IMG/VR virus record: IMGVR_UViG_3300031758_000006
Reading direction: 5' to 3' (one strand)
Origin: a virus
Length of the DNA stretch: 64,000 nt
The notes below the pieces were generated by a model that worked only from the letters and a program-made list of their open reading frames with translations, did not search any database and had not been told where the DNA came from. Both the position numbers and the translations under genes were made by a program. Below are positions 1 to 64,000 of the stretch, piece after piece. The stretch's first letter is position 1, and every line of letters starts with the position of its first letter.

Positions 1-601
1 TAACCACAATCTCTTTAAACTTATCGTTTAATACCTGTTGTAGTCTTTCTTTTGGCATTTTAAGTATCTGTGATGATACTCTAGGATCCATTTGTTCAAG
101 ATCTTTTATTTTTCTCTTCATGACCATTAATGGTACGAATTGGTTTTGTATCAGATCATTTAGATCAACATCGGTATAATTTAAAATATTTTGTTCTTTT
201 GCTGGTAATACGTCTTTAACCATATCGAAAGCTTTAAAATTAGCCTTAACTTGATTAATATCCGCTCCTTTATTTTTGTCCATAAAAGCTTTAAAAGTTT
301 CTGTAGACGCTTTTTTAGCTTCTTGTTTTTTCTTATACTCCTCTACTGTTGTTTTTAAATCGTTATATGTGTATTGTACGATATCTCTTCTATCCGGTGG
401 AAAAGCTTGTTTAAATCTTTCAAAATCTGAAATGAGTTCTCTAACATAATCCTCAGTTGGTGGGTTTGGGTCCCCCTCTGTCTCACCACTAAATTTATCA
501 ATCATTTGTTTGATAACTTTTTCAGACATAGCTTCCGATAAAAGATCTTTTCTTTTAATATTTTTAACTACCGTTTCGGATAATATCTTTATTAACTCCA
601 T
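1..601 (-). CDS. Hypothetical protein, 3' end runs off the window (MELIKILSETVVKNIKRKDLLSEA...)
   Basis: ATG at 601; frame read by hand is open to position 2; missing from ORF track because it has no stop in the window; preceded by TATTTAT and a TTGACA-N17-TATTAT promoter. Confidence 0.8.
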   Translation of the reverse strand, partial: MELIKILSETVVKNIKRKDLLSEAMSEKVIKQMIDKFSGETEGDPNPPTEDYVRELISDFERFKQAFPPDRRDIVQYTYNDLKTTVEEYKKKQEAKKASTETFKAFMDKNKGADINQVKANFKAFDMVKDVLPAKEQNILNYTDVDLNDLIQNQFVPLMVMKRKIKDLEQMDPRVSSQILKMPKERLQQVLNDKFKEIVV

Positions 602-628
602 GTTCGTATTTTATCAATAAATATGTTA

Positions 629-657
629 ATAATAACCTTTTTTTATTTATTTGTCAA
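629..657 (-). promoter_or_regulatory. sigma70-type promoter TTGACA-N17-TATTAT
   Basis: plus strand tgtcaa 652-657 and ataata 629-634, 17-nt spacer, upstream of ATG 601. Confidence 0.6.
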
Positions 658-683
658 TTTAATGTATTTATTTTTAGTAAAAA

Positions 684-845
684 ATGATAGAAATGAAGAA
701 AGCTACGGAAGTCAATGGATGTCGTAAATGTAATAAAGGATTTACAAAAACTCAAATAGGTATTGTTATAGTTTCCGGATATATTTTATTATCCTCAATA
801 TATGGTACAGTAATGTTGTTTAAGACCCTATTGGAGATGTTTTAA
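684..845 (+). CDS. Small membrane protein (53 aa) with CxxC and one hydrophobic helix
   Basis: MIEMKKATEVNGCRKCNKGFTKTQIGIVIVSGYILLSSIYGTVMLFKTLLEMF*; below ORF-track cutoff; fills gap, converges on dnaJ stop. Confidence 0.65.
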   Translation: MIEMKKATEVNGCRKCNKGFTKTQIGIVIVSGYILLSSIYGTVMLFKTLLEMF

Positions 846-1759
846 GTCCTTGTGAACTTAAGTATTAAGTTTACTACCAAATCACCCTGTGGTTGTTGTT
901 TAAACCCCTTATTTTTAACTCTTAGAGCTTTTGAGGTGTCGATTGTGTCTGGAAATTTTATTGACATGTCACCATCCGGGTGTGGTACAATAAAATCATC
1001 TTTTTGGATTTCATCTAAATTTAATACTTTATTGTAAATTAGGTTATTTGAAATCTTTTCGAACCCATTTTCGGGTGTTATTTGTACTCTAACCACCAAG
1101 TCACCGTACACTCCGTTTCTAAAATCACCAGACCCCTGTACTTTAACAAATTGACCATCGTCAATTCCGTGTGGTAATTTTATGTCAATTGTTTTTATCT
1201 CATCTTTATCACCAGTACCGTGACAAACGTGACAAGCGTTTTTAATAATCTTACCAGAGCCTCGACAAGTATTACATGTCATAGATACCATTTGAATAAA
1301 CATACCACTCCCCATTTGTCTAATGACGTTTCCGGAACCCCCACATTCGTGACAAACTAATTTATCACCTCCAGTTCCATTACATGGGTCACATTTTGAT
1401 TTTCGTTTAAAATTTAATTGTTTTACTTTACCTAAATAGGATTCTAATGTTCCAACGGTAACTGTGATTACAGTACTATGTACTTGTTGTCTTCGATTAC
1501 CCCTATTAAACATATTAAACATTTCATCGAAACCAGGAAAACCACCACCAAACGGATTTTGTCTGGACATGTCATATTGGTTCCTTTTTTGTTCATCACC
1601 AAGAATATCGTAAGCTACTGATATTTTTTTAAACTCTTCCTCACTACCACCAACATCTGGATGTTTTTCCTTAGCTAACTTTTTATAGGTTTTTTTTATC
1701 TCATCTTGTGTCGCTTTTTCACTAACACCTAAAATATCATAATAGTTTTCTGTATTCAT
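842..1759 (-). CDS. dnaJ: DnaJ (Hsp40) co-chaperone, type I architecture
   Basis: J-domain with HPD, G/F-rich linker, four CxxCxGxG repeats, C-terminal LPHGIDDGQ...GDL beta domain. Confidence 0.95.
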   Translation of the reverse strand: MNTENYYDILGVSEKATQDEIKKTYKKLAKEKHPDVGGSEEEFKKISVAYDILGDEQKRNQYDMSRQNPFGGGFPGFDEMFNMFNRGNRRQQVHSTVITVTVGTLESYLGKVKQLNFKRKSKCDPCNGTGGDKLVCHECGGSGNVIRQMGSGMFIQMVSMTCNTCRGSGKIIKNACHVCHGTGDKDEIKTIDIKLPHGIDDGQFVKVQGSGDFRNGVYGDLVVRVQITPENGFEKISNNLIYNKVLNLDEIQKDDFIVPHPDGDMSIKFPDTIDTSKALRVKNKGFKQQPQGDLVVNLILKFTRT

Positions 1760-1788
1760 TTGTATTATTTATTTATTATATTTATTAC

Positions 1789-2427
1789 ATGAATTATATC
1801 GTTGTTCTCTTTAAAAATAAAGAAAGAAAGAAAATAATAAAGAAATTTAAAAGATTTGATCGTGCTAAAAAATATTATGATCAATTAATTAAAAATAATG
1901 ACGTTATATTTGAAAAGGTTGTTGAGGAGAATGTTGATTGTACTTTTGAATTGTCTTTGCTTGAATTTAAACCTGTGGATCATACTCCGGTATTCATTAG
2001 GGATGAGATTGGTAGACAGTTTAAAGCTGAGGTCGATGATCCTGAATATAAGATAATAAAAATAAATCCGTTTAAACTGGAGGAGTTAATTTATGATGTC
2101 TCAAAGAACAAAAGAATATCATTTAATAAATTCATAACTGATTATATTTCTAGTAGATCATTAAAACTAATATCAAAAATAAACAACAAAATATCTATTC
2201 AAAATGACGATACCATAAATCTTTTCACATTTAAAACTGAATCAGAATCCTTTAGATTTTTAGAGATACTCGAGAAATTTTTAATCGATTCGGGTAATAA
2301 AAATTGTGTTTTAGTTTATGACACTAGTAAGACACAAAAAAAGTATATTTATGATATATTAAGTAATATGGGTGTTAGTAAAAGGAAATTGTATCGTAAA
2401 TACACATCATTTCCCGGTAGGAAATAA
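1789..2427 (+). CDS. Hypothetical basic protein
   Basis: 212-aa ORF, divergent from dnaJ, TATTTAT copies upstream, no competing real ORF. Confidence 0.75.
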   Translation: MNYIVVLFKNKERKKIIKKFKRFDRAKKYYDQLIKNNDVIFEKVVEENVDCTFELSLLEFKPVDHTPVFIRDEIGRQFKAEVDDPEYKIIKINPFKLEELIYDVSKNKRISFNKFITDYISSRSLKLISKINNKISIQNDDTINLFTFKTESESFRFLEILEKFLIDSGNKNCVLVYDTSKTQKKYIYDILSNMGVSKRKLYRKYTSFPGRK

Positions 2428-2736
2428 TTTACGAAACCAACTTACCCTCTTAGGTTCTTCCACTGGTTCTTCTACTGGTTCCGGTTCTTCCGATTTTTCT
2501 TCTTCGTTGAAGATACTCCCATTTAGAAAGACAATTTCTGTTTCCGATATATCTATTTTAAACCTCTTAAGGTTACTGTCGAATATGTTGAATATTGTTT
2601 TAGTTTTAGCAAACTCATATTCATCCATCTCAAATATTACTGTTGACTTTGATTTTGGGAACGTTGTTTGTATTTTATCAGTAACAACTGCTAACTCCTC
2701 TAAGATTTTGTTATCACTTTCATTATTTTCTCCCAT
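2407..2736 (-). CDS. Hypothetical protein with acidic EEP tract
   Basis: 109-aa ORF in a co-oriented run. Confidence 0.7.
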   Translation of the reverse strand: MGENNESDNKILEELAVVTDKIQTTFPKSKSTVIFEMDEYEFAKTKTIFNIFDSNLKRFKIDISETEIVFLNGSIFNEEEKSEEPEPVEEPVEEPKRVSWFRKLFPTGK

Positions 2737-2912
2737 AATGTTAATTTTTTGATTTCTATTGGTTTTGGTAGAATTTCAGATCTATCCATATTTTTTATCT
2801 GTTGGATAAATTTTAACTTACTTCGTTCAAGTTCTACTTTATCTTTTTCAATCTCACTGTTAAGCCAGTCTACTTGGCTCTCCAGTTGTGTCGGCATCTT
2901 CTTCATCGTCAT
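2700..2912 (-). CDS. Hypothetical coiled-coil protein (true start may be a downstream Met)
   Basis: 70-aa ORF overlapping neighbours. Confidence 0.6.
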   Translation of the reverse strand: MTMKKMPTQLESQVDWLNSEIEKDKVELERSKLKFIQQIKNMDRSEILPKPIEIKKLTLWEKIMKVITKS

Positions 2913-3300
2913 CTAGTTCAATCTTTTTATTGTTTGATTCAAACAGGAACGTTAAGTTTTGTAGGTTATCAAGTCTTTGTTTTTCAAAGATACTTTTTAA
3001 CTCATCCACTTTAGAGTTAAATAACCTTTCTTTTTCTTCTTTATCTTTGTTATATTGTATGATGTGAGTTATACTGTTAATTATATCATCAACAGATTCC
3101 TCAGTAAATTCACAAACAAATGAAAAATGTCTACTTCCTTTATTTGTACTATCATTCTCAATCACATTTTTCTCGTTTACATACTTTTTAAGTATCTTCC
3201 AGGTGAGTGGGAACTCAATATCAAATGATAAATAGTTTTTGAGTTTCCTTACGGATTGGATGTATGGGTATAGATGTTGGAATTCCTTGAATAAGCTCAT
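2860..3300 (-). CDS. Hypothetical protein
   Basis: 146-aa ORF, ATGA-coupled to upstream gene. Confidence 0.7.
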   Translation of the reverse strand: MSLFKEFQHLYPYIQSVRKLKNYLSFDIEFPLTWKILKKYVNEKNVIENDSTNKGSRHFSFVCEFTEESVDDIINSITHIIQYNKDKEEKERLFNSKVDELKSIFEKQRLDNLQNLTFLFESNNKKIELDDDEEDADTTGEPSRLA

Positions 3301-3488
3301 AGTATTTTAAATAAAAATGTTATTATATATGAAAGTAATAACCCGTAAAATACTAGACCTTTGTTTCCGATGTCTAAACTTTTTGGGTTAGAACTAAACA
3401 GTGATATTAATGTGACCATTAATAACCTAAATAGTGTTAGGGTTGAAAACACAAACACGAAAAACAATATTGATTCCAACCCTAACAT
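3297..3488 (-). CDS. Small two-helix membrane protein
   Basis: 63 aa, two hydrophobic stretches. Confidence 0.65.
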   Translation of the reverse strand: MLGLESILFFVFVFSTLTLFRLLMVTLISLFSSNPKSLDIGNKGLVFYGLLLSYIITFLFKIL

Positions 3489-3495
3489 AATTTAT

Positions 3496-3666
3496 TTAAG
3501 CTTTTTTAGTCTCCAAAATTTCACCTCTCAACGTCTGTAATAACGCTTTCAATTCTTGTGCTGTTTTTCTAGCTCGTGTTCCAGCACTTTTATTACCACC
3601 AAAAAACTTGGTAGTATCATTGTTTAGTGACTCAGTTAATGTTTTAATTTGCTCTAAAGTTTCCAT
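3496..3666 (-). CDS. Histone H1-like Hc1-family nucleoid protein (Bacteroidota type)
   Basis: Hand-translated 56 aa METLEQIKTLTESLNNDTTKFFGGNKSAGTRARKTAQELKALLQTLRGEILETKKA; KF.GGNK.AGTRARK..QELK motif; absent from ORF track. Confidence 0.8.
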   Translation of the reverse strand: METLEQIKTLTESLNNDTTKFFGGNKSAGTRARKTAQELKALLQTLRGEILETKKA

Positions 3667-3695
3667 TTTTAAAAAATTAATGTTTATTGATACTA

Positions 3696-3724
3696 ATTAT
3701 AGTCATTTTTAATTTGGTTGTCAA
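3696..3724 (-). promoter_or_regulatory. Perfect sigma70-type promoter TTGACA-N17-TATAAT
   Basis: plus tgtcaa 3719-3724, attata 3696-3701, 17-nt spacer, 30 nt upstream of Hc1 ATG. Confidence 0.8.
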
Positions 3725-3726
3725 CA

Positions 3727-4191
3727 CTATATATTTAAATTTTTATCTAATGACTTGTAAATGGTGTATATCATATCCACATCTGACCGAGTAAATGGTT
3801 TTTCACGATCAAACACATCGGAGAAAAATTTACCAATAGAATCTTTCATATTTTTATTATCTTGTTTATAGTATATCTCATCAAAAAATGATTTAAAATA
3901 ATCGTAATGGTCTCCATTTTGATTAAATTCCAACCCTTCCTTGGAGAAATTATCAACGGTTTTTTTCCAACACCAATCAAAATGTTTTTGGTTATCCTCA
4001 TCCGATAAAGTTATTTTAGTTTCATTATCCACATTTTCACCTAAATAAGTATCCATCACCAAATTATATAGTGAAATTGTGAAATCATAATATAACTCCA
4101 GTTTTTCCGGTATTATATTATTAGCGTTAAACCAGATGTCAACTTCATCTTGATCTAAATTTTTCGATAAGTAATTAAAAAAATTCTCCAT
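3727..4191 (-). CDS. Hypothetical protein
   Basis: 154-aa ORF; TTTACA-N16-TATAAT upstream (4208-4235). Confidence 0.75.
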   Translation of the reverse strand: MENFFNYLSKNLDQDEVDIWFNANNIIPEKLELYYDFTISLYNLVMDTYLGENVDNETKITLSDEDNQKHFDWCWKKTVDNFSKEGLEFNQNGDHYDYFKSFFDEIYYKQDNKNMKDSIGKFFSDVFDREKPFTRSDVDMIYTIYKSLDKNLNI

Positions 4192-4235
4192 AGGGTATCT
4201 ATGGAGAATTATAATAAAAGATATGTAAATGTAAA

Positions 4236-5711
4236 TTATTGTGTTTTTCTATCGTAAGATATTAAATTTTTAATCTTGTTAAATTCTTCATTTATTTTTT
4301 CCACTTTCTTTTCCTCTGCTGATTCCAATTTAATATTCATACCTTTACCTTTTTCGGTTCCTGGTTTTTCATTGAAGACTGGGCTAGTTACCCTTTTATA
4401 TGATTGGTTTTTTAACTTATTTAATGTTTTTCTTTCTTCAAATTTGTGAAATCTATCGTTGGCTTTTGATTTAAGTGCGTTTCCACCAGGTTCATTTCCG
4501 GTTTTACTAGACCCAAGATAATAATTTTTGATTGACTCTTCATTGTGATCAACCCCATCGGATACCGGTATTTGTAATCCACCAATTTCATAATTAAAGT
4601 CTTCACCCTCATCAGAAAGTTCAAAAGCTTTTTTATCCATATCACCATTAGCCATTGGGAACTCCTCTGGATTCATATCATATTTAATTTTTGACCCTGG
4701 TTTTTGATATTCATTCATTTTTTTGGTTAGAGCTTTAATATAGTCATCATTTTCATTACCAGACTCTTTATGTATCTTGTTGTATGTATCTAAACCTTTG
4801 TGTGATCTTTTCTTGATATTATCTTTTTCCTCGTTAACAATTTTTTCAATTATTGAGATAATTTCACTTTCGGTAAATAAAGCTGATTCTTTTACTGTTT
4901 TCTTTTTCTTACCTTTATTTGATCCTAAAAATCCACCAACATTAGCAGCAAATGTAGCCATTTTAATGACCTTGGTGTCGTTTGATTTCATAGCTTTGTC
5001 AATACATGATTTAGTCACCTCACCATCTTCATTAGTTAAATCTTGTCTTTCACACCATTTTCTAAAATTACCTTCAGTTCCTTTTTTCCCCATTTTACTT
5101 GAGTCTTTTTGTATGAATTTTTCAGAACTTTCATTTCTAACTTTATACTTTCTATCGTCAACAGTAAAATACTCATCGCCACGTTCTCTAGCTTTATTTA
5201 ACTCACCACTAAATTCATTACCTTCCCAAACATCAGATTCGTCAATTTCACGTTCCATTTCTAATTCATACATAATTTCTTCATCATCGTCATGTTTTCT
5301 ACTTCTGTTTGAGTGTACTTCCCCACCCATTATATCAGAGTCTTTGTAAAAATCCATATCTTCAGATTCTTTCATGTCTTTTCGTTTTTTAGATCTTAGT
5401 ACTTTAAGATCCTCAGCGTCTATTTCATCTTCAGGTTCAGCTAATTTTGCGATATTCTTTTGTTTTCTAGATAATGTTTTTTCTTCTTCCATTGACATTT
5501 TTGAATACCCACATTCGTTACACTCACCCTCAACCATTTCACCTAACCCACATTCGTTACACATTTTACTCTCAGCTGTATAATCAAATTCATTATCAGG
5601 ATTAATGTCTTTCATGTTCATTATTTTTTCTAAAACTTCCTGAGCTTTTGATTCCATACTTTCCCTTAAAAGTTTTTTAAATATACTACGTTTTAATTGG
5701 TCTTTTCTCAT
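4236..5711 (-). CDS. Charged low-complexity protein, possible prohead core/internal head protein
   Basis: 491 aa, E/K/D-rich, LxE sites near N-terminus, CxxC pair, EGNEFSGEL..AR..G..YFTVD module; TATTTAT upstream. Confidence 0.6.
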   Translation of the reverse strand: MRKDQLKRSIFKKLLRESMESKAQEVLEKIMNMKDINPDNEFDYTAESKMCNECGLGEMVEGECNECGYSKMSMEEEKTLSRKQKNIAKLAEPEDEIDAEDLKVLRSKKRKDMKESEDMDFYKDSDIMGGEVHSNRSRKHDDDEEIMYELEMEREIDESDVWEGNEFSGELNKARERGDEYFTVDDRKYKVRNESSEKFIQKDSSKMGKKGTEGNFRKWCERQDLTNEDGEVTKSCIDKAMKSNDTKVIKMATFAANVGGFLGSNKGKKKKTVKESALFTESEIISIIEKIVNEEKDNIKKRSHKGLDTYNKIHKESGNENDDYIKALTKKMNEYQKPGSKIKYDMNPEEFPMANGDMDKKAFELSDEGEDFNYEIGGLQIPVSDGVDHNEESIKNYYLGSSKTGNEPGGNALKSKANDRFHKFEERKTLNKLKNQSYKRVTSPVFNEKPGTEKGKGMNIKLESAEEKKVEKINEEFNKIKNLISYDRKTQ

Positions 5712-5734
5712 TTTTTATTTTTATTAATAAATAT

Positions 5735-6409
5735 CTAATTATTACGTTTATTCCATTCTGATAGGATAATTGTTTTAATTGTGTCAACGTCGATACCGTA
5801 TTTTTCAGAAACAGTGTTTATGACATTATTTAAAACCTCATTTTCAAATATGTTAAGAGCTTTAATATCCCCCTGATTACAGTATGGAAAACGTTTACAT
5901 TTTTTTTTAACCTGAACGAATTTTCCTCCCGGTATTTGTGTTTTTGATTTTCCTCTCCAATCTTTTTTACTTGTTGACTTGGCCCAGACCTTGGGTGTTG
6001 AGTATTGACCACTAGAAGCTGTTGACGTAGCCTCCTTGGTCTCAACTTTTTGGGGTTCACTAAACAACTTTGTGGAGTATGACATTCCGGCCGCACTACT
6101 TGTGGAGATTTCTTTAGTCTCCTCTTTTTTGTATTTTTTTGTATTGTTTTTTACGGATAAAAGAAAATCATTAATATCCCCTGGATCCTTTAAAAATTCT
6201 TTTATTTTAATCCTAATGGTTCGATTGGACAATTTTTTATCCCTAATCAATTTTAAAATTTTAACAATGTCACCTCTATCATTTAAGTAACTCAAATAAT
6301 CACCTTCTTTTTTATTTGTTTCTTCTAGGGCATTTTTTCTAGCTTCAAGTTCACCTGGTAATTCTTTTTTTATCTGATCAGTCAATTTATTGAGAACATT
6401 ATCCATCAC
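5735..6409 (-). CDS. Hypothetical protein
   Basis: 224-aa ORF, CKRFPYC motif, internal KE.STxSxxGxYST duplication. Confidence 0.7.
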   Translation of the reverse strand: MMDNVLNKLTDQIKKELPGELEARKNALEETNKKEGDYLSYLNDRGDIVKILKLIRDKKLSNRTIRIKIKEFLKDPGDINDFLLSVKNNTKKYKKEETKEISTSSAAGMSYSTKLFSEPQKVETKEATSTASSGQYSTPKVWAKSTSKKDWRGKSKTQIPGGKFVQVKKKCKRFPYCNQGDIKALNIFENEVLNNVINTVSEKYGIDVDTIKTIILSEWNKRNN

Positions 6410-6651
6410 ATACTTTTAAATTTAGATTCCCAAACATGTCTTTGTTGGTACATTATCGTATAAAACTCCCTAAATGACTTTATAACAAGGTCTTTAATAT
6501 CTCCCTCGATTTTTCCTCGTTTAATGTCCCTTGATATTCTATCAATAATTTTATCCTCAAATTGTTTATAGGTATTAGACCCAAAAAAGTCTTTTATCTC
6601 TTTTTTAACAATTGATTCAACCTCTCTTTTATCACTCTGAGTTAACGCCAT
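6406..6651 (-). CDS. Hypothetical protein
   Basis: 81-aa ORF coupled to neighbours. Confidence 0.7.
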   Translation of the reverse strand: MALTQSDKREVESIVKKEIKDFFGSNTYKQFEDKIIDRISRDIKRGKIEGDIKDLVIKSFREFYTIMYQQRHVWESKFKSM

Positions 6652-6652
6652 T

Positions 6653-7063
6653 TTATTTAAAAATAAATATGTAGGTTATTGATGTTAGTATCGCAGCACC
6701 AACAATTTCTATAATAGTTGTTTTTGTTTTTAATTTTCTAATATCATCTCTAAGTTTTCCATTTTCTTCATTGACAATTTTAAACTTATCCTCAGTCATT
6801 TTTATTATCTTAACGTTATTACTATCTTTCTCCTCTAGAACGTCGATAATACCATCCTGTTTTATTGATTTTTTTTCCAATTCAATTATCTCAAGTCTGG
6901 TTAATTTACTTTCATCCCGTAATCTATCTAATTCATTTAAATCTAATAGTATTTGTCTTCCTATAGTATACGGCAAACAAATCTGATTACTATCAACAAC
7001 ACCAGATTGTCCAAAAACCGTATATGTGTTGAATAAAATTATAAATGCTAGGAGTCTTTTCAT
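6653..7063 (-). CDS. Signal peptide + coiled coil + C-terminal TM protein (spanin-like candidate)
   Basis: MKRLLAFIILF N-terminus, heptad core, IIEIVGAAILTSITYIFIF C-terminus. Confidence 0.55.
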   Translation of the reverse strand: MKRLLAFIILFNTYTVFGQSGVVDSNQICLPYTIGRQILLDLNELDRLRDESKLTRLEIIELEKKSIKQDGIIDVLEEKDSNNVKIIKMTEDKFKIVNEENGKLRDDIRKLKTKTTIIEIVGAAILTSITYIFIFK

Positions 7064-7067
7064 AATG

Positions 7068-7421
7068 TTAGTATTTGTATCTTGTTTTAAACAGGCTATC
7101 CACCTGTTTAGCGTTAGCGTTTTTAATATCCTGGGATTTTTTATCGTAGTAGTTGTTTATAGTTTTTTTCTCAACTCTAATGTTGTTGATTGTAGAGTCT
7201 ATTTTTGATATATCTTTTTTATACGTTACGATCAATTTGTCCAGTTCTTTTTGTCTTTGATTTACTTCATTAATATTTTTATCAAGTTGTTCTAATTTAT
7301 ATTTAATTAACTCACTGTTGTCGGTGGTTTGACTATATAACTTTGTCAAAATAAATACAATTGTACAACTGAATACAATTAATAATATTTCTTTATAATT
7401 TTTAATTAAAAATTCTTTCAT
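7068..7421 (-). CDS. N-terminal TM + coiled-coil protein (i-spanin-like candidate)
   Basis: ILLIVFSCTIVFIL anchor then long heptad region. Confidence 0.55.
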   Translation of the reverse strand: MKEFLIKNYKEILLIVFSCTIVFILTKLYSQTTDNSELIKYKLEQLDKNINEVNQRQKELDKLIVTYKKDISKIDSTINNIRVEKKTINNYYDKKSQDIKNANAKQVDSLFKTRYKY

Positions 7422-8020
7422 AGTTCTGATAGTTTTTTTCTGTCAGCCAAAACCTTACTCCATTTTGACTTAAATTTTTCATAAAAAGTTTGTATTTTTT
7501 TTAATGTTTCAATAAAAGGTTCATCAACTTTTGACATTTCAGAATTTATATAGACACCTGTTGACTCACCAATTGAGAAAAAGAAGTCTAGGTCCATTTC
7601 AGTTATCTTACCTGACCATTCAACATTATTATCATAAACATTAAGTTTGTTGAATTCAACTAGTTCACTAACATCAGTTCTGAACTCGTTCATACTGTCT
7701 TGGAAAGCTTTCTTATCGTCACTTGTTAACTGTAATTGAGACTTATCTTTTGAGTGTAGGATCATTATCCCACCAGATATTTTAAATCCCCTAGTCTTGT
7801 CGGTTTTTGATTTTTTTTCATCGTTATCTTCAATTTCCTCATCAGAAACTTCAGCTGTTTCATAACCTGTCGGTTTTCGGTCCATATCGTCCAGATCCTC
7901 ACTTATAATACCGTAGGTTGATTTAATACGTGTAAATTCCTCATTTAATGATTCATTAGTTAATAACTTTCTAGAAGCTTTAAGTAAATCCCTAATTTCA
8001 TCTTGTCTATTCATCTTCAA
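7418..8020 (-). CDS. Hypothetical acidic protein
   Basis: 200-aa ORF overlapping both neighbours. Confidence 0.7.
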   Translation of the reverse strand: MKMNRQDEIRDLLKASRKLLTNESLNEEFTRIKSTYGIISEDLDDMDRKPTGYETAEVSDEEIEDNDEKKSKTDKTRGFKISGGIMILHSKDKSQLQLTSDDKKAFQDSMNEFRTDVSELVEFNKLNVYDNNVEWSGKITEMDLDFFFSIGESTGVYINSEMSKVDEPFIETLKKIQTFYEKFKSKWSKVLADRKKLSEL

Positions 8021-8603
8021 TTTTTTTTACAAACCATTCAAAATTAAAAGCTGGACTAAGATCAGTATTATATAACTCAAAATTACTTTTAGTTAAAATA
8101 CCCTCATGTCTTTCAGCTCCATTTATTTTTGTATTGTGTCCAATACATTTAAGTTTTATTGACATATCTTCTGACAATTTTTTACACAATAAAACACAAG
8201 ATTCCATTTGTTCTGTTGTGTATGGTTGCCAAAAAATATAATCTCTCCACTTTCTTTCAAAAATGTCCCCATTATAAATATCACCAATCCAATTAATGTA
8301 TGAATTTTTAAGTGGTACTTTTTCTAACCAACCTAGGTTTTCCAGTGATACCACCACGGACTCCTTATTCATCTTATCCAATGAAAAATATTTTAGGTAT
8401 TTTTCTGGACTTAATGTCTGGATGATTTTACCGTCCCTAGTTATTACGAAGTTTGGTATTTTTTTGTATTTTTTATTATTCCTGTATTTTAATGACTGTA
8501 TATAGTTTATTGAATTCCTACCGGTGTGAGTTAAAATTATTTTATTTTTATTGTTATTTACCTCACCTTGATCCGTAGTATATATGTCAATAATGTCAAT
8601 CAT
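8007..8603 (-). CDS. N-acetylmuramoyl-L-alanine amidase (Amidase_2 fold), putative endolysin
   Basis: IILTHT, FVITRDGKIIQ, SLEN.G, YTTEQ, IGH, TDLSPAF motifs in amidase order. Confidence 0.7.
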   Translation of the reverse strand: MIDIIDIYTTDQGEVNNNKNKIILTHTGRNSINYIQSLKYRNNKKYKKIPNFVITRDGKIIQTLSPEKYLKYFSLDKMNKESVVVSLENLGWLEKVPLKNSYINWIGDIYNGDIFERKWRDYIFWQPYTTEQMESCVLLCKKLSEDMSIKLKCIGHNTKINGAERHEGILTKSNFELYNTDLSPAFNFEWFVKKIEDE

Positions 8604-9778
8604 ACATTTTTGGTATATGTTAAACGTTTAACTTGTTGTTCATCCTTGAAGAATCTATTCTCATCGAATAAATTTTCGTCTGGTGTGGTTGGTTGGACCT
8701 CAACTGGGATCTCAACTATTTTTTCAATTTCAACTATCCGGTCTACTGGAACCTCAACAATTTTTTCAACCTCAACTATTCGATCTACTGGAACTTCAAC
8801 AATTTTTTCAACTTCTCTAATAACCTCTACCGGAACCTCAACAATTTTTTCAATTATTATTGGTTCAGCTTGGTCGGAGCTTGTAGGTAACTTAGTCGGT
8901 ACTTGGTCGGTATCTTGTATGGTAACTTGGGGGGTGGTTGTGGGGTAGTTGTGGGGTAGTTGTGGAGTATCTTCGTCTTTTCTTTTTCCTTTAAAAGCTT
9001 GATTTGTCGCAATTACCAAGGTAATTGCCAATGGATCAAACACAAATATAAGGATTAATATAAAAAAGTTAGCAGTTTTTTTTATATCCCAATCTAACAT
9101 CTCACTCACATATTTTATCACTCCAAGTTCACTTCCCGACAACTCTTGGGATTCCATATTTAATATCTCAACGTCAAGTTTTGTAATACTGTCATTATAC
9201 CCATCAACTTTTTTTGACAATTCATCACGTCTTGTTTGAGCTTCTTTTAATTGGGATTCAAAAGTTTTACGGTTTGCGTTATTAGCTTTTGTTATTACCT
9301 GTCCGGTTTTTCTATCCACCGATTGAGTTGTTGTATTTGTCGATAATCCATCCCGTAATTTGGTGATGTCCCCATCAAGTATTGTTTTTTCTCGATTTAA
9401 TTCACTTTTTATTTCCTCAAATCTTTTTTTCTTAACTTCAACATTTTTTATTTGTTTTTCACTAATTTCAAGTTTTGATATATTTCCCTGGAATCCGGTA
9501 CTTAATAGTCCATATATACCAAGTGATGTAATTATTGATAGGGTAACTAAAGCTATGGTCATGTATATTTTCAAAACACCATAAGTTTGTTTCCATTTGT
9601 CGTGTAGATAAGTCGCGATAGCTATTTTGGATATTTCCAAAAATGATCCCATAATTATAACCGGTATAGCTACTCCAGAAAATACCACAGATAACCCTAT
9701 AACACTATAATAAGCCGCTGTACCAGATAAACCAAGAGCACAAAACAATAAAAACCAAGGTAAAAATTTTTCTTTCAT
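8600..9778 (-). CDS. Multi-pass membrane protein with coiled coil and C-terminal EKIVEVP repeats
   Basis: three N-terminal TM helices, coiled coil, further TM, four 14-aa VEKIVEVPVDRIVE-type repeats. Confidence 0.75.
   Translation of the reverse strand: MKEKFLPWFLLFCALGLSGTAAYYSVIGLSVVFSGVAIPVIIMGSFLEISKIAIATYLHDKWKQTYGVLKIYMTIALVTLSIITSLGIYGLLSTGFQGNISKLEISEKQIKNVEVKKKRFEEIKSELNREKTILDGDITKLRDGLSTNTTTQSVDRKTGQVITKANNANRKTFESQLKEAQTRRDELSKKVDGYNDSITKLDVEILNMESQELSGSELGVIKYVSEMLDWDIKKTANFFILILIFVFDPLAITLVIATNQAFKGKRKDEDTPQLPHNYPTTTPQVTIQDTDQVPTKLPTSSDQAEPIIIEKIVEVPVEVIREVEKIVEVPVDRIVEVEKIVEVPVDRIVEIEKIVEIPVEVQPTTPDENLFDENRFFKDEQQVKRLTYTKNV
8696..8854 (-). repeat. 42-bp (14-aa) coding tandem repeat x~4, VEKIVEVPVDRIVE
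   Basis: visible in DNA and translation. Confidence 0.85.
8937..8969. repeat. 11-bp tandem repeat x3 (GTTGTGGGGTA) inside CDS
   Basis: 8937-8947 and 8948-8958 identical, 8959-8969 one mismatch. Confidence 0.85.
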
Positions 9779-9865
9779 ATCAATTGTTGTCTATTTATAA
9801 ATACTATTATAGACATTTATTTGAATATGTCACTACTTCTAACTGGGTTCCGTGTTAATTGGATT

Positions 9866-9897
9866 AAAATAAAAAACCCCACGAATAATCGTAGGGT
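9866..9897 (-). terminator. Intrinsic terminator
   Basis: minus strand ACCCTACGA-TTAT-TCGTGGGGT (one U-G pair) followed by TTTTTTATTTT. Confidence 0.75.
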
Positions 9898-9924
9898 AAT
9901 TAGAAATATAGGGAGATACCAAAT

Positions 9925-10164
9925 TTACAACTCAGGTAATAGTCCGGCTTTTTCGACGATATTCCAGACTCTATCTTTGTACCTATCCACGGATTCGGTC
10001 TGATTAATATGGGTAAAACCCCTATCGGTTAATATAGCTAAGAACGTGATTAATTCACAAGTCATGTGGTCAATCTCATCAATGGTTAATCTTTTTTTTC
10101 TGATACCTTCCTTAAGAATATCATAGTTAACCTCAACTTTTCTACGTAAATCAGACATAAACAA
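9925..10164 (-). CDS. Hypothetical protein
   Basis: 79 aa between a Bacteroidota-type promoter and a terminator. Confidence 0.75.
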   Translation of the reverse strand: MFMSDLRRKVEVNYDILKEGIRKKRLTIDEIDHMTCELITFLAILTDRGFTHINQTESVDRYKDRVWNIVEKAGLLPEL

Positions 10165-10188
10165 AAAATTAAATTAATAAATATAAAA

Positions 10189-10220
10189 CAAATATATAGG
10201 TTTTTTTTTAACTGGCCAAA
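10189..10220 (-). promoter_or_regulatory. Bacteroidota sigmaA promoter TTTG-N20-TATATTTG
   Basis: plus caaa 10217-10220, caaatata 10189-10196. Confidence 0.75.
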
Positions 10221-10223
10221 TTT

Positions 10224-10514
10224 TTAATGAATTCTTCTAAGTTTTTTTAAAATCTCATTAATATCATCTTCGGTTTGATACCCTAAAACATCATTAGTAA
10301 ACTGTGTGTCATAAGTAATATCCCAATTATCCGGTGTCCCTTTAATTATTGCCACTTCCCAGGTGTTTCCATCACAATAAGATCCGTATCTTGTTGATCC
10401 TGGTATTTTAAACCTAACGACAGAAATACCGTACCCATTTGGTAAAAACAACTTACCTTGTTTCCCCTCACCAACCTGGTGTGGTTCAAAAACTATTTGA
10501 TCGAAAAAAGACAT
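10224..10514 (-). CDS. Conserved-looking small phage protein (LPNGYGISVV...WEVAII), start reassigned to MSFFDQ
   Basis: ORF track start 10577 overlaps upstream gene; ATG 10514 follows its stop. Confidence 0.7.
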   Translation of the reverse strand: MSFFDQIVFEPHQVGEGKQGKLFLPNGYGISVVRFKIPGSTRYGSYCDGNTWEVAIIKGTPDNWDITYDTQFTNDVLGYQTEDDINEILKKLRRIH

Positions 10515-10518
10515 AATA

Positions 10519-10734
10519 TTATTTTTTGATGAATAATTTTGTAAAATAATCCATAGGTACCTTATATAGAGTTTCATAGAACGTTACACAACGGGTACCA
10601 ATCTCAATAGACTGAGTTAAGAAGGTTACTTCCTCACCCTTTTTTACTTTACGACCATTAATACCACCACCATTTTTAAACGTGTACAGAATATAAGTGT
10701 CCTGAGTTGCTATAAATTTTTGACCTTTTACCAT
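10519..10734 (-). CDS. Hypothetical protein
   Basis: 71 aa directly after promoter 10757-10787. Confidence 0.7.
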   Translation of the reverse strand: MVKGQKFIATQDTYILYTFKNGGGINGRKVKKGEEVTFLTQSIEIGTRCVTFYETLYKVPMDYFTKLFIKK

Positions 10735-10756
10735 GACTAAATTTTAAATATTTAAC

Positions 10757-10787
10757 CAAAGATAATGGTTTTTTTTTAATTTCCAAA
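10757..10787 (-). promoter_or_regulatory. Bacteroidota sigmaA promoter TTTG-N19-TATCTTTG
   Basis: plus caaa 10784-10787, caaagata 10757-10764. Confidence 0.75.
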
Positions 10788-10792
10788 TATTT

Positions 10793-11593
10793 TTATAAAT
10801 AATCAAATAATTCTGAACTTTCGTTTCTAAGTCTACGCAAAGCTTTATCTTTAATTTGTCTAACTCTTTCTTTTGTTAGATTAAAGTCAGATCCAATATC
10901 TTCTAACGTTCTTGGTGTTCCTGTTAATCCGTAATAATCTTCAACAATAACTCTTTCTCTATCATCTAGAATATTTAGAATTGACATCATTTTATCCTTT
11001 AATTGATCTTTAGTGTTGAAAATGGAATCTGGTGACTCCGCGTCATTGTTAACAATAACATCGATCAACGTATCACCTTCACTATTTATCGACATATTTA
11101 GATCAATAATTGATGGTAGTGATGTGAATTTGTCATCCATTTTTTTACCGGAGTTTTCAACTTCTTTTTTAGCTTTTTGTAAATCCTGAACAATATTAAC
11201 CGGGAGTCTTATGGTTCTAGCGTTATCATTTAATGACTGGATAATACTTTGTTTAACCCACCAAACCGCGTACGATATAAATCTAAGATCCTTACCCCAA
11301 TCAAAGTTTTTAATAGCTTTCATTAACCCAAAGTTACCTTCAGCTATTAAATCTTGGAGATCCATACCCTGGTTTTGGTATTTCTTAGCTACCGTAATTA
11401 CAAATCGTAAATTACCGAGTAACAGTTCTTCCTCAATTTTATCCCTTTCGTATTTAGTTGTCGACTCTAATTTCATCTTTACAGCTAATTCTTTTTCCCT
11501 ATCTGGGGTCATTACTTTAAGTTTCCTGATGTCTTTTAAATAATAATAAAGTTCTTCTTGATTAATTGGTATACCCCCATTTTTTTCCTTCAT
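10793..11593 (-). CDS. RpoD/SigA-family RNA polymerase sigma factor lacking region 1.1
   Basis: region 1.2 YLKDI, region 2 NLRFVITVAKKY..DLIAEGNFGLMKA..RFISYAVWW, region 4 TLEDIG...LTKERVRQI. Confidence 0.92.
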   Translation of the reverse strand: MKEKNGGIPINQEELYYYLKDIRKLKVMTPDREKELAVKMKLESTTKYERDKIEEELLLGNLRFVITVAKKYQNQGMDLQDLIAEGNFGLMKAIKNFDWGKDLRFISYAVWWVKQSIIQSLNDNARTIRLPVNIVQDLQKAKKEVENSGKKMDDKFTSLPSIIDLNMSINSEGDTLIDVIVNNDAESPDSIFNTKDQLKDKMMSILNILDDRERVIVEDYYGLTGTPRTLEDIGSDFNLTKERVRQIKDKALRRLRNESSELFDYL

Positions 11594-11599
11594 ATTTCG

Positions 11600-12103
11600 T
11601 TATCCCCTTTTTGACTGATTGTTTAGTTTATTTAATTCTTGTTTAGTTAATGATTCCATACCATACTGACTTATTTTATCTAGAATCTCGTCCACACTTA
11701 ATTTAGACTCCATGTTATTTACAATTTTAGTAAATCCACTCAATTCTTCTAAAAAAAATTCACCAACAAGTGATTTATATTCGTGTAATGATTTTTCATC
11801 ACTCTGGATGTCATTTAAATAGTTTTTAATTTCTGATGAGATATTAGTTCTGAACCCGTCATTAGCTTGTACTATGAAATACGTAAAGTCAATCTCTACT
11901 TGTTTACCATAGATTAATAACACGTCCTCTAATTCGGACAACTCACTTGGGTCAGTACTAAAATGTATTACTATATATTTTGGTCCGTAAGTGTATTTAA
12001 TGTTTTTGGAGTTTGAGAATCCCAATAAAACATCACAAATCTCTTCAGCTAAATCTTGTGTATTTCTAATATTATGTGGATACACGAATAGTAAATGTTT
12101 CAT
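11600..12103 (-). CDS. Hypothetical protein
   Basis: 167 aa; C-terminal LSVDEILDKISQYGMESLT resembles DUF6576-like tail. Confidence 0.7.
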   Translation of the reverse strand: MKHLLFVYPHNIRNTQDLAEEICDVLLGFSNSKNIKYTYGPKYIVIHFSTDPSELSELEDVLLIYGKQVEIDFTYFIVQANDGFRTNISSEIKNYLNDIQSDEKSLHEYKSLVGEFFLEELSGFTKIVNNMESKLSVDEILDKISQYGMESLTKQELNKLNNQSKRG

Positions 12104-12104
12104 A

Positions 12105-14486
12105 TTACATCATTATTTTTGACACATTATCAACTTTTTTAATTTTTACAATTGTATCAGCCCATTGTCCAACCATTGGGTTATGGGTGATGACAAATAT
12201 TTTTTCAAAGTATTCTTTTATTTTGACAAAAAATTCAGATACCATCTCCAGGTTATCGTTAGATATTTTACCAAATACCTCATCAAACACAACGATATTT
12301 GGTTTTGGTAAACTACATATCTTACTTAAAACGGATCTTAAAGCTAATGAAGCTATTGTTCGTTCATATCCAGACCCAGATACCATTAATTTTTCAATTC
12401 CGGTCCCATTATCAATCATTACAAACTCAACTTCATTTTTATCATTTATTCTAATCTCCAATTTAAAGTATGAACTGTCTTCCATTAATCTTTGTAATTC
12501 TGAATTAATTAATGGCATCATTGTTTTCATAATCATTTTAGACAACCCGTTTTTACCAAAAGCTTCCAGGTACATCTTGTAGATCTTATCCTTTTCCTCT
12601 TCCTCAGATATTTTGATTATAATCTTTGAGTAATTATCAATTTTCTCATCAGATGACTTTATTTGATACTCCTTATTTGTGATTTCTTGGGTTTTAACCT
12701 TTTTATCACCTTCAAGTTGTTCAATTTTAAGGTCAGCTTTTATTATTTGTGTATCAATCTGTTGATTTTCCTTTATTTTATCCTGAACATCGTTCCACCT
12801 ACTAATCTTATCATTTAAGGTTTCAATTTTTAAATCACAACTTTCAACACTTAATTCATACTTTTCTTTGATTAGTTTGTTTTTCTCATATTCATCAAAG
12901 TCTTTTTTAAGTTGTGTGTAGGATTTTTCTTTAACCTCAAGATCTTTCCATTTTTTTGATAGTTTGTCAACTTTAATTTCCCAATCAGATAATTCATCAA
13001 TCTTTTTCTTTGTTAAAGCAGCTTCCATTAATTTGATCCCACAATGTTCACATTGAATCCCGTCACCATACTTTTTAATCAAATTTTCAATTTCTTGTAC
13101 TTTGTTTTGAGAAGATACTAGCTCTCCATTTGTGGTCTTCATTTCATCTTTAATTTCATCGTGTTTATCCTCATGATAAAATTCTTTTGGTTCAACAACA
13201 TTTAATTCAGAGATTTTTACAATAAATCCACTTTTTTGGGTCTTTAATTGTGAGATCTCCTCATCTGTTTTTGTTGGATTCAACATACTAATTTCAGTAT
13301 CTATGGTATGTTTTTTCTTTAACATGTCGTCACGATATTTTCTACCAGTTGTCAATCTATCTTCAATGTCTAATAATTCTGACGACAAAGTTACTATATC
13401 ATTCTTTAATTCGGAAATCTTATTCGAATTATTTTCAATGTCTGTTTTTAACTCCTCAGTATTGTATACGTTTGACATTTTAGACTTACTAAACTCTGAG
13501 TAAATTTCTTTACCAACTTCCTCCTTCCTTTTTAAAAACTCTAAACCCATAAACCTAGATAATACTTGACCTCTAGCTGTTGGTTTTGATTCCAGGAGTT
13601 CCTCCAGGTTAGTAGCGGTAGTCAATATGGTCATTAAAAAATCATCCTTAGTCCCGATAGAATTTTTAATAAAGGTTTCAGTTTCTCTTCTTTGTTCCCC
13701 AGTAAAATTTTGTAATTGACCATCAGAAAGTCTTTTAAAGAAGTCTAGATCGGTTTTTACATTCCAGTCACCCTTTTTTGACATCTTTCTTTCGATTGTA
13801 CGAACGATTAAGTAATCCTCACCATCAATTGTTACCTCACCCTTTACCGTGACTTTATCGTGATTTGTAAACCTATTAAATATCTCCTCAGCTTTTGTTG
13901 TTTTTGTTGTCTCATTAAAAAATAAGAATAACAATAAATCAACTGAAAGTACTGTTTTACCACCAAAATTAGGTGGATCAGACTCGACAACTACAACACC
14001 GTTACATTTGTCAAAATCCATAACCTGGTTTTCACCGTAAGATAGGAAATTTGAAAATTCAATTTTTCTAATGTACCACTTTTTAAATTGTGTGTTATCA
14101 ATTTCTTCCTCCGACATTTTATTTTCAACCATTCTGTTGATTGATATTACATCATCAATATAATCATCATAGTTCTTAGACTCCAAGAATTTTTTCAATA
14201 AATCCAACTGATAATTAACATCAGTAACATTTAAGGATACATCAACCGTTTGTTGGGTGTCGTCCTGTACTGCTTTGGACTTTGTCAACACATTCACATT
14301 TGTTGTGTTATATTTTTTCTGAAAATAATGTTTAACCCCTTTAATTTTATCTTGAGTAAAATTCTCGGGTAAATCTTCCCAAACAACTTGTATTGTTGGG
14401 TTCTCAAACTTTGAAAAATCTAATTCATTTATCATTATATCGTAATTAAATTGTTTTGGTGGATTAAATAGATCCAGTTGTGTCAT
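12105..14486 (-). CDS. sbcC: SbcC/Rad50 (T4 gp46-like) ATPase
   Basis: NFLSYG, Walker A GGKT, coiled coil with CEHC hook, VFDE, ITH; start reassigned to MTQLD (14486) or MINEL (14435). Confidence 0.9.
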   Translation of the reverse strand: MTQLDLFNPPKQFNYDIMINELDFSKFENPTIQVVWEDLPENFTQDKIKGVKHYFQKKYNTTNVNVLTKSKAVQDDTQQTVDVSLNVTDVNYQLDLLKKFLESKNYDDYIDDVISINRMVENKMSEEEIDNTQFKKWYIRKIEFSNFLSYGENQVMDFDKCNGVVVVESDPPNFGGKTVLSVDLLLFLFFNETTKTTKAEEIFNRFTNHDKVTVKGEVTIDGEDYLIVRTIERKMSKKGDWNVKTDLDFFKRLSDGQLQNFTGEQRRETETFIKNSIGTKDDFLMTILTTATNLEELLESKPTARGQVLSRFMGLEFLKRKEEVGKEIYSEFSKSKMSNVYNTEELKTDIENNSNKISELKNDIVTLSSELLDIEDRLTTGRKYRDDMLKKKHTIDTEISMLNPTKTDEEISQLKTQKSGFIVKISELNVVEPKEFYHEDKHDEIKDEMKTTNGELVSSQNKVQEIENLIKKYGDGIQCEHCGIKLMEAALTKKKIDELSDWEIKVDKLSKKWKDLEVKEKSYTQLKKDFDEYEKNKLIKEKYELSVESCDLKIETLNDKISRWNDVQDKIKENQQIDTQIIKADLKIEQLEGDKKVKTQEITNKEYQIKSSDEKIDNYSKIIIKISEEEEKDKIYKMYLEAFGKNGLSKMIMKTMMPLINSELQRLMEDSSYFKLEIRINDKNEVEFVMIDNGTGIEKLMVSGSGYERTIASLALRSVLSKICSLPKPNIVVFDEVFGKISNDNLEMVSEFFVKIKEYFEKIFVITHNPMVGQWADTIVKIKKVDNVSKIMM

Positions 14487-14817
14487 TTCTATCTTCAATT
14501 GTGAACCCAGCGCTGTCGTGTGTTGGTTCGTTTTCAATAACTTCGATGTCTATTGTTTCGTCGTTATTTGAATCAGTAAAATCCAAATTATTCAACTCAT
14601 CGTTTAGTTTTGTATTTGGAAAAATACCGGAGTCTTCAACCAAACTAAACGGTAAGTCTTTATCACCTAGTTTTACACTTAAATCAGGAGTATTCATACC
14701 ATCCAATCGTTGTTCAAAAAGTTTATCAATTTGTTTTTTCATCATATACTTTTCTTGTTCGATTTTTCTGTTTCTTTTTTCAACTTTTCTTTTGTGTTCT
14801 TTAGCTTTCTTACCCAT
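14464..14817 (-). CDS. Hypothetical protein, basic N-terminus and acidic C-terminus
   Basis: 117 aa. Confidence 0.65.
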   Translation of the reverse strand: MGKKAKEHKRKVEKRNRKIEQEKYMMKKQIDKLFEQRLDGMNTPDLSVKLGDKDLPFSLVEDSGIFPNTKLNDELNNLDFTDSNNDETIDIEVIENEPTHDSAGFTIEDRNDTTGSI

Positions 14818-14828
14818 TTTATTTATTT

Positions 14829-15209
14829 TTAATCGTTTATTGTTTCGTTGTTATTATTTGTCATTTCCCTCACTGGTCTATTTTCTTCAAACCATTCAAT
14901 GATCGAATTTAAAGCCCAAACTGATCCAGCTGATAACATTCCATCAAAGAATACATAAAAAAATTCATTATGTCCAATAAAATGTGTTACCGGTGAAAAA
15001 AAAGTTAATGATAGAAAAAATCCAACCCAAGTAGAGGTACACAAAACACATTGTATTAGTCCCGATAGGAATTCACCCAGGTACTGAAATGGAGCGTATC
15101 TGTTATTACCCCAATTATGGATTTTGTTTCTTAATCCGTTAAATATTGATCCATACACCAATATTGTTGTCATTCCGTAAGCGGCTAAAATAAAAATAAT
15201 TAATTCCAT
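14829..15209 (-). CDS. DUF1360-like membrane protein
   Basis: TM helices with LIQCVLCTSTWVG motif. Confidence 0.7.
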   Translation of the reverse strand: MELIIFILAAYGMTTILVYGSIFNGLRNKIHNWGNNRYAPFQYLGEFLSGLIQCVLCTSTWVGFFLSLTFFSPVTHFIGHNEFFYVFFDGMLSAGSVWALNSIIEWFEENRPVREMTNNNNETIND

Positions 15210-15210
15210 G

Positions 15211-15834
15211 TTATATTTTTTGATTTATATTTGATCCCCTAAGATAAACCGCTATTTTTTTACTTGATTCATCCGTGAGATCTTTGTTTATTTTTTCTAA
15301 TTCTTGAATTTGTTTGTTTTTATCGTTAATTTCCTTTCTTAACTTTTGTAGTGTTTCCTGTAACATCTTTGTTTCCTCGGTATTTTCTTTTGGTGTTTCT
15401 TTTAAAATGTCTAAATTACGTCTAAGTTCATCTAATTGTTCATCTTTTTTAGACATTTCTTCTTTCATTTTAGTTATACTTTCATCTAGTTCATTTTCAG
15501 TTTTTTTGTCGTAAATATATACTATTTTTTCGACAGGAACTTCCACTTTTATCTCTTTAATTACCTCTCTATCTACATATTTGATAACTTCGACTTCCGT
15601 AGGGGGGGTCGGAACTTCCTTTATAACCTCACGATCAACATATTTAATAACTTCAACCTCCTTTACTTCAGTTTGATTACTTTCACCCAGAAAACCGTAT
15701 CTTTCAATATCAAACCCTTGTTTAAAACATTTAAAAACAAACTTATCAACGTCTAAAATATTATTTGTTCCACAATATTTAGATATTGATTCCAGGGTTT
15801 TTTTATCAAATATTTTTGAGAACTTCTGATCCAT
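15211..15834 (-). CDS. Coiled-coil protein with EVIKYVDREV/VEVPVEKIV repeats
   Basis: duplicated EVEVIKYVDREVIKE, long heptad C-terminus. Confidence 0.75.
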   Translation of the reverse strand: MDQKFSKIFDKKTLESISKYCGTNNILDVDKFVFKCFKQGFDIERYGFLGESNQTEVKEVEVIKYVDREVIKEVPTPPTEVEVIKYVDREVIKEIKVEVPVEKIVYIYDKKTENELDESITKMKEEMSKKDEQLDELRRNLDILKETPKENTEETKMLQETLQKLRKEINDKNKQIQELEKINKDLTDESSKKIAVYLRGSNINQKI

Positions 15835-16585
15835 TTTCCAAGTCTTCGTATGATGTTATAAAAAATTTAAGGAATGGTTTAGGATTAAATAGGTCGGTAT
15901 ATGTGTATTCCTTCGTTTCGATGTCGTACATACCAAACCCGTGTCTTCCAATACTTTCACCAATATTGTTTTGGACTGTGGATCCAATCATATACCCTTT
16001 ACCAGTTCCAAACTGAAACTCAGCTCTTTTATGTATGTCGCCACAAAGTACGGTTTCAAGACCATCAAACTTTTCAACATCATAAGCTTCTTCACCAAAC
16101 TCAAATCCAAGGTCTGTTTTTAACCCGGATATTGGTCCGTGAAATAACCCTATTTTAATTCCTTTAGCTTCACTAAGATCTGGTGGGATATTCCCTTGGT
16201 ATTGTGAATAAACACACCAGCTAATATTATCATCCTCATAAACACCCCTATCTTTATAATATACAATATTATCATCTTTAAGTGAGTCAATTATTGGTGT
16301 TAAAGCGTCCAACCTTTCAATGTTATTCACTAAAAAATCGTGATTACCTGGGATAATGATTGTTTTACAAATTTTAGAACACTCCGTTAAAACCCAACTA
16401 ACCATCTCAATTAACTCTGGTGTCATTTGATTTTTGGAGTGGACTAGATCACCGGTAAAAACAATTCTATCTGGGGTTGTTTCACCCCATTGTTTAAACA
16501 TTTCTGTTAAAATTGACCGATATAGATCATGGTCCTTAAATAATCTGATGTGTAAATCAGAAAAGTGTACAAGTTTTTTTATCAT
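15806..16585 (-). CDS. sbcD: SbcD/Mre11 (T4 gp47-like) metallophosphoesterase nuclease
   Basis: SDLH, TGDL, GNHD, FHG, GDIH motifs; upstream of SbcC. Confidence 0.9.
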   Translation of the reverse strand: MIKKLVHFSDLHIRLFKDHDLYRSILTEMFKQWGETTPDRIVFTGDLVHSKNQMTPELIEMVSWVLTECSKICKTIIIPGNHDFLVNNIERLDALTPIIDSLKDDNIVYYKDRGVYEDDNISWCVYSQYQGNIPPDLSEAKGIKIGLFHGPISGLKTDLGFEFGEEAYDVEKFDGLETVLCGDIHKRAEFQFGTGKGYMIGSTVQNNIGESIGRHGFGMYDIETKEYTYTDLFNPKPFLKFFITSYEDLENGSEVLKNI

Positions 16586-16830
16586 TACATTACAATTTTT
16601 GGTGGTGCTCCTAAATCATCGTGTCCATCTTCTTTAAATGGGTTTACTGATACAGGTATTGGTTCAAATCTACGAGGAATTATTGTTGATGGGTTTGGGA
16701 AGAAAGGATCAACGTCTTTTACTTCTCTCATTTTTTCTTGAATGGTTTCAATATCACTCTGTTGTATAACTGTCCAACGTCTATTGGTCATAAATCCATC
16801 TAACCATATATAAAATTCTTTGTGTGTCAT
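16585..16830 (-). CDS. Hypothetical protein
   Basis: 81 aa, TAATG coupling. Confidence 0.65.
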   Translation of the reverse strand: MTHKEFYIWLDGFMTNRRWTVIQQSDIETIQEKMREVKDVDPFFPNPSTIIPRRFEPIPVSVNPFKEDGHDDLGAPPKIVM

Positions 16831-16832
16831 AT

Positions 16833-17033
16833 TTAATCCTCCTCAATATTAAAATCATATTCATCTTCATTTTCGATTTTATCCCACTCCAATTCTTGGT
16901 CCCCCCTGAAATCAACTTCTTCGTAAAACTTTTCTTCATCTTCTTCAAAAAGTTTAGCTTCCTCATCTGTTAACTCGGCAGAATACTTACAAATTGTTGT
17001 ATAAGATTCAAACCATACTAATTTTTTTCCCAT
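16833..17033 (-). CDS. Small acidic protein
   Basis: 66 aa. Confidence 0.65.
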   Translation of the reverse strand: MGKKLVWFESYTTICKYSAELTDEEAKLFEEDEEKFYEEVDFRGDQELEWDKIENEDEYDFNIEED

Positions 17034-17039
17034 GTTTTT

Positions 17040-17186
17040 TTAATTTAATTCTCGATTATAAAGGTTTACTAATATTAATCTAGCTAGTTTAAACTCCCTG
17101 GATCTGTTTAATCTCAATCCATATGTCTTAGATATAGTATCTAGATATGGCATAGCTTGGGATATTGTCATTTTACCTATCTCCAT
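17040..17186 (-). CDS. Small hypothetical protein (48 aa)
   Basis: Hand-translated MEIGKMTISQAMPYLDTISKTYGLRLNRSREFKLARLILVNLYNRELN*; exactly fills the gap. Confidence 0.65.
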   Translation of the reverse strand: MEIGKMTISQAMPYLDTISKTYGLRLNRSREFKLARLILVNLYNRELN

Positions 17187-17401
17187 TAGTCCACAAATAA
17201 TTCAAAGTCTGTATTGACATGACCACAATCATTACACATGTAGGTTGGAAATGGTACTAGGGTGTCTTCTGGACTTCCGGTTAATAATTTAGGTACTTTC
17301 TTTAACATTGTGACTTCTTTAAAGAATTTACTCTCACACTTTTCACATTTAATTGTCTCTTGTTGTCTGAGATCAATCTTTGGTCTTATTATATCATCCA
17401 T
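17186..17401 (-). CDS. Zinc-ribbon protein
   Basis: CEKC ... CNDCGH. Confidence 0.75.
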   Translation of the reverse strand: MDDIIRPKIDLRQQETIKCEKCESKFFKEVTMLKKVPKLLTGSPEDTLVPFPTYMCNDCGHVNTDFELFVD

Positions 17402-17412
17402 ATTTGTTATTA

Positions 17413-17628
17413 TTACATTTCAATAAACATTATTACCTCATTAATCGGTATTCTTACGTGGGGTATGTTTGTACTGCTCATTGGGTGTTTAACCATAACC
17501 TCATAAAACCCTTCAGGGCAAGCTTTTACTGTTGGTGTATTACTTATTCTTAAAATTTCTTTTGTTTCTTCCATGTCGGAAAAAAGTATGACAAATTTAT
17601 CTGTCGTATTAAAAACTAACTTTTTCAT
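17413..17628 (-). CDS. Hypothetical protein
   Basis: 71 aa. Confidence 0.65.
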   Translation of the reverse strand: MKKLVFNTTDKFVILFSDMEETKEILRISNTPTVKACPEGFYEVMVKHPMSSTNIPHVRIPINEVIMFIEM

Positions 17629-17630
17629 AT

Positions 17631-17813
17631 CTATTTATTAAAAATTGCTTGGATTACTATTACTATTATTATGAATAACAAGGCCCCAATCCATAATGGG
17701 GAGGTTACCCACCACCAGGACCAATCAATGTGTCCGGTTAATTTTAGAACTAGGAATATTAGGAATAAAATCATATTTAAACTAATACTCCCATTTGTTT
17801 CTTTATTACTCAT
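17631..17813 (-). CDS. Two-TM protein (LKLTG.IDWSWWWV.SPLW, TMEM185/Fragile-X-F-like phage family)
   Basis: characteristic Trp-rich motif. Confidence 0.7.
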   Translation of the reverse strand: MSNKETNGSISLNMILFLIFLVLKLTGHIDWSWWWVTSPLWIGALLFIIIVIVIQAIFNK

Positions 17814-18702
17814 GTTTATTTGTTTTACTAATTATATTACTTTTTTTTGACTTTGTCAAATTAGATTTAATATCCATATTAAGGATTAGGTCAATTGTTG
17901 ATTTATCAACCCTATATTCCACATATTTACGGTCCTCGGTTAATCTAACAATGATACACCCAAGTAGTTTTACGTTTTCATACTTTGACCCCTCCAACAT
18001 TTTCAATATTAATTTACCATACAGTGGTAATTGGGTTTTATAGTGTCCAAGTGCGTTGTTTGGTAAATACACAAACGGATATTTCATTGGTTTTGTATAC
18101 CTTTGGGTTAAGAAGTTTTTTTCTTGGTTTGTTTTCCAGTCAGTGATTAATATTCCAATCTCACCCTTAGTACTAACGACCAACCACACCTTATCCGGTT
18201 GTCCTGTATATCCAAGTTCTGGGTGACCAAGTACTATTTCGGTGTCAAGTAAAACACACCCCCTATCTTGTAGTAACTTGATATATTCTTTACCAGCTAT
18301 TATCATTGTGTCACTAACGATTATTTGTTGAGCGTCACAGTCAAATATTGGTTGTCTAACTTCCTTACTAATATTAAATTCTTTTAGGACGTGTTCCTCA
18401 AGGAAATAATGTACCCTGGATCCCATATTTGTTGATTTTCTACCTTTCTCAGCCCACTCATTTAATAATCTTTCAGTTTTGTCTGGATCACCACCGGACA
18501 TTTCATAAGCTTTTTCTTCCGACGGGAACTCATCGTAGAATAACTTCATAACCTTGGATACTGATGGGAAATCAGTTCTTAAATTACCGTCCAGATCAAC
18601 CATTGTATATTTATGTTCTTCTTCTTCAAAGGTCAATTGGAGTTCTTCCCTTTTTTTATTTAGAATTTCTCTAATTTCTTCAGCTATTTTTTCTATTTCC
18701 AT
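17806..18702 (-). CDS. PD-(D/E)XK exonuclease
   Basis: YTGQPD, ITDWKT, QLPLY motifs. Confidence 0.85.
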   Translation of the reverse strand: MEIEKIAEEIREILNKKREELQLTFEEEEHKYTMVDLDGNLRTDFPSVSKVMKLFYDEFPSEEKAYEMSGGDPDKTERLLNEWAEKGRKSTNMGSRVHYFLEEHVLKEFNISKEVRQPIFDCDAQQIIVSDTMIIAGKEYIKLLQDRGCVLLDTEIVLGHPELGYTGQPDKVWLVVSTKGEIGILITDWKTNQEKNFLTQRYTKPMKYPFVYLPNNALGHYKTQLPLYGKLILKMLEGSKYENVKLLGCIIVRLTEDRKYVEYRVDKSTIDLILNMDIKSNLTKSKKSNIISKTNKHE

Positions 18703-18704
18703 AT

Positions 18705-19607
18705 TTAATCTTTAATTTGTATAAAGTATTCTTCTATATTACCCCCAAGATCACAAACGTCTTTATCTTGTGGTAACTTCACTATTTTTATCTTTTCGTA
18801 CAGTTTACCTCCGTTTAATTGTCTATATAATTTAACCGCGTTGTTAAAAGCGTCACCATCTAAAGCGATTATCACATTACCTTCAGCTTTTTCGTATATT
18901 TTTTCAAATAATAACTCCGACATGTGTTTACCTAACATGGGTATTGAGTTGTCTAGAAAAAACCCATCGAATACCCCCTCAACCAGGTATATATCTTTTT
19001 TCCAGTCGATTAGTCTCTCGTTGAAGATGATCTTATCTTTTTCAGCTTCTGGGTTCTTATATTTAAATTTAGTTCTTGGGTCCCAACTTCTAGCGATATA
19101 GTAGTTTAAATTTCCCTTTTTATCGTATGACGGGACAATTATTCTACCGGAATGACTACCTTGGTCACAAAAACCAATATTATATTTTTCAATTATTTCA
19201 TCTGTTATCCCCCTATTTTTTAAATAATTGTACGCTTGTCGTCTAACTGGGTATACCGGGTTTGATTCACTAAACTTTGTGTATGATTCGGGTAATACCA
19301 TTTTTTGGTATTTTTTCTTTACTGGAACAATACTCTCCGGTCTTAAAATACCATATAATTTTTTATGGGATTTATTCCCATATTTAGAAAATAACTTGTT
19401 TAATGACCCGTGAGTGTCTTCACTATCACCACAGGACCAGCATTTATATACCCCCGTAATGTAATTTACCTCCAGGTTGTGTTTGTCTCTCCCATCATCA
19501 CAAACAGGACAATTAAACGATATTTGACCTTTGTTTTCATAGTGTAGTCCATAGTCACCAAGAACTTCCATTAATAAATCAACTATAGCTTCTTGTTCAT
19601 CAACCAT
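18705..19607 (-). CDS. DNA primase (Zn finger + Toprim)
   Basis: CPVCD..H..CWSCG, VEGVFD, ALDGDA. Confidence 0.9.
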   Translation of the reverse strand: MVDEQEAIVDLLMEVLGDYGLHYENKGQISFNCPVCDDGRDKHNLEVNYITGVYKCWSCGDSEDTHGSLNKLFSKYGNKSHKKLYGILRPESIVPVKKKYQKMVLPESYTKFSESNPVYPVRRQAYNYLKNRGITDEIIEKYNIGFCDQGSHSGRIIVPSYDKKGNLNYYIARSWDPRTKFKYKNPEAEKDKIIFNERLIDWKKDIYLVEGVFDGFFLDNSIPMLGKHMSELLFEKIYEKAEGNVIIALDGDAFNNAVKLYRQLNGGKLYEKIKIVKLPQDKDVCDLGGNIEEYFIQIKD

Positions 19608-19621
19608 TTTAAAGTTTTTTA

Positions 19622-19653
19622 CAAAAATATATATTTAATTCCAATAAAACAAA
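19622..19653 (-). promoter_or_regulatory. Bacteroidota sigmaA promoter TTTG-N20-TATTTTTG
   Basis: plus caaa 19650-19653, caaaaata 19622-19629; heads the primase-to-sigma run. Confidence 0.7.
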
Positions 19654-19706
19654 ACTTCACAAGTTTTTTCTTATTTCTATATTTATTATAAACACAAATA
19701 GTATTA

Positions 19707-19928
19707 ATGCCAACCAGTATTACATTAACATCAGTTTCAGGTTTATCACCATTTCACATATACGTCTGTGATACCGGTTTTACATCTTGTATTTATGTTA
19801 ATACGGTGACACCAATTGATATTCCATATCAAATAGGTATACCACCATTATTTTCATCACTATCAAATGTTGTCGTAAAAGTAGTCGACACAAATGATTG
19901 TGAAATTAAACAAACCGTTTTAATTTGA
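19707..19928 (+). CDS. Small Cys-containing beta protein, putative virion accessory; paralog of 29354-29656
   Basis: IYVC..G...C..V.T...PY.I.IP..F...VVKVVD..DC pattern; TATTTAT at 19680-19686. Confidence 0.75.
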   Translation: MPTSITLTSVSGLSPFHIYVCDTGFTSCIYVNTVTPIDIPYQIGIPPLFSSLSNVVVKVVDTNDCEIKQTVLI

Positions 19929-21796
19929 TGTCTGTATCTTGTGGACCATATTGTATATACGTACCTGGTTACCCATATAGTGGGAATTATACTAATGCTG
20001 GTACATATGATACATATTCATACTTAACTGGTAACACAACACCAACATATTACATGTACTATTTAACTGGTGAAACAAAGTGGTGTTTATCAACAGTACT
20101 TGGTGGTTCAATTTGTGATCAATTTGGTCCATTGGGTTCAACTTCATTGTGTCCCGATTTTGATCCATCCTTTTTTAATGGTAGTGGCGTTTGTTTGACA
20201 CCGACACCAACACCGACAGTTAATTGTAGTATTCTTGATTTTGATTCAATATTAAATTGTTTTGTACCTGTTACACCAACACCGACCGCTACCCCAACTG
20301 TCACACCAACAAACACACCAACACCAACAGAGACGGATTTATGTGGTGGTTTTGGTATTAATTTAACAGTTTCCTACATAACCTCGACTCCAACACCAAC
20401 CCCAACACCAACCCCAACAGTTACACCAGAAATTACAAGGCCTTGTAATTTTAATGGTCAGGTAATTTTTAATACTTTAGATGAGTTAATGCGTTGTCCA
20501 AATAGTAGTGAATTTGTTGATTGTTATACGGGTCAAAAATATATCACATCAGAATCTGTATTTTTACCAACTGGGGATATTCTAACAATTGGTACAGTGT
20601 ATAAGATGAACGTTAATAGTGTTTCAGTATGTGCGACATTTACCGGATTGGTTGACAATATAATCGGTGTTGATCAAATTACTATTATATCGGTATTTGG
20701 ACCATCTAGTGAGGGTAATTGTATTGTTTGTGTTCCGGATTCAACACCGACACCGACACCGACAGTTACACAAACAATGACACCAACACCATCAACAACA
20801 CTTCCGGTGTGTCTTGAGTTAATAGTATCTAACACAATACCGTTTGAATCTTCATTCCAATACCACGATTGTATTTCTGGAGAATTAATCACACAATCAA
20901 TCGGTCCAAATGGATCAATAACAATATGTACCAAAAAAGAACCTTCCGGTCCATCTAACATATCTTGGGATCCAACAGGTGTTAACTGTTATCCGACAAC
21001 ACCAACACCGACACCGACAAGGACAATGACACCAACCCCAACAATGACACAAACACAAACCCCAACAATTACTCCTAGTCAAACACCACCACCATGTATG
21101 TTTATGATGACAATTGATACAAGGATAACAAATCCATCGACAAGCCCTGGAAATAGATTTAAATTCCCTAACACACCGGGTTGGGTTGACGTAACCGTTG
21201 AGTGGGGTGATGGTAGTACTGATGTATTTGGTGGTGGGTCACATGTAGCTCATATCTACCCAATTGGTGATATTTACCAATTAAAAATTTACGCGAACCC
21301 TGGTGGGTCTGTGGTTGGTTTAAACTTTGGTGTTGGTAGTAGTGATGAAATAAAAATATTAAGTATCGACTCTTGGTGTGGATTTATACCTACTGAGAAT
21401 GATAACTTACTTGGTGCTGACAATTTGGATATGTCATCAACTATTGGTGTTCCTAATATTCCTCTTGCTATTTCAACTGGAAATATCGGTTCCCTTTGGA
21501 ATATGTTTCAGGGTACTTCAGTTACTAATATTAATAACGTTGGGTCTTGGGACATCTCAGGTCTAGATATTATAGACTGGGGTAACGGTGGTGGTCCTGG
21601 TACTGGTATAAATTTAACACCGACTAATTATAGTTCACTCTTAATAGGTTGGGCTTCTTTAGGTTCCTCATTATCGGTGGGTACATACTTTGATGCTGGT
21701 ACATCACAATATAATAATGTACCGGTAGTTGTAGCTGCTAGAAATTATCTAATCCTAACAAAAGGATGGACAATAATCGATGGTGGGCCAATATAA
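19925..21796 (+). CDS. Thr/Pro-repeat, Cys-rich putative virion fibre/decoration protein with C-terminal DUF285/BspA-like module
   Basis: five (TP)n tracts; VEWGDG, ILSIDSW, NMFQG, VGSWDIS, NYSSLLIGWA, AARNYLI..GWTIIDGG. Confidence 0.8.
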   Translation: MMSVSCGPYCIYVPGYPYSGNYTNAGTYDTYSYLTGNTTPTYYMYYLTGETKWCLSTVLGGSICDQFGPLGSTSLCPDFDPSFFNGSGVCLTPTPTPTVNCSILDFDSILNCFVPVTPTPTATPTVTPTNTPTPTETDLCGGFGINLTVSYITSTPTPTPTPTPTVTPEITRPCNFNGQVIFNTLDELMRCPNSSEFVDCYTGQKYITSESVFLPTGDILTIGTVYKMNVNSVSVCATFTGLVDNIIGVDQITIISVFGPSSEGNCIVCVPDSTPTPTPTVTQTMTPTPSTTLPVCLELIVSNTIPFESSFQYHDCISGELITQSIGPNGSITICTKKEPSGPSNISWDPTGVNCYPTTPTPTPTRTMTPTPTMTQTQTPTITPSQTPPPCMFMMTIDTRITNPSTSPGNRFKFPNTPGWVDVTVEWGDGSTDVFGGGSHVAHIYPIGDIYQLKIYANPGGSVVGLNFGVGSSDEIKILSIDSWCGFIPTENDNLLGADNLDMSSTIGVPNIPLAISTGNIGSLWNMFQGTSVTNINNVGSWDISGLDIIDWGNGGGPGTGINLTPTNYSSLLIGWASLGSSLSVGTYFDAGTSQYNNVPVVVAARNYLILTKGWTIIDGGPI

Positions 21797-21800
21797 AAAA

Positions 21801-21826
21801 AAATATCGTCTAAAAAGACGATATTT
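21801..21826. terminator. Hairpin at convergent gene ends (bidirectional terminator candidate)
   Basis: AAATATCGTCT-AAAA-AGACGATATTT perfect 11-bp stem, preceded by an A run. Confidence 0.8.
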
Positions 21827-21851
21827 CAAATTATCATTATTTTAGACGATA

Positions 21852-22454
21852 TTATTTCCAAATCTCATTGGACTTCATATATCCTAGAACACAAGTGTAA
21901 GCGTCTGTCTGGTCGAAATTTTCCTTTTTTAGTGTGTTGTTTTTAGTGTATAACCACCTTATTTGTGGTTCTCTTTTAGCCACATGTTCCCAAATGATCA
22001 TTTTTTTATCAATATCTTTAGGTAACCCACCAAATAAGACGAATTTCTTTTTGTCGTTTTCTTGTACTAATTCCGGGAACGCGAATTTTCTTGAGTTATA
22101 TGTCGATATAAATTCTGGTATGATACCTAATATATTATATATTTCTTTAAAGATGAAACTATTAAACCTTAATAGTGTCTGAATTGTATATATATTGTTA
22201 GAATTTAATAATGGTTCCTCAATTATAACTTTAACAATTCCCAAATTTTTATATTCTTTTAATTTTTCTGAGAATATTTCAGATTTAAGTATCAATTCTT
22301 TTAACTTATCGTCGGGTACCGGTTTTGGTCTTGGTGATACGTGTGTCAACTCCAACAACTCTTGTGTTTTTATCTCAAATAGAGCCCAACCTATCGTTTT
22401 TGTTGATATATCTAGTCCCAAAACCTTCGGACTATTCTTAATACTTTTTGACAT
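21852..22454 (-). CDS. RuvC-like Holliday junction resolvase
   Basis: VLGLDISTKTIGW, IIEEP, DQTDA. Confidence 0.8.
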   Translation of the reverse strand: MSKSIKNSPKVLGLDISTKTIGWALFEIKTQELLELTHVSPRPKPVPDDKLKELILKSEIFSEKLKEYKNLGIVKVIIEEPLLNSNNIYTIQTLLRFNSFIFKEIYNILGIIPEFISTYNSRKFAFPELVQENDKKKFVLFGGLPKDIDKKMIIWEHVAKREPQIRWLYTKNNTLKKENFDQTDAYTCVLGYMKSNEIWK

Positions 22455-22507
22455 AATATTCTTTTTAATTTAAAAATAATATATATCGAAAAAAAATGAA
22501 TAATTTA

Positions 22508-25126
22508 TTAAAAATCTATTTTAACCAAATACTGTTGTATACCGGTTCTTAGTGTTGGTGATTGTAGTTTCGACATAACAAGTATATCTTTATTCTCATC
22601 CAATAGAGCTATTTCGGTAATATAAGATTTGGTTCCTGGGGTCCAGGTTGGGTTTGTTGTGTTTTGGAATTCAGTATCATTCAGATTTATCTTATACCTC
22701 ATCTCGTAAATTGTGGCTTGAATGTCTGACTCCAGTGATCCGTAAAAATAATATTCATCACCAAAATTTAAATTCAAACCGGTCGTTCCGTTAGGTACCA
22801 ATTCAACATAATCATTTAGGTTATAATACGGTGCTGTGTTATATAATTCGGGTGTAATTATAAATGTAGTCCCGGTAAGTGAAGTCTCCGTAACATACCC
22901 ATTTAAGAATTGATCTGAAATCGCTGATGTATAATCAATTATTTTCCAAAGTGATGAATCAGGTCTTTGACCTGTAGGTACTAATTGACATATAATTTCA
23001 AATGTATCAGCGTAATATCCGTTTGGAATGTCACAGGTTGTTGGACAAATTGTTGTTGTTTCGGTGACAACAGGATTAATTGTTGTTGTGGTGGTGACTG
23101 GTACATAGTCAGGTTGTGTTAAACATTGGAATTCCCCACCAAATCTAATCGCTACGTTTTTTGAAGTTTCTGGAGTACATATGTTACTTTCTGTTATTTT
23201 TGAGTAATAATTACAGTGTAGGGAGTTTGTGAAGTCCACAGTGTTTGATAACCTATATGTAACATACAACGTTTGACTACTACCTGTAATAATACCAGTT
23301 AAACTAGTTGTTATATCGCATGTATTTGGTGTTATTAGTGATATTTGTGGTGCTGGTAGTGTCCAATTCCTATTTGATTTGTATGACATAGCAGCTACCA
23401 ACTCTTCGTCATCAATTACCACCATTTTATTGTCTGGGAATACTTTACCAACTCTATTTGGTATACCATCAGAATTAGGGTTTGTGTCCCATAAATGGTA
23501 ATATCTAATTCCTGGTTGATTCATATCTGAATTCTTCTTGGATTTAATGTATTGTACCTTAAATAGGTCTTTATCATCAAATCCAGGTGGGTCAACCCAA
23601 AAAGTTTCACCAAAACAACATTCAGGGTTTTTGTGCCACATTAACCACGGAACATGGAATTTAAAATTCCTAGCTTGACCGGTAGTGTCCTGTGGGTTTG
23701 TTGGGTCGTATGGTTCCAACGCAAACTTTTCACCATAAAATAAATCTATGGTCTGGTTGGTGTAGTGTACTATTGAGACACATTTTTGTTCTTCTGGTTT
23801 AACCTCAATAATCTCATCAAATGAATTATAATAAAATGTTCTACTTGTATCTGACTGTCCCAAACTAGAGTTATAACCCAAATACTCTTTTGTACCTATG
23901 TAATCAATCGATCCAAACTTGGTATAATCCTCAAAAGTGTTATAATTTAATCCAGCTGGATTCTCCGTCCATGGAATATTCATATTCCAAATTTTAACAT
24001 CAAACTCATCAATATCACAAACAGTTTCAAAATTAATAGCGTCCGTACTCCAGTGTGGTCTAGGTGTTACACTGTCATATAAAGTCGTCATATTTGGTGG
24101 GTATATCAACGTTCTAGCGATACATCCAGGTAATAACCCAAGTAAATTTGGTGTTGGTCTATCTAAAGTTAACTTATTACCACAAACACCAACTATTTTA
24201 TAGGTTAGGATTGGATAACATGAATTTAATGACACTAAACAACTAACTTCTGGTTCTGGTGGACACACAGGTCTTGGACTTGGTGACAAACAAGGTGTTT
24301 TGGTTGGTGTAGGTGTTGGGGAAGGTGATATACAAGGGTAATCTTTTGTTGAACTTGGTGTGGGTGTTGGTGTGGGTGTTGGTGTTGGTGATGTTTCGGG
24401 TGATCCTAAACCATTTCCACCCCCATTTCCAATACCTAATGATGATTCATCACAATAAATTAAATTATCGTCATTTTCGGTCATTAGATTCTCAGTTAAT
24501 TCTGTTAAAATGTTACATGAGTCTATTGTCGGTGTTGGACTTGGTGTGGGTACTGGTAAATTTGTACATTCACAGTTATATGATGACTTTCCATCATAAA
24601 AAATAGTTATTATATCACCAACACTTGGTTTTTTAATGTTTGTTGTATTACAACCAGAGTATATGACATCAATAGTATTTGACCCGTCGAGTTTTGACAT
24701 GTCAACAACGTAGTTTGCACTTATAACATACCTATCACTAGTTAAAGCACTCCAACTAATTGTGTCAGCTGTTGTGTTCCCGGTAAAAAATCCTCTTAAT
24801 GGTGCTCTGTTATACACAGAATCAACCACCGAATCCATATATGGTATACCATATGTATTCCCACTAGTACCGTCAACAAAATATGGATATTTTATACTGT
24901 GTTTTGTTGATTGTGGAATACCTGTACTATTTTGTGTGTTAAATGGTGGTTCAAGTACATAACTATTGGGGTAGTTATATAACTCTGGTAGTTTGTTGTA
25001 CGATATTTCACTATCACCGATTTGGAAATACTTTATATTGAAGTTGCCCTGGGATAGTTTCTGTCTACCGGTATCTGTTACTCTGGTATTTACCAAACCA
25101 CTTGTATTTTTAATTATGTACGCCAT
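22508..25126 (-). CDS. Baseplate/tail structural protein with Pro/Thr/Ser tracts
   Basis: TDTGRQKL..YFQIGDSEISY N-terminus, ITEIALLDEN...KL.SP C-terminus, SPTPTPTP/SPSP/TTTTT inserts. Confidence 0.7.
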   Translation of the reverse strand: MAYIIKNTSGLVNTRVTDTGRQKLSQGNFNIKYFQIGDSEISYNKLPELYNYPNSYVLEPPFNTQNSTGIPQSTKHSIKYPYFVDGTSGNTYGIPYMDSVVDSVYNRAPLRGFFTGNTTADTISWSALTSDRYVISANYVVDMSKLDGSNTIDVIYSGCNTTNIKKPSVGDIITIFYDGKSSYNCECTNLPVPTPSPTPTIDSCNILTELTENLMTENDDNLIYCDESSLGIGNGGGNGLGSPETSPTPTPTPTPTPSSTKDYPCISPSPTPTPTKTPCLSPSPRPVCPPEPEVSCLVSLNSCYPILTYKIVGVCGNKLTLDRPTPNLLGLLPGCIARTLIYPPNMTTLYDSVTPRPHWSTDAINFETVCDIDEFDVKIWNMNIPWTENPAGLNYNTFEDYTKFGSIDYIGTKEYLGYNSSLGQSDTSRTFYYNSFDEIIEVKPEEQKCVSIVHYTNQTIDLFYGEKFALEPYDPTNPQDTTGQARNFKFHVPWLMWHKNPECCFGETFWVDPPGFDDKDLFKVQYIKSKKNSDMNQPGIRYYHLWDTNPNSDGIPNRVGKVFPDNKMVVIDDEELVAAMSYKSNRNWTLPAPQISLITPNTCDITTSLTGIITGSSQTLYVTYRLSNTVDFTNSLHCNYYSKITESNICTPETSKNVAIRFGGEFQCLTQPDYVPVTTTTTINPVVTETTTICPTTCDIPNGYYADTFEIICQLVPTGQRPDSSLWKIIDYTSAISDQFLNGYVTETSLTGTTFIITPELYNTAPYYNLNDYVELVPNGTTGLNLNFGDEYYFYGSLESDIQATIYEMRYKINLNDTEFQNTTNPTWTPGTKSYITEIALLDENKDILVMSKLQSPTLRTGIQQYLVKIDF

Positions 25127-25140
25127 TTACGAATAAATAT

Positions 25141-27087
25141 TTAGAATATCTTTTTAGGTGGATTATTGACCAAAATTTCACAACAATCACAATTGGTAAC
25201 ATCTACCGTACCGATGGATAAAGACATACTCAAATTGTTTCCTTTACAGAACCCAATATTTGGTGTTAAAATGTCGTCGGTATATGTTCCAGTTATGGTG
25301 TTATTTCCGGTTATAACAAATGTTCCGGATCTATTATAGATTTCCTGGATACCAGTGAATAACGGTGGACAACCATTTAATGATGGTATTATAGCTGACG
25401 TACCGGAATCTATTGGTAATTGACCATAACCATTAACTGTCACCACACAATCGTATGTTGGTACCGGATCAATAGCTCTTTTCCAATATTTAAATACACT
25501 TTGTTGGTTTAATTCAAATGATATTGATGTCCCAATTGGTAGTGGGTTATCCAGTGATATTGTAAATGAATTTGTATTTACATCTAATGATAATGTTAGG
25601 TTATAGACCGATGTTGGTGCTGGTACTAATGTAGCTGTTGTGTTACTCACACTTCCTGTTGAATCTTTTACAAAGATCAAATAAGTTCCTGGTGATAGGT
25701 TCATAAATGTTGGTGCTAATTGATATGTCACTCCTCCATTTATTGAATATTCATATGGTGGTACACCTGTCGTTGCGTTAATAATTATACTACCATCATT
25801 ACCACATATTGGTTGACTTTCAACTACTTTGAAGTTTATTATTGATAGTGGTTTACACTGACCCACATTAACAATTACTGAGGATATTATTGACGCTCCA
25901 ACTGGTTGCCACCCAACGACTGGTGGTGTGACTGGATTTGAGTTTACGAATTGTCCAGGGAATGGTCCGTCAATAATCCAATTGGATGTTATTCCTGTGT
26001 TCCAATATAATTCATAATCACCACCTAGTGATAACCATTGTTGTTGACCATTTATTAATCCATTAGGGTATAATACTTCTTGATAAACCGTGTCTTTAAT
26101 CTCATATTCGTTTGTTATTAGATTGAATATTGCTATCGACTGAATATATGTTAAACATAAGGTTTCACCAAACGGTATTGTTGTTGTTGTGGTTACAGGT
26201 ATAAGTGTTGTTGTTGTAGTTACTTGTGATTCTAAAATACAGGTTGTTCTAACAATAAAATCACCATAATAATCGGTAACAGTTGCTGGATATTCACCAA
26301 CATTTAAATCACTTAACACCGTACTAACACTTCCATTTTCCCAATTTATTTGGTATGGTGGGGTTCCACCTGTAATTACCAATGTTAATAGACCATCAAA
26401 AGATGTATTGGTTGACGGGTCTACCGATAAACATTTAACACCCATGGGATATAATGTAAGTACGTCACACTCATTACCTCGTTTAATTGGTATTGGGTTT
26501 GGTTTAAAATATGGTATTGTTGTGGTTGTGGTTACATGTGGTATTTGAGTGGGTGTTGGGGTTGGTGTTGGGGTTGGTGTGGGTGACGGTGATATTGGTG
26601 GTTGTGGACACGGGTTTGATTGTTCACATAATACACAATGATAATATAAAACCTCATCAAACGATAATGTTGTCACATCCACATATAGGTCTGGATCACA
26701 ACTATAGATTGGTGGACTCTGGTTATTACCAAAACTAACCAATTCAAAACAACCACTAAAATTTTGGTTTGGGTTTGATGATGATATGGCTTGATTAAAA
26801 TAATACGTTTGTCCAATTGTGGCCGAACTAAACACTGGGGAGGTACTTACCCCCTTAAAGGATATTAGTTCCCCATCACAACAACCACTAAAACAATATG
26901 TGGTGTCTGTCTTATTATAAAATGATACAGTAACGTCAAGTGATGGTGATGTTACTGAAAATGAAAATAAAAAATAGGTCAGACTTGGTTGTAGGTTAAT
27001 AACCTTCGACGTACCGTATCCATCAACAAAATTAAATCCGTTATAAACTGTTGTTCCGGTATTTTTAACCGACCATATAGCACCCAT
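25141..27087 (-). CDS. Putative virion protein with SprB-like repeats and PT/TTTTT tracts
   Basis: TGGTPPYQINW, ATTGVPPYEYSING, SPSPTPTPTPTPT, three TTTTT runs. Confidence 0.75.
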   Translation of the reverse strand: MGAIWSVKNTGTTVYNGFNFVDGYGTSKVINLQPSLTYFLFSFSVTSPSLDVTVSFYNKTDTTYCFSGCCDGELISFKGVSTSPVFSSATIGQTYYFNQAISSSNPNQNFSGCFELVSFGNNQSPPIYSCDPDLYVDVTTLSFDEVLYYHCVLCEQSNPCPQPPISPSPTPTPTPTPTPTQIPHVTTTTTIPYFKPNPIPIKRGNECDVLTLYPMGVKCLSVDPSTNTSFDGLLTLVITGGTPPYQINWENGSVSTVLSDLNVGEYPATVTDYYGDFIVRTTCILESQVTTTTTLIPVTTTTTIPFGETLCLTYIQSIAIFNLITNEYEIKDTVYQEVLYPNGLINGQQQWLSLGGDYELYWNTGITSNWIIDGPFPGQFVNSNPVTPPVVGWQPVGASIISSVIVNVGQCKPLSIINFKVVESQPICGNDGSIIINATTGVPPYEYSINGGVTYQLAPTFMNLSPGTYLIFVKDSTGSVSNTTATLVPAPTSVYNLTLSLDVNTNSFTISLDNPLPIGTSISFELNQQSVFKYWKRAIDPVPTYDCVVTVNGYGQLPIDSGTSAIIPSLNGCPPLFTGIQEIYNRSGTFVITGNNTITGTYTDDILTPNIGFCKGNNLSMSLSIGTVDVTNCDCCEILVNNPPKKIF

Positions 27088-27116
27088 AGTGTTTTATTTA
27101 ATAAATAATCGTTTTT

Positions 27117-28088
27117 TTATTTTTTTAAGTATGACTTCATCACTTCTATGTATTTTATTGTGGAACTTTCCGGATCTATATAATCAAAATGTCTAATATC
27201 TTCCGATAATTTAACTAAAGGGTCGACATTAATGTAATCCCCTTTGTAGAATTTTGTACTTTTTAAATTTTCGGTAACACCAGCCATGTGTAATATTGGT
27301 GATTTTTCATATTTTTCTATTGTGTCAGTAGCCCAGGAAAAATCTAACTTATCGGTAACTTTAGTCTCAACATTATGTAACCATAAATTCCATAACAATG
27401 ACCACATTTCCGCTGTCCAAAACTGTATTTGACCTGGGTTTATTGGGAATCTTTTTTGGTAATCCATCATTTGATCGTATAGTGGTGTACAATCACAATA
27501 TATTTTACACCACAAATCACTATTCGTATTTTTAATTAAGTATTGACCACCACCTGAATTTTCCTGATTATCTTTTATTACATTAATGTCAATCCCAACA
27601 ACCTCAGCCATTTCCTCAAATAATTCATTTTTGTAAGTACTAATGTGTTGGTTTTCGTATTTACGACAACAACTTATTATATACTCATACCCAATGTATG
27701 AAATTGTATTTGACATGTATGTTATACCATCTTTCAATAATGAATCAAAATCTGGAAGTTCTCTGAAAATAATATCAGCGTCATGTAGAAAAAATAAGTC
27801 ACCTCGACTTTCATCTTCTTTAATCCATTTATGTATTAGAAATGGTTTAATACTGGGTATGTATGATTTTTTTTCCCTATCATCAATATAAAAGTGTACA
27901 TTAACACCCATGTCCCTTAATTTTTCACCTTCTTCTGAGGGTGTGTGGTTACCGTTAACTAATCCAAAAATTATATGAATATTTTCAGGTTTAATCCCGT
28001 TTTGTATGAAATTATGAACATATACCTTGGATTGCCAATGGAAGTATGGGACATCTGGTTGTGCCGTTACAAATAGAATATCTTTCAT
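27117..28088 (-). CDS. GT-A glycosyltransferase resembling peptidyl O-glycosyltransferases (GT96 SGT1 / GT95 HPAT-like)
   Basis: YFHWQ, YIPSIKP, LHDADIIFR (DxD), SGGG, WTAEM in the same order as recalled plant SGT1 motifs YFDWQ, YPAINKP, ILDADMIIR, VGG, WISEM; no signal peptide. Confidence 0.65.
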   Translation of the reverse strand: MKDILFVTAQPDVPYFHWQSKVYVHNFIQNGIKPENIHIIFGLVNGNHTPSEEGEKLRDMGVNVHFYIDDREKKSYIPSIKPFLIHKWIKEDESRGDLFFLHDADIIFRELPDFDSLLKDGITYMSNTISYIGYEYIISCCRKYENQHISTYKNELFEEMAEVVGIDINVIKDNQENSGGGQYLIKNTNSDLWCKIYCDCTPLYDQMMDYQKRFPINPGQIQFWTAEMWSLLWNLWLHNVETKVTDKLDFSWATDTIEKYEKSPILHMAGVTENLKSTKFYKGDYINVDPLVKLSEDIRHFDYIDPESSTIKYIEVMKSYLKK

Positions 28089-28123
28089 AAATAAAATATA
28101 TTTGTAAAATGAACAAAGTGAAC

Positions 28124-29332
28124 CTAATAAATCTTATTTAAAACTAATATTTCAGTAAAAATGAAATTAGCTGCGTTTGTTGAATTGAACTGTGCTGTAA
28201 TGTCAAGTTGATTTGGGATTGTCGTATCAAAAGTAGTTTGATTTAAAGTACTAAAATTATCACCTTCAAAGGTACCACCGGCATTTTGTGTAAATGTAAA
28301 GAAACCCGAAGATTGTATTTTTGCATTTCCAGCAGTACCCACAGCTCTAATAGTAAATGTTACTTCAAAAGAAAAATGTGATGACGTAACATTTGGCATA
28401 TTAAGTGGTCCAACAACACCAAATTCAGCAGAACCTGATTTTACTCGTAGTGTTAAATCGTCACCATTGTTAGCACCTAAGTCACCGGATACCCTAACAA
28501 CAAAAGAATCACCAACAGAAAATCCGTTTGTTGGAACGTTTAATGTACCCACACCAGGTCCAATAATACTTAATTCTGATGTTGTGCCAGATACTGTAAT
28601 ACTATTTCCTGTTTGAGCATATAGACCAAAAACTGTTGGTCCAGGAATTGTTTTATATTTTACCATTCCAGATATGGTATCCCTAACTAAATAATCGGTA
28701 GCGGTTTGGTCCTGTGGTGGTGTATTCTTTATCAATAAATTATTTATATGTACCGTACAAGCTGATTGTGTTGATATGTTACTTCCGATTACTGTTGAAA
28801 AGTTATGATTTATCACGTTTCTACACCCTCCGACTATTGTCGAATAGCAAGAGTTTATTATATTCCCGTTAGCCAGTAATATTGACCCCCCACCAACAAT
28901 TGATGAAAAAGTACCATTAACAACATTTTGTATACCACCACCAATAAAATTATAATTACATAAAGTTTTATTACCCAACGCTGGACATGATCCACCACCA
29001 CCGGTTATCACGGATCTGTCCCCACTGACGGTGTTAAATCCACCTCCACCAACAAATCCAGCTAAACCTAATACAGTATTACTGATACCACCACTAACGA
29101 CAGAACAATTACCGGATGAGTCTGATGATGTCCCAATTCGTTGTGTTGAGTCCGTTCCGGGTCCAACTTCATATAATGTTGTTCCGGTAAATCCGGATAT
29201 TACTTGTTCAATTGTAGCTTTATATGAGGATCCAGCTGGGTTTCCTTGTGATATGTCGGTTGGTATTACGATGTGTATAAGATCGTTTAATGTTACACCA
29301 GAAGCTAATGTTTGGTCAGTTAAAAAAGCCAT
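28124..29332 (-). CDS. Tail fibre-like protein with Gly-rich beta-roll repeats
   Basis: repeated S.V.GG..N units; TATTTAT upstream. Confidence 0.7.
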   Translation of the reverse strand: MAFLTDQTLASGVTLNDLIHIVIPTDISQGNPAGSSYKATIEQVISGFTGTTLYEVGPGTDSTQRIGTSSDSSGNCSVVSGGISNTVLGLAGFVGGGGFNTVSGDRSVITGGGGSCPALGNKTLCNYNFIGGGIQNVVNGTFSSIVGGGSILLANGNIINSCYSTIVGGCRNVINHNFSTVIGSNISTQSACTVHINNLLIKNTPPQDQTATDYLVRDTISGMVKYKTIPGPTVFGLYAQTGNSITVSGTTSELSIIGPGVGTLNVPTNGFSVGDSFVVRVSGDLGANNGDDLTLRVKSGSAEFGVVGPLNMPNVTSSHFSFEVTFTIRAVGTAGNAKIQSSGFFTFTQNAGGTFEGDNFSTLNQTTFDTTIPNQLDITAQFNSTNAANFIFTEILVLNKIY

Positions 29333-29353
29333 GTTATTTTTATTTTATAAATA

Positions 29354-29656
29354 TTACTGGAAGTCATAAATATCCCCAGACATAAAATAAAACTCAGTAC
29401 CGTCTTGGAATAGTTTTTCTGGGTCAAAGTTTTCACAATACAAAATATGGAATCTTTCACAACCGTCACTTGTGATAATTTTTAAACCGATAGCTGGTGC
29501 GGTGTCAAAAGATGGTGGTAAAATATAACTAACTATTGGTGGTACCGTACTAGTCAAATTATCCAATGAAATACAGTCATCACCAAAAACATTACAGACG
29601 TAGATCATATAGTTTGGTCCCAAACCGGTTATATTTGTTATAATAACTTGTGTCAT
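29354..29656 (-). CDS. Small Cys-containing putative virion accessory protein; paralog of 19707-19928
   Basis: start reassigned to MTQVIIT (TAATG overlap with upstream stop); IYVC...C...P..F...LKIITSDGC. Confidence 0.75.
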   Translation of the reverse strand: MTQVIITNITGLGPNYMIYVCNVFGDDCISLDNLTSTVPPIVSYILPPSFDTAPAIGLKIITSDGCERFHILYCENFDPEKLFQDGTEFYFMSGDIYDFQ

Positions 29657-31848
29657 TATGGAATTGTCGTTGTGGTGGTTATTGGTGGTAGTCCACAATC
29701 AATACATGATATATCATAAACTATTTTCAAGTTAATAATAAAATTAGACCCATCGTATTGGTTAAATGAATATGGTTGACAAGATTCTTGGATTTCGGCA
29801 CAATCGTTATATATTATAATTTCATTATTATTTACATCAAAATCAACATTACCAACACCTGGGAATTGTTGTAAAGTTTGTCTAACAGTATCTAGATATT
29901 GTAATTCGGTTGGGTAATCTGTAATTCCAGATGAGGTGTAGAACGTATTTTCAATCACGCTGTCGTCAATTTTAACCTCAACAATAAATTGAGCTGAGTT
30001 GATAATACATCCATAGTCGTTCAAAGTTAGATCATAAAAACCTTCATTAAACATTTGTAATATCCCCCGTTTACCTAATTGTCCGGTGTTTTTAAAAACT
30101 TTTTCACAAACCGTATATGTTTCATATGATGATACCAATTTAGTACCTTTTAAAATCACTGATTTAGTCAGTGAACATCCGTCCGAATCAACTACTTGTA
30201 GGGTATATGTACCCGCTGATAGGTTATTTATTGATGGTGTTGTTTGACCACCTGGTGACCAAAGATATGTAAACGGTGGTGAACCACTGGTTATCATCGT
30301 TGATATTTGACCATCATTACCTGTTACCGGATCAAACGGTAATAGAGTGAAAAATACATTTTGACTTGGGTTAACGTAGAAATTGGTTGTTTGAATACAT
30401 CCAACTGAGTCTAAAACATAAGCGGTGTATGTTCCAGGTGCTAACCCGTTAAAGGTGTTTGACACTTGGTATGGGTATGTAACGGGACTACTAGTTGGTC
30501 CAACAACTTGGTATGTATATGGGATAATCCCCCCAGTTGTAGCTATTATTTTAACTGACCCATTATTAAGTCCACAGGTTGTATTTGTTACGGTGGTGTT
30601 GACTCTAAATTTGTCAACATTTTTAATTTCAATTATTTCGGTATATGTACAAACACCATCATCAATTATCAATGTATAAATTCCACTGGATAATCCGTTA
30701 TAGTTAAATATTGTATTTTCATTAATGTCAAATACAGTATTCCCAGAGGAATCGATTAATTGGTAACTATATGTTCCGGATGGTACACCAGAATTTAGTG
30801 TAACACTTATAGACCCGTCTAAATTACTACAAAAAGAATTTGTTACCGTGATATTTGTCACACTAAAACTATTGGTGGTAATGACGTTTGTTGATCCAGA
30901 TGTTGCACAAAATCCAGAATCCTGGACAAACACATTAAATACACCTGACGACACATTTGTGAATGTATATGATGTTGAGAATGATATTATGTTTTCCCCG
31001 TTGGATCCTGAGTAGAAGAATGGTCCGGTTCCACCCAATAACTGTACTGTCACGTCACCATCACTACCAAAGCAACTGGGTTGGGTAGCTGTTATTAACC
31101 CAATACTCACATTATCTACTTTTCCAACACCTGTAATATTAGTTACGGAACAACCAAGTGAATCCGTAACTGTAACTGGGTAAAACCCTTCTGTTAGTCC
31201 GGTAATTGTTGATCCGGTTTGACCAATACAACTATATGTGTATGGTGGTGTGCCTGTAACCCCAGTTATATATATTTTACCATTTGGTATTCCAGAACAA
31301 CCATAGTTATCAACAACATATGTTCCAAAATTAAGGGTATTTGATGTGTATACTAATACGGTTTCACTTGTTCCGGAACATCCACCCTCATCACTTACTG
31401 TGACATAATATGTGTCAGCTGAAACTGGGTCAAATACCGCAAACGTACCACCATTTTTAACATCTAAAACATTACCTGATATATCATATAGGGTATAACT
31501 GTTAGACCCAAAAACTGATTGTGTTGTAGCGGTTATAGATCCGTTGTCATTCCCACATGTACTACCACTGGATGATAGACTTACGGTTATACCACTGGAA
31601 ATGTTAAACCCATATATACTTGGTGGATCTGGTGTAGCGTCTTGTATGTATACAAAATAACTAAACCCAGTTAGATTATTAGCTGAATAACCGGTCACAC
31701 CAACAGATGTTGGTAATAACCCAGTTGTTGTAGCTTCGTACACAGTGAACGTTGGACTATCCCCAGCTATATCAAATGATACCGCTCCTAAACCACTGTT
31801 GGTACAGTCCCCGGTTACGGATAAGTTATATATTGAAATGAATCCCAT
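29656..31848 (-). CDS. SprB-repeat structural protein
   Basis: about six G.I....G..PYTY...T..L..G.Y.V.V.D..GC repeats; C-terminal PPITTTTTIP. Confidence 0.8.
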   Translation of the reverse strand: MGFISIYNLSVTGDCTNSGLGAVSFDIAGDSPTFTVYEATTTGLLPTSVGVTGYSANNLTGFSYFVYIQDATPDPPSIYGFNISSGITVSLSSSGSTCGNDNGSITATTQSVFGSNSYTLYDISGNVLDVKNGGTFAVFDPVSADTYYVTVSDEGGCSGTSETVLVYTSNTLNFGTYVVDNYGCSGIPNGKIYITGVTGTPPYTYSCIGQTGSTITGLTEGFYPVTVTDSLGCSVTNITGVGKVDNVSIGLITATQPSCFGSDGDVTVQLLGGTGPFFYSGSNGENIISFSTSYTFTNVSSGVFNVFVQDSGFCATSGSTNVITTNSFSVTNITVTNSFCSNLDGSISVTLNSGVPSGTYSYQLIDSSGNTVFDINENTIFNYNGLSSGIYTLIIDDGVCTYTEIIEIKNVDKFRVNTTVTNTTCGLNNGSVKIIATTGGIIPYTYQVVGPTSSPVTYPYQVSNTFNGLAPGTYTAYVLDSVGCIQTTNFYVNPSQNVFFTLLPFDPVTGNDGQISTMITSGSPPFTYLWSPGGQTTPSINNLSAGTYTLQVVDSDGCSLTKSVILKGTKLVSSYETYTVCEKVFKNTGQLGKRGILQMFNEGFYDLTLNDYGCIINSAQFIVEVKIDDSVIENTFYTSSGITDYPTELQYLDTVRQTLQQFPGVGNVDFDVNNNEIIIYNDCAEIQESCQPYSFNQYDGSNFIINLKIVYDISCIDCGLPPITTTTTIP

Positions 31849-34800
31849 TAGTTATTACATAATATATTAAAGTTTATACCGACATTAATTTCAATTGTGT
31901 CTGTTGGGTCAATTGGTATACAGTTATTATTATACACCGAAACCGTTTCCTTTGTTTGGTCAATGAAATAACTTAATCCGGAATCCTGTAATTCATCAAG
32001 TGCTTCACTTAGAGCGGAAACCCACTGTTGATTTGTTGGTATACTACTTGAATAAGTTAATCCATACCCAATATAGAATGGGTATACATTTAATATAACA
32101 CCACCAATTCTAATGTCAACATACCAATTAGTCTCCAGTGTTGATAAAACACAGTCATTATTTAAATCCAACCCATTGTTGATGGCGTATGTGTTAAGTG
32201 TGTCCGATAATACAACCCCAAATGATGTTGTCAAACTATTATTACTCCAAGGATATAACCCACACTCAATAAATTGTGTCGGACAATCATAAACAAATAT
32301 TTGTCCCGTAATCTTACATGAGTTACATGGTACTGGTAATAATTGACATCCAGCTTGTCGTCTCCAAACAAATTTTTGTCTGTGGAATATTGAGTTTTCC
32401 AACCTAACCCCCCCATTCCATAATGTTGTAGCTGGTACCATTTGTTCTACTAATCTTAACCAGTAGTCACCTAAACCATTAACATAGTCTATCATGGTTC
32501 TATACGTAAAATTATCATTAGGAACATTTATAGATTCCTGTGATTCTAGGTATCTCCAATATATAGACTGTAGTGTTGGGTACCCCCCGGTTTTACCGTC
32601 GTTAATATATTGTCTATTCCTAACATTTATCGTATTTTTCCAAAATGTTTGAGCGAACTCAAAGAATGTTTTTTGTTTTGGTTTTGGGATTATTTCAGTC
32701 CAATCAATACCACCTCTTTGTGGATATGGTGTGTTTGGATTCGGATTACAGTACGTCGGTTGGATGTAGTTTAATCCTTCCTCTGGGATTGGGTAGTTAT
32801 ATTTTCTTGACATTGACCATACGTCATAAACCAAACCTTGTGACGGGTTTAGAAATATATCCACATTTTTAACATTTAACACCAAGTTTTCGTCATAAGC
32901 TATGTAATAAGCGTTAAAGTTACCATCACTAGTATTTCTTAATGGACCAACATCATTTGACCAACTTTTATTATTATCTATTGTTTTTCTAAGTCTAAAT
33001 CCTAGATCCATATATGGAAAATCCCTATATCGATTTAAATATTCTTCACCATAATTAAATGGTTGTAGTATTGTTTGGTAATTCGGATTAGATCCGGTAA
33101 AAACACTATTTGTTAGATCCACCTGTTCTGGCATTCTATGTTGTGGTGTAGACTCAAACCAACCACCCCCTTTTTGGAAGAAGAAATTTTCGGAAAATTG
33201 TGGGTTTGTCGGGTAACCATTTTCATTAATCGGGTAATCTAAAATAGTTGTCTGTACGTCTGAACTAATCAATGAAGTTGTAAATCCGGTATATTTAACT
33301 CCCATGATCGAGAATATATCTGTGGTGTCCAATACTGGTAATTCCTGGACATAAGTTCCACCGGAAATTTTAGCGTACTGTACACCGAATTCATCCATGT
33401 CAATTTTTTGATCAGCTAAGTAAACATGTTCATTAAATTCAACTAAAGCTTCTGGAGCTCCTACTAGTCTTAATAAAATTTCAATTGACTTTCTGGTTCC
33501 TTTAGATTTGAATAAATAAGCCGAATTTAAAATTAAATTCCTGTAGTATTGGTAATTAAGTTCGTCTGGTGTCATACCTCTTGACCATCCAGTAAATTCA
33601 TTTGACCCAGTGTTAAATACTGAGTTTAAAAGTTCATCATTACTTATTGGTGATATATTTGTTTTCCAACCTAGTGTTTGCGCTAAATTCTTTAACAATT
33701 GTGATGGAATATCATTACCAATATTATAATTAACTGAATTCATATTTGATAGAGCTGATATAAACATTTTTGTTTCATCAAAACTTCTACCGTATATCTG
33801 TAATAGTTTTTCAAATTTTTGATCCGAGGTGTCAAATTCCTTTAAAGCTCCGGTGGTTAAAAATCTAGAGATTAAGTTTGTTCTATACTCATCTAATAAA
33901 TTTGTGTATTCATTTAGTTTACCTAAATATTCGTCAAACTTTCTAGTTTTAATATCTAAGTTCCATGGACCTTCCTTGGGGAATGTTAAAATTTCATTTG
34001 TTATACTAAAAGATCCGTCATCATTCTCTTTAGGTAGTATGAATGTCGCGGTATACTCTGGTACAACCATTCTGTTTAGTAAGAATTTTTCAACCTCATC
34101 AAAATCTTCGTTAAATGATTTATTTGTGGTTAACTTATTTGGTCTTAAATTGTATGGGTCTGTAATTGTTGTATTACCAGAAAAAGGATTTCCAAGAACA
34201 ACAACAGTTAGTTTTGTGTCAACTGATGGGTCAATCGGTGAGTAATAAACTATTGGATATTCATTATCATAAAAAAATAGTGAATATTTTAGGTAATTTT
34301 TTGTGAAGTTCCTAAGTGGTGATACTTCTATTTCCTTTAACTCAAAGTTTCTATCTGCGTTTGTTGTGTAATCAATATCAAATGTGTTATATAAATTATC
34401 TAAATTAATATCGAAAGTTGTTTCGTTTTCAACTTGATCATAAACAATGTTAAAAGCACTGTAATATGTACCAAAATTTGGTTGTTGGCTATATACTTGT
34501 AAAGCAGCTGGGAAGTAATTTATTATTTTTGTTATCGAAACTGACATTCTTTTACTTAGTGACCCATATAGTGTGAAGTTACTAACTTGTGATAAATCAA
34601 AATTTGGATAAACTCTAAAATTTTTAGCTAGTATTGTTCTAGACTCCTCAACACTATCGATATTCATTGAATTTAGTGATATTGGGTCGGAGAAAGCTCC
34701 TATTGTGAACGTCCTATCTTTTTTCTCACTTAACGCGGTGGTAAATTCAAAATTAGCTTGTGTTAAACCACCTCCAGCTACTAACTGGAACCCAACCAAG

Positions 34801-34865
34801 TTGTCCGAAAACGAACCTTCCCCGCTTGGTAATTGTGGTGGACAAGTATATTTTTTTATAGCCAT
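31848..34865 (-). CDS. Baseplate wedge/tail protein (P2 gpI / T4 gp7-like segment)
   Basis: LLKNLAQTLGW and YLFKSKGTRKSIEILL motifs; baseplate context. Confidence 0.6.
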   Translation of the reverse strand: MAIKKYTCPPQLPSGEGSFSDNLVGFQLVAGGGLTQANFEFTTALSEKKDRTFTIGAFSDPISLNSMNIDSVEESRTILAKNFRVYPNFDLSQVSNFTLYGSLSKRMSVSITKIINYFPAALQVYSQQPNFGTYYSAFNIVYDQVENETTFDINLDNLYNTFDIDYTTNADRNFELKEIEVSPLRNFTKNYLKYSLFFYDNEYPIVYYSPIDPSVDTKLTVVVLGNPFSGNTTITDPYNLRPNKLTTNKSFNEDFDEVEKFLLNRMVVPEYTATFILPKENDDGSFSITNEILTFPKEGPWNLDIKTRKFDEYLGKLNEYTNLLDEYRTNLISRFLTTGALKEFDTSDQKFEKLLQIYGRSFDETKMFISALSNMNSVNYNIGNDIPSQLLKNLAQTLGWKTNISPISNDELLNSVFNTGSNEFTGWSRGMTPDELNYQYYRNLILNSAYLFKSKGTRKSIEILLRLVGAPEALVEFNEHVYLADQKIDMDEFGVQYAKISGGTYVQELPVLDTTDIFSIMGVKYTGFTTSLISSDVQTTILDYPINENGYPTNPQFSENFFFQKGGGWFESTPQHRMPEQVDLTNSVFTGSNPNYQTILQPFNYGEEYLNRYRDFPYMDLGFRLRKTIDNNKSWSNDVGPLRNTSDGNFNAYYIAYDENLVLNVKNVDIFLNPSQGLVYDVWSMSRKYNYPIPEEGLNYIQPTYCNPNPNTPYPQRGGIDWTEIIPKPKQKTFFEFAQTFWKNTINVRNRQYINDGKTGGYPTLQSIYWRYLESQESINVPNDNFTYRTMIDYVNGLGDYWLRLVEQMVPATTLWNGGVRLENSIFHRQKFVWRRQAGCQLLPVPCNSCKITGQIFVYDCPTQFIECGLYPWSNNSLTTSFGVVLSDTLNTYAINNGLDLNNDCVLSTLETNWYVDIRIGGVILNVYPFYIGYGLTYSSSIPTNQQWVSALSEALDELQDSGLSYFIDQTKETVSVYNNNCIPIDPTDTIEINVGINFNILCNN

Positions 34866-35773
34866 TACGGAATTATATTAGAAAAACTTTTACTAAAATC
34901 AATATTACCCCCTCTATCCTGTCTAACCTCATAAAGTAGGTCGTTAAATTGATCTCTAATCTCATAAAGGTTGTATTGTTTGTAAATATTGTTATTTTTA
35001 TCGTACATCGTGTAGATCCCGTCATCAATAGATTTCGTTTGATTACCGAACATAGCGATAGCTAATGTTGATATATCGTGTTCAACTATTTCAATTTCCG
35101 TCGTTATTGGGTTAAAAAATGTATTTGTTATTATGATGTTTTGATCTGGTTGACCAATAAATGGTGTAGCGTTAGGTTTGTTAGTTGGTGATGATGATGG
35201 TGATAAGGTACAGAATACTAAATTTGTGGTACCCTCAACATATCGATATCTAATTGATTTTTGTGACGTGTTTGTTAAATTTTGATAGACCGGTTCACAA
35301 TAAAATGATGAGGTTATAATTCTAAAAAAATTAGGGATTTTTGTACCGTCGGAATTTAAGTACTCAACTCTAAACCCAACCAAACCTTGATTAATAAATT
35401 TATTCCTATATTGTGTGGGTACGTTATTTAAATCAATAACCAAACCTTTTACATTCGGTAAAGATGATAATATTCCACAATCGGTTATTACCGTTCTAAT
35501 TTCAGCTGGTCTAATGTAAAGTGTGTAGATACCCAATCTATTAAACACGTCAGCTGGTAATTTTAAATTATATAATCCACCCAATATCTCAACATTAGTG
35601 TTCCCACCTGTTAAATTATTATGAAAATATGGTCTCAAAATGGTACTAGCGTCCAATTTTTGTAATATGAAGTTGTCGGTATCATCCCTACTAGGAGTAT
35701 AATTCAATATAATCTCAACGTCGTCTGGACTAACATCCGCACTTCTTATTGTTCCGTAATTACCTGTTGCCAC
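34865..35773 (-). CDS. Putative tail/baseplate protein (GTG start)
   Basis: 302 aa, coupled into structural block, TATTTAT upstream. Confidence 0.65.
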   Translation of the reverse strand: MATGNYGTIRSADVSPDDVEIILNYTPSRDDTDNFILQKLDASTILRPYFHNNLTGGNTNVEILGGLYNLKLPADVFNRLGIYTLYIRPAEIRTVITDCGILSSLPNVKGLVIDLNNVPTQYRNKFINQGLVGFRVEYLNSDGTKIPNFFRIITSSFYCEPVYQNLTNTSQKSIRYRYVEGTTNLVFCTLSPSSSPTNKPNATPFIGQPDQNIIITNTFFNPITTEIEIVEHDISTLAIAMFGNQTKSIDDGIYTMYDKNNNIYKQYNLYEIRDQFNDLLYEVRQDRGGNIDFSKSFSNIIP

Positions 35774-35809
35774 AATTAATTTGTTTTAATTTTAGTTTAT
35801 TTATAAATA

Positions 35810-36985
35810 CTAATTATAGTCATTTTTAACTTTGAAAAACCCATAACCGTATTTAACTAAGTCACCCAGATTATCTACCTCCCCCAGTCTTTCAATATAT
35901 TCAAGAGCGGTCAACTTACCCCTATCAACATACACGTTTGTTTGAACCTCTGGTTGGTCAATGATGTTAAGGTAACTTTCATTCTTTGTAATCGCTGACA
36001 ATATCATGTCATTTAACGTCAATCCAGATGATTGTGTAATGTATAATGTAGTTCCATCCTCGTAGTCATAATAATCAATATCACTTATGGTGTAAGCGGT
36101 ATATGATCCACTTGGGTCCGGTCCCCAATATATCCCAACATTACCTGATGTTCCAGTTACTGGAATACCCAATTTAAATTTACCCCCATATAGATTATAC
36201 TTGGGTCCATACTGTATTAAGTCATTAACTGTTGATTCTGTGTATCCAGTAACGAGAAATGGTACAGATATGTAATTACTACTTACAAAGTCATTTATAT
36301 TTGTATTTGAGTCCCCTGTAAATATATAATCATAACTTATTGGGGTTCCAGACCAATTACCACCTGATGGGGTAAATGTAGCGGTTCCCTGTGGGTTAAA
36401 AGGTACAATATTTGTAAAGGGTACTGTTACCGTTTTTGATACAGTTGATATCCCCCACGGTGAAGTAGCGGTCATAACAATCGTAAATGTATCATTTGTC
36501 AGTGGGTAAACATGTGTTACTGGTGTTGTTCCACTAATAGGTTGTGACGTTCCATCACCCCAGTCAATAACATATGTCACCAATTCCAAAAACTTTTTAA
36601 ATTCTAAGTCTGATGTATTATATAGGGAATATGTGGTTGGGGACATTGTGGATCCTGAAAACAAAAAGTTTTGAATAACATCTTTCTGTAATACAGCTCC
36701 GTCAAATGTTGAGTAGTACCCAATGTCAATAGCTGTTTGGGTGAACATTATTGGTATGGTTAATCCGGTCAATAATGATGTACCTCCAGTACCCCCACTT
36801 AATATGTTGGTCATACCAGTATATACACCGGTGGTTCCGGTTAGATATTCGGTGGTCGAAGCTGTAAACAAACAACATGGGTCAATAGTGTAAAACGTTT
36901 CACCATCACCGGTATATGTTACCGTAATTAAATCACCCTTTATATTTTCAGGTGATATTTTAAAATAATACTTTTGTTCTTCCAT
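35810..36985 (-). CDS. Putative structural protein with PKD-like segment
   Basis: IDWGDG...THVY, Thr/Gly-rich. Confidence 0.65.
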   Translation of the reverse strand: MEEQKYYFKISPENIKGDLITVTYTGDGETFYTIDPCCLFTASTTEYLTGTTGVYTGMTNILSGGTGGTSLLTGLTIPIMFTQTAIDIGYYSTFDGAVLQKDVIQNFLFSGSTMSPTTYSLYNTSDLEFKKFLELVTYVIDWGDGTSQPISGTTPVTHVYPLTNDTFTIVMTATSPWGISTVSKTVTVPFTNIVPFNPQGTATFTPSGGNWSGTPISYDYIFTGDSNTNINDFVSSNYISVPFLVTGYTESTVNDLIQYGPKYNLYGGKFKLGIPVTGTSGNVGIYWGPDPSGSYTAYTISDIDYYDYEDGTTLYITQSSGLTLNDMILSAITKNESYLNIIDQPEVQTNVYVDRGKLTALEYIERLGEVDNLGDLVKYGYGFFKVKNDYN

Positions 36986-36986
36986 A

Positions 36987-37829
36987 TTATGGGTTTACGT
37001 ATTCATACCAATTAATCTGGTTTATCAGTATTCCACATCTAGTGTTGTTATCAGTTCTAAAAACTTGGTATGTTTTTTCATCATAATTTAACTTAACCTT
37101 ATAATAAAAATATTGACCATTATCAAAATTAAATTTATTTGGTGTTATTAAACTTTGTGGTTTGTTAGTCATTCTAATAAATGTACCCAATTTAGCGTCA
37201 AAAAATTTAGCTGACATATAAAACTCATCGATATTAATGTAAGACCTGTCTCTTAACCAATAAATAAAAAATCCTTCCTTATCACCAACATAATCTAAAA
37301 CAAATTGTGGTTTTTTTATATCTACGTTTGGTTGTAGTGGGTTAATTGATACCGACTCGGTTAGACCTTGTTGTACTGGTATTATTATCGTCAAATATAT
37401 TTTTTGGTTTTTTTCGTCATTAGTATCATATAAATCCAATTTAAAAAATGACTTGGTAAATGGTTTTTTAAAGTAATATATTTCTTGTGGACTAAAGTCC
37501 TCATAAATGTAACTGGTCCCCCAATCAGTTGGTGTGACCGTTGTGGCGGTTATTGGTTGTAGATCCTTATAAAAATTAAAATTGTGGTATATTTGTGTAG
37601 CTTTTTTATTAATAGTAAAAATGGGTGTGGATAAAACAAAATTCCACTCGTCATGACTAAACCTGACCGTTTCAAAATCTTTAGCTATACCAATAACTTC
37701 CTTGACCATTTCGGTTTCGTATTCCTCAACACTTTGATCCCTACCCATAAAATCCCAATTCATTTCAATTGGTATATTTATTTGGTTATCAATATTATCC
37801 CTTAAAATTTTATATTTATTCACAATCAT
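36987..37829 (-). CDS. Putative structural protein
   Basis: 280 aa in tail block. Confidence 0.65.
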   Translation of the reverse strand: MIVNKYKILRDNIDNQINIPIEMNWDFMGRDQSVEEYETEMVKEVIGIAKDFETVRFSHDEWNFVLSTPIFTINKKATQIYHNFNFYKDLQPITATTVTPTDWGTSYIYEDFSPQEIYYFKKPFTKSFFKLDLYDTNDEKNQKIYLTIIIPVQQGLTESVSINPLQPNVDIKKPQFVLDYVGDKEGFFIYWLRDRSYINIDEFYMSAKFFDAKLGTFIRMTNKPQSLITPNKFNFDNGQYFYYKVKLNYDEKTYQVFRTDNNTRCGILINQINWYEYVNP

Positions 37830-39561
37830 CTATTAATGGGTCTTGAATTTCGTTTATATTTTTAACATTGGTTCCTTCCGGAATTATTCTAAAAATTGTG
37901 TTAACAAATGGGTAATGTTTTCCATTTGTAAATGGGTAATCAACACCAATATTATTTTGGTCAATAAACCCGTACGGATACAAATCTCTCCACCTAAAAC
38001 CATTAGATAAATTTGAATAGAAACTGTAGTCTGGTAGTCCAACAATGTTTTGATCCTGACTTTCCTCCACGTAGTCTGAAAATTCCCTAATAATTATTGG
38101 GTTGTGGGGGTAATAATAATACCCAAACTGATTTGTCTGGAAGTTATCGTTGGTCAGGTAAAACCAATTATTGTTAAATTTTATTTTATGACAATATCTG
38201 GATATTAATCTTTCTGTTTGTTGGTAATCGTTCCACTCACAAAAATCCCCATCAAGTGTGTCCCCCGAAATTACATCTTTATTATAAAAAAATGGTCCTT
38301 GTGATGGTATGGTTTCCGATGTGTAAGTACTTTCAGATATTGTGGTATTGGATAGGGTGTTAAATTCATCCCACCAAGAACTTGGTTGACTATTAACTAG
38401 TGGGATATTAAACTCCCAACCTTGTTTTAGTTTCCTTGTCCACCCAAAAAATCCTTTCCAGATTGTCGTGAAATATAATTGACTGATCGGTCTATTTTGA
38501 TTATCTCTAAGTGGGTTTATATCTATATCAACATTAAATGATAATGTATACGATTGGGATCCTTCTTTAGTTGAGCTTCTTTGTTTATTATTGGGGGTTA
38601 GAATAGCTATCTCATCTTTAATGGTATTCTTAAAGATGTTTTGTTCAAATCCGGATTTAACTAAAACAGATTCATTACTATTTGTTATAATTTTGTGAAC
38701 TCTAACATAATATTTTGATGTTGTTTCATTTTCATTTGTCTTACTTATCACTCTTTTAAAAGTACCCGAGTTGTTAGTCAGGAAGGTTGTACCGGTAAAT
38801 CCTACATTTCTAATGTTAAAAATATATTCATCACTACCATACCCAAAATCACCCAATTTAGTCACTTTAAATGTGGATTCCCCATTATATGTTATTGGTA
38901 ATTTAACGTATTCACCCACACTTAGTCCGTGTTTTACTGGGGATCTAAATCGTATATGTCGTCCATTAAGATCACTACCCAATGTAATTAAATATGGTAT
39001 TCCATCACTAACCACCCATGACCAAGATGTTGTTGTGTCATAATCAACAGCGTACATTTGTTTTGTATAATCATTTTTAAATGGATAACTCATGTAGTGT
39101 GTCCAATTATATGTTGTGGCACTTTTATTTAGAAAATCTATATGGTTATTTGGTGGTACTGTATACCCAACAACATTGTTATCAGTTCTAATAAAATCAA
39201 ACTCTTGGTACTGTGGGTAACCTTCCCATGGGACTGTATTTGGACTTGATGATAATAATTGTGATGAAGCGTTATTGATTGGGTTTGTGTAGTATAGATT
39301 GTTTTTATACGGTGTGTAAGTTGTACTACCACTAAATTCATTTTTAAAGACCACTATAAACTTGGTTGATGGTCTGAATACAGTTGATTCTTGTCTTTCA
39401 TTATCATATACGGTTTCAAGATTTAGATCAACAATACGATCAAAATCAACAATTTCTTTGGTGTTTTGTGTTAACGAAATATCAATTTCATCATTAACAT
39501 TCGGTGATGTGGTATATCTAAGACTACCAAGTATTATATTTGTTGTTGTTTCTACACCCAT
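37816..39561 (-). CDS. Putative structural protein
   Basis: 581 aa in tail block. Confidence 0.65.
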   Translation of the reverse strand: MGVETTTNIILGSLRYTTSPNVNDEIDISLTQNTKEIVDFDRIVDLNLETVYDNERQESTVFRPSTKFIVVFKNEFSGSTTYTPYKNNLYYTNPINNASSQLLSSSPNTVPWEGYPQYQEFDFIRTDNNVVGYTVPPNNHIDFLNKSATTYNWTHYMSYPFKNDYTKQMYAVDYDTTTSWSWVVSDGIPYLITLGSDLNGRHIRFRSPVKHGLSVGEYVKLPITYNGESTFKVTKLGDFGYGSDEYIFNIRNVGFTGTTFLTNNSGTFKRVISKTNENETTSKYYVRVHKIITNSNESVLVKSGFEQNIFKNTIKDEIAILTPNNKQRSSTKEGSQSYTLSFNVDIDINPLRDNQNRPISQLYFTTIWKGFFGWTRKLKQGWEFNIPLVNSQPSSWWDEFNTLSNTTISESTYTSETIPSQGPFFYNKDVISGDTLDGDFCEWNDYQQTERLISRYCHKIKFNNNWFYLTNDNFQTNQFGYYYYPHNPIIIREFSDYVEESQDQNIVGLPDYSFYSNLSNGFRWRDLYPYGFIDQNNIGVDYPFTNGKHYPFVNTIFRIIPEGTNVKNINEIQDPLIDDCE

Positions 39562-39562
39562 A

Positions 39563-42500
39563 TTAGTCGATAATATTTACATATAATTTTATAAATCTAT
39601 TCACAGCTGTTTTACCGTTTTTTAAACCAAAGTAAAAATGGTATGGAGCTCCCACTATAAATTTATTTTGTAATGGTGTTCCATTTATTACTGGATTACC
39701 AGAAGAATCAATATTAGTAATAAAACCATACTGTAAATTTGGTGGTACTGCTGTCATAGTAGATGTTTGAAAATAGTTAAATGGTGAGACGTTATTACTT
39801 GTGTCCAGTGATTGGTATTTTCTTGATGGTAACCTACTTGACCCCAAAACCCAGGATGTGTCCCAATTGTTAAATTCATTACCAAAAATAGTGTTATTAT
39901 CATTTAGTGTCCAACGGTATAGTGGAACTTCTTGTGTACTATTATATGGTATTAGATCCTGTAATAAGGGTGAAAAATTATAAATTTTATATCCGGGTGA
40001 CAAAGCTCTCCTGTTTTTGTATTGATCCTCACTAGTATTGTAAAATACACCAAAAACCGGTTTATTAGCCGAGTCAACCCCAACCCAAATAAACTGATCT
40101 GGGTAGTTCGATCCAACAAATGGATTTATTTGGTATTCAGAATTTATTGACATTGACTGAGCGATATCACCATCAATTCTAGAACCTGTTCTTGAAAAAT
40201 ATTGTTGTACTGAAGCGTCATTTGTATTAAAGATCTGTTGTAGCCACGTTGAGTTAACGAGTCTAGATATTATACCCAACTGTAATACTAATGATGAATC
40301 ATTGTATGATGAACTTGTTAGTGTATCTGATAAGTATTCCCCACTAAATTCCGGATTTGAACATATGTAGGATATGAATTCATCCCTTTTACCCAAATCC
40401 ATGATGGTTGTTGGTGTTTTTATCTGTCTATTATTTACCGAATTATCGGATGGACTGGTACTTTGTGACCCAATAAACCCAACAGCTGGGGATATTCTAT
40501 ATGGGGTAGATCGATAAAAGAAACTATTACTAGCTGTATTATAGTTTATTATCTCTTCACAATATTTGTAGTCTGTAAATTCACCAAATTCATCATATAA
40601 TGTCAACTTATTAAATGTCGGCATGTATAGTGTTCCGTTAACCCAATTATTTTGGAACATGTGTGAAAATACTCCACGACAAGCTGCGTACATTATTCTA
40701 AATCTAGCTTTCCATTCCAAAAATAATTCAATGTCAGAACCGATACTACTGACATATGGTTCGTTCAATAAATAATAACATCCATTAATTACTTTATCAT
40801 TATCAGCACATGTTTCATTTACCGTAAAACCAGTTCCGTAACCATCGTAACATGATAATTCAGTCATACCTTCACATGTTAAACTACCAGCTAACGATTC
40901 TGGTATACCTGAATCAACTAATATATTATTTGGGTCGTCTGACTGTAGTTGGTATTGGAATATTGTATCACAAATCCCTTCATCTGGTATTTTATAATAC
41001 ATGAAAGAGTTGTTTTCATGTAAAACAAATCTAGTGTACGGGTCACCGTTATAACCTGGTATATACGGGCCTTTGCTCTCCAAATTGGTTGACGTTGGTA
41101 ATCTATCACTTCTCATAACAATACCAAATCTATCATTAAAATTAATACCTTTAACTGAACTTGTATTACAATTCAAATAAGGACTAGGACAACTAGTTGA
41201 TGGTATGTCGTAATAACTAATGTAGGCTGGAGAACAAAGATACCAAATTGTATTTGTTTGGGCTTTGTAATTGGAGGATCCGGATCTCAATCCATCAGCT
41301 ATTGGTGGATTTATAGCGTAACCAGATTGATTATCATTTGACCAAACACCGTTATTATCAGCTTCCGCTGAAATGTCACCTAAATAACTACCGAAAGTTG
41401 ATAGGAACGATCCACCACCCACATACATAAATTTGGTTGGGTATTGACTTTCGTCCCAAGCGTCTGCCGTACCACCACAAACCCCAATAGGTCCAATTGT
41501 CGTATTGGATAAAACCTCCGAAGTTACCCCTCTGTAAGGTAATACATCATATTCCGCTCCCGTTGACCAATCAATTGAGTTAAACCCATCAATATAATTA
41601 GGTTCAATTCCGGTATATGGTTGGACCGATGTGTCAGCGAGTAATGGTCCCGAAAAATACGGTAATACGTGTCTCATTTCAAGGCCTGAATTTTCAAAAT
41701 CAAGTGATGAGTAGTAATACGGTAATGTGGACCCACTATTTGTGTATTGATTAAACAATGTGGAATCTGGTGTAAAACTAAAAGACTTGTGGTATTGACT
41801 TCTGCCACCATTACCCGACGATAAATAATTTACATTTGTTGGTACATTATGTCTAGCTGGTGTAAAATTACTACCTGTGGTATATCTTCGTATAGGATAA
41901 TTTAGTTTATAATAACCAGTCACCGAAACTTGATTTGCAGCTTTTCCGAATAAGGTCCCTAATTCATATTTAATTAGTTGTCTATCGGTATATGGATCAA
42001 CCCCTCTAGTTAATATTATAACACCCAAATTTTGACCGTCAAAAAAATTATCTAAAGCTTTTGCTTGTTGTTCATATTCATTATTACCTTGATATTGTTC
42101 GTATCTCCATTTAACAATGTGATTTAAATATTCTCTAGGGAAAAAACCAGAACTAATTTCGTTAGACATGGACAGATAATTTGATATTGACATACCGGTA
42201 ATAACTTGGAAATACTCCATGTCAGCTGGGAATCTATAACTACCATTTTCGGTATTCGCACTTATAGGTACTGTTATTGTTTTATTAGCTGGTTGAGTTG
42301 GGTCTCCTGGAACGTAAAATCTATTCGCGTAGTCGATGTTCACACCGTGTACCCCAGGTGGTAATGTTGTCCCAGTTATTGATCTACAATTAAACTCATT
42401 ATAAAGTGTACCCCCAGTTGAGTCCGTTAATCCTGTAATTCTATGGATGTCCCCAGACATTCTTGGGTTTTGGAACGTTATCATCTCTCCCGGTTGGAAA

Positions 42501-45313
42501 GCGTTATACATATTCCAATCGACGACAATTACCAAGGGTTGATCCTCAAAGTAATCATCAGCGTTATTAACGTAAGTTCTAATGAAGTTTTTACCTGAAA
42601 AAAACTTATCTCTAAGGTTAAATCTATTTAATTTGTTTGGCCAATGTTCGGTAATTGGATACCCCCATTCTGATGGTGGTGTACCTTTTTTTGTTAAAAA
42701 AGCTGTAACACCTCTACGTGGGTTACCTAGTCTGTCGATACCAGAAAATAGTTGGTAGAATTGTGCCGCAGCGTCAAATGAGACTCCTGGGTCATCTTCA
42801 TCAATACGATTCTGATACGGATTTCTTGGGTTACACCCCAATTCTGGGTTTTGGTAGTTGTATGAGGCTGTTGTATCAGCTAAAAATGAATTATTTGTAT
42901 CAACAATTCCCTGACCAAGGTCGTCTTCAGGTTCATTTAAATTAGCTAATAATGGGTCACACGGACAAGCGTCACAATCTGGATATGTTAACATTGGTAA
43001 TCCAATTCTGTTAAATGTGTTCCAGTTAACTAATCTAGGTATTATATATACAATAAAAAATACTAATAACGCAATATATAAAATAGCTGCGATTATTTGT
43101 GGTATTACAATGAACACCGCTGGGAATGAGTATATCGCGGTTCCAATCGCTTGAGCGATTTGATACCCTAACCATATTGGTATACCAATCGATACCAACC
43201 ATTTTAAAACAGGCCAAGAAACTATCACAAAATGAGCTATTGTTATTAACACAATCATTGGTAGTGTCAATATATTTAAAAGCAATTGTACAACAAACTC
43301 AATAAAATCAAAATTTCTTTGTAGGTCGTTTACTGGGAATTTATTATTTTCAGTTTGACACCGTCTATCTGTAATTTCTTTAATACCCAAATGTCTATCT
43401 TTATTTTTACCTTTCTTGTACCTATCAATAAATGACGATACTGTATAAACTTTATTATAGTGGAATTGATAAAATGTATCCTCACAGTTTATAGCCACAT
43501 TTTTGTCCACATAGTCATCCCAATCTAAACTAAAAGCGTATGATCTTATGTAATTAAAATAATTTTGATTTCCAAAACTATATACAACCTGTTGTGGTTG
43601 ACTTATATCAACAGCTGTAGGTGTTATTCTTACAAATTCACCAACATTAACAGGAATTGAGTTTAAACTACCTGAATATAATGTCCATGGACCTAAACCA
43701 GATGGTCCTATTTCCACAATATATGATTGTACATTTGTTGTTGTGTCACTCACTAAACCACCTTGTTGGGTAAACGCTCCCCAAACCGTGGATATTGTAT
43801 TAGGTGGTATTGAGAATGTTGTAGGTCCTAATGAACCCCCAGGATATGTTATTGTAGCTGGTAATGTTGGGTCTATTGGTGTAAAAATAATATTTACGAC
43901 ATTATTGTTTGTTAATCCGGTAATTCCCAAGTTTGGGTCCCCTAGGTATGGTGACTGACTTGATAGTGGGTTAGATTGTATAAATACACTAAATGTCAAT
44001 ACGTTTGATGTCACCACAGGTCCCAATAGGTCACCAGATCCAACAATTGTTAAACTATCCTCATAATCGGGTACTGGTATATTTGAAACGTAAGGTATTA
44101 GAACTATGTTACTCGGATCTGAACTAGTGTTGTCCCATCCATATTCTCTAATGTTTGGTACAAGGTAATTAGCTCGAATAAAATTATTGTTATTCCCGGT
44201 TTCATTTTGCCATTTAATCTTAAATCTATATTTTGATTTTGTTGGTATTCCAACACTTGGGTCGTTTGAAATTACTTGATTACCGAACTCGTCTGTTGTT
44301 ATGTAATCTAAGTTCATTGGTAGATTAGCTAACCACGTTCCGTTTTCATCAATAATTTTACCATCATTTTCTAGAATATATTGTTCTAGTATCGGATCCC
44401 CAAACTCATCAACATTTATTGTTTGTCGTATTGATAGAATTTGTCCTGGACCGGAAACTAAATCACAAAGATTCCCCATGTCCAATTTTGGTACACACCC
44501 AGTACTTAAATAGTCATCATTTGATGTTGACACTATTGACCCCATAAAAATAGAGGTTGGTTCAATTTTAACACTACTTTCAGTTGTTAAGTCAAAATCA
44601 ACTCTGGTGATACCAATTTGACAAACGTCTTCTTCACCCCATAGTGGTGAGACCTCAACAATTTTATTTAATGTCTTTATCTGTGGTAATTCATTTAAAT
44701 CTGTTGACGTTTTAAATGTTGTACCGTTTAATTGGGTTTCGTTAGCTTGACCCGTACGTATTAAATCTTGTGGTGACAAAGAAAAACAACCCATATCGGA
44801 TAAATCTATATCCATGAAAATGGTTTGACTACCTGTTGGTACACCGAATATCATGTAGTCACCACTATCGTTTGTTTTTACCGTAAATTTGTAGTATTTG
44901 TCATAAACTTCTATAGTTGTTTGATCAATAAGAACTTCTTCCTTTGTTGGAAATGTCCCGGTGGCTGAGTGTCCTGGATATGATGGTTCTTTCGGTAATA
45001 AATTATACCTATACCCGTTTTCATTTAATGTTGATAATGTTTTATACGGATATAGTTCAGAAACCACCGGATTTAATTCATCCAAATCTTCTATCGGGAT
45101 AAATAAAGATACTTTAGCGTTTGGTAACCCATAACCCCCATTAACAAATACTCGACCAACAATGACCCCATAATCAGAACAAATTCTTGTGTATATATCA
45201 CTTTGGTTAATCTTTAATGATAAGATCTCCAAGGTTTCAAAGTCTTGTTCTAACTTGAGATTAATGTATTTGTCAACACCTACTTGTGTTCGTATTCTAT
45301 ATGATTTAGGCAT
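39563..45313 (-). CDS. Very large tail/baseplate protein with internal hydrophobic segment
   Basis: 1916 aa; GRV....GLPNAKVS...TNDSGDYMIFGVP beta-sandwich; ~90-aa hydrophobic stretch; follows wedge gene. Confidence 0.7.
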   Translation of the reverse strand: MPKSYRIRTQVGVDKYINLKLEQDFETLEILSLKINQSDIYTRICSDYGVIVGRVFVNGGYGLPNAKVSLFIPIEDLDELNPVVSELYPYKTLSTLNENGYRYNLLPKEPSYPGHSATGTFPTKEEVLIDQTTIEVYDKYYKFTVKTNDSGDYMIFGVPTGSQTIFMDIDLSDMGCFSLSPQDLIRTGQANETQLNGTTFKTSTDLNELPQIKTLNKIVEVSPLWGEEDVCQIGITRVDFDLTTESSVKIEPTSIFMGSIVSTSNDDYLSTGCVPKLDMGNLCDLVSGPGQILSIRQTINVDEFGDPILEQYILENDGKIIDENGTWLANLPMNLDYITTDEFGNQVISNDPSVGIPTKSKYRFKIKWQNETGNNNNFIRANYLVPNIREYGWDNTSSDPSNIVLIPYVSNIPVPDYEDSLTIVGSGDLLGPVVTSNVLTFSVFIQSNPLSSQSPYLGDPNLGITGLTNNNVVNIIFTPIDPTLPATITYPGGSLGPTTFSIPPNTISTVWGAFTQQGGLVSDTTTNVQSYIVEIGPSGLGPWTLYSGSLNSIPVNVGEFVRITPTAVDISQPQQVVYSFGNQNYFNYIRSYAFSLDWDDYVDKNVAINCEDTFYQFHYNKVYTVSSFIDRYKKGKNKDRHLGIKEITDRRCQTENNKFPVNDLQRNFDFIEFVVQLLLNILTLPMIVLITIAHFVIVSWPVLKWLVSIGIPIWLGYQIAQAIGTAIYSFPAVFIVIPQIIAAILYIALLVFFIVYIIPRLVNWNTFNRIGLPMLTYPDCDACPCDPLLANLNEPEDDLGQGIVDTNNSFLADTTASYNYQNPELGCNPRNPYQNRIDEDDPGVSFDAAAQFYQLFSGIDRLGNPRRGVTAFLTKKGTPPSEWGYPITEHWPNKLNRFNLRDKFFSGKNFIRTYVNNADDYFEDQPLVIVVDWNMYNAFQPGEMITFQNPRMSGDIHRITGLTDSTGGTLYNEFNCRSITGTTLPPGVHGVNIDYANRFYVPGDPTQPANKTITVPISANTENGSYRFPADMEYFQVITGMSISNYLSMSNEISSGFFPREYLNHIVKWRYEQYQGNNEYEQQAKALDNFFDGQNLGVIILTRGVDPYTDRQLIKYELGTLFGKAANQVSVTGYYKLNYPIRRYTTGSNFTPARHNVPTNVNYLSSGNGGRSQYHKSFSFTPDSTLFNQYTNSGSTLPYYYSSLDFENSGLEMRHVLPYFSGPLLADTSVQPYTGIEPNYIDGFNSIDWSTGAEYDVLPYRGVTSEVLSNTTIGPIGVCGGTADAWDESQYPTKFMYVGGGSFLSTFGSYLGDISAEADNNGVWSNDNQSGYAINPPIADGLRSGSSNYKAQTNTIWYLCSPAYISYYDIPSTSCPSPYLNCNTSSVKGINFNDRFGIVMRSDRLPTSTNLESKGPYIPGYNGDPYTRFVLHENNSFMYYKIPDEGICDTIFQYQLQSDDPNNILVDSGIPESLAGSLTCEGMTELSCYDGYGTGFTVNETCADNDKVINGCYYLLNEPYVSSIGSDIELFLEWKARFRIMYAACRGVFSHMFQNNWVNGTLYMPTFNKLTLYDEFGEFTDYKYCEEIINYNTASNSFFYRSTPYRISPAVGFIGSQSTSPSDNSVNNRQIKTPTTIMDLGKRDEFISYICSNPEFSGEYLSDTLTSSSYNDSSLVLQLGIISRLVNSTWLQQIFNTNDASVQQYFSRTGSRIDGDIAQSMSINSEYQINPFVGSNYPDQFIWVGVDSANKPVFGVFYNTSEDQYKNRRALSPGYKIYNFSPLLQDLIPYNSTQEVPLYRWTLNDNNTIFGNEFNNWDTSWVLGSSRLPSRKYQSLDTSNNVSPFNYFQTSTMTAVPPNLQYGFITNIDSSGNPVINGTPLQNKFIVGAPYHFYFGLKNGKTAVNRFIKLYVNIID

Positions 45314-45384
45314 TAAGTCTTTTTTTGATAAATAGTTTATTTCCTATTTTCAAAAAATAGTCCTAAATATAAAAAAATAAATTA

Positions 45385-47223
45385 TCAAGAGAAATTAATG
45401 TTCTTAAAATTAAGAACTCTGACAGATATATCCTTATTTGGGTATCTTATTTGATAAATTTGACTTGGTTCAGCGAAAATAGTATCAGCTACCAATTCTA
45501 TTTGTTTTGTTGTTGGGTTGGAATATCTCTGTGACGTTTGGTTTGATGAATATTGACCCCCAACTTTATTAAAGAATCTAATATCGGAAATACTAATCAC
45601 CCCGTTTTCACTTTGTATTAGTCGTCTAATTTCAGACACATTAATGTTTCTACCTAATTGTTGGTTTAATGGACTAAAATACGAACTAATAATATCTATT
45701 GTTTTACTAATTAAAGACCCTTGGTTTTGTGTTGAGTCTAGAACAACGTCAACTTCAATACTAAGATCTATTGGACTAGCTGATTCTATAGAAATGTAAT
45801 CATTTATCATTCGATAGTTAGATAAGTAATTAGCTACGTTTGATTTTATTGTGTTCGATATGTTATCAGTTAGATTACCTTCGGTGTCGTATGATAACAT
45901 TTTTATTTTAATTTTATTATTTTCCTCCAATACCGATACCTTAGCTGGAGCACCAAATTGTGATGGCATTGTTCTTAAAATAGATTCGTAATCATTAATC
46001 GTTACCGCTCTGTTTTGTGCCGCAAAGTTAAATGATACATATTGTCTAACCTCCTCAACTGTTGGTTGGTTAGATCCACCAATAGCTGCGGTAACATTAT
46101 TACATTTTAATGAGTTTATTACCAATCTATTCTCACTATCAGATGGACCGTTAACGGAGAATGAGACGGTTCCTATTTGTGTGATCACATTAGAACCTAA
46201 ATTTGTCGCTTGTCCACCACCTATTCTATACTGTATAAATAAAGTTGAGTTTGATTTTAAAGCTGATCCCAATCCTAGGTTATTTGAGTACTTATTTAGA
46301 TCAAAATAAGCTCCATTTCTAGCAAACTCCCGTAATTGTTCTTCAGCTGAAACACTACCCCCACCAAATGTCATTTTTAAAAATCCTTCAGGTGTATATT
46401 CGGTAACAAATTTTGTGTTAGTAGTTATATATTTCCCAACTTTAACCCCTGGTTGGTCAGAAACTTTGGTTGGGTCCTCAATAAAGACTCTGTCCTCAGC
46501 TAAAGCTTTTACTTCGTACCATCTATTATCTAACCCTAAAAATTCTTGTGGTTGGGGTATCGTGTTATATTGTGTACCGTCTTTGAGTAATACACTAGTA
46601 ACACCTAATACGTTTTTTTCTGGTAAAAATAACTCAAAGAATGGTCTAACATCGTTAGCGGTTATAATTCTTTTAAATACCTTTGTTATACCATTAACAA
46701 CAACTTCTCGTTTTGTTATGGTGTAATTACTTAATGACCCATCTGAGTTAAAATTAGGTACTTTCAATCTATTTGGTGATCCTTCAGAGTTAACTGGTGA
46801 TGAAAAGTCTATATCATATACCGTTTCAAATGGTTGTCCAGCTCCACTAACCTGAGATCCCCTTCTTAAAATACCACAATATCTTAAATCTTCACTGTCC
46901 CCAAAAGCTGGAACCTGTATTGAGAAATCAACCAAAGCGACTGATGGTCTTTGTCCTGGGATTTTTAAACCATATGTTCTAGCTATGTTATATACTGAAG
47001 ATTTTTGTTGAGCGTATTGTAAAACTGTTTCTTGGATACTTCTATCAATTTGAAATTGTAGGTTGTCGGTTACCGCAGCATTTAAATCTAACATCACTGA
47101 AAAAATACCAGCGTCGTTAAAATTTTGAATTAGGTCTGGATAATAAGTTCTAGTAAAATTAATCAACTCAGTTCTTATCCCCTGGAAATCCCTTGTTGTG
47201 TACGATATTTTCTTTTCAGCCAT
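45385..47223 (-). CDS. Baseplate wedge subunit (T4 gp6 / baseplate J-like)
   Basis: RDFQGIRTEL, YRIGGG...N, AQNRAVT..DY motifs; adjacent to gp25-like gene. Confidence 0.85.
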   Translation of the reverse strand: MAEKKISYTTRDFQGIRTELINFTRTYYPDLIQNFNDAGIFSVMLDLNAAVTDNLQFQIDRSIQETVLQYAQQKSSVYNIARTYGLKIPGQRPSVALVDFSIQVPAFGDSEDLRYCGILRRGSQVSGAGQPFETVYDIDFSSPVNSEGSPNRLKVPNFNSDGSLSNYTITKREVVVNGITKVFKRIITANDVRPFFELFLPEKNVLGVTSVLLKDGTQYNTIPQPQEFLGLDNRWYEVKALAEDRVFIEDPTKVSDQPGVKVGKYITTNTKFVTEYTPEGFLKMTFGGGSVSAEEQLREFARNGAYFDLNKYSNNLGLGSALKSNSTLFIQYRIGGGQATNLGSNVITQIGTVSFSVNGPSDSENRLVINSLKCNNVTAAIGGSNQPTVEEVRQYVSFNFAAQNRAVTINDYESILRTMPSQFGAPAKVSVLEENNKIKIKMLSYDTEGNLTDNISNTIKSNVANYLSNYRMINDYISIESASPIDLSIEVDVVLDSTQNQGSLISKTIDIISSYFSPLNQQLGRNINVSEIRRLIQSENGVISISDIRFFNKVGGQYSSNQTSQRYSNPTTKQIELVADTIFAEPSQIYQIRYPNKDISVRVLNFKNINFS

Positions 47224-47224
47224 G

Positions 47225-47683
47225 TTATATGTTAATAATTACAAAATCACTGCTTTCTAAAGCTTGATTGGTTATTCTATAGTCTATTCTAACTTTAGCG
47301 GTGTGTTCTCTATCACCTATATTGGTTACCTTAAATTCTCTCTCACCAGAATCCGTAATATAAGTACCTTTGTCTTCCAAACCTAACGAAGCGTCAGTTA
47401 TTTTTATGTTTGTTATAAGTATACCTGGTATGTATTTTTCAACCGAATCTCTAATCTCAAACTCAATATCACTAAATGTTGGTCCATCCAATGGTTCAAA
47501 TATATATTCATATAATCTTGTACCAAAATCTGGTAAAAAATATCTACTACCCTTTCTAGTTAATAAAAGATGAATTAGATTATTTCTAATTTCTTCATCA
47601 ATAGTATCTGAAGCGTCAAGATACCTCCCAACAAAAGAATCCCTAAAGGGAAATGTTATACCATATGTTATACCGTTAGACAT
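47225..47683 (-). CDS. Baseplate gp25/GPW-like protein
   Basis: LLLTRKGSR...PDFGTRLYEYIFEP. Confidence 0.88.
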   Translation of the reverse strand: MSNGITYGITFPFRDSFVGRYLDASDTIDEEIRNNLIHLLLTRKGSRYFLPDFGTRLYEYIFEPLDGPTFSDIEFEIRDSVEKYIPGILITNIKITDASLGLEDKGTYITDSGEREFKVTNIGDREHTAKVRIDYRITNQALESSDFVIINI

Positions 47684-47720
47684 ATCTAATAAATATAGTA
47701 TTCAGATATTTTATATAAAT

Positions 47721-47748
47721 AAAAAAAATCACTGATTTCTCAGTGATT
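47721..47748 (-). terminator. Intrinsic terminator
   Basis: AATCACTGA-GAAA-TCAGTGATT stem plus T8 on minus strand, ending the nrdJ run. Confidence 0.8.
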
Positions 47749-47959
47749 CCTTTAAATTAGTACTTCCTTTTTGGTATAATGGTTCGTAAGGACAGTGTTT
47801 ACAACCGGATCCACAACACTTTCCTCGTTTTATGTGGAATGATTCTGTCATTACAATATTACCAAACTTATCCTTATAAAAGTCAGGTTCGGGAGTCTTT
47901 TTGGTGATCTCCCGAACATATAACTGTTGTATCCAATCGTTTGATGAGTTAACTGTCAT
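47729..47959 (-). CDS. DUF5522-like Cys-rich small protein
   Basis: HIKRGKCCGSGCKHCPY. Confidence 0.8.
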   Translation of the reverse strand: MTVNSSNDWIQQLYVREITKKTPEPDFYKDKFGNIVMTESFHIKRGKCCGSGCKHCPYEPLYQKGSTNLKESLRNQ

Positions 47960-47960
47960 C

Positions 47961-48041
47961 TTAATTCTTTTTTCTTAGATTATAGTACGCTAATAAAACT
48001 TGGTAAGTTAAAGTAACGTTGTTTCCCCAGGTAACTTTCAT
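47961..48041 (-). CDS. Micro-ORF (26 aa)
   Basis: MKVTWGNNVTLTYQVLLAYYNLRKKN*; exactly fills gap between nrdJ and DUF5522. Confidence 0.55.
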   Translation of the reverse strand: MKVTWGNNVTLTYQVLLAYYNLRKKN

Positions 48042-48044
48042 CTG

Positions 48045-49904
48045 TTAAACGATTTCACAAGCTCCACCAGCACAAGCGGCTTCACCTCTAAGGTCAGTGT
48101 TATCTTGTAGTTCGATTACTTTTGTTAGATCAACATCTTTTAATGTAATTACCAATCTTTCAAAATCCTCTTCAGTACAATCTTCAAAAGGTGCTTGTGT
48201 GTATGTTCCACCATTGTATGGTAAAACTGACAATCCGTTATAGAACTTTCTATTTTTCCACATCCAATCACCAACTAAATCCCATTCATCATCTTTGATA
48301 GAAACAGTTGCCGAAACATTATGAGTGTTTTGACCACTTCTATGTCCAGTTCTTACCCACTCTTGTGATACCTTCTTAACTCGTTCCAACATTTGGAATA
48401 CTGACTCATGTCTTAAAATTGACCCTTCAGGTGCTTTCTGTGGGATTGTTATTACCGCGGTATCATGTGGTCTGAAATATTCATCTTCAACTAACTCTGG
48501 GTGATTTGTCACTAAGTGTTGGTATATTGATTCATTTTTACCAACTCGGATTCTTCTTAAGTAGAAATCATTGTGCCAAGCGTGAATACCAGAAGATGTT
48601 CCTAAGACTAATGATGAGGTTCCGGATGGTTTAACCGTTGTTGTTCTAGCTGATTTGTTAATACCAATTAGGTTAGCTACCCTTTGATTTTCCTCTTTAA
48701 CAGCTTCAGCGGCTAATTTCATATCGTAACCTAATACCACTCCAGATCCAATACCTGTCATACCAATCCCAATAAGAGCGTCTTTCTCAGTTGTTCTTTT
48801 CCAAACATCTCTTAAGTAATGGAAATCTGTGTATCCAGCCTGTAGTGTACCAATGAAAGCAGCTCCTTTAACTCTTTTTTCAAAGTCTTCTTGTGATTCA
48901 ATATCAGAAGCGTTAACCTCACATAGGTTACAAAATTGATATGGTCTAAGACCGATTTCACAACATGGGTTTGTCCCCCAATCTTTATCGTTTGATAAAT
49001 AAATTCCTGGTTCACCAGCTCCGGATAACTCAATTCGTTTCCAAAGACCCATAAAGTATTCTTGTGTTACCTTATGTCTAAGTAATACCGCTGAGTTATT
49101 AGCTCTACCTCTTTGTGGATTCGACTCCCACCAGTTTCCAGATTTACAAGAGATCATTTCATCATCATCAGCTGAAAATAGTGAAATAAGAGCGGCTCTT
49201 CTAATCCCACCAGCTAGTACCGCGTCAGCGATATGACAAACGATGTCATGTGTTTCAATCGGTGTTAACCTACTTCCATCAGTTTTATTTTCCAAAACTT
49301 TTGTAATATTGTGTATACAATCTTTCAATGGTTGTGGTCCTGGTGCTTTACCACCTGATGTTACTAATAAAGACCCTTTTTGTCTAATATCTGAAAAATC
49401 AAATATTGGTGTTGACGATTTAGATCCAAAGTATGACTCCATTAATACTTTAATAGCGTCAGCCCACCCTTCAATTGAATCACCAATCAAATATCTTCTG
49501 GTTCTACTTGGATTTGGTTTTTTAATCTCCGATAATTTATCTACGTGGTGTTTTTGTACTGAAAACCCTACACCGGTACCACCTAACAATAAGAACATTG
49601 TTTCAGCGAAAGCGTCTGTGTGGTCAATCGGTAAATAAGCACAATTGTAGACCCTATTTGGTGATATCTCAATAGGTTTTCCACCAAATTGTAATGACCT
49701 CATCGAAGGTAATATTTTTTTATCATACACCATTTTATACACCTCTTCGATCTCATCTTTGATTTTAGGGTATTTCTTTTGGTGCATTTCTTTATTTCGT
49801 GTAACTAATTCGTCCCAGGTTTCTCTTCTATTTTTCTCTGGTAAGAATTTAGCGTACTTCATGTAAACAGTAATGTCACTTAATATTCTTTGTGATACAT
49901 CCAT
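48045..49904 (-). CDS. nrdJ: Class II (AdoCbl-dependent, monomeric-type) ribonucleotide reductase
   Basis: N-terminal ATP-cone-like RRETWDE, LPSMRSL, NCA, GTNPCCEI, CNLCE, TTVKPSGT, C-terminal CAGGAC. Confidence 0.92.
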   Translation of the reverse strand: MDVSQRILSDITVYMKYAKFLPEKNRRETWDELVTRNKEMHQKKYPKIKDEIEEVYKMVYDKKILPSMRSLQFGGKPIEISPNRVYNCAYLPIDHTDAFAETMFLLLGGTGVGFSVQKHHVDKLSEIKKPNPSRTRRYLIGDSIEGWADAIKVLMESYFGSKSSTPIFDFSDIRQKGSLLVTSGGKAPGPQPLKDCIHNITKVLENKTDGSRLTPIETHDIVCHIADAVLAGGIRRAALISLFSADDDEMISCKSGNWWESNPQRGRANNSAVLLRHKVTQEYFMGLWKRIELSGAGEPGIYLSNDKDWGTNPCCEIGLRPYQFCNLCEVNASDIESQEDFEKRVKGAAFIGTLQAGYTDFHYLRDVWKRTTEKDALIGIGMTGIGSGVVLGYDMKLAAEAVKEENQRVANLIGINKSARTTTVKPSGTSSLVLGTSSGIHAWHNDFYLRRIRVGKNESIYQHLVTNHPELVEDEYFRPHDTAVITIPQKAPEGSILRHESVFQMLERVKKVSQEWVRTGHRSGQNTHNVSATVSIKDDEWDLVGDWMWKNRKFYNGLSVLPYNGGTYTQAPFEDCTEEDFERLVITLKDVDLTKVIELQDNTDLRGEAACAGGACEIV

Positions 49905-49922
49905 GATTTAAAATTTTTTTAT

Positions 49923-51314
49923 TTAATTTATTGTATTATTGGTGTTATTGTTTTGTTTTCTTTTTTCCATTAACTCTTTAACCCTTAATCGTTGTCTCTC
50001 TTCTTTTTGTTCTTCCAACCCTAAAAAGGTCATTGAACTTTCAGTGTCGATTTCAATCATAGCGTTATCAAATTTACAGTTCTCGAAAACCACTCCATCA
50101 TCACCAATTCTTGATTTTGTTATGGCTATTGTCGCTAACTTCATTTCTTTTTGTTGTAGTGTCTTAGCTACTGAGATTATTACGTGACCTACCTGTGCCT
50201 TTTTAATTGATCCACCCATTTGGTCGGTAGTTACCACTTCAGAAGAAATCGATGATCTATTCCCTTGTGTAGCTGTCCATCCAACAATGTTTAGTTCGTG
50301 ACACATAGCCTCGAAAGCTCTCATAACCGATCCTTCACTTTTCCATTCGTCACCTAAGTTTTTATCCGGAACAACACAATCTATATAGTCTAAAACCACC
50401 ATATCAACCCTCATACCATCAGATATTAATTTTCTGATCTCATTCTTTATCTGTGACATAGTTTTAGTGTCAGAGGGTAGTTTTTTTAACTCCAATCTGT
50501 TGTCCATTGTCTCTTCAATCTTTTTAACTTTACTAATTACTTCCTCTTTACGTTCAGACAATTCATCTGGGTGTATTTTTGTCCAAAGTGTAAAGTGTTT
50601 TCGTTGGATCACTTTTGGATTGTCCTCAAAAAATATTTGAAGTACGTTTTTTCCTAAGTTAAAAGCGTGGTTTGATATCTTTGTTAATATTGTGGATTTA
50701 CCAACTCCGGTTGGTGCTAAAATTACACCAATTTCACCTTTAGCTAATCCACCTTTTAACAGTCTATCAATACCTGGTATTCCCATTGGGATCGGGTGTC
50801 TGTAATCTTCTTCAAGAACTTGGTCTATGTTTGAAAAGACATCTAACATTGATGTGTCTTTTGAACCAACCATTAAAGCCTCTTTTACCATTTCTTCCAG
50901 TGTATCGTAGTTTTCAAATTCCCCACCATCGATAATTTTCTGGGCTTTTTTCATCACTTTCTGTAGTTCTTGTTGTTTACAGAATTTAAGTGCTTTCTCT
51001 TGAACAAAATTAGATCCGTCCAATGGAGCTTCTTTAATCTTAGATATTGTATCCAAGACTATTTTAGAAGCCATTTGATTTTGTAACTCAGACTTTGTTA
51101 TTTGTTCTAGTGTCTCAAAGGATGGTGTATGATCGTACTTTATATGATACTCTTTGACCATTTGGATGATTATTTTGAAGTATTGGTTTTCAAAATAATT
51201 TGTATTAAGTACATCTATTATCGACACAGAAAAGTCTTTGTCTAAAATTATTTGATTAAGTAGTTGTAGTTGAAAAGTGTTACCTAGATATTCAAAATTT
51301 TTGTTAGTCGCCAT
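49923..51314 (-). CDS. DnaB-like replicative helicase
   Basis: APTGVGKST, LDYID, WTATQ.NR, SIKKAQ, KSR.G. Confidence 0.9.
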   Translation of the reverse strand: MATNKNFEYLGNTFQLQLLNQIILDKDFSVSIIDVLNTNYFENQYFKIIIQMVKEYHIKYDHTPSFETLEQITKSELQNQMASKIVLDTISKIKEAPLDGSNFVQEKALKFCKQQELQKVMKKAQKIIDGGEFENYDTLEEMVKEALMVGSKDTSMLDVFSNIDQVLEEDYRHPIPMGIPGIDRLLKGGLAKGEIGVILAPTGVGKSTILTKISNHAFNLGKNVLQIFFEDNPKVIQRKHFTLWTKIHPDELSERKEEVISKVKKIEETMDNRLELKKLPSDTKTMSQIKNEIRKLISDGMRVDMVVLDYIDCVVPDKNLGDEWKSEGSVMRAFEAMCHELNIVGWTATQGNRSSISSEVVTTDQMGGSIKKAQVGHVIISVAKTLQQKEMKLATIAITKSRIGDDGVVFENCKFDNAMIEIDTESSMTFLGLEEQKEERQRLRVKELMEKRKQNNNTNNTIN

Positions 51315-51347
51315 ATTTTTTTATTACTTTAGTATTGATAAATAGTA

Positions 51348-51797
51348 TTAATTCTCGATAAATTGCGGATAAAAATAATTAAATTTCTTACCAGAAAAAA
51401 TGTCAGTAAGGTCACCCAATATGGATTTTAACTTTGGTCGTAGGTCTACGGTATATCTTACCTTTGGTGGGTATACTTTAGCGTCGAATGTTCTCTGACA
51501 AATTGTCATATCGTCCAACTTAATGTATATGTTAAAGTTCTCATCACCATCCGTTATTGACGTGTTTAATATCTCAGGATTTTCAGTAATTTCAAACTGA
51601 TTGTCCAACATATAAACTACACTTCTCATTTTTAAATCATACTGTAGTTTATTACACAATCTGTCAATATATTCGTAGAACTCAATAGATTTGTGTGCGT
51701 TTTTGTTGAATCCCTTAACATTAAAATATCGTTGAACTACAATGTTATCGTTACACATTAATAAAAATTCAACTTTCGTTACTTCTTGATTTTTCAT
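51348..51797 (-). CDS. Hypothetical protein
   Basis: 149 aa in replication run. Confidence 0.75.
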   Translation of the reverse strand: MKNQEVTKVEFLLMCNDNIVVQRYFNVKGFNKNAHKSIEFYEYIDRLCNKLQYDLKMRSVVYMLDNQFEITENPEILNTSITDGDENFNIYIKLDDMTICQRTFDAKVYPPKVRYTVDLRPKLKSILGDLTDIFSGKKFNYFYPQFIEN

Positions 51798-51807
51798 ATT
51801 TATTTAT

Positions 51808-52824
51808 TTATTTATTTGTTTTATTTCTGTATTTAGTTTTTTCTTTCCTTGAAAGTTTTAAAAATGGTTTTAAAAATTTAACCCAAGCGTCATCACCTTT
51901 CGGTAGGTATTTGAAGAACCCGTCTTCCATCATCATTTTAATTAGATTTCTGTGTCCTCTACCGTTGGGATCTAATGATTCCTTACAATAAGATTCTACC
52001 AGTTCTTTACCTTCATCACTTATTAGTGGTTCAGATAAATCCACTAATTTTTTATTTACCACAAAGAACTCATCACCATATATCCCCTCCCTTGTTTTTC
52101 CACTTAGTAAGTTCTGTAAAACAACACTATCTTTTTGTTCTTTTATCAGTTCTTCACCTTTGTTTAAAATATCGGTAAAAGAAATTTCATTTTCAAGTAT
52201 CTCAGGAAATAATTTTACAAAAGTTTTTTCACCCAGGTAAAATATCCCATCAATATTGTCTGAAGTATCACCAGCTAAGATTTTATAAGTTTTAATATTG
52301 TAGTGTGGTATTTCAATATCATACATTTTTATCTTATCACCCAGTTTATAAAACTGTTTTGTATTTGGTGAATAGATCCTAACTTTTTCGGAGATTAACT
52401 GGGTTAGATCCCTGTCACCGGAAAATATTGTTTTATCCTCATCAAGTGATATTTGACAATAATAAGCGATTAGATCGTCAGCTTCACAATGACCAACTTC
52501 AATTTGTCTAACAAACATCTCCTCAAGATATTGTTTTACTCTTTGTTTTTGTTGGCCAAAGGAAACTTCCTTAAAATCAACCTCATCTGGTATCTTTCGA
52601 TTTAACTTATACTTTGGGTAAAGTATCCTTCTCTGTGATGTACTGGTTTCACTGTCCCAAAAAACGACTACCTTGGTGTAGTTTTCTTCCTCTAGAAATT
52701 TTCTTAACGTGTTTAGAAAGTGCCATATACCACCAACATGTTGTCCTTTATTGAAAAAGTCTTTTACTCCGTGAAATCCTATCTTTAATAGGTTATTACC
52801 ATCTACTAATAAAGTTTTTGACAT
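51808..52824 (-). CDS. 5'-3' exonuclease (PolA N-terminal / T4 RNase H-like)
   Basis: LLVDGNN, YPKYK.NR, EADDLIA, SGDRDL, GDTSDNIDG. Confidence 0.92.
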   Translation of the reverse strand: MSKTLLVDGNNLLKIGFHGVKDFFNKGQHVGGIWHFLNTLRKFLEEENYTKVVVFWDSETSTSQRRILYPKYKLNRKIPDEVDFKEVSFGQQKQRVKQYLEEMFVRQIEVGHCEADDLIAYYCQISLDEDKTIFSGDRDLTQLISEKVRIYSPNTKQFYKLGDKIKMYDIEIPHYNIKTYKILAGDTSDNIDGIFYLGEKTFVKLFPEILENEISFTDILNKGEELIKEQKDSVVLQNLLSGKTREGIYGDEFFVVNKKLVDLSEPLISDEGKELVESYCKESLDPNGRGHRNLIKMMMEDGFFKYLPKGDDAWVKFLKPFLKLSRKEKTKYRNKTNK

Positions 52825-52850
52825 TCATACATAATTACGTGGTTTGACAT

Positions 52851-53987
52851 CTATCTAATAATTTCATAATCCATATTCTGGATCTTTTCCAATGAATAAA
52901 CTTCCAGGTTTTCCTTAAGTCTCATTTCAGAATTAAGTTTTTCCCATCTTTTTTGAGCCTTTTTTCTCCAAACTTCAATTAAGTGTTCTAGTTTGTGTTT
53001 TTCAAAGTTTTCCTTTTTTTCCAATTTAATTTCTCCGTTGGATAAAATGTGTTCCTTAATGTTTGAATAACCAAAATTGGTATAATAATACCTCTTTTTT
53101 GTTTTTGTCTTCATACAACATTTAACAAACTCATTAAACTTTGTAAACTCTTCCGGATCTAACTCTTTTAGGTGAGCTTTAATTATTTGGATTATTTTAG
53201 AGTACTCCCTCATTTTTGGTGCTGATGGTACTGGATCAACTAACATCCCATTCCATTCTTCTTTACCATATATTGGTCTCAAATAATTCCTAAGTTCCAT
53301 GTAAATTTCATCACTTGGGAATAAAAATAGGTCGGACTCAGTCATACCATTGTATCTAATGTATGGTTCAAGTCCATCGTATTGTGATGAACTTTTTATG
53401 TTCCCATATAATGATGTGGTCTCAAGAAAACATAAATCCATTTTGTCACCATACTTTTCGTTGAACATATCCACAACTAAATGTGAACTACATATCAAAG
53501 CTAATAATTTACCACCTAAACAATTAAAACCAAACGGTTGTGTTGGTACAATTATAGCTCCGTTAACCATGTGTCTGTTTACGTGGGTAGCTCGTAACGT
53601 CTCACCAAAAAAATCATTTCTAGGTTTTATTGACAATACCGGTGAAGCTATTTTGATAAACCCTAAGTATTTACCGGACTTACCTTCTTTAACTCCCAGT
53701 GTAACTTGTCTTCCTATTTGTGATTCCAAGGGTAAACTAATGGTTATCTGTGCTAAATTATTTAATGTATTTTGATCAACAACATCAACAACTATGTCCA
53801 TGTCCTTTGGTTCTAATGTGTGATCATTAAATAATTGTTTACTCCAATGTTCAACATCGATATTTACAATTTTTTCTTTTTTTCTTTCAAGAAAGTAATC
53901 TTGAATTGTTGGTACTTTGCTGTAAAAACTATTTAGGGTTTCTACCATACCCATAACTTCCTCGTGGGTTAATTTGATTTCCATCAT
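52851..53987 (-). CDS. DUF4338 (DruA-related) protein
   Basis: GKYLGFI..ASP, VPTQPFGFNCLGGKLLAL, ETTSLYG, SQYDG motifs. Confidence 0.7.
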   Translation of the reverse strand: MMEIKLTHEEVMGMVETLNSFYSKVPTIQDYFLERKKEKIVNIDVEHWSKQLFNDHTLEPKDMDIVVDVVDQNTLNNLAQITISLPLESQIGRQVTLGVKEGKSGKYLGFIKIASPVLSIKPRNDFFGETLRATHVNRHMVNGAIIVPTQPFGFNCLGGKLLALICSSHLVVDMFNEKYGDKMDLCFLETTSLYGNIKSSSQYDGLEPYIRYNGMTESDLFLFPSDEIYMELRNYLRPIYGKEEWNGMLVDPVPSAPKMREYSKIIQIIKAHLKELDPEEFTKFNEFVKCCMKTKTKKRYYYTNFGYSNIKEHILSNGEIKLEKKENFEKHKLEHLIEVWRKKAQKRWEKLNSEMRLKENLEVYSLEKIQNMDYEIIR

Positions 53988-54991
53988 TCAGTTTCTTCTT
54001 TTTCAGTTTTCAAATCAAAATCTCCCTCAACACCAATAACTTCTTTCCAATAGTCAGCGTATTCTTTCTTATATTGTTCAATCGATGTCTTCTCTTCTGT
54101 AGTATCTTTTCCTGGTAAGAATCCATGTGGGGTAACTATTATCTTACCATCCTCATATCCAAGACCATTTATGTGATTTTTCATTACAGACACTTTAGTT
54201 CTTGAAGCAAACTTAACAGTTCTTTTGTCTTTGGTTGCCGTGATTTTAGTTGTTCCAGCTCCTTTTTGATTCCCATATAAGAACACCAATGAGGAATTTA
54301 ACCAAATCGCTTCACCACCTTTAGCTTTAATTTTTGGTTGTCCGAATGGATTATCCGGTAATTCAACCCAAGGTTGGTTAACAATAATTAATGTGTTCTC
54401 ATATTTTGAGTCGGACTTACGACTTCCTGAAATACGTTGATTGATGCCCATACCAATTTTATCAGCTAAAACCGAAGCGTTATGTTGTTTACCACCTTTA
54501 CCTTCATATGTCATTTTACAAGGAACTGAGCCAACAGAATCCCACATGATACATAGTGAATAATCTAATTCACCCTTTTCTTGTGAATCTAATAAGTCGT
54601 TAATGTAATCCGTAATTTGTTCGATATAATCAAAGTTGTTGTTAAAAATGTAAAATCCATCCCACTCCAACTCACCGGTATCAGTGTCAACAACTTCTTC
54701 ACATTCAAACCCCATAAGTTTAGCGTGATCAAAACTCCATTTTTGTTCAGTAATAATGAACACTGGTAAAATTCCCTTTTTTTGAGCGTCGACGGCTGTT
54801 TTAACTAAGGCGGTTGTCTTACCTGTGTCACTATGACCCAGGAACATATTAATGTGTCCCATCGCTGGACCAGGTAACCCAACCGCGTCTAAAAAGGCTT
54901 CTCCAAGATCGAAGAATCTTTGTGGTTTGTATTTAGCTGATGTTGAGAATTTCTTCTTAATACCACTAAAATCGTTTTTCTTTATTGCCAT
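53984..54991 (-). CDS. RecA/UvsX recombinase
   Basis: GHSDTGKT, WDSVG, IIVNQ, KAKGG, G.GY.DG. Confidence 0.88.
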   Translation of the reverse strand: MAIKKNDFSGIKKKFSTSAKYKPQRFFDLGEAFLDAVGLPGPAMGHINMFLGHSDTGKTTALVKTAVDAQKKGILPVFIITEQKWSFDHAKLMGFECEEVVDTDTGELEWDGFYIFNNNFDYIEQITDYINDLLDSQEKGELDYSLCIMWDSVGSVPCKMTYEGKGGKQHNASVLADKIGMGINQRISGSRKSDSKYENTLIIVNQPWVELPDNPFGQPKIKAKGGEAIWLNSSLVFLYGNQKGAGTTKITATKDKRTVKFASRTKVSVMKNHINGLGYEDGKIIVTPHGFLPGKDTTEEKTSIEQYKKEYADYWKEVIGVEGDFDLKTEKEETE

Positions 54992-55002
54992 ATATTTGTT
55001 TT

Positions 55003-55653
55003 TTAAATTAAAAAGTTAGATGTCGTTGTATTTTTTCCGTGTATATTCCAAATTATATTTTCGGTGTTGTCTATTTCACATATTTTACATTTATTTTCAC
55101 ACCAAACATCCCTCCACATATTGTCCTCAAAAGCATAAATTTTTGATAAATCTTTTATTAAATTAAGACTCTTAAGGTTAAAAGCGAATGTCGCTGGGAT
55201 TTTAAAATCACAATTTTCAGGGTTGGCTCCTAAATTATGAGCGTTTACTAATCTCATAACATTACCATTTAACTGATACCTTATTGTTGATGATAAAACA
55301 TCCACATCATTTTCTTTAAAGAAATTAACTATATTCATTATGTAGTCTTTTTTATATATGTCATCATCATCTATTTTCACAAAAATGTCATATTCTTCAT
55401 AATTTTCTACAGCTAAGATTGTATTGATATGGTTTGTATGTTGGTGTTGGTTTAGAGTATATGTGAAACTATTTTTATCGGTCTTAACGTCGTCAAATAT
55501 TTTTTGGATGTAGTTTTTTTGATGTGTTGATCTTTCCATCGTAATATTCACCGAGTGAAATATATCCTGGTACGTTTGACTATTTATGTCTTGTACACAT
55601 CCTCTTAACATTTTATACCTATTTAAACTTGGGGTAAAACACAATACTCTCAT
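55003..55653 (-). CDS. GT2-like GT-A glycosyltransferase
   Basis: LCFTPSLNR..ML...I.SQTY, VKIDDDDIY. Confidence 0.75.
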   Translation of the reverse strand: MRVLCFTPSLNRYKMLRGCVQDINSQTYQDIFHSVNITMERSTHQKNYIQKIFDDVKTDKNSFTYTLNQHQHTNHINTILAVENYEEYDIFVKIDDDDIYKKDYIMNIVNFFKENDVDVLSSTIRYQLNGNVMRLVNAHNLGANPENCDFKIPATFAFNLKSLNLIKDLSKIYAFEDNMWRDVWCENKCKICEIDNTENIIWNIHGKNTTTSNFLI

Positions 55654-55663
55654 TTTTTTCCAT

Positions 55664-55703
55664 TATAAAACTTGGACACCCATTTTAATCGAATGTCCAA
55701 GTT
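55664..55703 (-). terminator. Terminator after SSB
   Basis: 10-bp stem AACTTGGACA/TGTCCAAGTT, 15-nt loop, T-rich tail on minus strand. Confidence 0.65.
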
Positions 55704-55712
55704 TGTTAAAAA

Positions 55713-56573
55713 TTAAAACGGTAACTCCTCGTCAGTGTCGTCATTCGTTTGTGGATCCTCAACTTCATTAATCGATTTTGATCCACCACCAATTGTTGTA
55801 GTTTCCTCAATGTCGTTGGAATATACATATTTACCAGCGTCGGAATCCCATCTTGGTGTCTCACCTCTTGAGATAGCTTCAAGATACTCAACTGGTTTTT
55901 TAGAGTATACGTCCTCCCAAGTTAATTCATTATTAACCCATCCTTCAGTTTCATCAGAATCTGAACTGATAGAACTTGGGTCGTCATACATAATTGTTTG
56001 GATTACTGTATAAACCCCTCCCTTTGGAGTTTTAGCTTTGGTCAACTCAAGGATTAAATCTCTACCATTTTCTGGATTTGTGATATCACCCTTAGCTTTC
56101 CAAATTGGAATGATTTTATCTAGGATTCCTTCTTGTTTGTAGTTGTGTTTGAATCTCCAGAATTTAACTCCGTCTTGTTCGTTATCACGGTCGATAACTT
56201 TAACAATATAAAACTTACGTGCTTTATACTGTTTTGCCAATTCTTTATCGGAATCTCTACCGGTTGACATTAAAGTTTCATAAACCTCATTCAAAGGTGA
56301 ACGTTCGTTGTCATTCTTTCCTGGATCGTAAAATTTCTGATATTTACCATCCACTTGGATTTCGTGAAACCATACTTCTTTGAAGGGTGAAGATCCGTCA
56401 CTTGTTGGTAGAATTCTAATTCTTCTTTGACCTTGTTTTTCGGTATCTTTTAAGATAGCTGCGAAATACTTTTTCATTCTCTCTTCCTGAGACATTTTTG
56501 AAGTGGAGGAAGAACCACTTTGTTTTGATTGTTCGTACTGTGCTAGTACTGCGTCTAAGACATTTGTCGCCAT
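55713..56573 (-). CDS. T4 gp32-like single-stranded DNA-binding protein
   Basis: start reassigned to MATNVLD; RIRILP, PF.EV.FH, GRDL, acidic tail ending EELPF. Confidence 0.85.
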   Translation of the reverse strand: MATNVLDAVLAQYEQSKQSGSSSTSKMSQEERMKKYFAAILKDTEKQGQRRIRILPTSDGSSPFKEVWFHEIQVDGKYQKFYDPGKNDNERSPLNEVYETLMSTGRDSDKELAKQYKARKFYIVKVIDRDNEQDGVKFWRFKHNYKQEGILDKIIPIWKAKGDITNPENGRDLILELTKAKTPKGGVYTVIQTIMYDDPSSISSDSDETEGWVNNELTWEDVYSKKPVEYLEAISRGETPRWDSDAGKYVYSNDIEETTTIGGGSKSINEVEDPQTNDDTDEELPF

Positions 56574-56603
56574 AAAATATATAATTAAAAGTTTACAATA
56601 GAA

Positions 56604-56632
56604 AGTATAAGTTAAATAAATTGGGTTGTCAA
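56604..56632 (-). promoter_or_regulatory. sigma70-type promoter TTGACA-N17-TATACT
   Basis: plus tgtcaa 56627-56632, agtata 56604-56609, upstream of SSB ATG. Confidence 0.78.
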
Positions 56633-56642
56633 GTAGCTGAGT

Positions 56643-56670
56643 AAAAAAAAATGGGACTTTTGATCCCATT
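56643..56670 (-). terminator. Intrinsic terminator
   Basis: AATGGGA/TCCCATT stem with T run on minus strand. Confidence 0.7.
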
Positions 56671-56678
56671 CTATTAAA

Positions 56679-57374
56679 TTATTTAAATTTGTTAAATTCA
56701 TCTTCGGGACTAGGATCAAAACTATCCCCAATTTCTTTACTAGAAAAATCCTCAACATCATCAGTTGTTAGTACGTATTCATTTTTACCTGACTTTTCCA
56801 TTTCGTCTTGTTTGTCAACAAAGAAATCAGATAGTTTCTGTTGGAATGGTCCGGAATCCAATGACCTTAATTCTAATTTTTCTTGGGGTGTTTTTGGTCT
56901 ATATTTTTCTAATTTAGTTTCTAAATCATTTATTTTGTTAACTAAGTTGTCCATCTCACCTAATTTTGACTCTAGGGAACTCAATTGGTTAAATAGGTTA
57001 TCAAAATATTCTTCTTGTTTGTCGGACATCGTTTTTTGTGTGTCCACTAAGTCTGTAATATCTAGTTCTTCAGTATCACCCTCCTCACCTTCATCTTCAC
57101 TTTTACCTAACTCTTCAACATCAGGATCTTTTGAGACATCCACAGCTTCTGGTCCAGATGGTGCTGGTGGTGCCGCTGGTGGTGGTACTCCTCCAGGTGT
57201 TACTGGGGGTGCTCCAGCTGCTGGGTCAGCTCCTCCAGGTTCAGCTGGTGGTGGTAAATCAACTGGTTCGTCAACAGGAGCTGCTGCCGAGTCTAATTCA
57301 GCTTGTTCGACAATATATTTATTAATAGTATTGTACCTTTCGATTTCCTTGATTATTTTTTCGTCTATTCTCAT
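56679..57374 (-). CDS. Acidic Pro-rich coiled-coil protein, possible head core protein
   Basis: 231 aa, PPPAEPGG..PPPAAPPAP tract. Confidence 0.7.
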   Translation of the reverse strand: MRIDEKIIKEIERYNTINKYIVEQAELDSAAAPVDEPVDLPPPAEPGGADPAAGAPPVTPGGVPPPAAPPAPSGPEAVDVSKDPDVEELGKSEDEGEEGDTEELDITDLVDTQKTMSDKQEEYFDNLFNQLSSLESKLGEMDNLVNKINDLETKLEKYRPKTPQEKLELRSLDSGPFQQKLSDFFVDKQDEMEKSGKNEYVLTTDDVEDFSSKEIGDSFDPSPEDEFNKFK

Positions 57375-57375
57375 T

Positions 57376-57603
57376 TTATCCGTTTAATAATTGTTTAATT
57401 CCTGTAGTAGTCTCAACTTGAATTTTTTTAAATTTATTCATAGTATTGTCAACTCTCTCAATTAGTCCGTCTTTCATTCTTAAGGTGTAACAATCACCGG
57501 TATCTAAATCACAAACTTCTTTATACCCATTACCAGAATCCTTTTCACTGATTCTAGTATTTTTTCCAAGGTAGTTATCTAAAATTAATTTTGTATTACT
57601 CAT
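57376..57603 (-). CDS. Small hypothetical protein
   Basis: 75 aa, VCDLDTGDCY; TATTTAT upstream. Confidence 0.7.
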   Translation of the reverse strand: MSNTKLILDNYLGKNTRISEKDSGNGYKEVCDLDTGDCYTLRMKDGLIERVDNTMNKFKKIQVETTTGIKQLLNG

Positions 57604-57647
57604 AATATTGTTTTTTATATATATAAATATATCAATTGCTGATAAAA

Positions 57648-60600
57648 TTACTTTTTATATAGTTCTTGGAATTTCAATAATCCTTCTTGGATTCTAGCTT
57701 GTATTTTAACCTTATCGTCCTCAGTTAATAGGGTTAAGACATCGTCATTTTGTTTTATTGGCCATTCTAATACGTAATACTTGAGTAGTGTATCAATAGC
57801 TGGTGTTGCTGACGAATTTATTTCTTTGGTTAATGAAACTATTTTTCCACTAAATTTAGCCACAAAAAAGTCTAAGAATTTATCCAAGGTTTCAAATTGA
57901 GCCACGGGTATGTTTGTTGTTTGTGAATTACCTCGAGTAACACAAAAATATTTAGTTGTCATGTATGATGTTAAATCACCACCATAAAACTCAGTTAGAT
58001 TTATTGTTGAAAAATTATTTTCATAAGCTTCGAAACCGGTAGACACTCCAGTATCAGCGTACATAGCACTGAACATGAAAGAGGCTCCGTTTTCTAGGTA
58101 AAATAAATTGTTTGTTGTATCATCTTTAAATTTTAAATCTTCCAATTTATTTATAATTTTATCAAACACATCTTTAAACGTTACCTTGGTTAATGTTGGA
58201 CTTGTTAAATTAACATATAAACCGTATTGTGGTAACAACTTATCTGAGCAGTCTTGGTTAGTTGTTAATGTCTCCTTGGTTCCTATATTACCCAATATGG
58301 TATCTTTTTGGAATAACACGTTGTTAGGGTCCAATTTTGATCTATTATAACTTTCTTTAATCTCCTCCCTAATTTTTGATACGATGTTTTTTGTTAATGA
58401 CTGAATGAAATTGTCTATCTTTGGTATACTGTAGAAAGGTTGACGTATACCCTCAAACGAAGTGTCAAATCCATTTTCACTAATCCTATGTAAAACTTTT
58501 GTTATCATATAAGGACCACTAAACATTGGTACGTATCTTAAATTAAAATACATCATCGGTTGGATTAGTGCGTTCCCCATCATTTCAACTGAACAACTAT
58601 AACTTCTGTTTTTGTAAATGTTATACAATGAATTACTTTGAGTTGTCGATGTTCTGTTTCTATTTTGGTTTGCCATATTATCAATAGCTGCGATTGATTC
58701 ACTTGTTGGTTTACCTGGATCCTGTGATACACTAAATTCTTTAAATATTTGTTGGTTTTGTGGACCAACGTCTACGTTAAATCCAACTACTTTATTTGAT
58801 GTGGCCCAATTAGTTTTATTTATTTGGTTTTCAACTAATGGATTATCACTAGCTCTACGTAAATCAAAAGCGTCATTTCTAAACCTGTAATCAATATTCT
58901 CTTTCATGTCCAAATGTTCACTTGGTTTTGAAGCGTACATACATAAAAACTTTGGTGATGATTTTCTATAATCAACATTTAAGAATGTACCAAATAATGA
59001 ATTAGCAAATTCCAAACTACCCTCCGATCTAGGTATTGGGTTTTTAACAACGTCCTGTACATTATAAAAATTAACATAAGCCGGTAACATGAAATGTATA
59101 AAATTATTCTCCGTTAGTATGGTTGTTACCACATCCAATAGATTTATTTTTACATTGTCATTGTCAATTAGTGTTTTAATCTTAAAGATGTCTACGAGTA
59201 TTTTATCACCAATATCTCTACTAGCTCTATCAACCAACATAACATCCTCAAACAAAGTTTTTGTTTTAAAATCACCCCCAGCTATCCAAGTATCATTTAA
59301 TGTTTTAAATAATTCCCATAATTCAAATCTAGTTTGTTCACCTTGATATTCCTTAAATTTACTTTGGTCTTCAATTGATATCGTCACCACACCTGGTAAA
59401 TCTTTTCTAACTGAGGTCATAAGTACTTCAAGTGAATCATTTAAATATTTCTCAGATGAATCTAAATATTTATTCATTAAATCATAAAATTTAATATAAT
59501 CTAATGTCGGGTCTTTTAATTTTTGTGTTGCGTATATTTTAATAATCGGTGCGAAATCAATAATATTTTTTGAATTAAATTGTACATTTAAATCAACAAA
59601 AAAATCTGTGATGTATGATCCGGAATCTTTATATTGTAATTCAGGTATTTCTGAGAAACCAACATATAATTCCAAATCTTTCCATGTTTCTGGATATATT
59701 GATTTGGATTGAGCTAAAGTTATTGTTCCACCACTTGTTGGTAAAAATCCAGGTGTTGTTTGGTTGTACCCCAAATAACTAATCGGGTCCACAAAAAACT
59801 TATTTGAGAATGTATAGAATACCCGTCTATTGAACATTGTTGGGTTTCCGATTTTTAAAACCGTGTCATACTCAATAAATTGTTTAAAGTAGGATTCAAA
59901 GGTTAGCTTTTGGTTTGATACTGTTTCAGAAATTATTAAATCCCCAGTAGTACCGGTTGGTTTTTTTACCACAAACATTTTTCTCATTAACTGTTGGAAA
60001 TTTTTATTTGTGATTTCAGTTTCAGTTTCGGTTGTTTGGGTTGGACTTATTGTTTGTTTATAATCATATACACTTCTACTGAAATTTAAAAATTCTGATT
60101 CAAATAAATCTAATATACCTTTTTCAAAGGTTGTAAAAATTTCACTAATTTTTGTATAGTTGTTAACGTCACCGTCAATTAAAAAATTTTGTTGTATTGA
60201 CTGACCGGATAATATATGTTTAAAGTAACTATCTGGTGATGATTTAACAACCCTACTATTATCAAAAAACCCAAAATTAGGTGCTCCCCAGAATAACCTA
60301 ACCGATCCGTTGTAAAGTGAAGTATTGTCGACAACCTCAAATTTCATTTTACCAACTTTAAATAGTTCACCTTTAATTTGACTAACAGTAGTTCCAAACG
60401 ATGGTAACACATAGTATTCTGTTTCACTTTTTTTAGCTAAAACACTCCAAGGTGTTAATTTTAATGTTCGTAATGGATCATTCGGGTCAAATCCAATTTC
60501 CTCTAGAATTTTTGTATCTTGTGTATTTGTTAATATTATACCACCAGTATCAATTAAACCCTGTAAGTTTGTGTCTTGATATGGGTCAACACTTAAATTT

Positions 60601-63600
60601 GTAACATAAAAGGATTTTTGTTCGATGTCTGGTAAAGTTGTGTTAATTGTATATTCACCAATCCCATTTGCTGGTCCAGAAATTTGATTTACGATTGTAA
60701 ACCCAGTAGTAACCCCAGAAAGAACAATTGTTGATCCTGTAAGTAATTCGTTTACATTTATCTCACTAACTGTAAATGTTGTACCACTCACTTTACCCTT
60801 ACCAATTACTTGGGTTGTTCCAGAAAATAATCTGGTTCCTTGAAAAAATGTGTTAAAGTCGTCAATTAATTGTGGGTAAAATCCCGTATTTATTATCGTG
60901 TTAGTTTTTGTTAAATTCAATATTTCATCTTGTAGAACAATTTTTGTTGGTGTGTTTTCAATATTAACGGTAAAGGTTTTTGATGTAGCTGATGGTGTGT
61001 ATGGGTTATAACTAAACTTATAATCAAAATCTTTCCACACCTCATCTAGTATATCAACCCCAGTTTCATTCCATGTTTTATATCTGTGCCAAATTGATCC
61101 GTACTTTAATACCCAAGCGTATGGTAATTTATGTACCGCTCCAAACTTTTTAAATGTGGATATTAAATAATCTAAATCAGTTGTACTATTGTTTGTATCA
61201 TCAAAGTTTTTATATTTCTCCCTAAGAGTTGATAATGGTAAACTATTTAAAAATAAAAACGCTGCCGATTTAAATGGGTATAAATTAAGTGTTTCATACC
61301 TGAAATTGTATACACCTTTCTGTATAGAGTTTATAAAATATGGGGTGTTAAAAATTGACGTGGTTTGATTACTACTTACAGTACCACTGTAATTGACATA
61401 ATTTAAATTACCTTCCGTGATAAACTGGTTCTCATATTTCCTAGTTTCATAAAATGATTTTAAATTAGATAAATTAATTTCCTGACTAAATACATTATTT
61501 TTATAATTAAAATTGGTTATTGGTCTACAAGTATTAAAATTATAATCATTTAAAAAATTCGTAATAGTTTTTAACGTTGGGTTATATTTTAGAGTATTCT
61601 TCGTATTATAAGCGTTTTCACTTAATAGTACTGTCTTGCCATTAGCGAGATAGTTGTTGTCCCAAAATAAATTTGTTATTGGGTACATATCCGAAAAATC
61701 AAAACTGTTTGATGTGGTTTGATTTTGTACATACTCAGTAATATTAGTTTCCGTTTTATCGATTAGACTGACATCCGGTTGTGATTTTTGATTCCCAATT
61801 ATATCTGAATTAAACAACCCGTAAGGTGAGTCCACAAAATTTTGAATGTATGGTGTGACAAATTCACCTCTGATATATTTTTGCCAACTCTCACCTTCCC
61901 CACTATTTGATATGTGTCTTAAAAATGGTAAAAAATTTGTTTGGTTTAATTGGTATTCTCTTAATGTTTTTATTAGGAATGGATTATCATCACCCAAACT
62001 ATTAACAATATTAACTTTCTCACATTCAGATTCAACAGTGTAAACACCAGAGTCATATCCAGAAATTCTACTTAGTTTACTGTAAAAACTATTTAGAAAT
62101 ATTCTTTCATATATTTCAAAGAAAAATTTAACTTCTTCTTTATTCTGGAAAACTTGGTTTGACACCGGAAATTCAATACCATTTAAACTAGATCTATTTG
62201 GTCTACCATCTGAGTTAGATAGTGGACCTGGATCCGGAATTTCTTCCTCCCTAGTTGTAAATCCTTTAATCCATTCTTCAACAAACTCAACCTCCGGCCA
62301 AATTTCAGGTGAGAAAGCTCTAGCTGTTGTTGACACTGATGGGTCACCTGGATATATTAGTTCAAATTTTTCTTCTCTGTCTTCACCGATGGTTTCTTTA
62401 ATTACTTGTGGCCAAGGGTATATTGGTGTATCGTTTTGGGATGTATCTTTAAAGTCAACACTTTTAACAGTTGTGTTACTAAATATTAATTCTTTTCTAT
62501 ACTTGTTATTGTTTAACCCCCAAGCTTTTATATGTACATCGTCAAGTAATCTAATGAAAGCTTCACCCTGAGCGTAGAACACAGCTAAAATATTTCTAAT
62601 GGATGGTTTAAATCCTAGTTTGTTATTTTTATCATTTAATTTACTGGTAATAGCTTTGGTCATATCCTCCTCAATTAGATTCCTAATTTCCAAAACTGTT
62701 TTTTCTATGGTTATTATTTTATCCCTAAACGAATTTTTACCTTCAAAATAATAAAACGTTGATTGTGTTGTCCCAGCTGAAAAAAATTCATTCTTACTAT
62801 CTGTAACAAATTTATCATAAACGGGACCTGAAGAATTTTTTACTGTTGGGTTTCTTTGTAGGTAACTCTGTTCAAAATTAATATCATCAACAGTTATTGG
62901 GTACTTAAATGTTTGTAGTGATATGTCAACGGGAACTGTTTTTTGTACTTCATTGACATTTATTGTTACCCTACCGTTTTTACCAAGTACCGGATTGTCG
63001 GACAATTTTTTATTATACTCAGTTATGTATCCTTCTAATATGGTTATAGCTTCAGTTCTTAATGTTTCAGTGTTTAATTCTTTTTTAAATTGATATACCT
63101 TAACATCTGTGTTTTTAATAACTAGATAATTTGTGGTATCCATAAATTTATTAAACCACGATTCTGTTTGTGACTGAAACACTTTTTGATTGTACTCGTA
63201 GATAATTCTTGAATAGTTATCTATTTCGGTTAGTACAGCGAAATTTTGTTTTGAGAAACTGTTTAAAACATCGGTTATGAATAAATCTAATCTGGATTTT
63301 AATTGTTTTAGTGTTATCTCTGGGAAATCGTCACCAATTAAACCTTTTGATTTATATTCCGAATAAACTTCTTTTATTTTTTGGTACCCACGACTAACCG
63401 TTTTTTTACTGATACTTGATACGTTTGTTTGATTATCTGTCGTTGTGAATTTAACTGTACTAACATTACTGTTGTACATATGTGGTACCGACATTAATGA
63501 AGCCCAATTTATATACGAAAGTAATGTGTATTTATAACCATAAAATTTTAATTTAATTACAAAGTTTCCACTGGACGGTTGGAATGTCGATGTGAAGGAC

Positions 63601-64000
63601 TGTAACATTATAGGGTACTTAACCGCTTTACCATAATACCCTTTAAGTGTTAGTGTAAATTGGGGGTATGGTAATTGAAAGAAAGCGGCGTATGGTGAGT
63701 TGTCCCCCCCTTCAAATAAAGCTCTACCCTTAACGTCCTCTAATGTAATATCAATAACCGGTAAATAGTCTAGTCCAACTGAAACATTTATGTCAACAAT
63801 ACCAAGTAATCCATTATCAATTGATCCTGGTTTACCGTTACTATACGTTTCTTGTGTAATATAATAATCACCCTCTTTATTTGGGTTTTGTATTGAATTT
63901 AATTTAGGTTGGTTCACTCCTTGTCCGGTTAAGGATCCCTTACCTGTTACCTCATCGGTGTATGAATTATCTAAAAATGTTTTAAATCCTGGGTTTAGAA
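57648..64000 (-). CDS. Giant baseplate hub/tail protein, 5' end outside window
   Basis: frame stays open from 63917 to window edge; LGIVDINV..IDITLEDVKGRALF..F.LTLKGYYG N-region and YSCSVEMMGNA.IQP.MYF.L...PMFSGPYMITKV.H hub-like C-region. Confidence 0.7.
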   Translation of the reverse strand, partial: LNPGFKTFLDNSYTDEVTGKGSLTGQGVNQPKLNSIQNPNKEGDYYITQETYSNGKPGSIDNGLLGIVDINVSVGLDYLPVIDITLEDVKGRALFEGGDNSPYAAFFQLPYPQFTLTLKGYYGKAVKYPIMLQSFTSTFQPSSGNFVIKLKFYGYKYTLLSYINWASLMSVPHMYNSNVSTVKFTTTDNQTNVSSISKKTVSRGYQKIKEVYSEYKSKGLIGDDFPEITLKQLKSRLDLFITDVLNSFSKQNFAVLTEIDNYSRIIYEYNQKVFQSQTESWFNKFMDTTNYLVIKNTDVKVYQFKKELNTETLRTEAITILEGYITEYNKKLSDNPVLGKNGRVTINVNEVQKTVPVDISLQTFKYPITVDDINFEQSYLQRNPTVKNSSGPVYDKFVTDSKNEFFSAGTTQSTFYYFEGKNSFRDKIITIEKTVLEIRNLIEEDMTKAITSKLNDKNNKLGFKPSIRNILAVFYAQGEAFIRLLDDVHIKAWGLNNNKYRKELIFSNTTVKSVDFKDTSQNDTPIYPWPQVIKETIGEDREEKFELIYPGDPSVSTTARAFSPEIWPEVEFVEEWIKGFTTREEEIPDPGPLSNSDGRPNRSSLNGIEFPVSNQVFQNKEEVKFFFEIYERIFLNSFYSKLSRISGYDSGVYTVESECEKVNIVNSLGDDNPFLIKTLREYQLNQTNFLPFLRHISNSGEGESWQKYIRGEFVTPYIQNFVDSPYGLFNSDIIGNQKSQPDVSLIDKTETNITEYVQNQTTSNSFDFSDMYPITNLFWDNNYLANGKTVLLSENAYNTKNTLKYNPTLKTITNFLNDYNFNTCRPITNFNYKNNVFSQEINLSNLKSFYETRKYENQFITEGNLNYVNYSGTVSSNQTTSIFNTPYFINSIQKGVYNFRYETLNLYPFKSAAFLFLNSLPLSTLREKYKNFDDTNNSTTDLDYLISTFKKFGAVHKLPYAWVLKYGSIWHRYKTWNETGVDILDEVWKDFDYKFSYNPYTPSATSKTFTVNIENTPTKIVLQDEILNLTKTNTIINTGFYPQLIDDFNTFFQGTRLFSGTTQVIGKGKVSGTTFTVSEINVNELLTGSTIVLSGVTTGFTIVNQISGPANGIGEYTINTTLPDIEQKSFYVTNLSVDPYQDTNLQGLIDTGGIILTNTQDTKILEEIGFDPNDPLRTLKLTPWSVLAKKSETEYYVLPSFGTTVSQIKGELFKVGKMKFEVVDNTSLYNGSVRLFWGAPNFGFFDNSRVVKSSPDSYFKHILSGQSIQQNFLIDGDVNNYTKISEIFTTFEKGILDLFESEFLNFSRSVYDYKQTISPTQTTETETEITNKNFQQLMRKMFVVKKPTGTTGDLIISETVSNQKLTFESYFKQFIEYDTVLKIGNPTMFNRRVFYTFSNKFFVDPISYLGYNQTTPGFLPTSGGTITLAQSKSIYPETWKDLELYVGFSEIPELQYKDSGSYITDFFVDLNVQFNSKNIIDFAPIIKIYATQKLKDPTLDYIKFYDLMNKYLDSSEKYLNDSLEVLMTSVRKDLPGVVTISIEDQSKFKEYQGEQTRFELWELFKTLNDTWIAGGDFKTKTLFEDVMLVDRASRDIGDKILVDIFKIKTLIDNDNVKINLLDVVTTILTENNFIHFMLPAYVNFYNVQDVVKNPIPRSEGSLEFANSLFGTFLNVDYRKSSPKFLCMYASKPSEHLDMKENIDYRFRNDAFDLRRASDNPLVENQINKTNWATSNKVVGFNVDVGPQNQQIFKEFSVSQDPGKPTSESIAAIDNMANQNRNRTSTTQSNSLYNIYKNRSYSCSVEMMGNALIQPMMYFNLRYVPMFSGPYMITKVLHRISENGFDTSFEGIRQPFYSIPKIDNFIQSLTKNIVSKIREEIKESYNRSKLDPNNVLFQKDTILGNIGTKETLTTNQDCSDKLLPQYGLYVNLTSPTLTKVTFKDVFDKIINKLEDLKFKDDTTNNLFYLENGASFMFSAMYADTGVSTGFEAYENNFSTINLTEFYGGDLTSYMTTKYFCVTRGNSQTTNIPVAQFETLDKFLDFFVAKFSGKIVSLTKEINSSATPAIDTLLKYYVLEWPIKQNDDVLTLLTEDDKVKIQARIQEGLLKFQELYKK

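Follow-up and report, generated by a model that had tools for sequence, protein, structure and literature searches.

A candidate phage O-glycosyltransferase encoded among virion proteins with oligo-threonine runs

Initiating peptide O-glycosyltransferases are known from plants and algae, where HPAT (GT95) and SGT1 (GT96) act on repetitive, disordered Ser/Pro-rich stretches. The plant HPAT and SGT1 enzymes are Golgi membrane proteins. Bacteroidota have a general O-glycosylation system, which is periplasmic and uses the sequon D-(S/T)-(A/I/L/V/M/T). To our knowledge, glycosylation of virions by phage enzymes has so far been established only in mycobacteriophages. Phage transferases of this group are proposed or shown to O-glycosylate exposed tails of capsid and tail-tube proteins that are synthesised in the cytoplasm, and virion O-glycosylation is described for Che8 (gp108-110), Corndog and Myrna (work of Freeman et al., 2023, cited by PMC12363180 and PMC12619734).

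The window analysed here is a stretch of 64,000 nucleotides from a large freshwater phage. It was suggested from its sequence that one gene, here P0001, encodes a glycosyltransferase that modifies Thr/Ser/Pro-rich linkers of neighbouring virion proteins (Table 1). Our comparison of related and unrelated phages makes it probable that P0001 is an initiating O-glycosyltransferase whose acceptors are oligo-threonine runs that virion proteins carry in their exposed linkers and tails.

Table 1. Features of the window considered in this study.
Feature	Position	Strand	Details
P0005, opposite-strand protein, 623 aa	19925..21796	+	five [STP]>=6 or (TP)n tracts; zero TTTTT runs
P0002, fibre-like protein, 872 aa, lineage-conserved	22508..25126	-	three N-terminal (S/T)P tracts (24302-24547); one TTTTT run (23081-23095)
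P0003, multi-domain beta protein with SprB repeats	25141..27087	-	next gene downstream of the enzyme; one 15-residue SP/TP tract (26548-26592); three TTTTT runs (26518-26532, 26206-26220, 26179-26193)
P0001, candidate glycosyltransferase, 323 aa	27117..28088	-	PHROG 4417 profile; AF2 model; conservation
Two ORFs between the enzyme and P0004	28124..29698	-	402 aa at 28124-29332 (Thr/Ser-rich); 114 aa at 29354-29698; zero Pfam or PHROG matches for either
P0004, SprB-repeat protein, 730 aa	29656..31848	-	C-terminus ...PPITTTTTIP, TTTTT run at 29665-29679
Baseplate wedge genes	45385..47683	-	gp6-like, 45385-47223 (PHROG 219/6); gp25-like, 47225-47683 (PHROG 261/43)

The enzyme and its family

The coordinates and motifs given for P0001 in the original prediction were correct: YFHWQ (residues 15-19), YIPSIKP (76-82), HDAD (102-105), SGGG (178-181) and WTAEM (224-228). 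A hydrophobic N-terminal segment is absent, as had been noted, and the first Rossmann strand of the AF2 model starts at residue 5; the protein is predicted to be soluble and cytoplasmic. It matches PHROG 4417 over its full length (E 2e-69; residues 6-319 align to positions 3-290 of the 293 in the profile). PHROG 4417 is a phage protein family of unannotated function. Homologues of P0001 were found by tblastn in 77 phage records, 74 of them full length. The family has 829 representatives when clustered at 50% identity, and at least 592 stretches in IMG/VR. Some members contain a further glycosyltransferase in the same chain (GT60-type GlcNAc, protein O-FucT, GT2, GT6 or GT32); other fusion partners are F5/8C lectin-like and radical-SAM/SPASM domains. 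Such partners speak for the reading favored here.

The AF2 model of P0001 (pLDDT 96.9) is a single Rossmann-like GT-A domain with 288 PDB matches at E <= 0.001, and among the matches listed 100% are glycosyltransferases. Glycogenin is the top solved fold (Z 15.3, rmsd 3.4, 222 residues). UGGT, AgtA (Skp1), GlyE, LgtC and WbbM lie about one Z unit or more below it (UGGT, WbbM and AgtA at Z ~14), and LARGE1 is also among the close folds. The GT-A matches span Z 13.6-15.3 over 207-245 residues at 8-13% sequence identity, Foldseek TM by query is 0.38-0.46 against solved folds, and zero sequence-level matches to solved chains were obtained. Within the DxD (D103-A-D105), D105 is invariant among 57 diverse family members and D103 is kept in at least 90% of them; Y76, Y131, G180, Q222, F250, H267, G270 and K282 are also invariant. 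Judged by sequence position, Q222, H267, G270 and K282 come in the order expected for a GT8-like C-terminal His/Gln. In LgtC and glycogenin, the C-terminal His is the third metal ligand and a Gln lies near the anomeric carbon. The predicted fold, with a DxD conserved across the family, thus supports the earlier assignment of the gene to the glycosyltransferases, of GT-A type. The best solved matches do not single out DNA- or LPS-modifying enzymes, although such matches do not tell acceptors apart.

It was also suggested, from the order of its motifs, that P0001 is homologous to GT95 and GT96. The nearest named predicted fold is indeed a Chlorophyta HPAT/ShK cluster (TM 0.72 and rmsd 4.0 over 286 residues, in a comparison of two predicted models), and among the 30 named Atlas clusters nearest by language-model features, 19 carry PF23452 (HPAT). 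However, the Pfam HPAT model (PF23452, curated cut-off 23.9 bits) has no match at E <= 1 in P0001 or in ten records holding its homologues. It matches three of the 57 family members, weakly (best E 1.3e-4). These data weakly suggest a remote link to plant HPAT (GT95). For GT96 the motif order is a lead, and a search among longer proteins returned zero plant proteins.

Tracts in the window and in its lineage

The tract-bearing neighbours of the gene were confirmed, as were the five (TP)n tracts of P0005. Because the co-directional wedge genes are gp6-like and gp25-like and two of the proteins contain SprB repeats, the block that includes the enzyme can be assigned to the tail and baseplate. Across the whole window, [STP]{6,} tracts are nearly confined to the P0002, P0003, P0004 and P0005 genes. 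Runs of four or more threonines number five in the whole window, each exactly T5, and all lie within the three genes flanking the enzyme. Shuffling the residues within each protein produced a T5 run in just 2-4% of trials. Threonine codons are mixed within the runs, which are therefore not DNA slippage repeats. Their context is [V/I]-T5-[I/L]-x-P. The Bacteroidota sequon was ruled out for these runs, since Asp is absent in 5/5, Val or Ile standing before the run and Ile or Leu after it. In the AF2 model of P0003, the only long low-confidence segments (residues 157-211 and 289-305) are the PT/T5 segments between folded domains, and its T5 segments are therefore predicted to be accessible.

The original prediction took the (TP)n and SPSPTP extensin-like linkers for the acceptor, possibly after proline hydroxylation as for HPAT and SGT1, in which case the threonine runs would be incidental. 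It is consistent with this that (TP)n tracts cluster in the enzyme's neighbouring genes and that no named family is nearer than HPAT, whether by predicted fold or by language-model features. Relatives of the window, however, retain (TP)n tracts at equal density with and without the enzyme: 0.43 versus 0.40 tracts per kb in the loci, and 16-20 versus 18 per genome. Aligned relatives all keep the N-terminal (TP)n region of P0002, enzyme or not, but its T-run segment is present in those with the enzyme and deleted or substituted exactly in those without. Six enzyme-less loci with full flanks, from two separate places on the tree of this lineage, have zero T5 runs and normal (TP)n counts. At the genome level, a complete 257-kb relative without the enzyme has no T5 run in 79,667 aa, whereas 8 and 7 such runs occur in two complete relatives that carry it. 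One relative (L193) counts against this coupling, as it carries the enzyme and has zero T5 runs within its flanks. A prolyl 4-hydroxylase, for which a search had been advised, was not found either: domain PF13640 is absent in four near-complete relatives, and control genomes gave matches. It is thus quite unlikely that the (TP)n linkers are the acceptor. P0005 has homologues of very different lengths and tract counts; its own tracts are probably plain linkers, and it need not be a substrate.

Threonine runs and the enzyme in other phages

In seven lineages, that of the window included, the enzyme is encoded in the structural module beside Thr-run proteins. These runs are found on the capsid and tail-tube C-tails of phiFL1A (Enterococcus), on the tail-tube tail and its extension in Staphylococcus phage SA2, and on the tails of the portal, gp11 and gp18 in Clostridium phage phiCTP1. 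The enzyme likewise adjoins Thr-run proteins in Enterococcus phage nattely, Lactobacillus phage Iacchus and Chryseobacterium phage MA9V-3. Tags associated with the enzyme in Firmicutes phages are poly-Thr without proline repeats, which also argues against a (TP)n acceptor.

A further contrast comes from 27 phiFL1A-like loci of Enterococcus phages. T6-x2-T7 tails are present on both the tail-tube and the capsid proteins in 13/13 loci with the enzyme, and poly-Thr tails in 0/14 loci without it, the two states being interleaved at 84% and 66% tail-tube identity. Part of the coupling to the tail-tube tail could be physical linkage, as tail and enzyme gene are contiguous. Linkage is unlikely to be the whole explanation because the capsid tails are 2 kb away and the runs of jumbo phages are genome-wide. 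Starting conversely from poly-Thr, the enzyme was found in 7/43 IMG/VR records with an in-frame T7+ run versus 0/39 with the same DNA pattern out of frame (Fisher p 0.0085). It directly adjoins the poly-Thr gene in five of the six loci where it fell within the fetched stretch. The other 36/43 poly-Thr viral contigs, mostly fragments, lack the enzyme and count against the association. The proposed co-occurrence of enzyme and tracts therefore stands for Thr-rich tags on virion proteins, which the gene tracks in unrelated phages, and not for (TP)n tracts. Virion glycosylation by this enzyme is backed by the same comparisons, with the acceptor moved to the threonine runs.

The most familiar roles of phage glycosyltransferases are DNA glucosylation and the alteration of host surface sugars (PMC12619734). 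An acceptor other than protein (phage DNA bases, or host teichoic acid, LPS or capsule) would make the link to threonine runs indirect or coincidental, and the LPS enzymes LgtC and WbbM are among the close folds. However, this would leave unexplained the repeated coupled gain and loss of gene and runs, and the out-of-frame controls show no association. In addition, the gene belongs to late structural operons, flanked in three siphophage lineages by the tail-tube gene on one side and the tail chaperones on the other, and lysogenic-conversion genes do not lie in such operons. We regard a non-protein acceptor as very improbable.

The enzyme might instead extend a glycan already placed on the threonine runs by a host or phage enzyme. 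Most of the close solved folds use sugars pre-attached to proteins or lipids (UGGT, XXYLT1, AgtA, GlyE and LgtC), and jumbo relatives with the enzyme hold 6-7 GT2 genes, with an epimerase in two and a sugar aminotransferase gene in one. On the other hand, the top match, glycogenin, attaches sugar straight to a side chain of a protein. GT2 and GT1 genes are both absent from five isolated phages with the enzyme, in keeping with an initiating role; elongation would therefore need a host starter in Enterococcus, Clostridium and Chryseobacterium alike, and appears unlikely.

Under the initiating role that we favor, P0001 would be a cytoplasmic, metal-dependent GT-A enzyme of retaining-type, GT8-like architecture with a distant plant HPAT link. 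Late in infection it would move a sugar from a nucleotide sugar to the hydroxyls of short threonine runs, T5 to T8, that virion proteins carry in disordered interdomain linkers or C-terminal tails. In the window, its likely substrates are the T5 runs in the three fibre-like tail proteins encoded on either side of it, the (TP)n tracts being ordinary, enzyme-independent linkers. The outcome would be a small mucin-like patch of glycans where the particle is exposed, a patch that could stiffen, protect or mask the linkers. As isolated phages such as phiFL1A, VPE25/nattely, SA2 and MA9V-3 carry the gene, this claim is directly testable.

Comparison with described glycosylation systems

The evidence is about evenly poised on a broader proposal, in which the plant HPAT/SGT1-type peptide O-glycosyltransferases would have a branch, PHROG 4417, that is widespread in phages and bacteria and starts cytoplasmic mucin-like O-glycosylation on a minimal oligo-threonine sequon. 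If true, phages of Firmicutes, Bacteroidota and other hosts would sugar-coat capsids, tail tubes and fibres by means of one portable gene and a short tag, and among them would be phages of Enterococcus and Staphylococcus like those contemplated as therapeutics. The initiating role favored above, if it holds, would itself give a large family of "hypothetical" proteins a function and would extend virion glycosylation to phages of Enterococcus, Staphylococcus, Lactobacillus, Lactococcus, Clostridium and Chryseobacterium and to freshwater jumbo phages. It would also bear on how antibodies recognise therapy phages and on the stability and host range of these phages. The enzyme and tag would also provide a compact pair for cytoplasmic O-glycosylation in bacteria.

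P0001 differs from the Golgi membrane-bound plant enzymes in being predicted soluble, in its association with oligo-Thr instead of Ser-Hyp4, and in that the hydroxyproline route of HPAT lacks its hydroxylase domain in the four relatives searched. It has the overall GT-A fold in common with the GT8-type retaining enzymes (glycogenin, LgtC, GlyE and XXYLT1), UGGT (GT24) and AgtA (GT77). Its family has a DxD and conserves a C-terminal His...Gly...Lys stretch. Identity to the solved enzymes is low, as are Foldseek TM values, and sequence-level matches are lacking. Glycogenin and GlyE both take part in protein glycosylation.

Homology to the mycobacteriophage glycosyltransferases was rejected: the enzyme profile has a probability of 0.05% against Che8 gp110 (hhalign), and gp108-110 come from different families, namely GT2 plus methyltransferase, GT2, and GT25-like. 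In Che8 these genes are found at the end of the genome, whereas the PHROG 4417 gene lies in the structural module, and the C-termini of the Che8 capsid and tail-tube proteins have zero Thr runs. Glycosylation was shown experimentally for Che8, and here we infer it from comparison of sequences. The two systems would nevertheless share their targets, as the tags of phiFL1A-like phages are at the C-termini of the same two proteins, capsid and tail-tube. A different enzyme family and a simple oligo-Thr tag would thus, if our reading is true, extend virion glycosylation beyond mycobacteriophages.

Fold and family of the enzyme

P0001, the 323-residue product of the gene at 27117-28088, belongs to PHROG 4417 (E 2e-69), a family of unknown function, and has 1,205 relatives in a 90%-clustered protein collection (829 at the 50% level). 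That it is a glycosyltransferase, as the original prediction held, is borne out by a predicted GT-A fold together with a conserved DxD motif. The AF2 model (57 diverse members; pLDDT 96.9, pTM 0.94) was placed by Foldseek and VIA-align among retaining GT8-like GT-A glycosyltransferases. It scored Z 15.3 against glycogenin, about 14 against the UGGT catalytic domain, WbbM and Skp1 AgtA, 13.9 against LgtC, 13.6 against GlyE and 13.4 against LARGE1, rows at most one Z unit apart being treated as ties. Because the scores from glycogenin to LARGE1 lie within about 2 Z of each other, the fold does not reveal the acceptor. Conserved across the family are D103-x-D105, Q222, H267, G270 and K282, an order reminiscent of the residues that bind metal and donor in GT8 enzymes. 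Sequence searches of solved structures with the single protein and with the family profile gave no significant match (best E values 0.12, TAL effector repeats, and 0.7, GNPTAB). The sole Pfam match of P0001, DUF5614, was discarded as scoring at chance level.

A homology to the plant and algal enzymes HPAT (GT95) and SGT1 (GT96) had also been proposed in the original prediction. HPAT is the nearest named family by predicted fold, the closest named prediction being a Chlorophyta HPAT/ShK cluster (TM 0.72 across 286 residues; the solved structures listed reach 0.38-0.46), but the Pfam HPAT model (PF23452) gave no match at E <= 1 to P0001 or to homologues in ten records; control genomes were blank too, so that this result is to be read simply as below threshold. 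Of the 30 named Atlas clusters nearest to it, 19 carry PF23452, and among weak matches over the family HPAT was the most frequent, with 3 of 57 members and a best E of 1.3e-4. A search for plant SGT1-like relatives among longer proteins yielded 17 microbial fusion forms and nothing from plants. Any homology to the plant enzymes is remote at best. The prolyl-4-hydroxylase for which the original prediction suggested a search did not appear: four near-complete relatives have no prolyl hydroxylase domain, and a hydroxyproline route is therefore unlikely.

Lineage and threonine runs of the window

With a G+C content of about 31-33%, the window has the gene content of a phage. In addition to the features tabulated here, it encodes ribonucleotide reductase, a DnaB-like helicase, a primase, a UvsX-like recombinase and an SbcC-like protein. 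The closest isolated phages are Flavobacterium myoviruses, together with an uncultured 484-kb phage, and identity in the baseplate protein is only 27-28%. Contigs with close relatives of the enzyme-region genes are as long as 257-318 kb, with completeness ratings of 99-100%, which assigns the window to a jumbo phage lineage. Its hosts are probably Bacteroidota, given the SprB repeats and the affinity to Flavobacterium phages. The two very long open reading frames gave no PHROG match where tested and probably encode large structural proteins of this phage.

Features of the window (positions in nucleotides)
Feature	Position	Strand	Remark
DnaJ homologue	842-1759	-	full three-domain
Sigma-70 family factor	10793-11593	-	regions 2 and 4
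P0005	19925-21796	+	(TP)n protein
RuvC-like Holliday junction resolvase	21852-22454	-	PHROG 159/827; between opposite-strand PT protein and fibre-like genes
P0002	22508-25126	-	fibre-like
P0003	25141-27087	-	SprB-repeat
P0001	27117-28088	-	predicted glycosyltransferase
P0004	29656-31848	-	
Very long ORF	39563-45313	-	1,916 aa
gp6-like and gp25-like baseplate wedge genes	45385-47683		
Very long ORF	57648-63998	-	>2,089 aa; runs off window end

The enzyme gene, its motifs and the tracts described in the original prediction were all found where it had placed them. Runs of at least four threonines occur five times in the window, every one exactly TTTTT (T5) and all within the three proteins encoded on either side of the enzyme gene; the surrounding motif is always [V/I]-T5-[I/L]-x-P. 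Tracts of six or more Ser, Thr or Pro residues are almost restricted to 19925-27087. When residues were shuffled within each protein, any T5 run arose in 2-4% of trials. The runs are encoded by mixed ACC, ACA, ACT and ACG codons, which rules out DNA slippage as their source and indicates that the pattern is maintained at the protein level. In the predicted model of P0003 (pLDDT 78, from 33 sequences), folded beta domains occupy residues 1-156, 212-288 and 306-648, and confidence is low only at 157-211 and 289-305, apart from six residues at 122-127. It is in the two longer segments that the PT tract and all three T5 runs of this protein lie.

The fibre-like proteins (19925-27087 and 29656-31848) contain 2.6-3.4% cysteine, compared with about 1% elsewhere in the window, which is unusual for cytoplasmically made proteins. 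Conserved cysteines flank their linkers, an example being the C-P-x-x-C-D that follows the T-run array.

Gain and loss of the enzyme gene and of threonine runs

Eighty loci recovered through the enzyme showed conserved synteny, and among 80 recovered through the C-terminal part of P0002 there were six with full flanks and no enzyme gene. These six, which sit at two separate positions in a quick tree, contain no T5 run; of the 69 enzyme-bearing loci, 68 have runs of at least four threonines. When whole records were searched, with positive controls, no enzyme homologue turned up in the 257-kb, 100% complete genome behind locus L139, whose 79,667 residues hold no T5 run and 18 tracts of (TP)3 or longer. 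The corresponding counts in two complete enzyme-bearing genomes are 8 and 7 for T5 runs and 16 and 20 for the tracts. When the P0002 family is aligned, the homologues from enzyme-bearing relatives share a single site with an array of T5-6 runs. This segment is deleted in one enzyme-less clade, and in the L139 homologue the insert is still there but its runs are substituted. All aligned members retain the N-terminal (TP)n linker. The proposal that (TP)n linkers are the acceptor is not upheld, as their density is equal in loci with and without the enzyme, whereas T5 runs vanish without it. The likely acceptor therefore shifts from Pro-Thr linkers to oligo-Thr runs. In one relative (L058:11013-17219, + strand), the next gene after the enzyme is a 2,068-residue open reading frame with 38 tracts of six or more Ser, Thr or Pro residues, an extreme mucin-like protein.

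The family was also found by tblastn in 77 phage records, mostly of Firmicutes phages and one of a Chryseobacterium phage. In Enterococcus phage phiFL1A, Staphylococcus phage SA2 and Clostridium phage phiCTP1, the enzyme gene has the tail-tube gene on one side and the tail chaperones on the other; in Enterococcus phage nattely it follows the capsid gene. In each of the six lineages inspected, poly-Thr tags are present on structural proteins encoded close by, mostly in the form of C-terminal tails. A literature search on poly-threonine tags, the PHROG 4417 family, HPAT in phages and glycosylated Enterococcus phage proteins found no description, which, as coverage was incomplete, is a weak sign of novelty.

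In SA2 (region L083:9111-9924), a T8 run stands at the end of the tail-tube gene, and an overlapping 90-residue open reading frame in another frame (9652-9924) has three further long Thr/Ser runs. The arrangement suggests that a frameshift extends the tail-tube protein and adds further tags.

Using the body of the phiFL1A tail-tube protein without its tail as query, 27 loci were recovered from IMG/VR. In all 13 that have the enzyme gene, the tail-tube protein and the capsid protein encoded 2 kb upstream each carry a bipartite poly-Thr tail; none of the 14 that lack it has such a tail, though the protein bodies can be aligned up to the same residues. The co-occurrence test suggested in the original prediction comes out positive, with poly-Thr tails as the matched feature. 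Loci with and without the enzyme are mixed inside the 84% and 66% identity classes, which implies at least three switches. The probability of so perfect a split is 1 in 20,058,300 (calculated by hand, relatedness being ignored).

In the converse direction, a DNA pattern of seven or more Thr codons drew 118 IMG/VR stretches. The enzyme was present in 7 of 43 records with the pattern in frame within an open reading frame and in 0 of 39 with it out of frame (Fisher p 0.0085); L344, in which the gene just upstream of that for the enzyme encodes a poly-Thr tail protein, was excluded from both tallies. Where the enzyme fell inside the fetched stretch, it directly adjoined the poly-Thr gene in 5 of 6 loci. 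The family was absent from 36 of the 43 in-frame contigs (IMG/VR records G011-G053), mostly fragments, and from three of the four in-frame records rated at least 90% complete. It follows that the enzyme is nearly always accompanied by Thr runs and that many Thr-run proteins occur without it; poly-Thr tags in enzyme-less phages may be served by other transferases or bear no modification.

Partner enzymes and comparison with Che8

Family members are found fused to a GT60-type GlcNAc transferase, protein O-fucosyltransferase, GT2, GT6, GT32, GT1, F5/8C and radical-SAM/SPASM domains. The last are represented by four clusters (P0278-P0280 and P0282, about 660 residues); radical-SAM with SPASM is a pairing typical of peptide-modifying maturases, and the fusions hint at combined peptide modification.

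GT2 matches number 6-7 in the jumbo relatives with the enzyme, two of which also have an epimerase. No GT2 was found in the complete enzyme-less relative behind L139 (G003; 257,166 bp with inverted terminal repeats), and the whole glycosylation capacity seems to be gained or lost as a set, G003 having neither enzyme, GT2 nor T5 run. Five isolated phages with the enzyme gene have no GT2 or GT1 gene, which favours an initiating role for the enzyme. One of the enzyme-bearing jumbo relatives (G007, 271-281 kb) has an island (L220:10535-19285) with three GT2 genes, a DegT/DnrJ-type sugar aminotransferase, a beta-keto acid cleavage enzyme and PhoH, about 5 kb from a further T5/(TP)n protein pair (L221:6256-9922).

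The mechanism that we consider most likely, with fairly high confidence, would be that the phage O-glycosylates oligo-Thr runs of its virion proteins by an enzyme of its own, a reading based throughout on comparative evidence or structural prediction. The virion-glycosylation genes of mycobacteriophage Che8 (gp108-110), compared here from its GenBank record, are of GT2 and GT25 types and lie at the genome end. The PHROG 4417 profile does not match Che8 gp110 (probability 0.05%), and the Che8 capsid and tail-tube proteins have no Thr runs at their ends. The enzyme and its Thr tags would therefore represent the same kind of process as in Che8, with another enzyme family and another tag.
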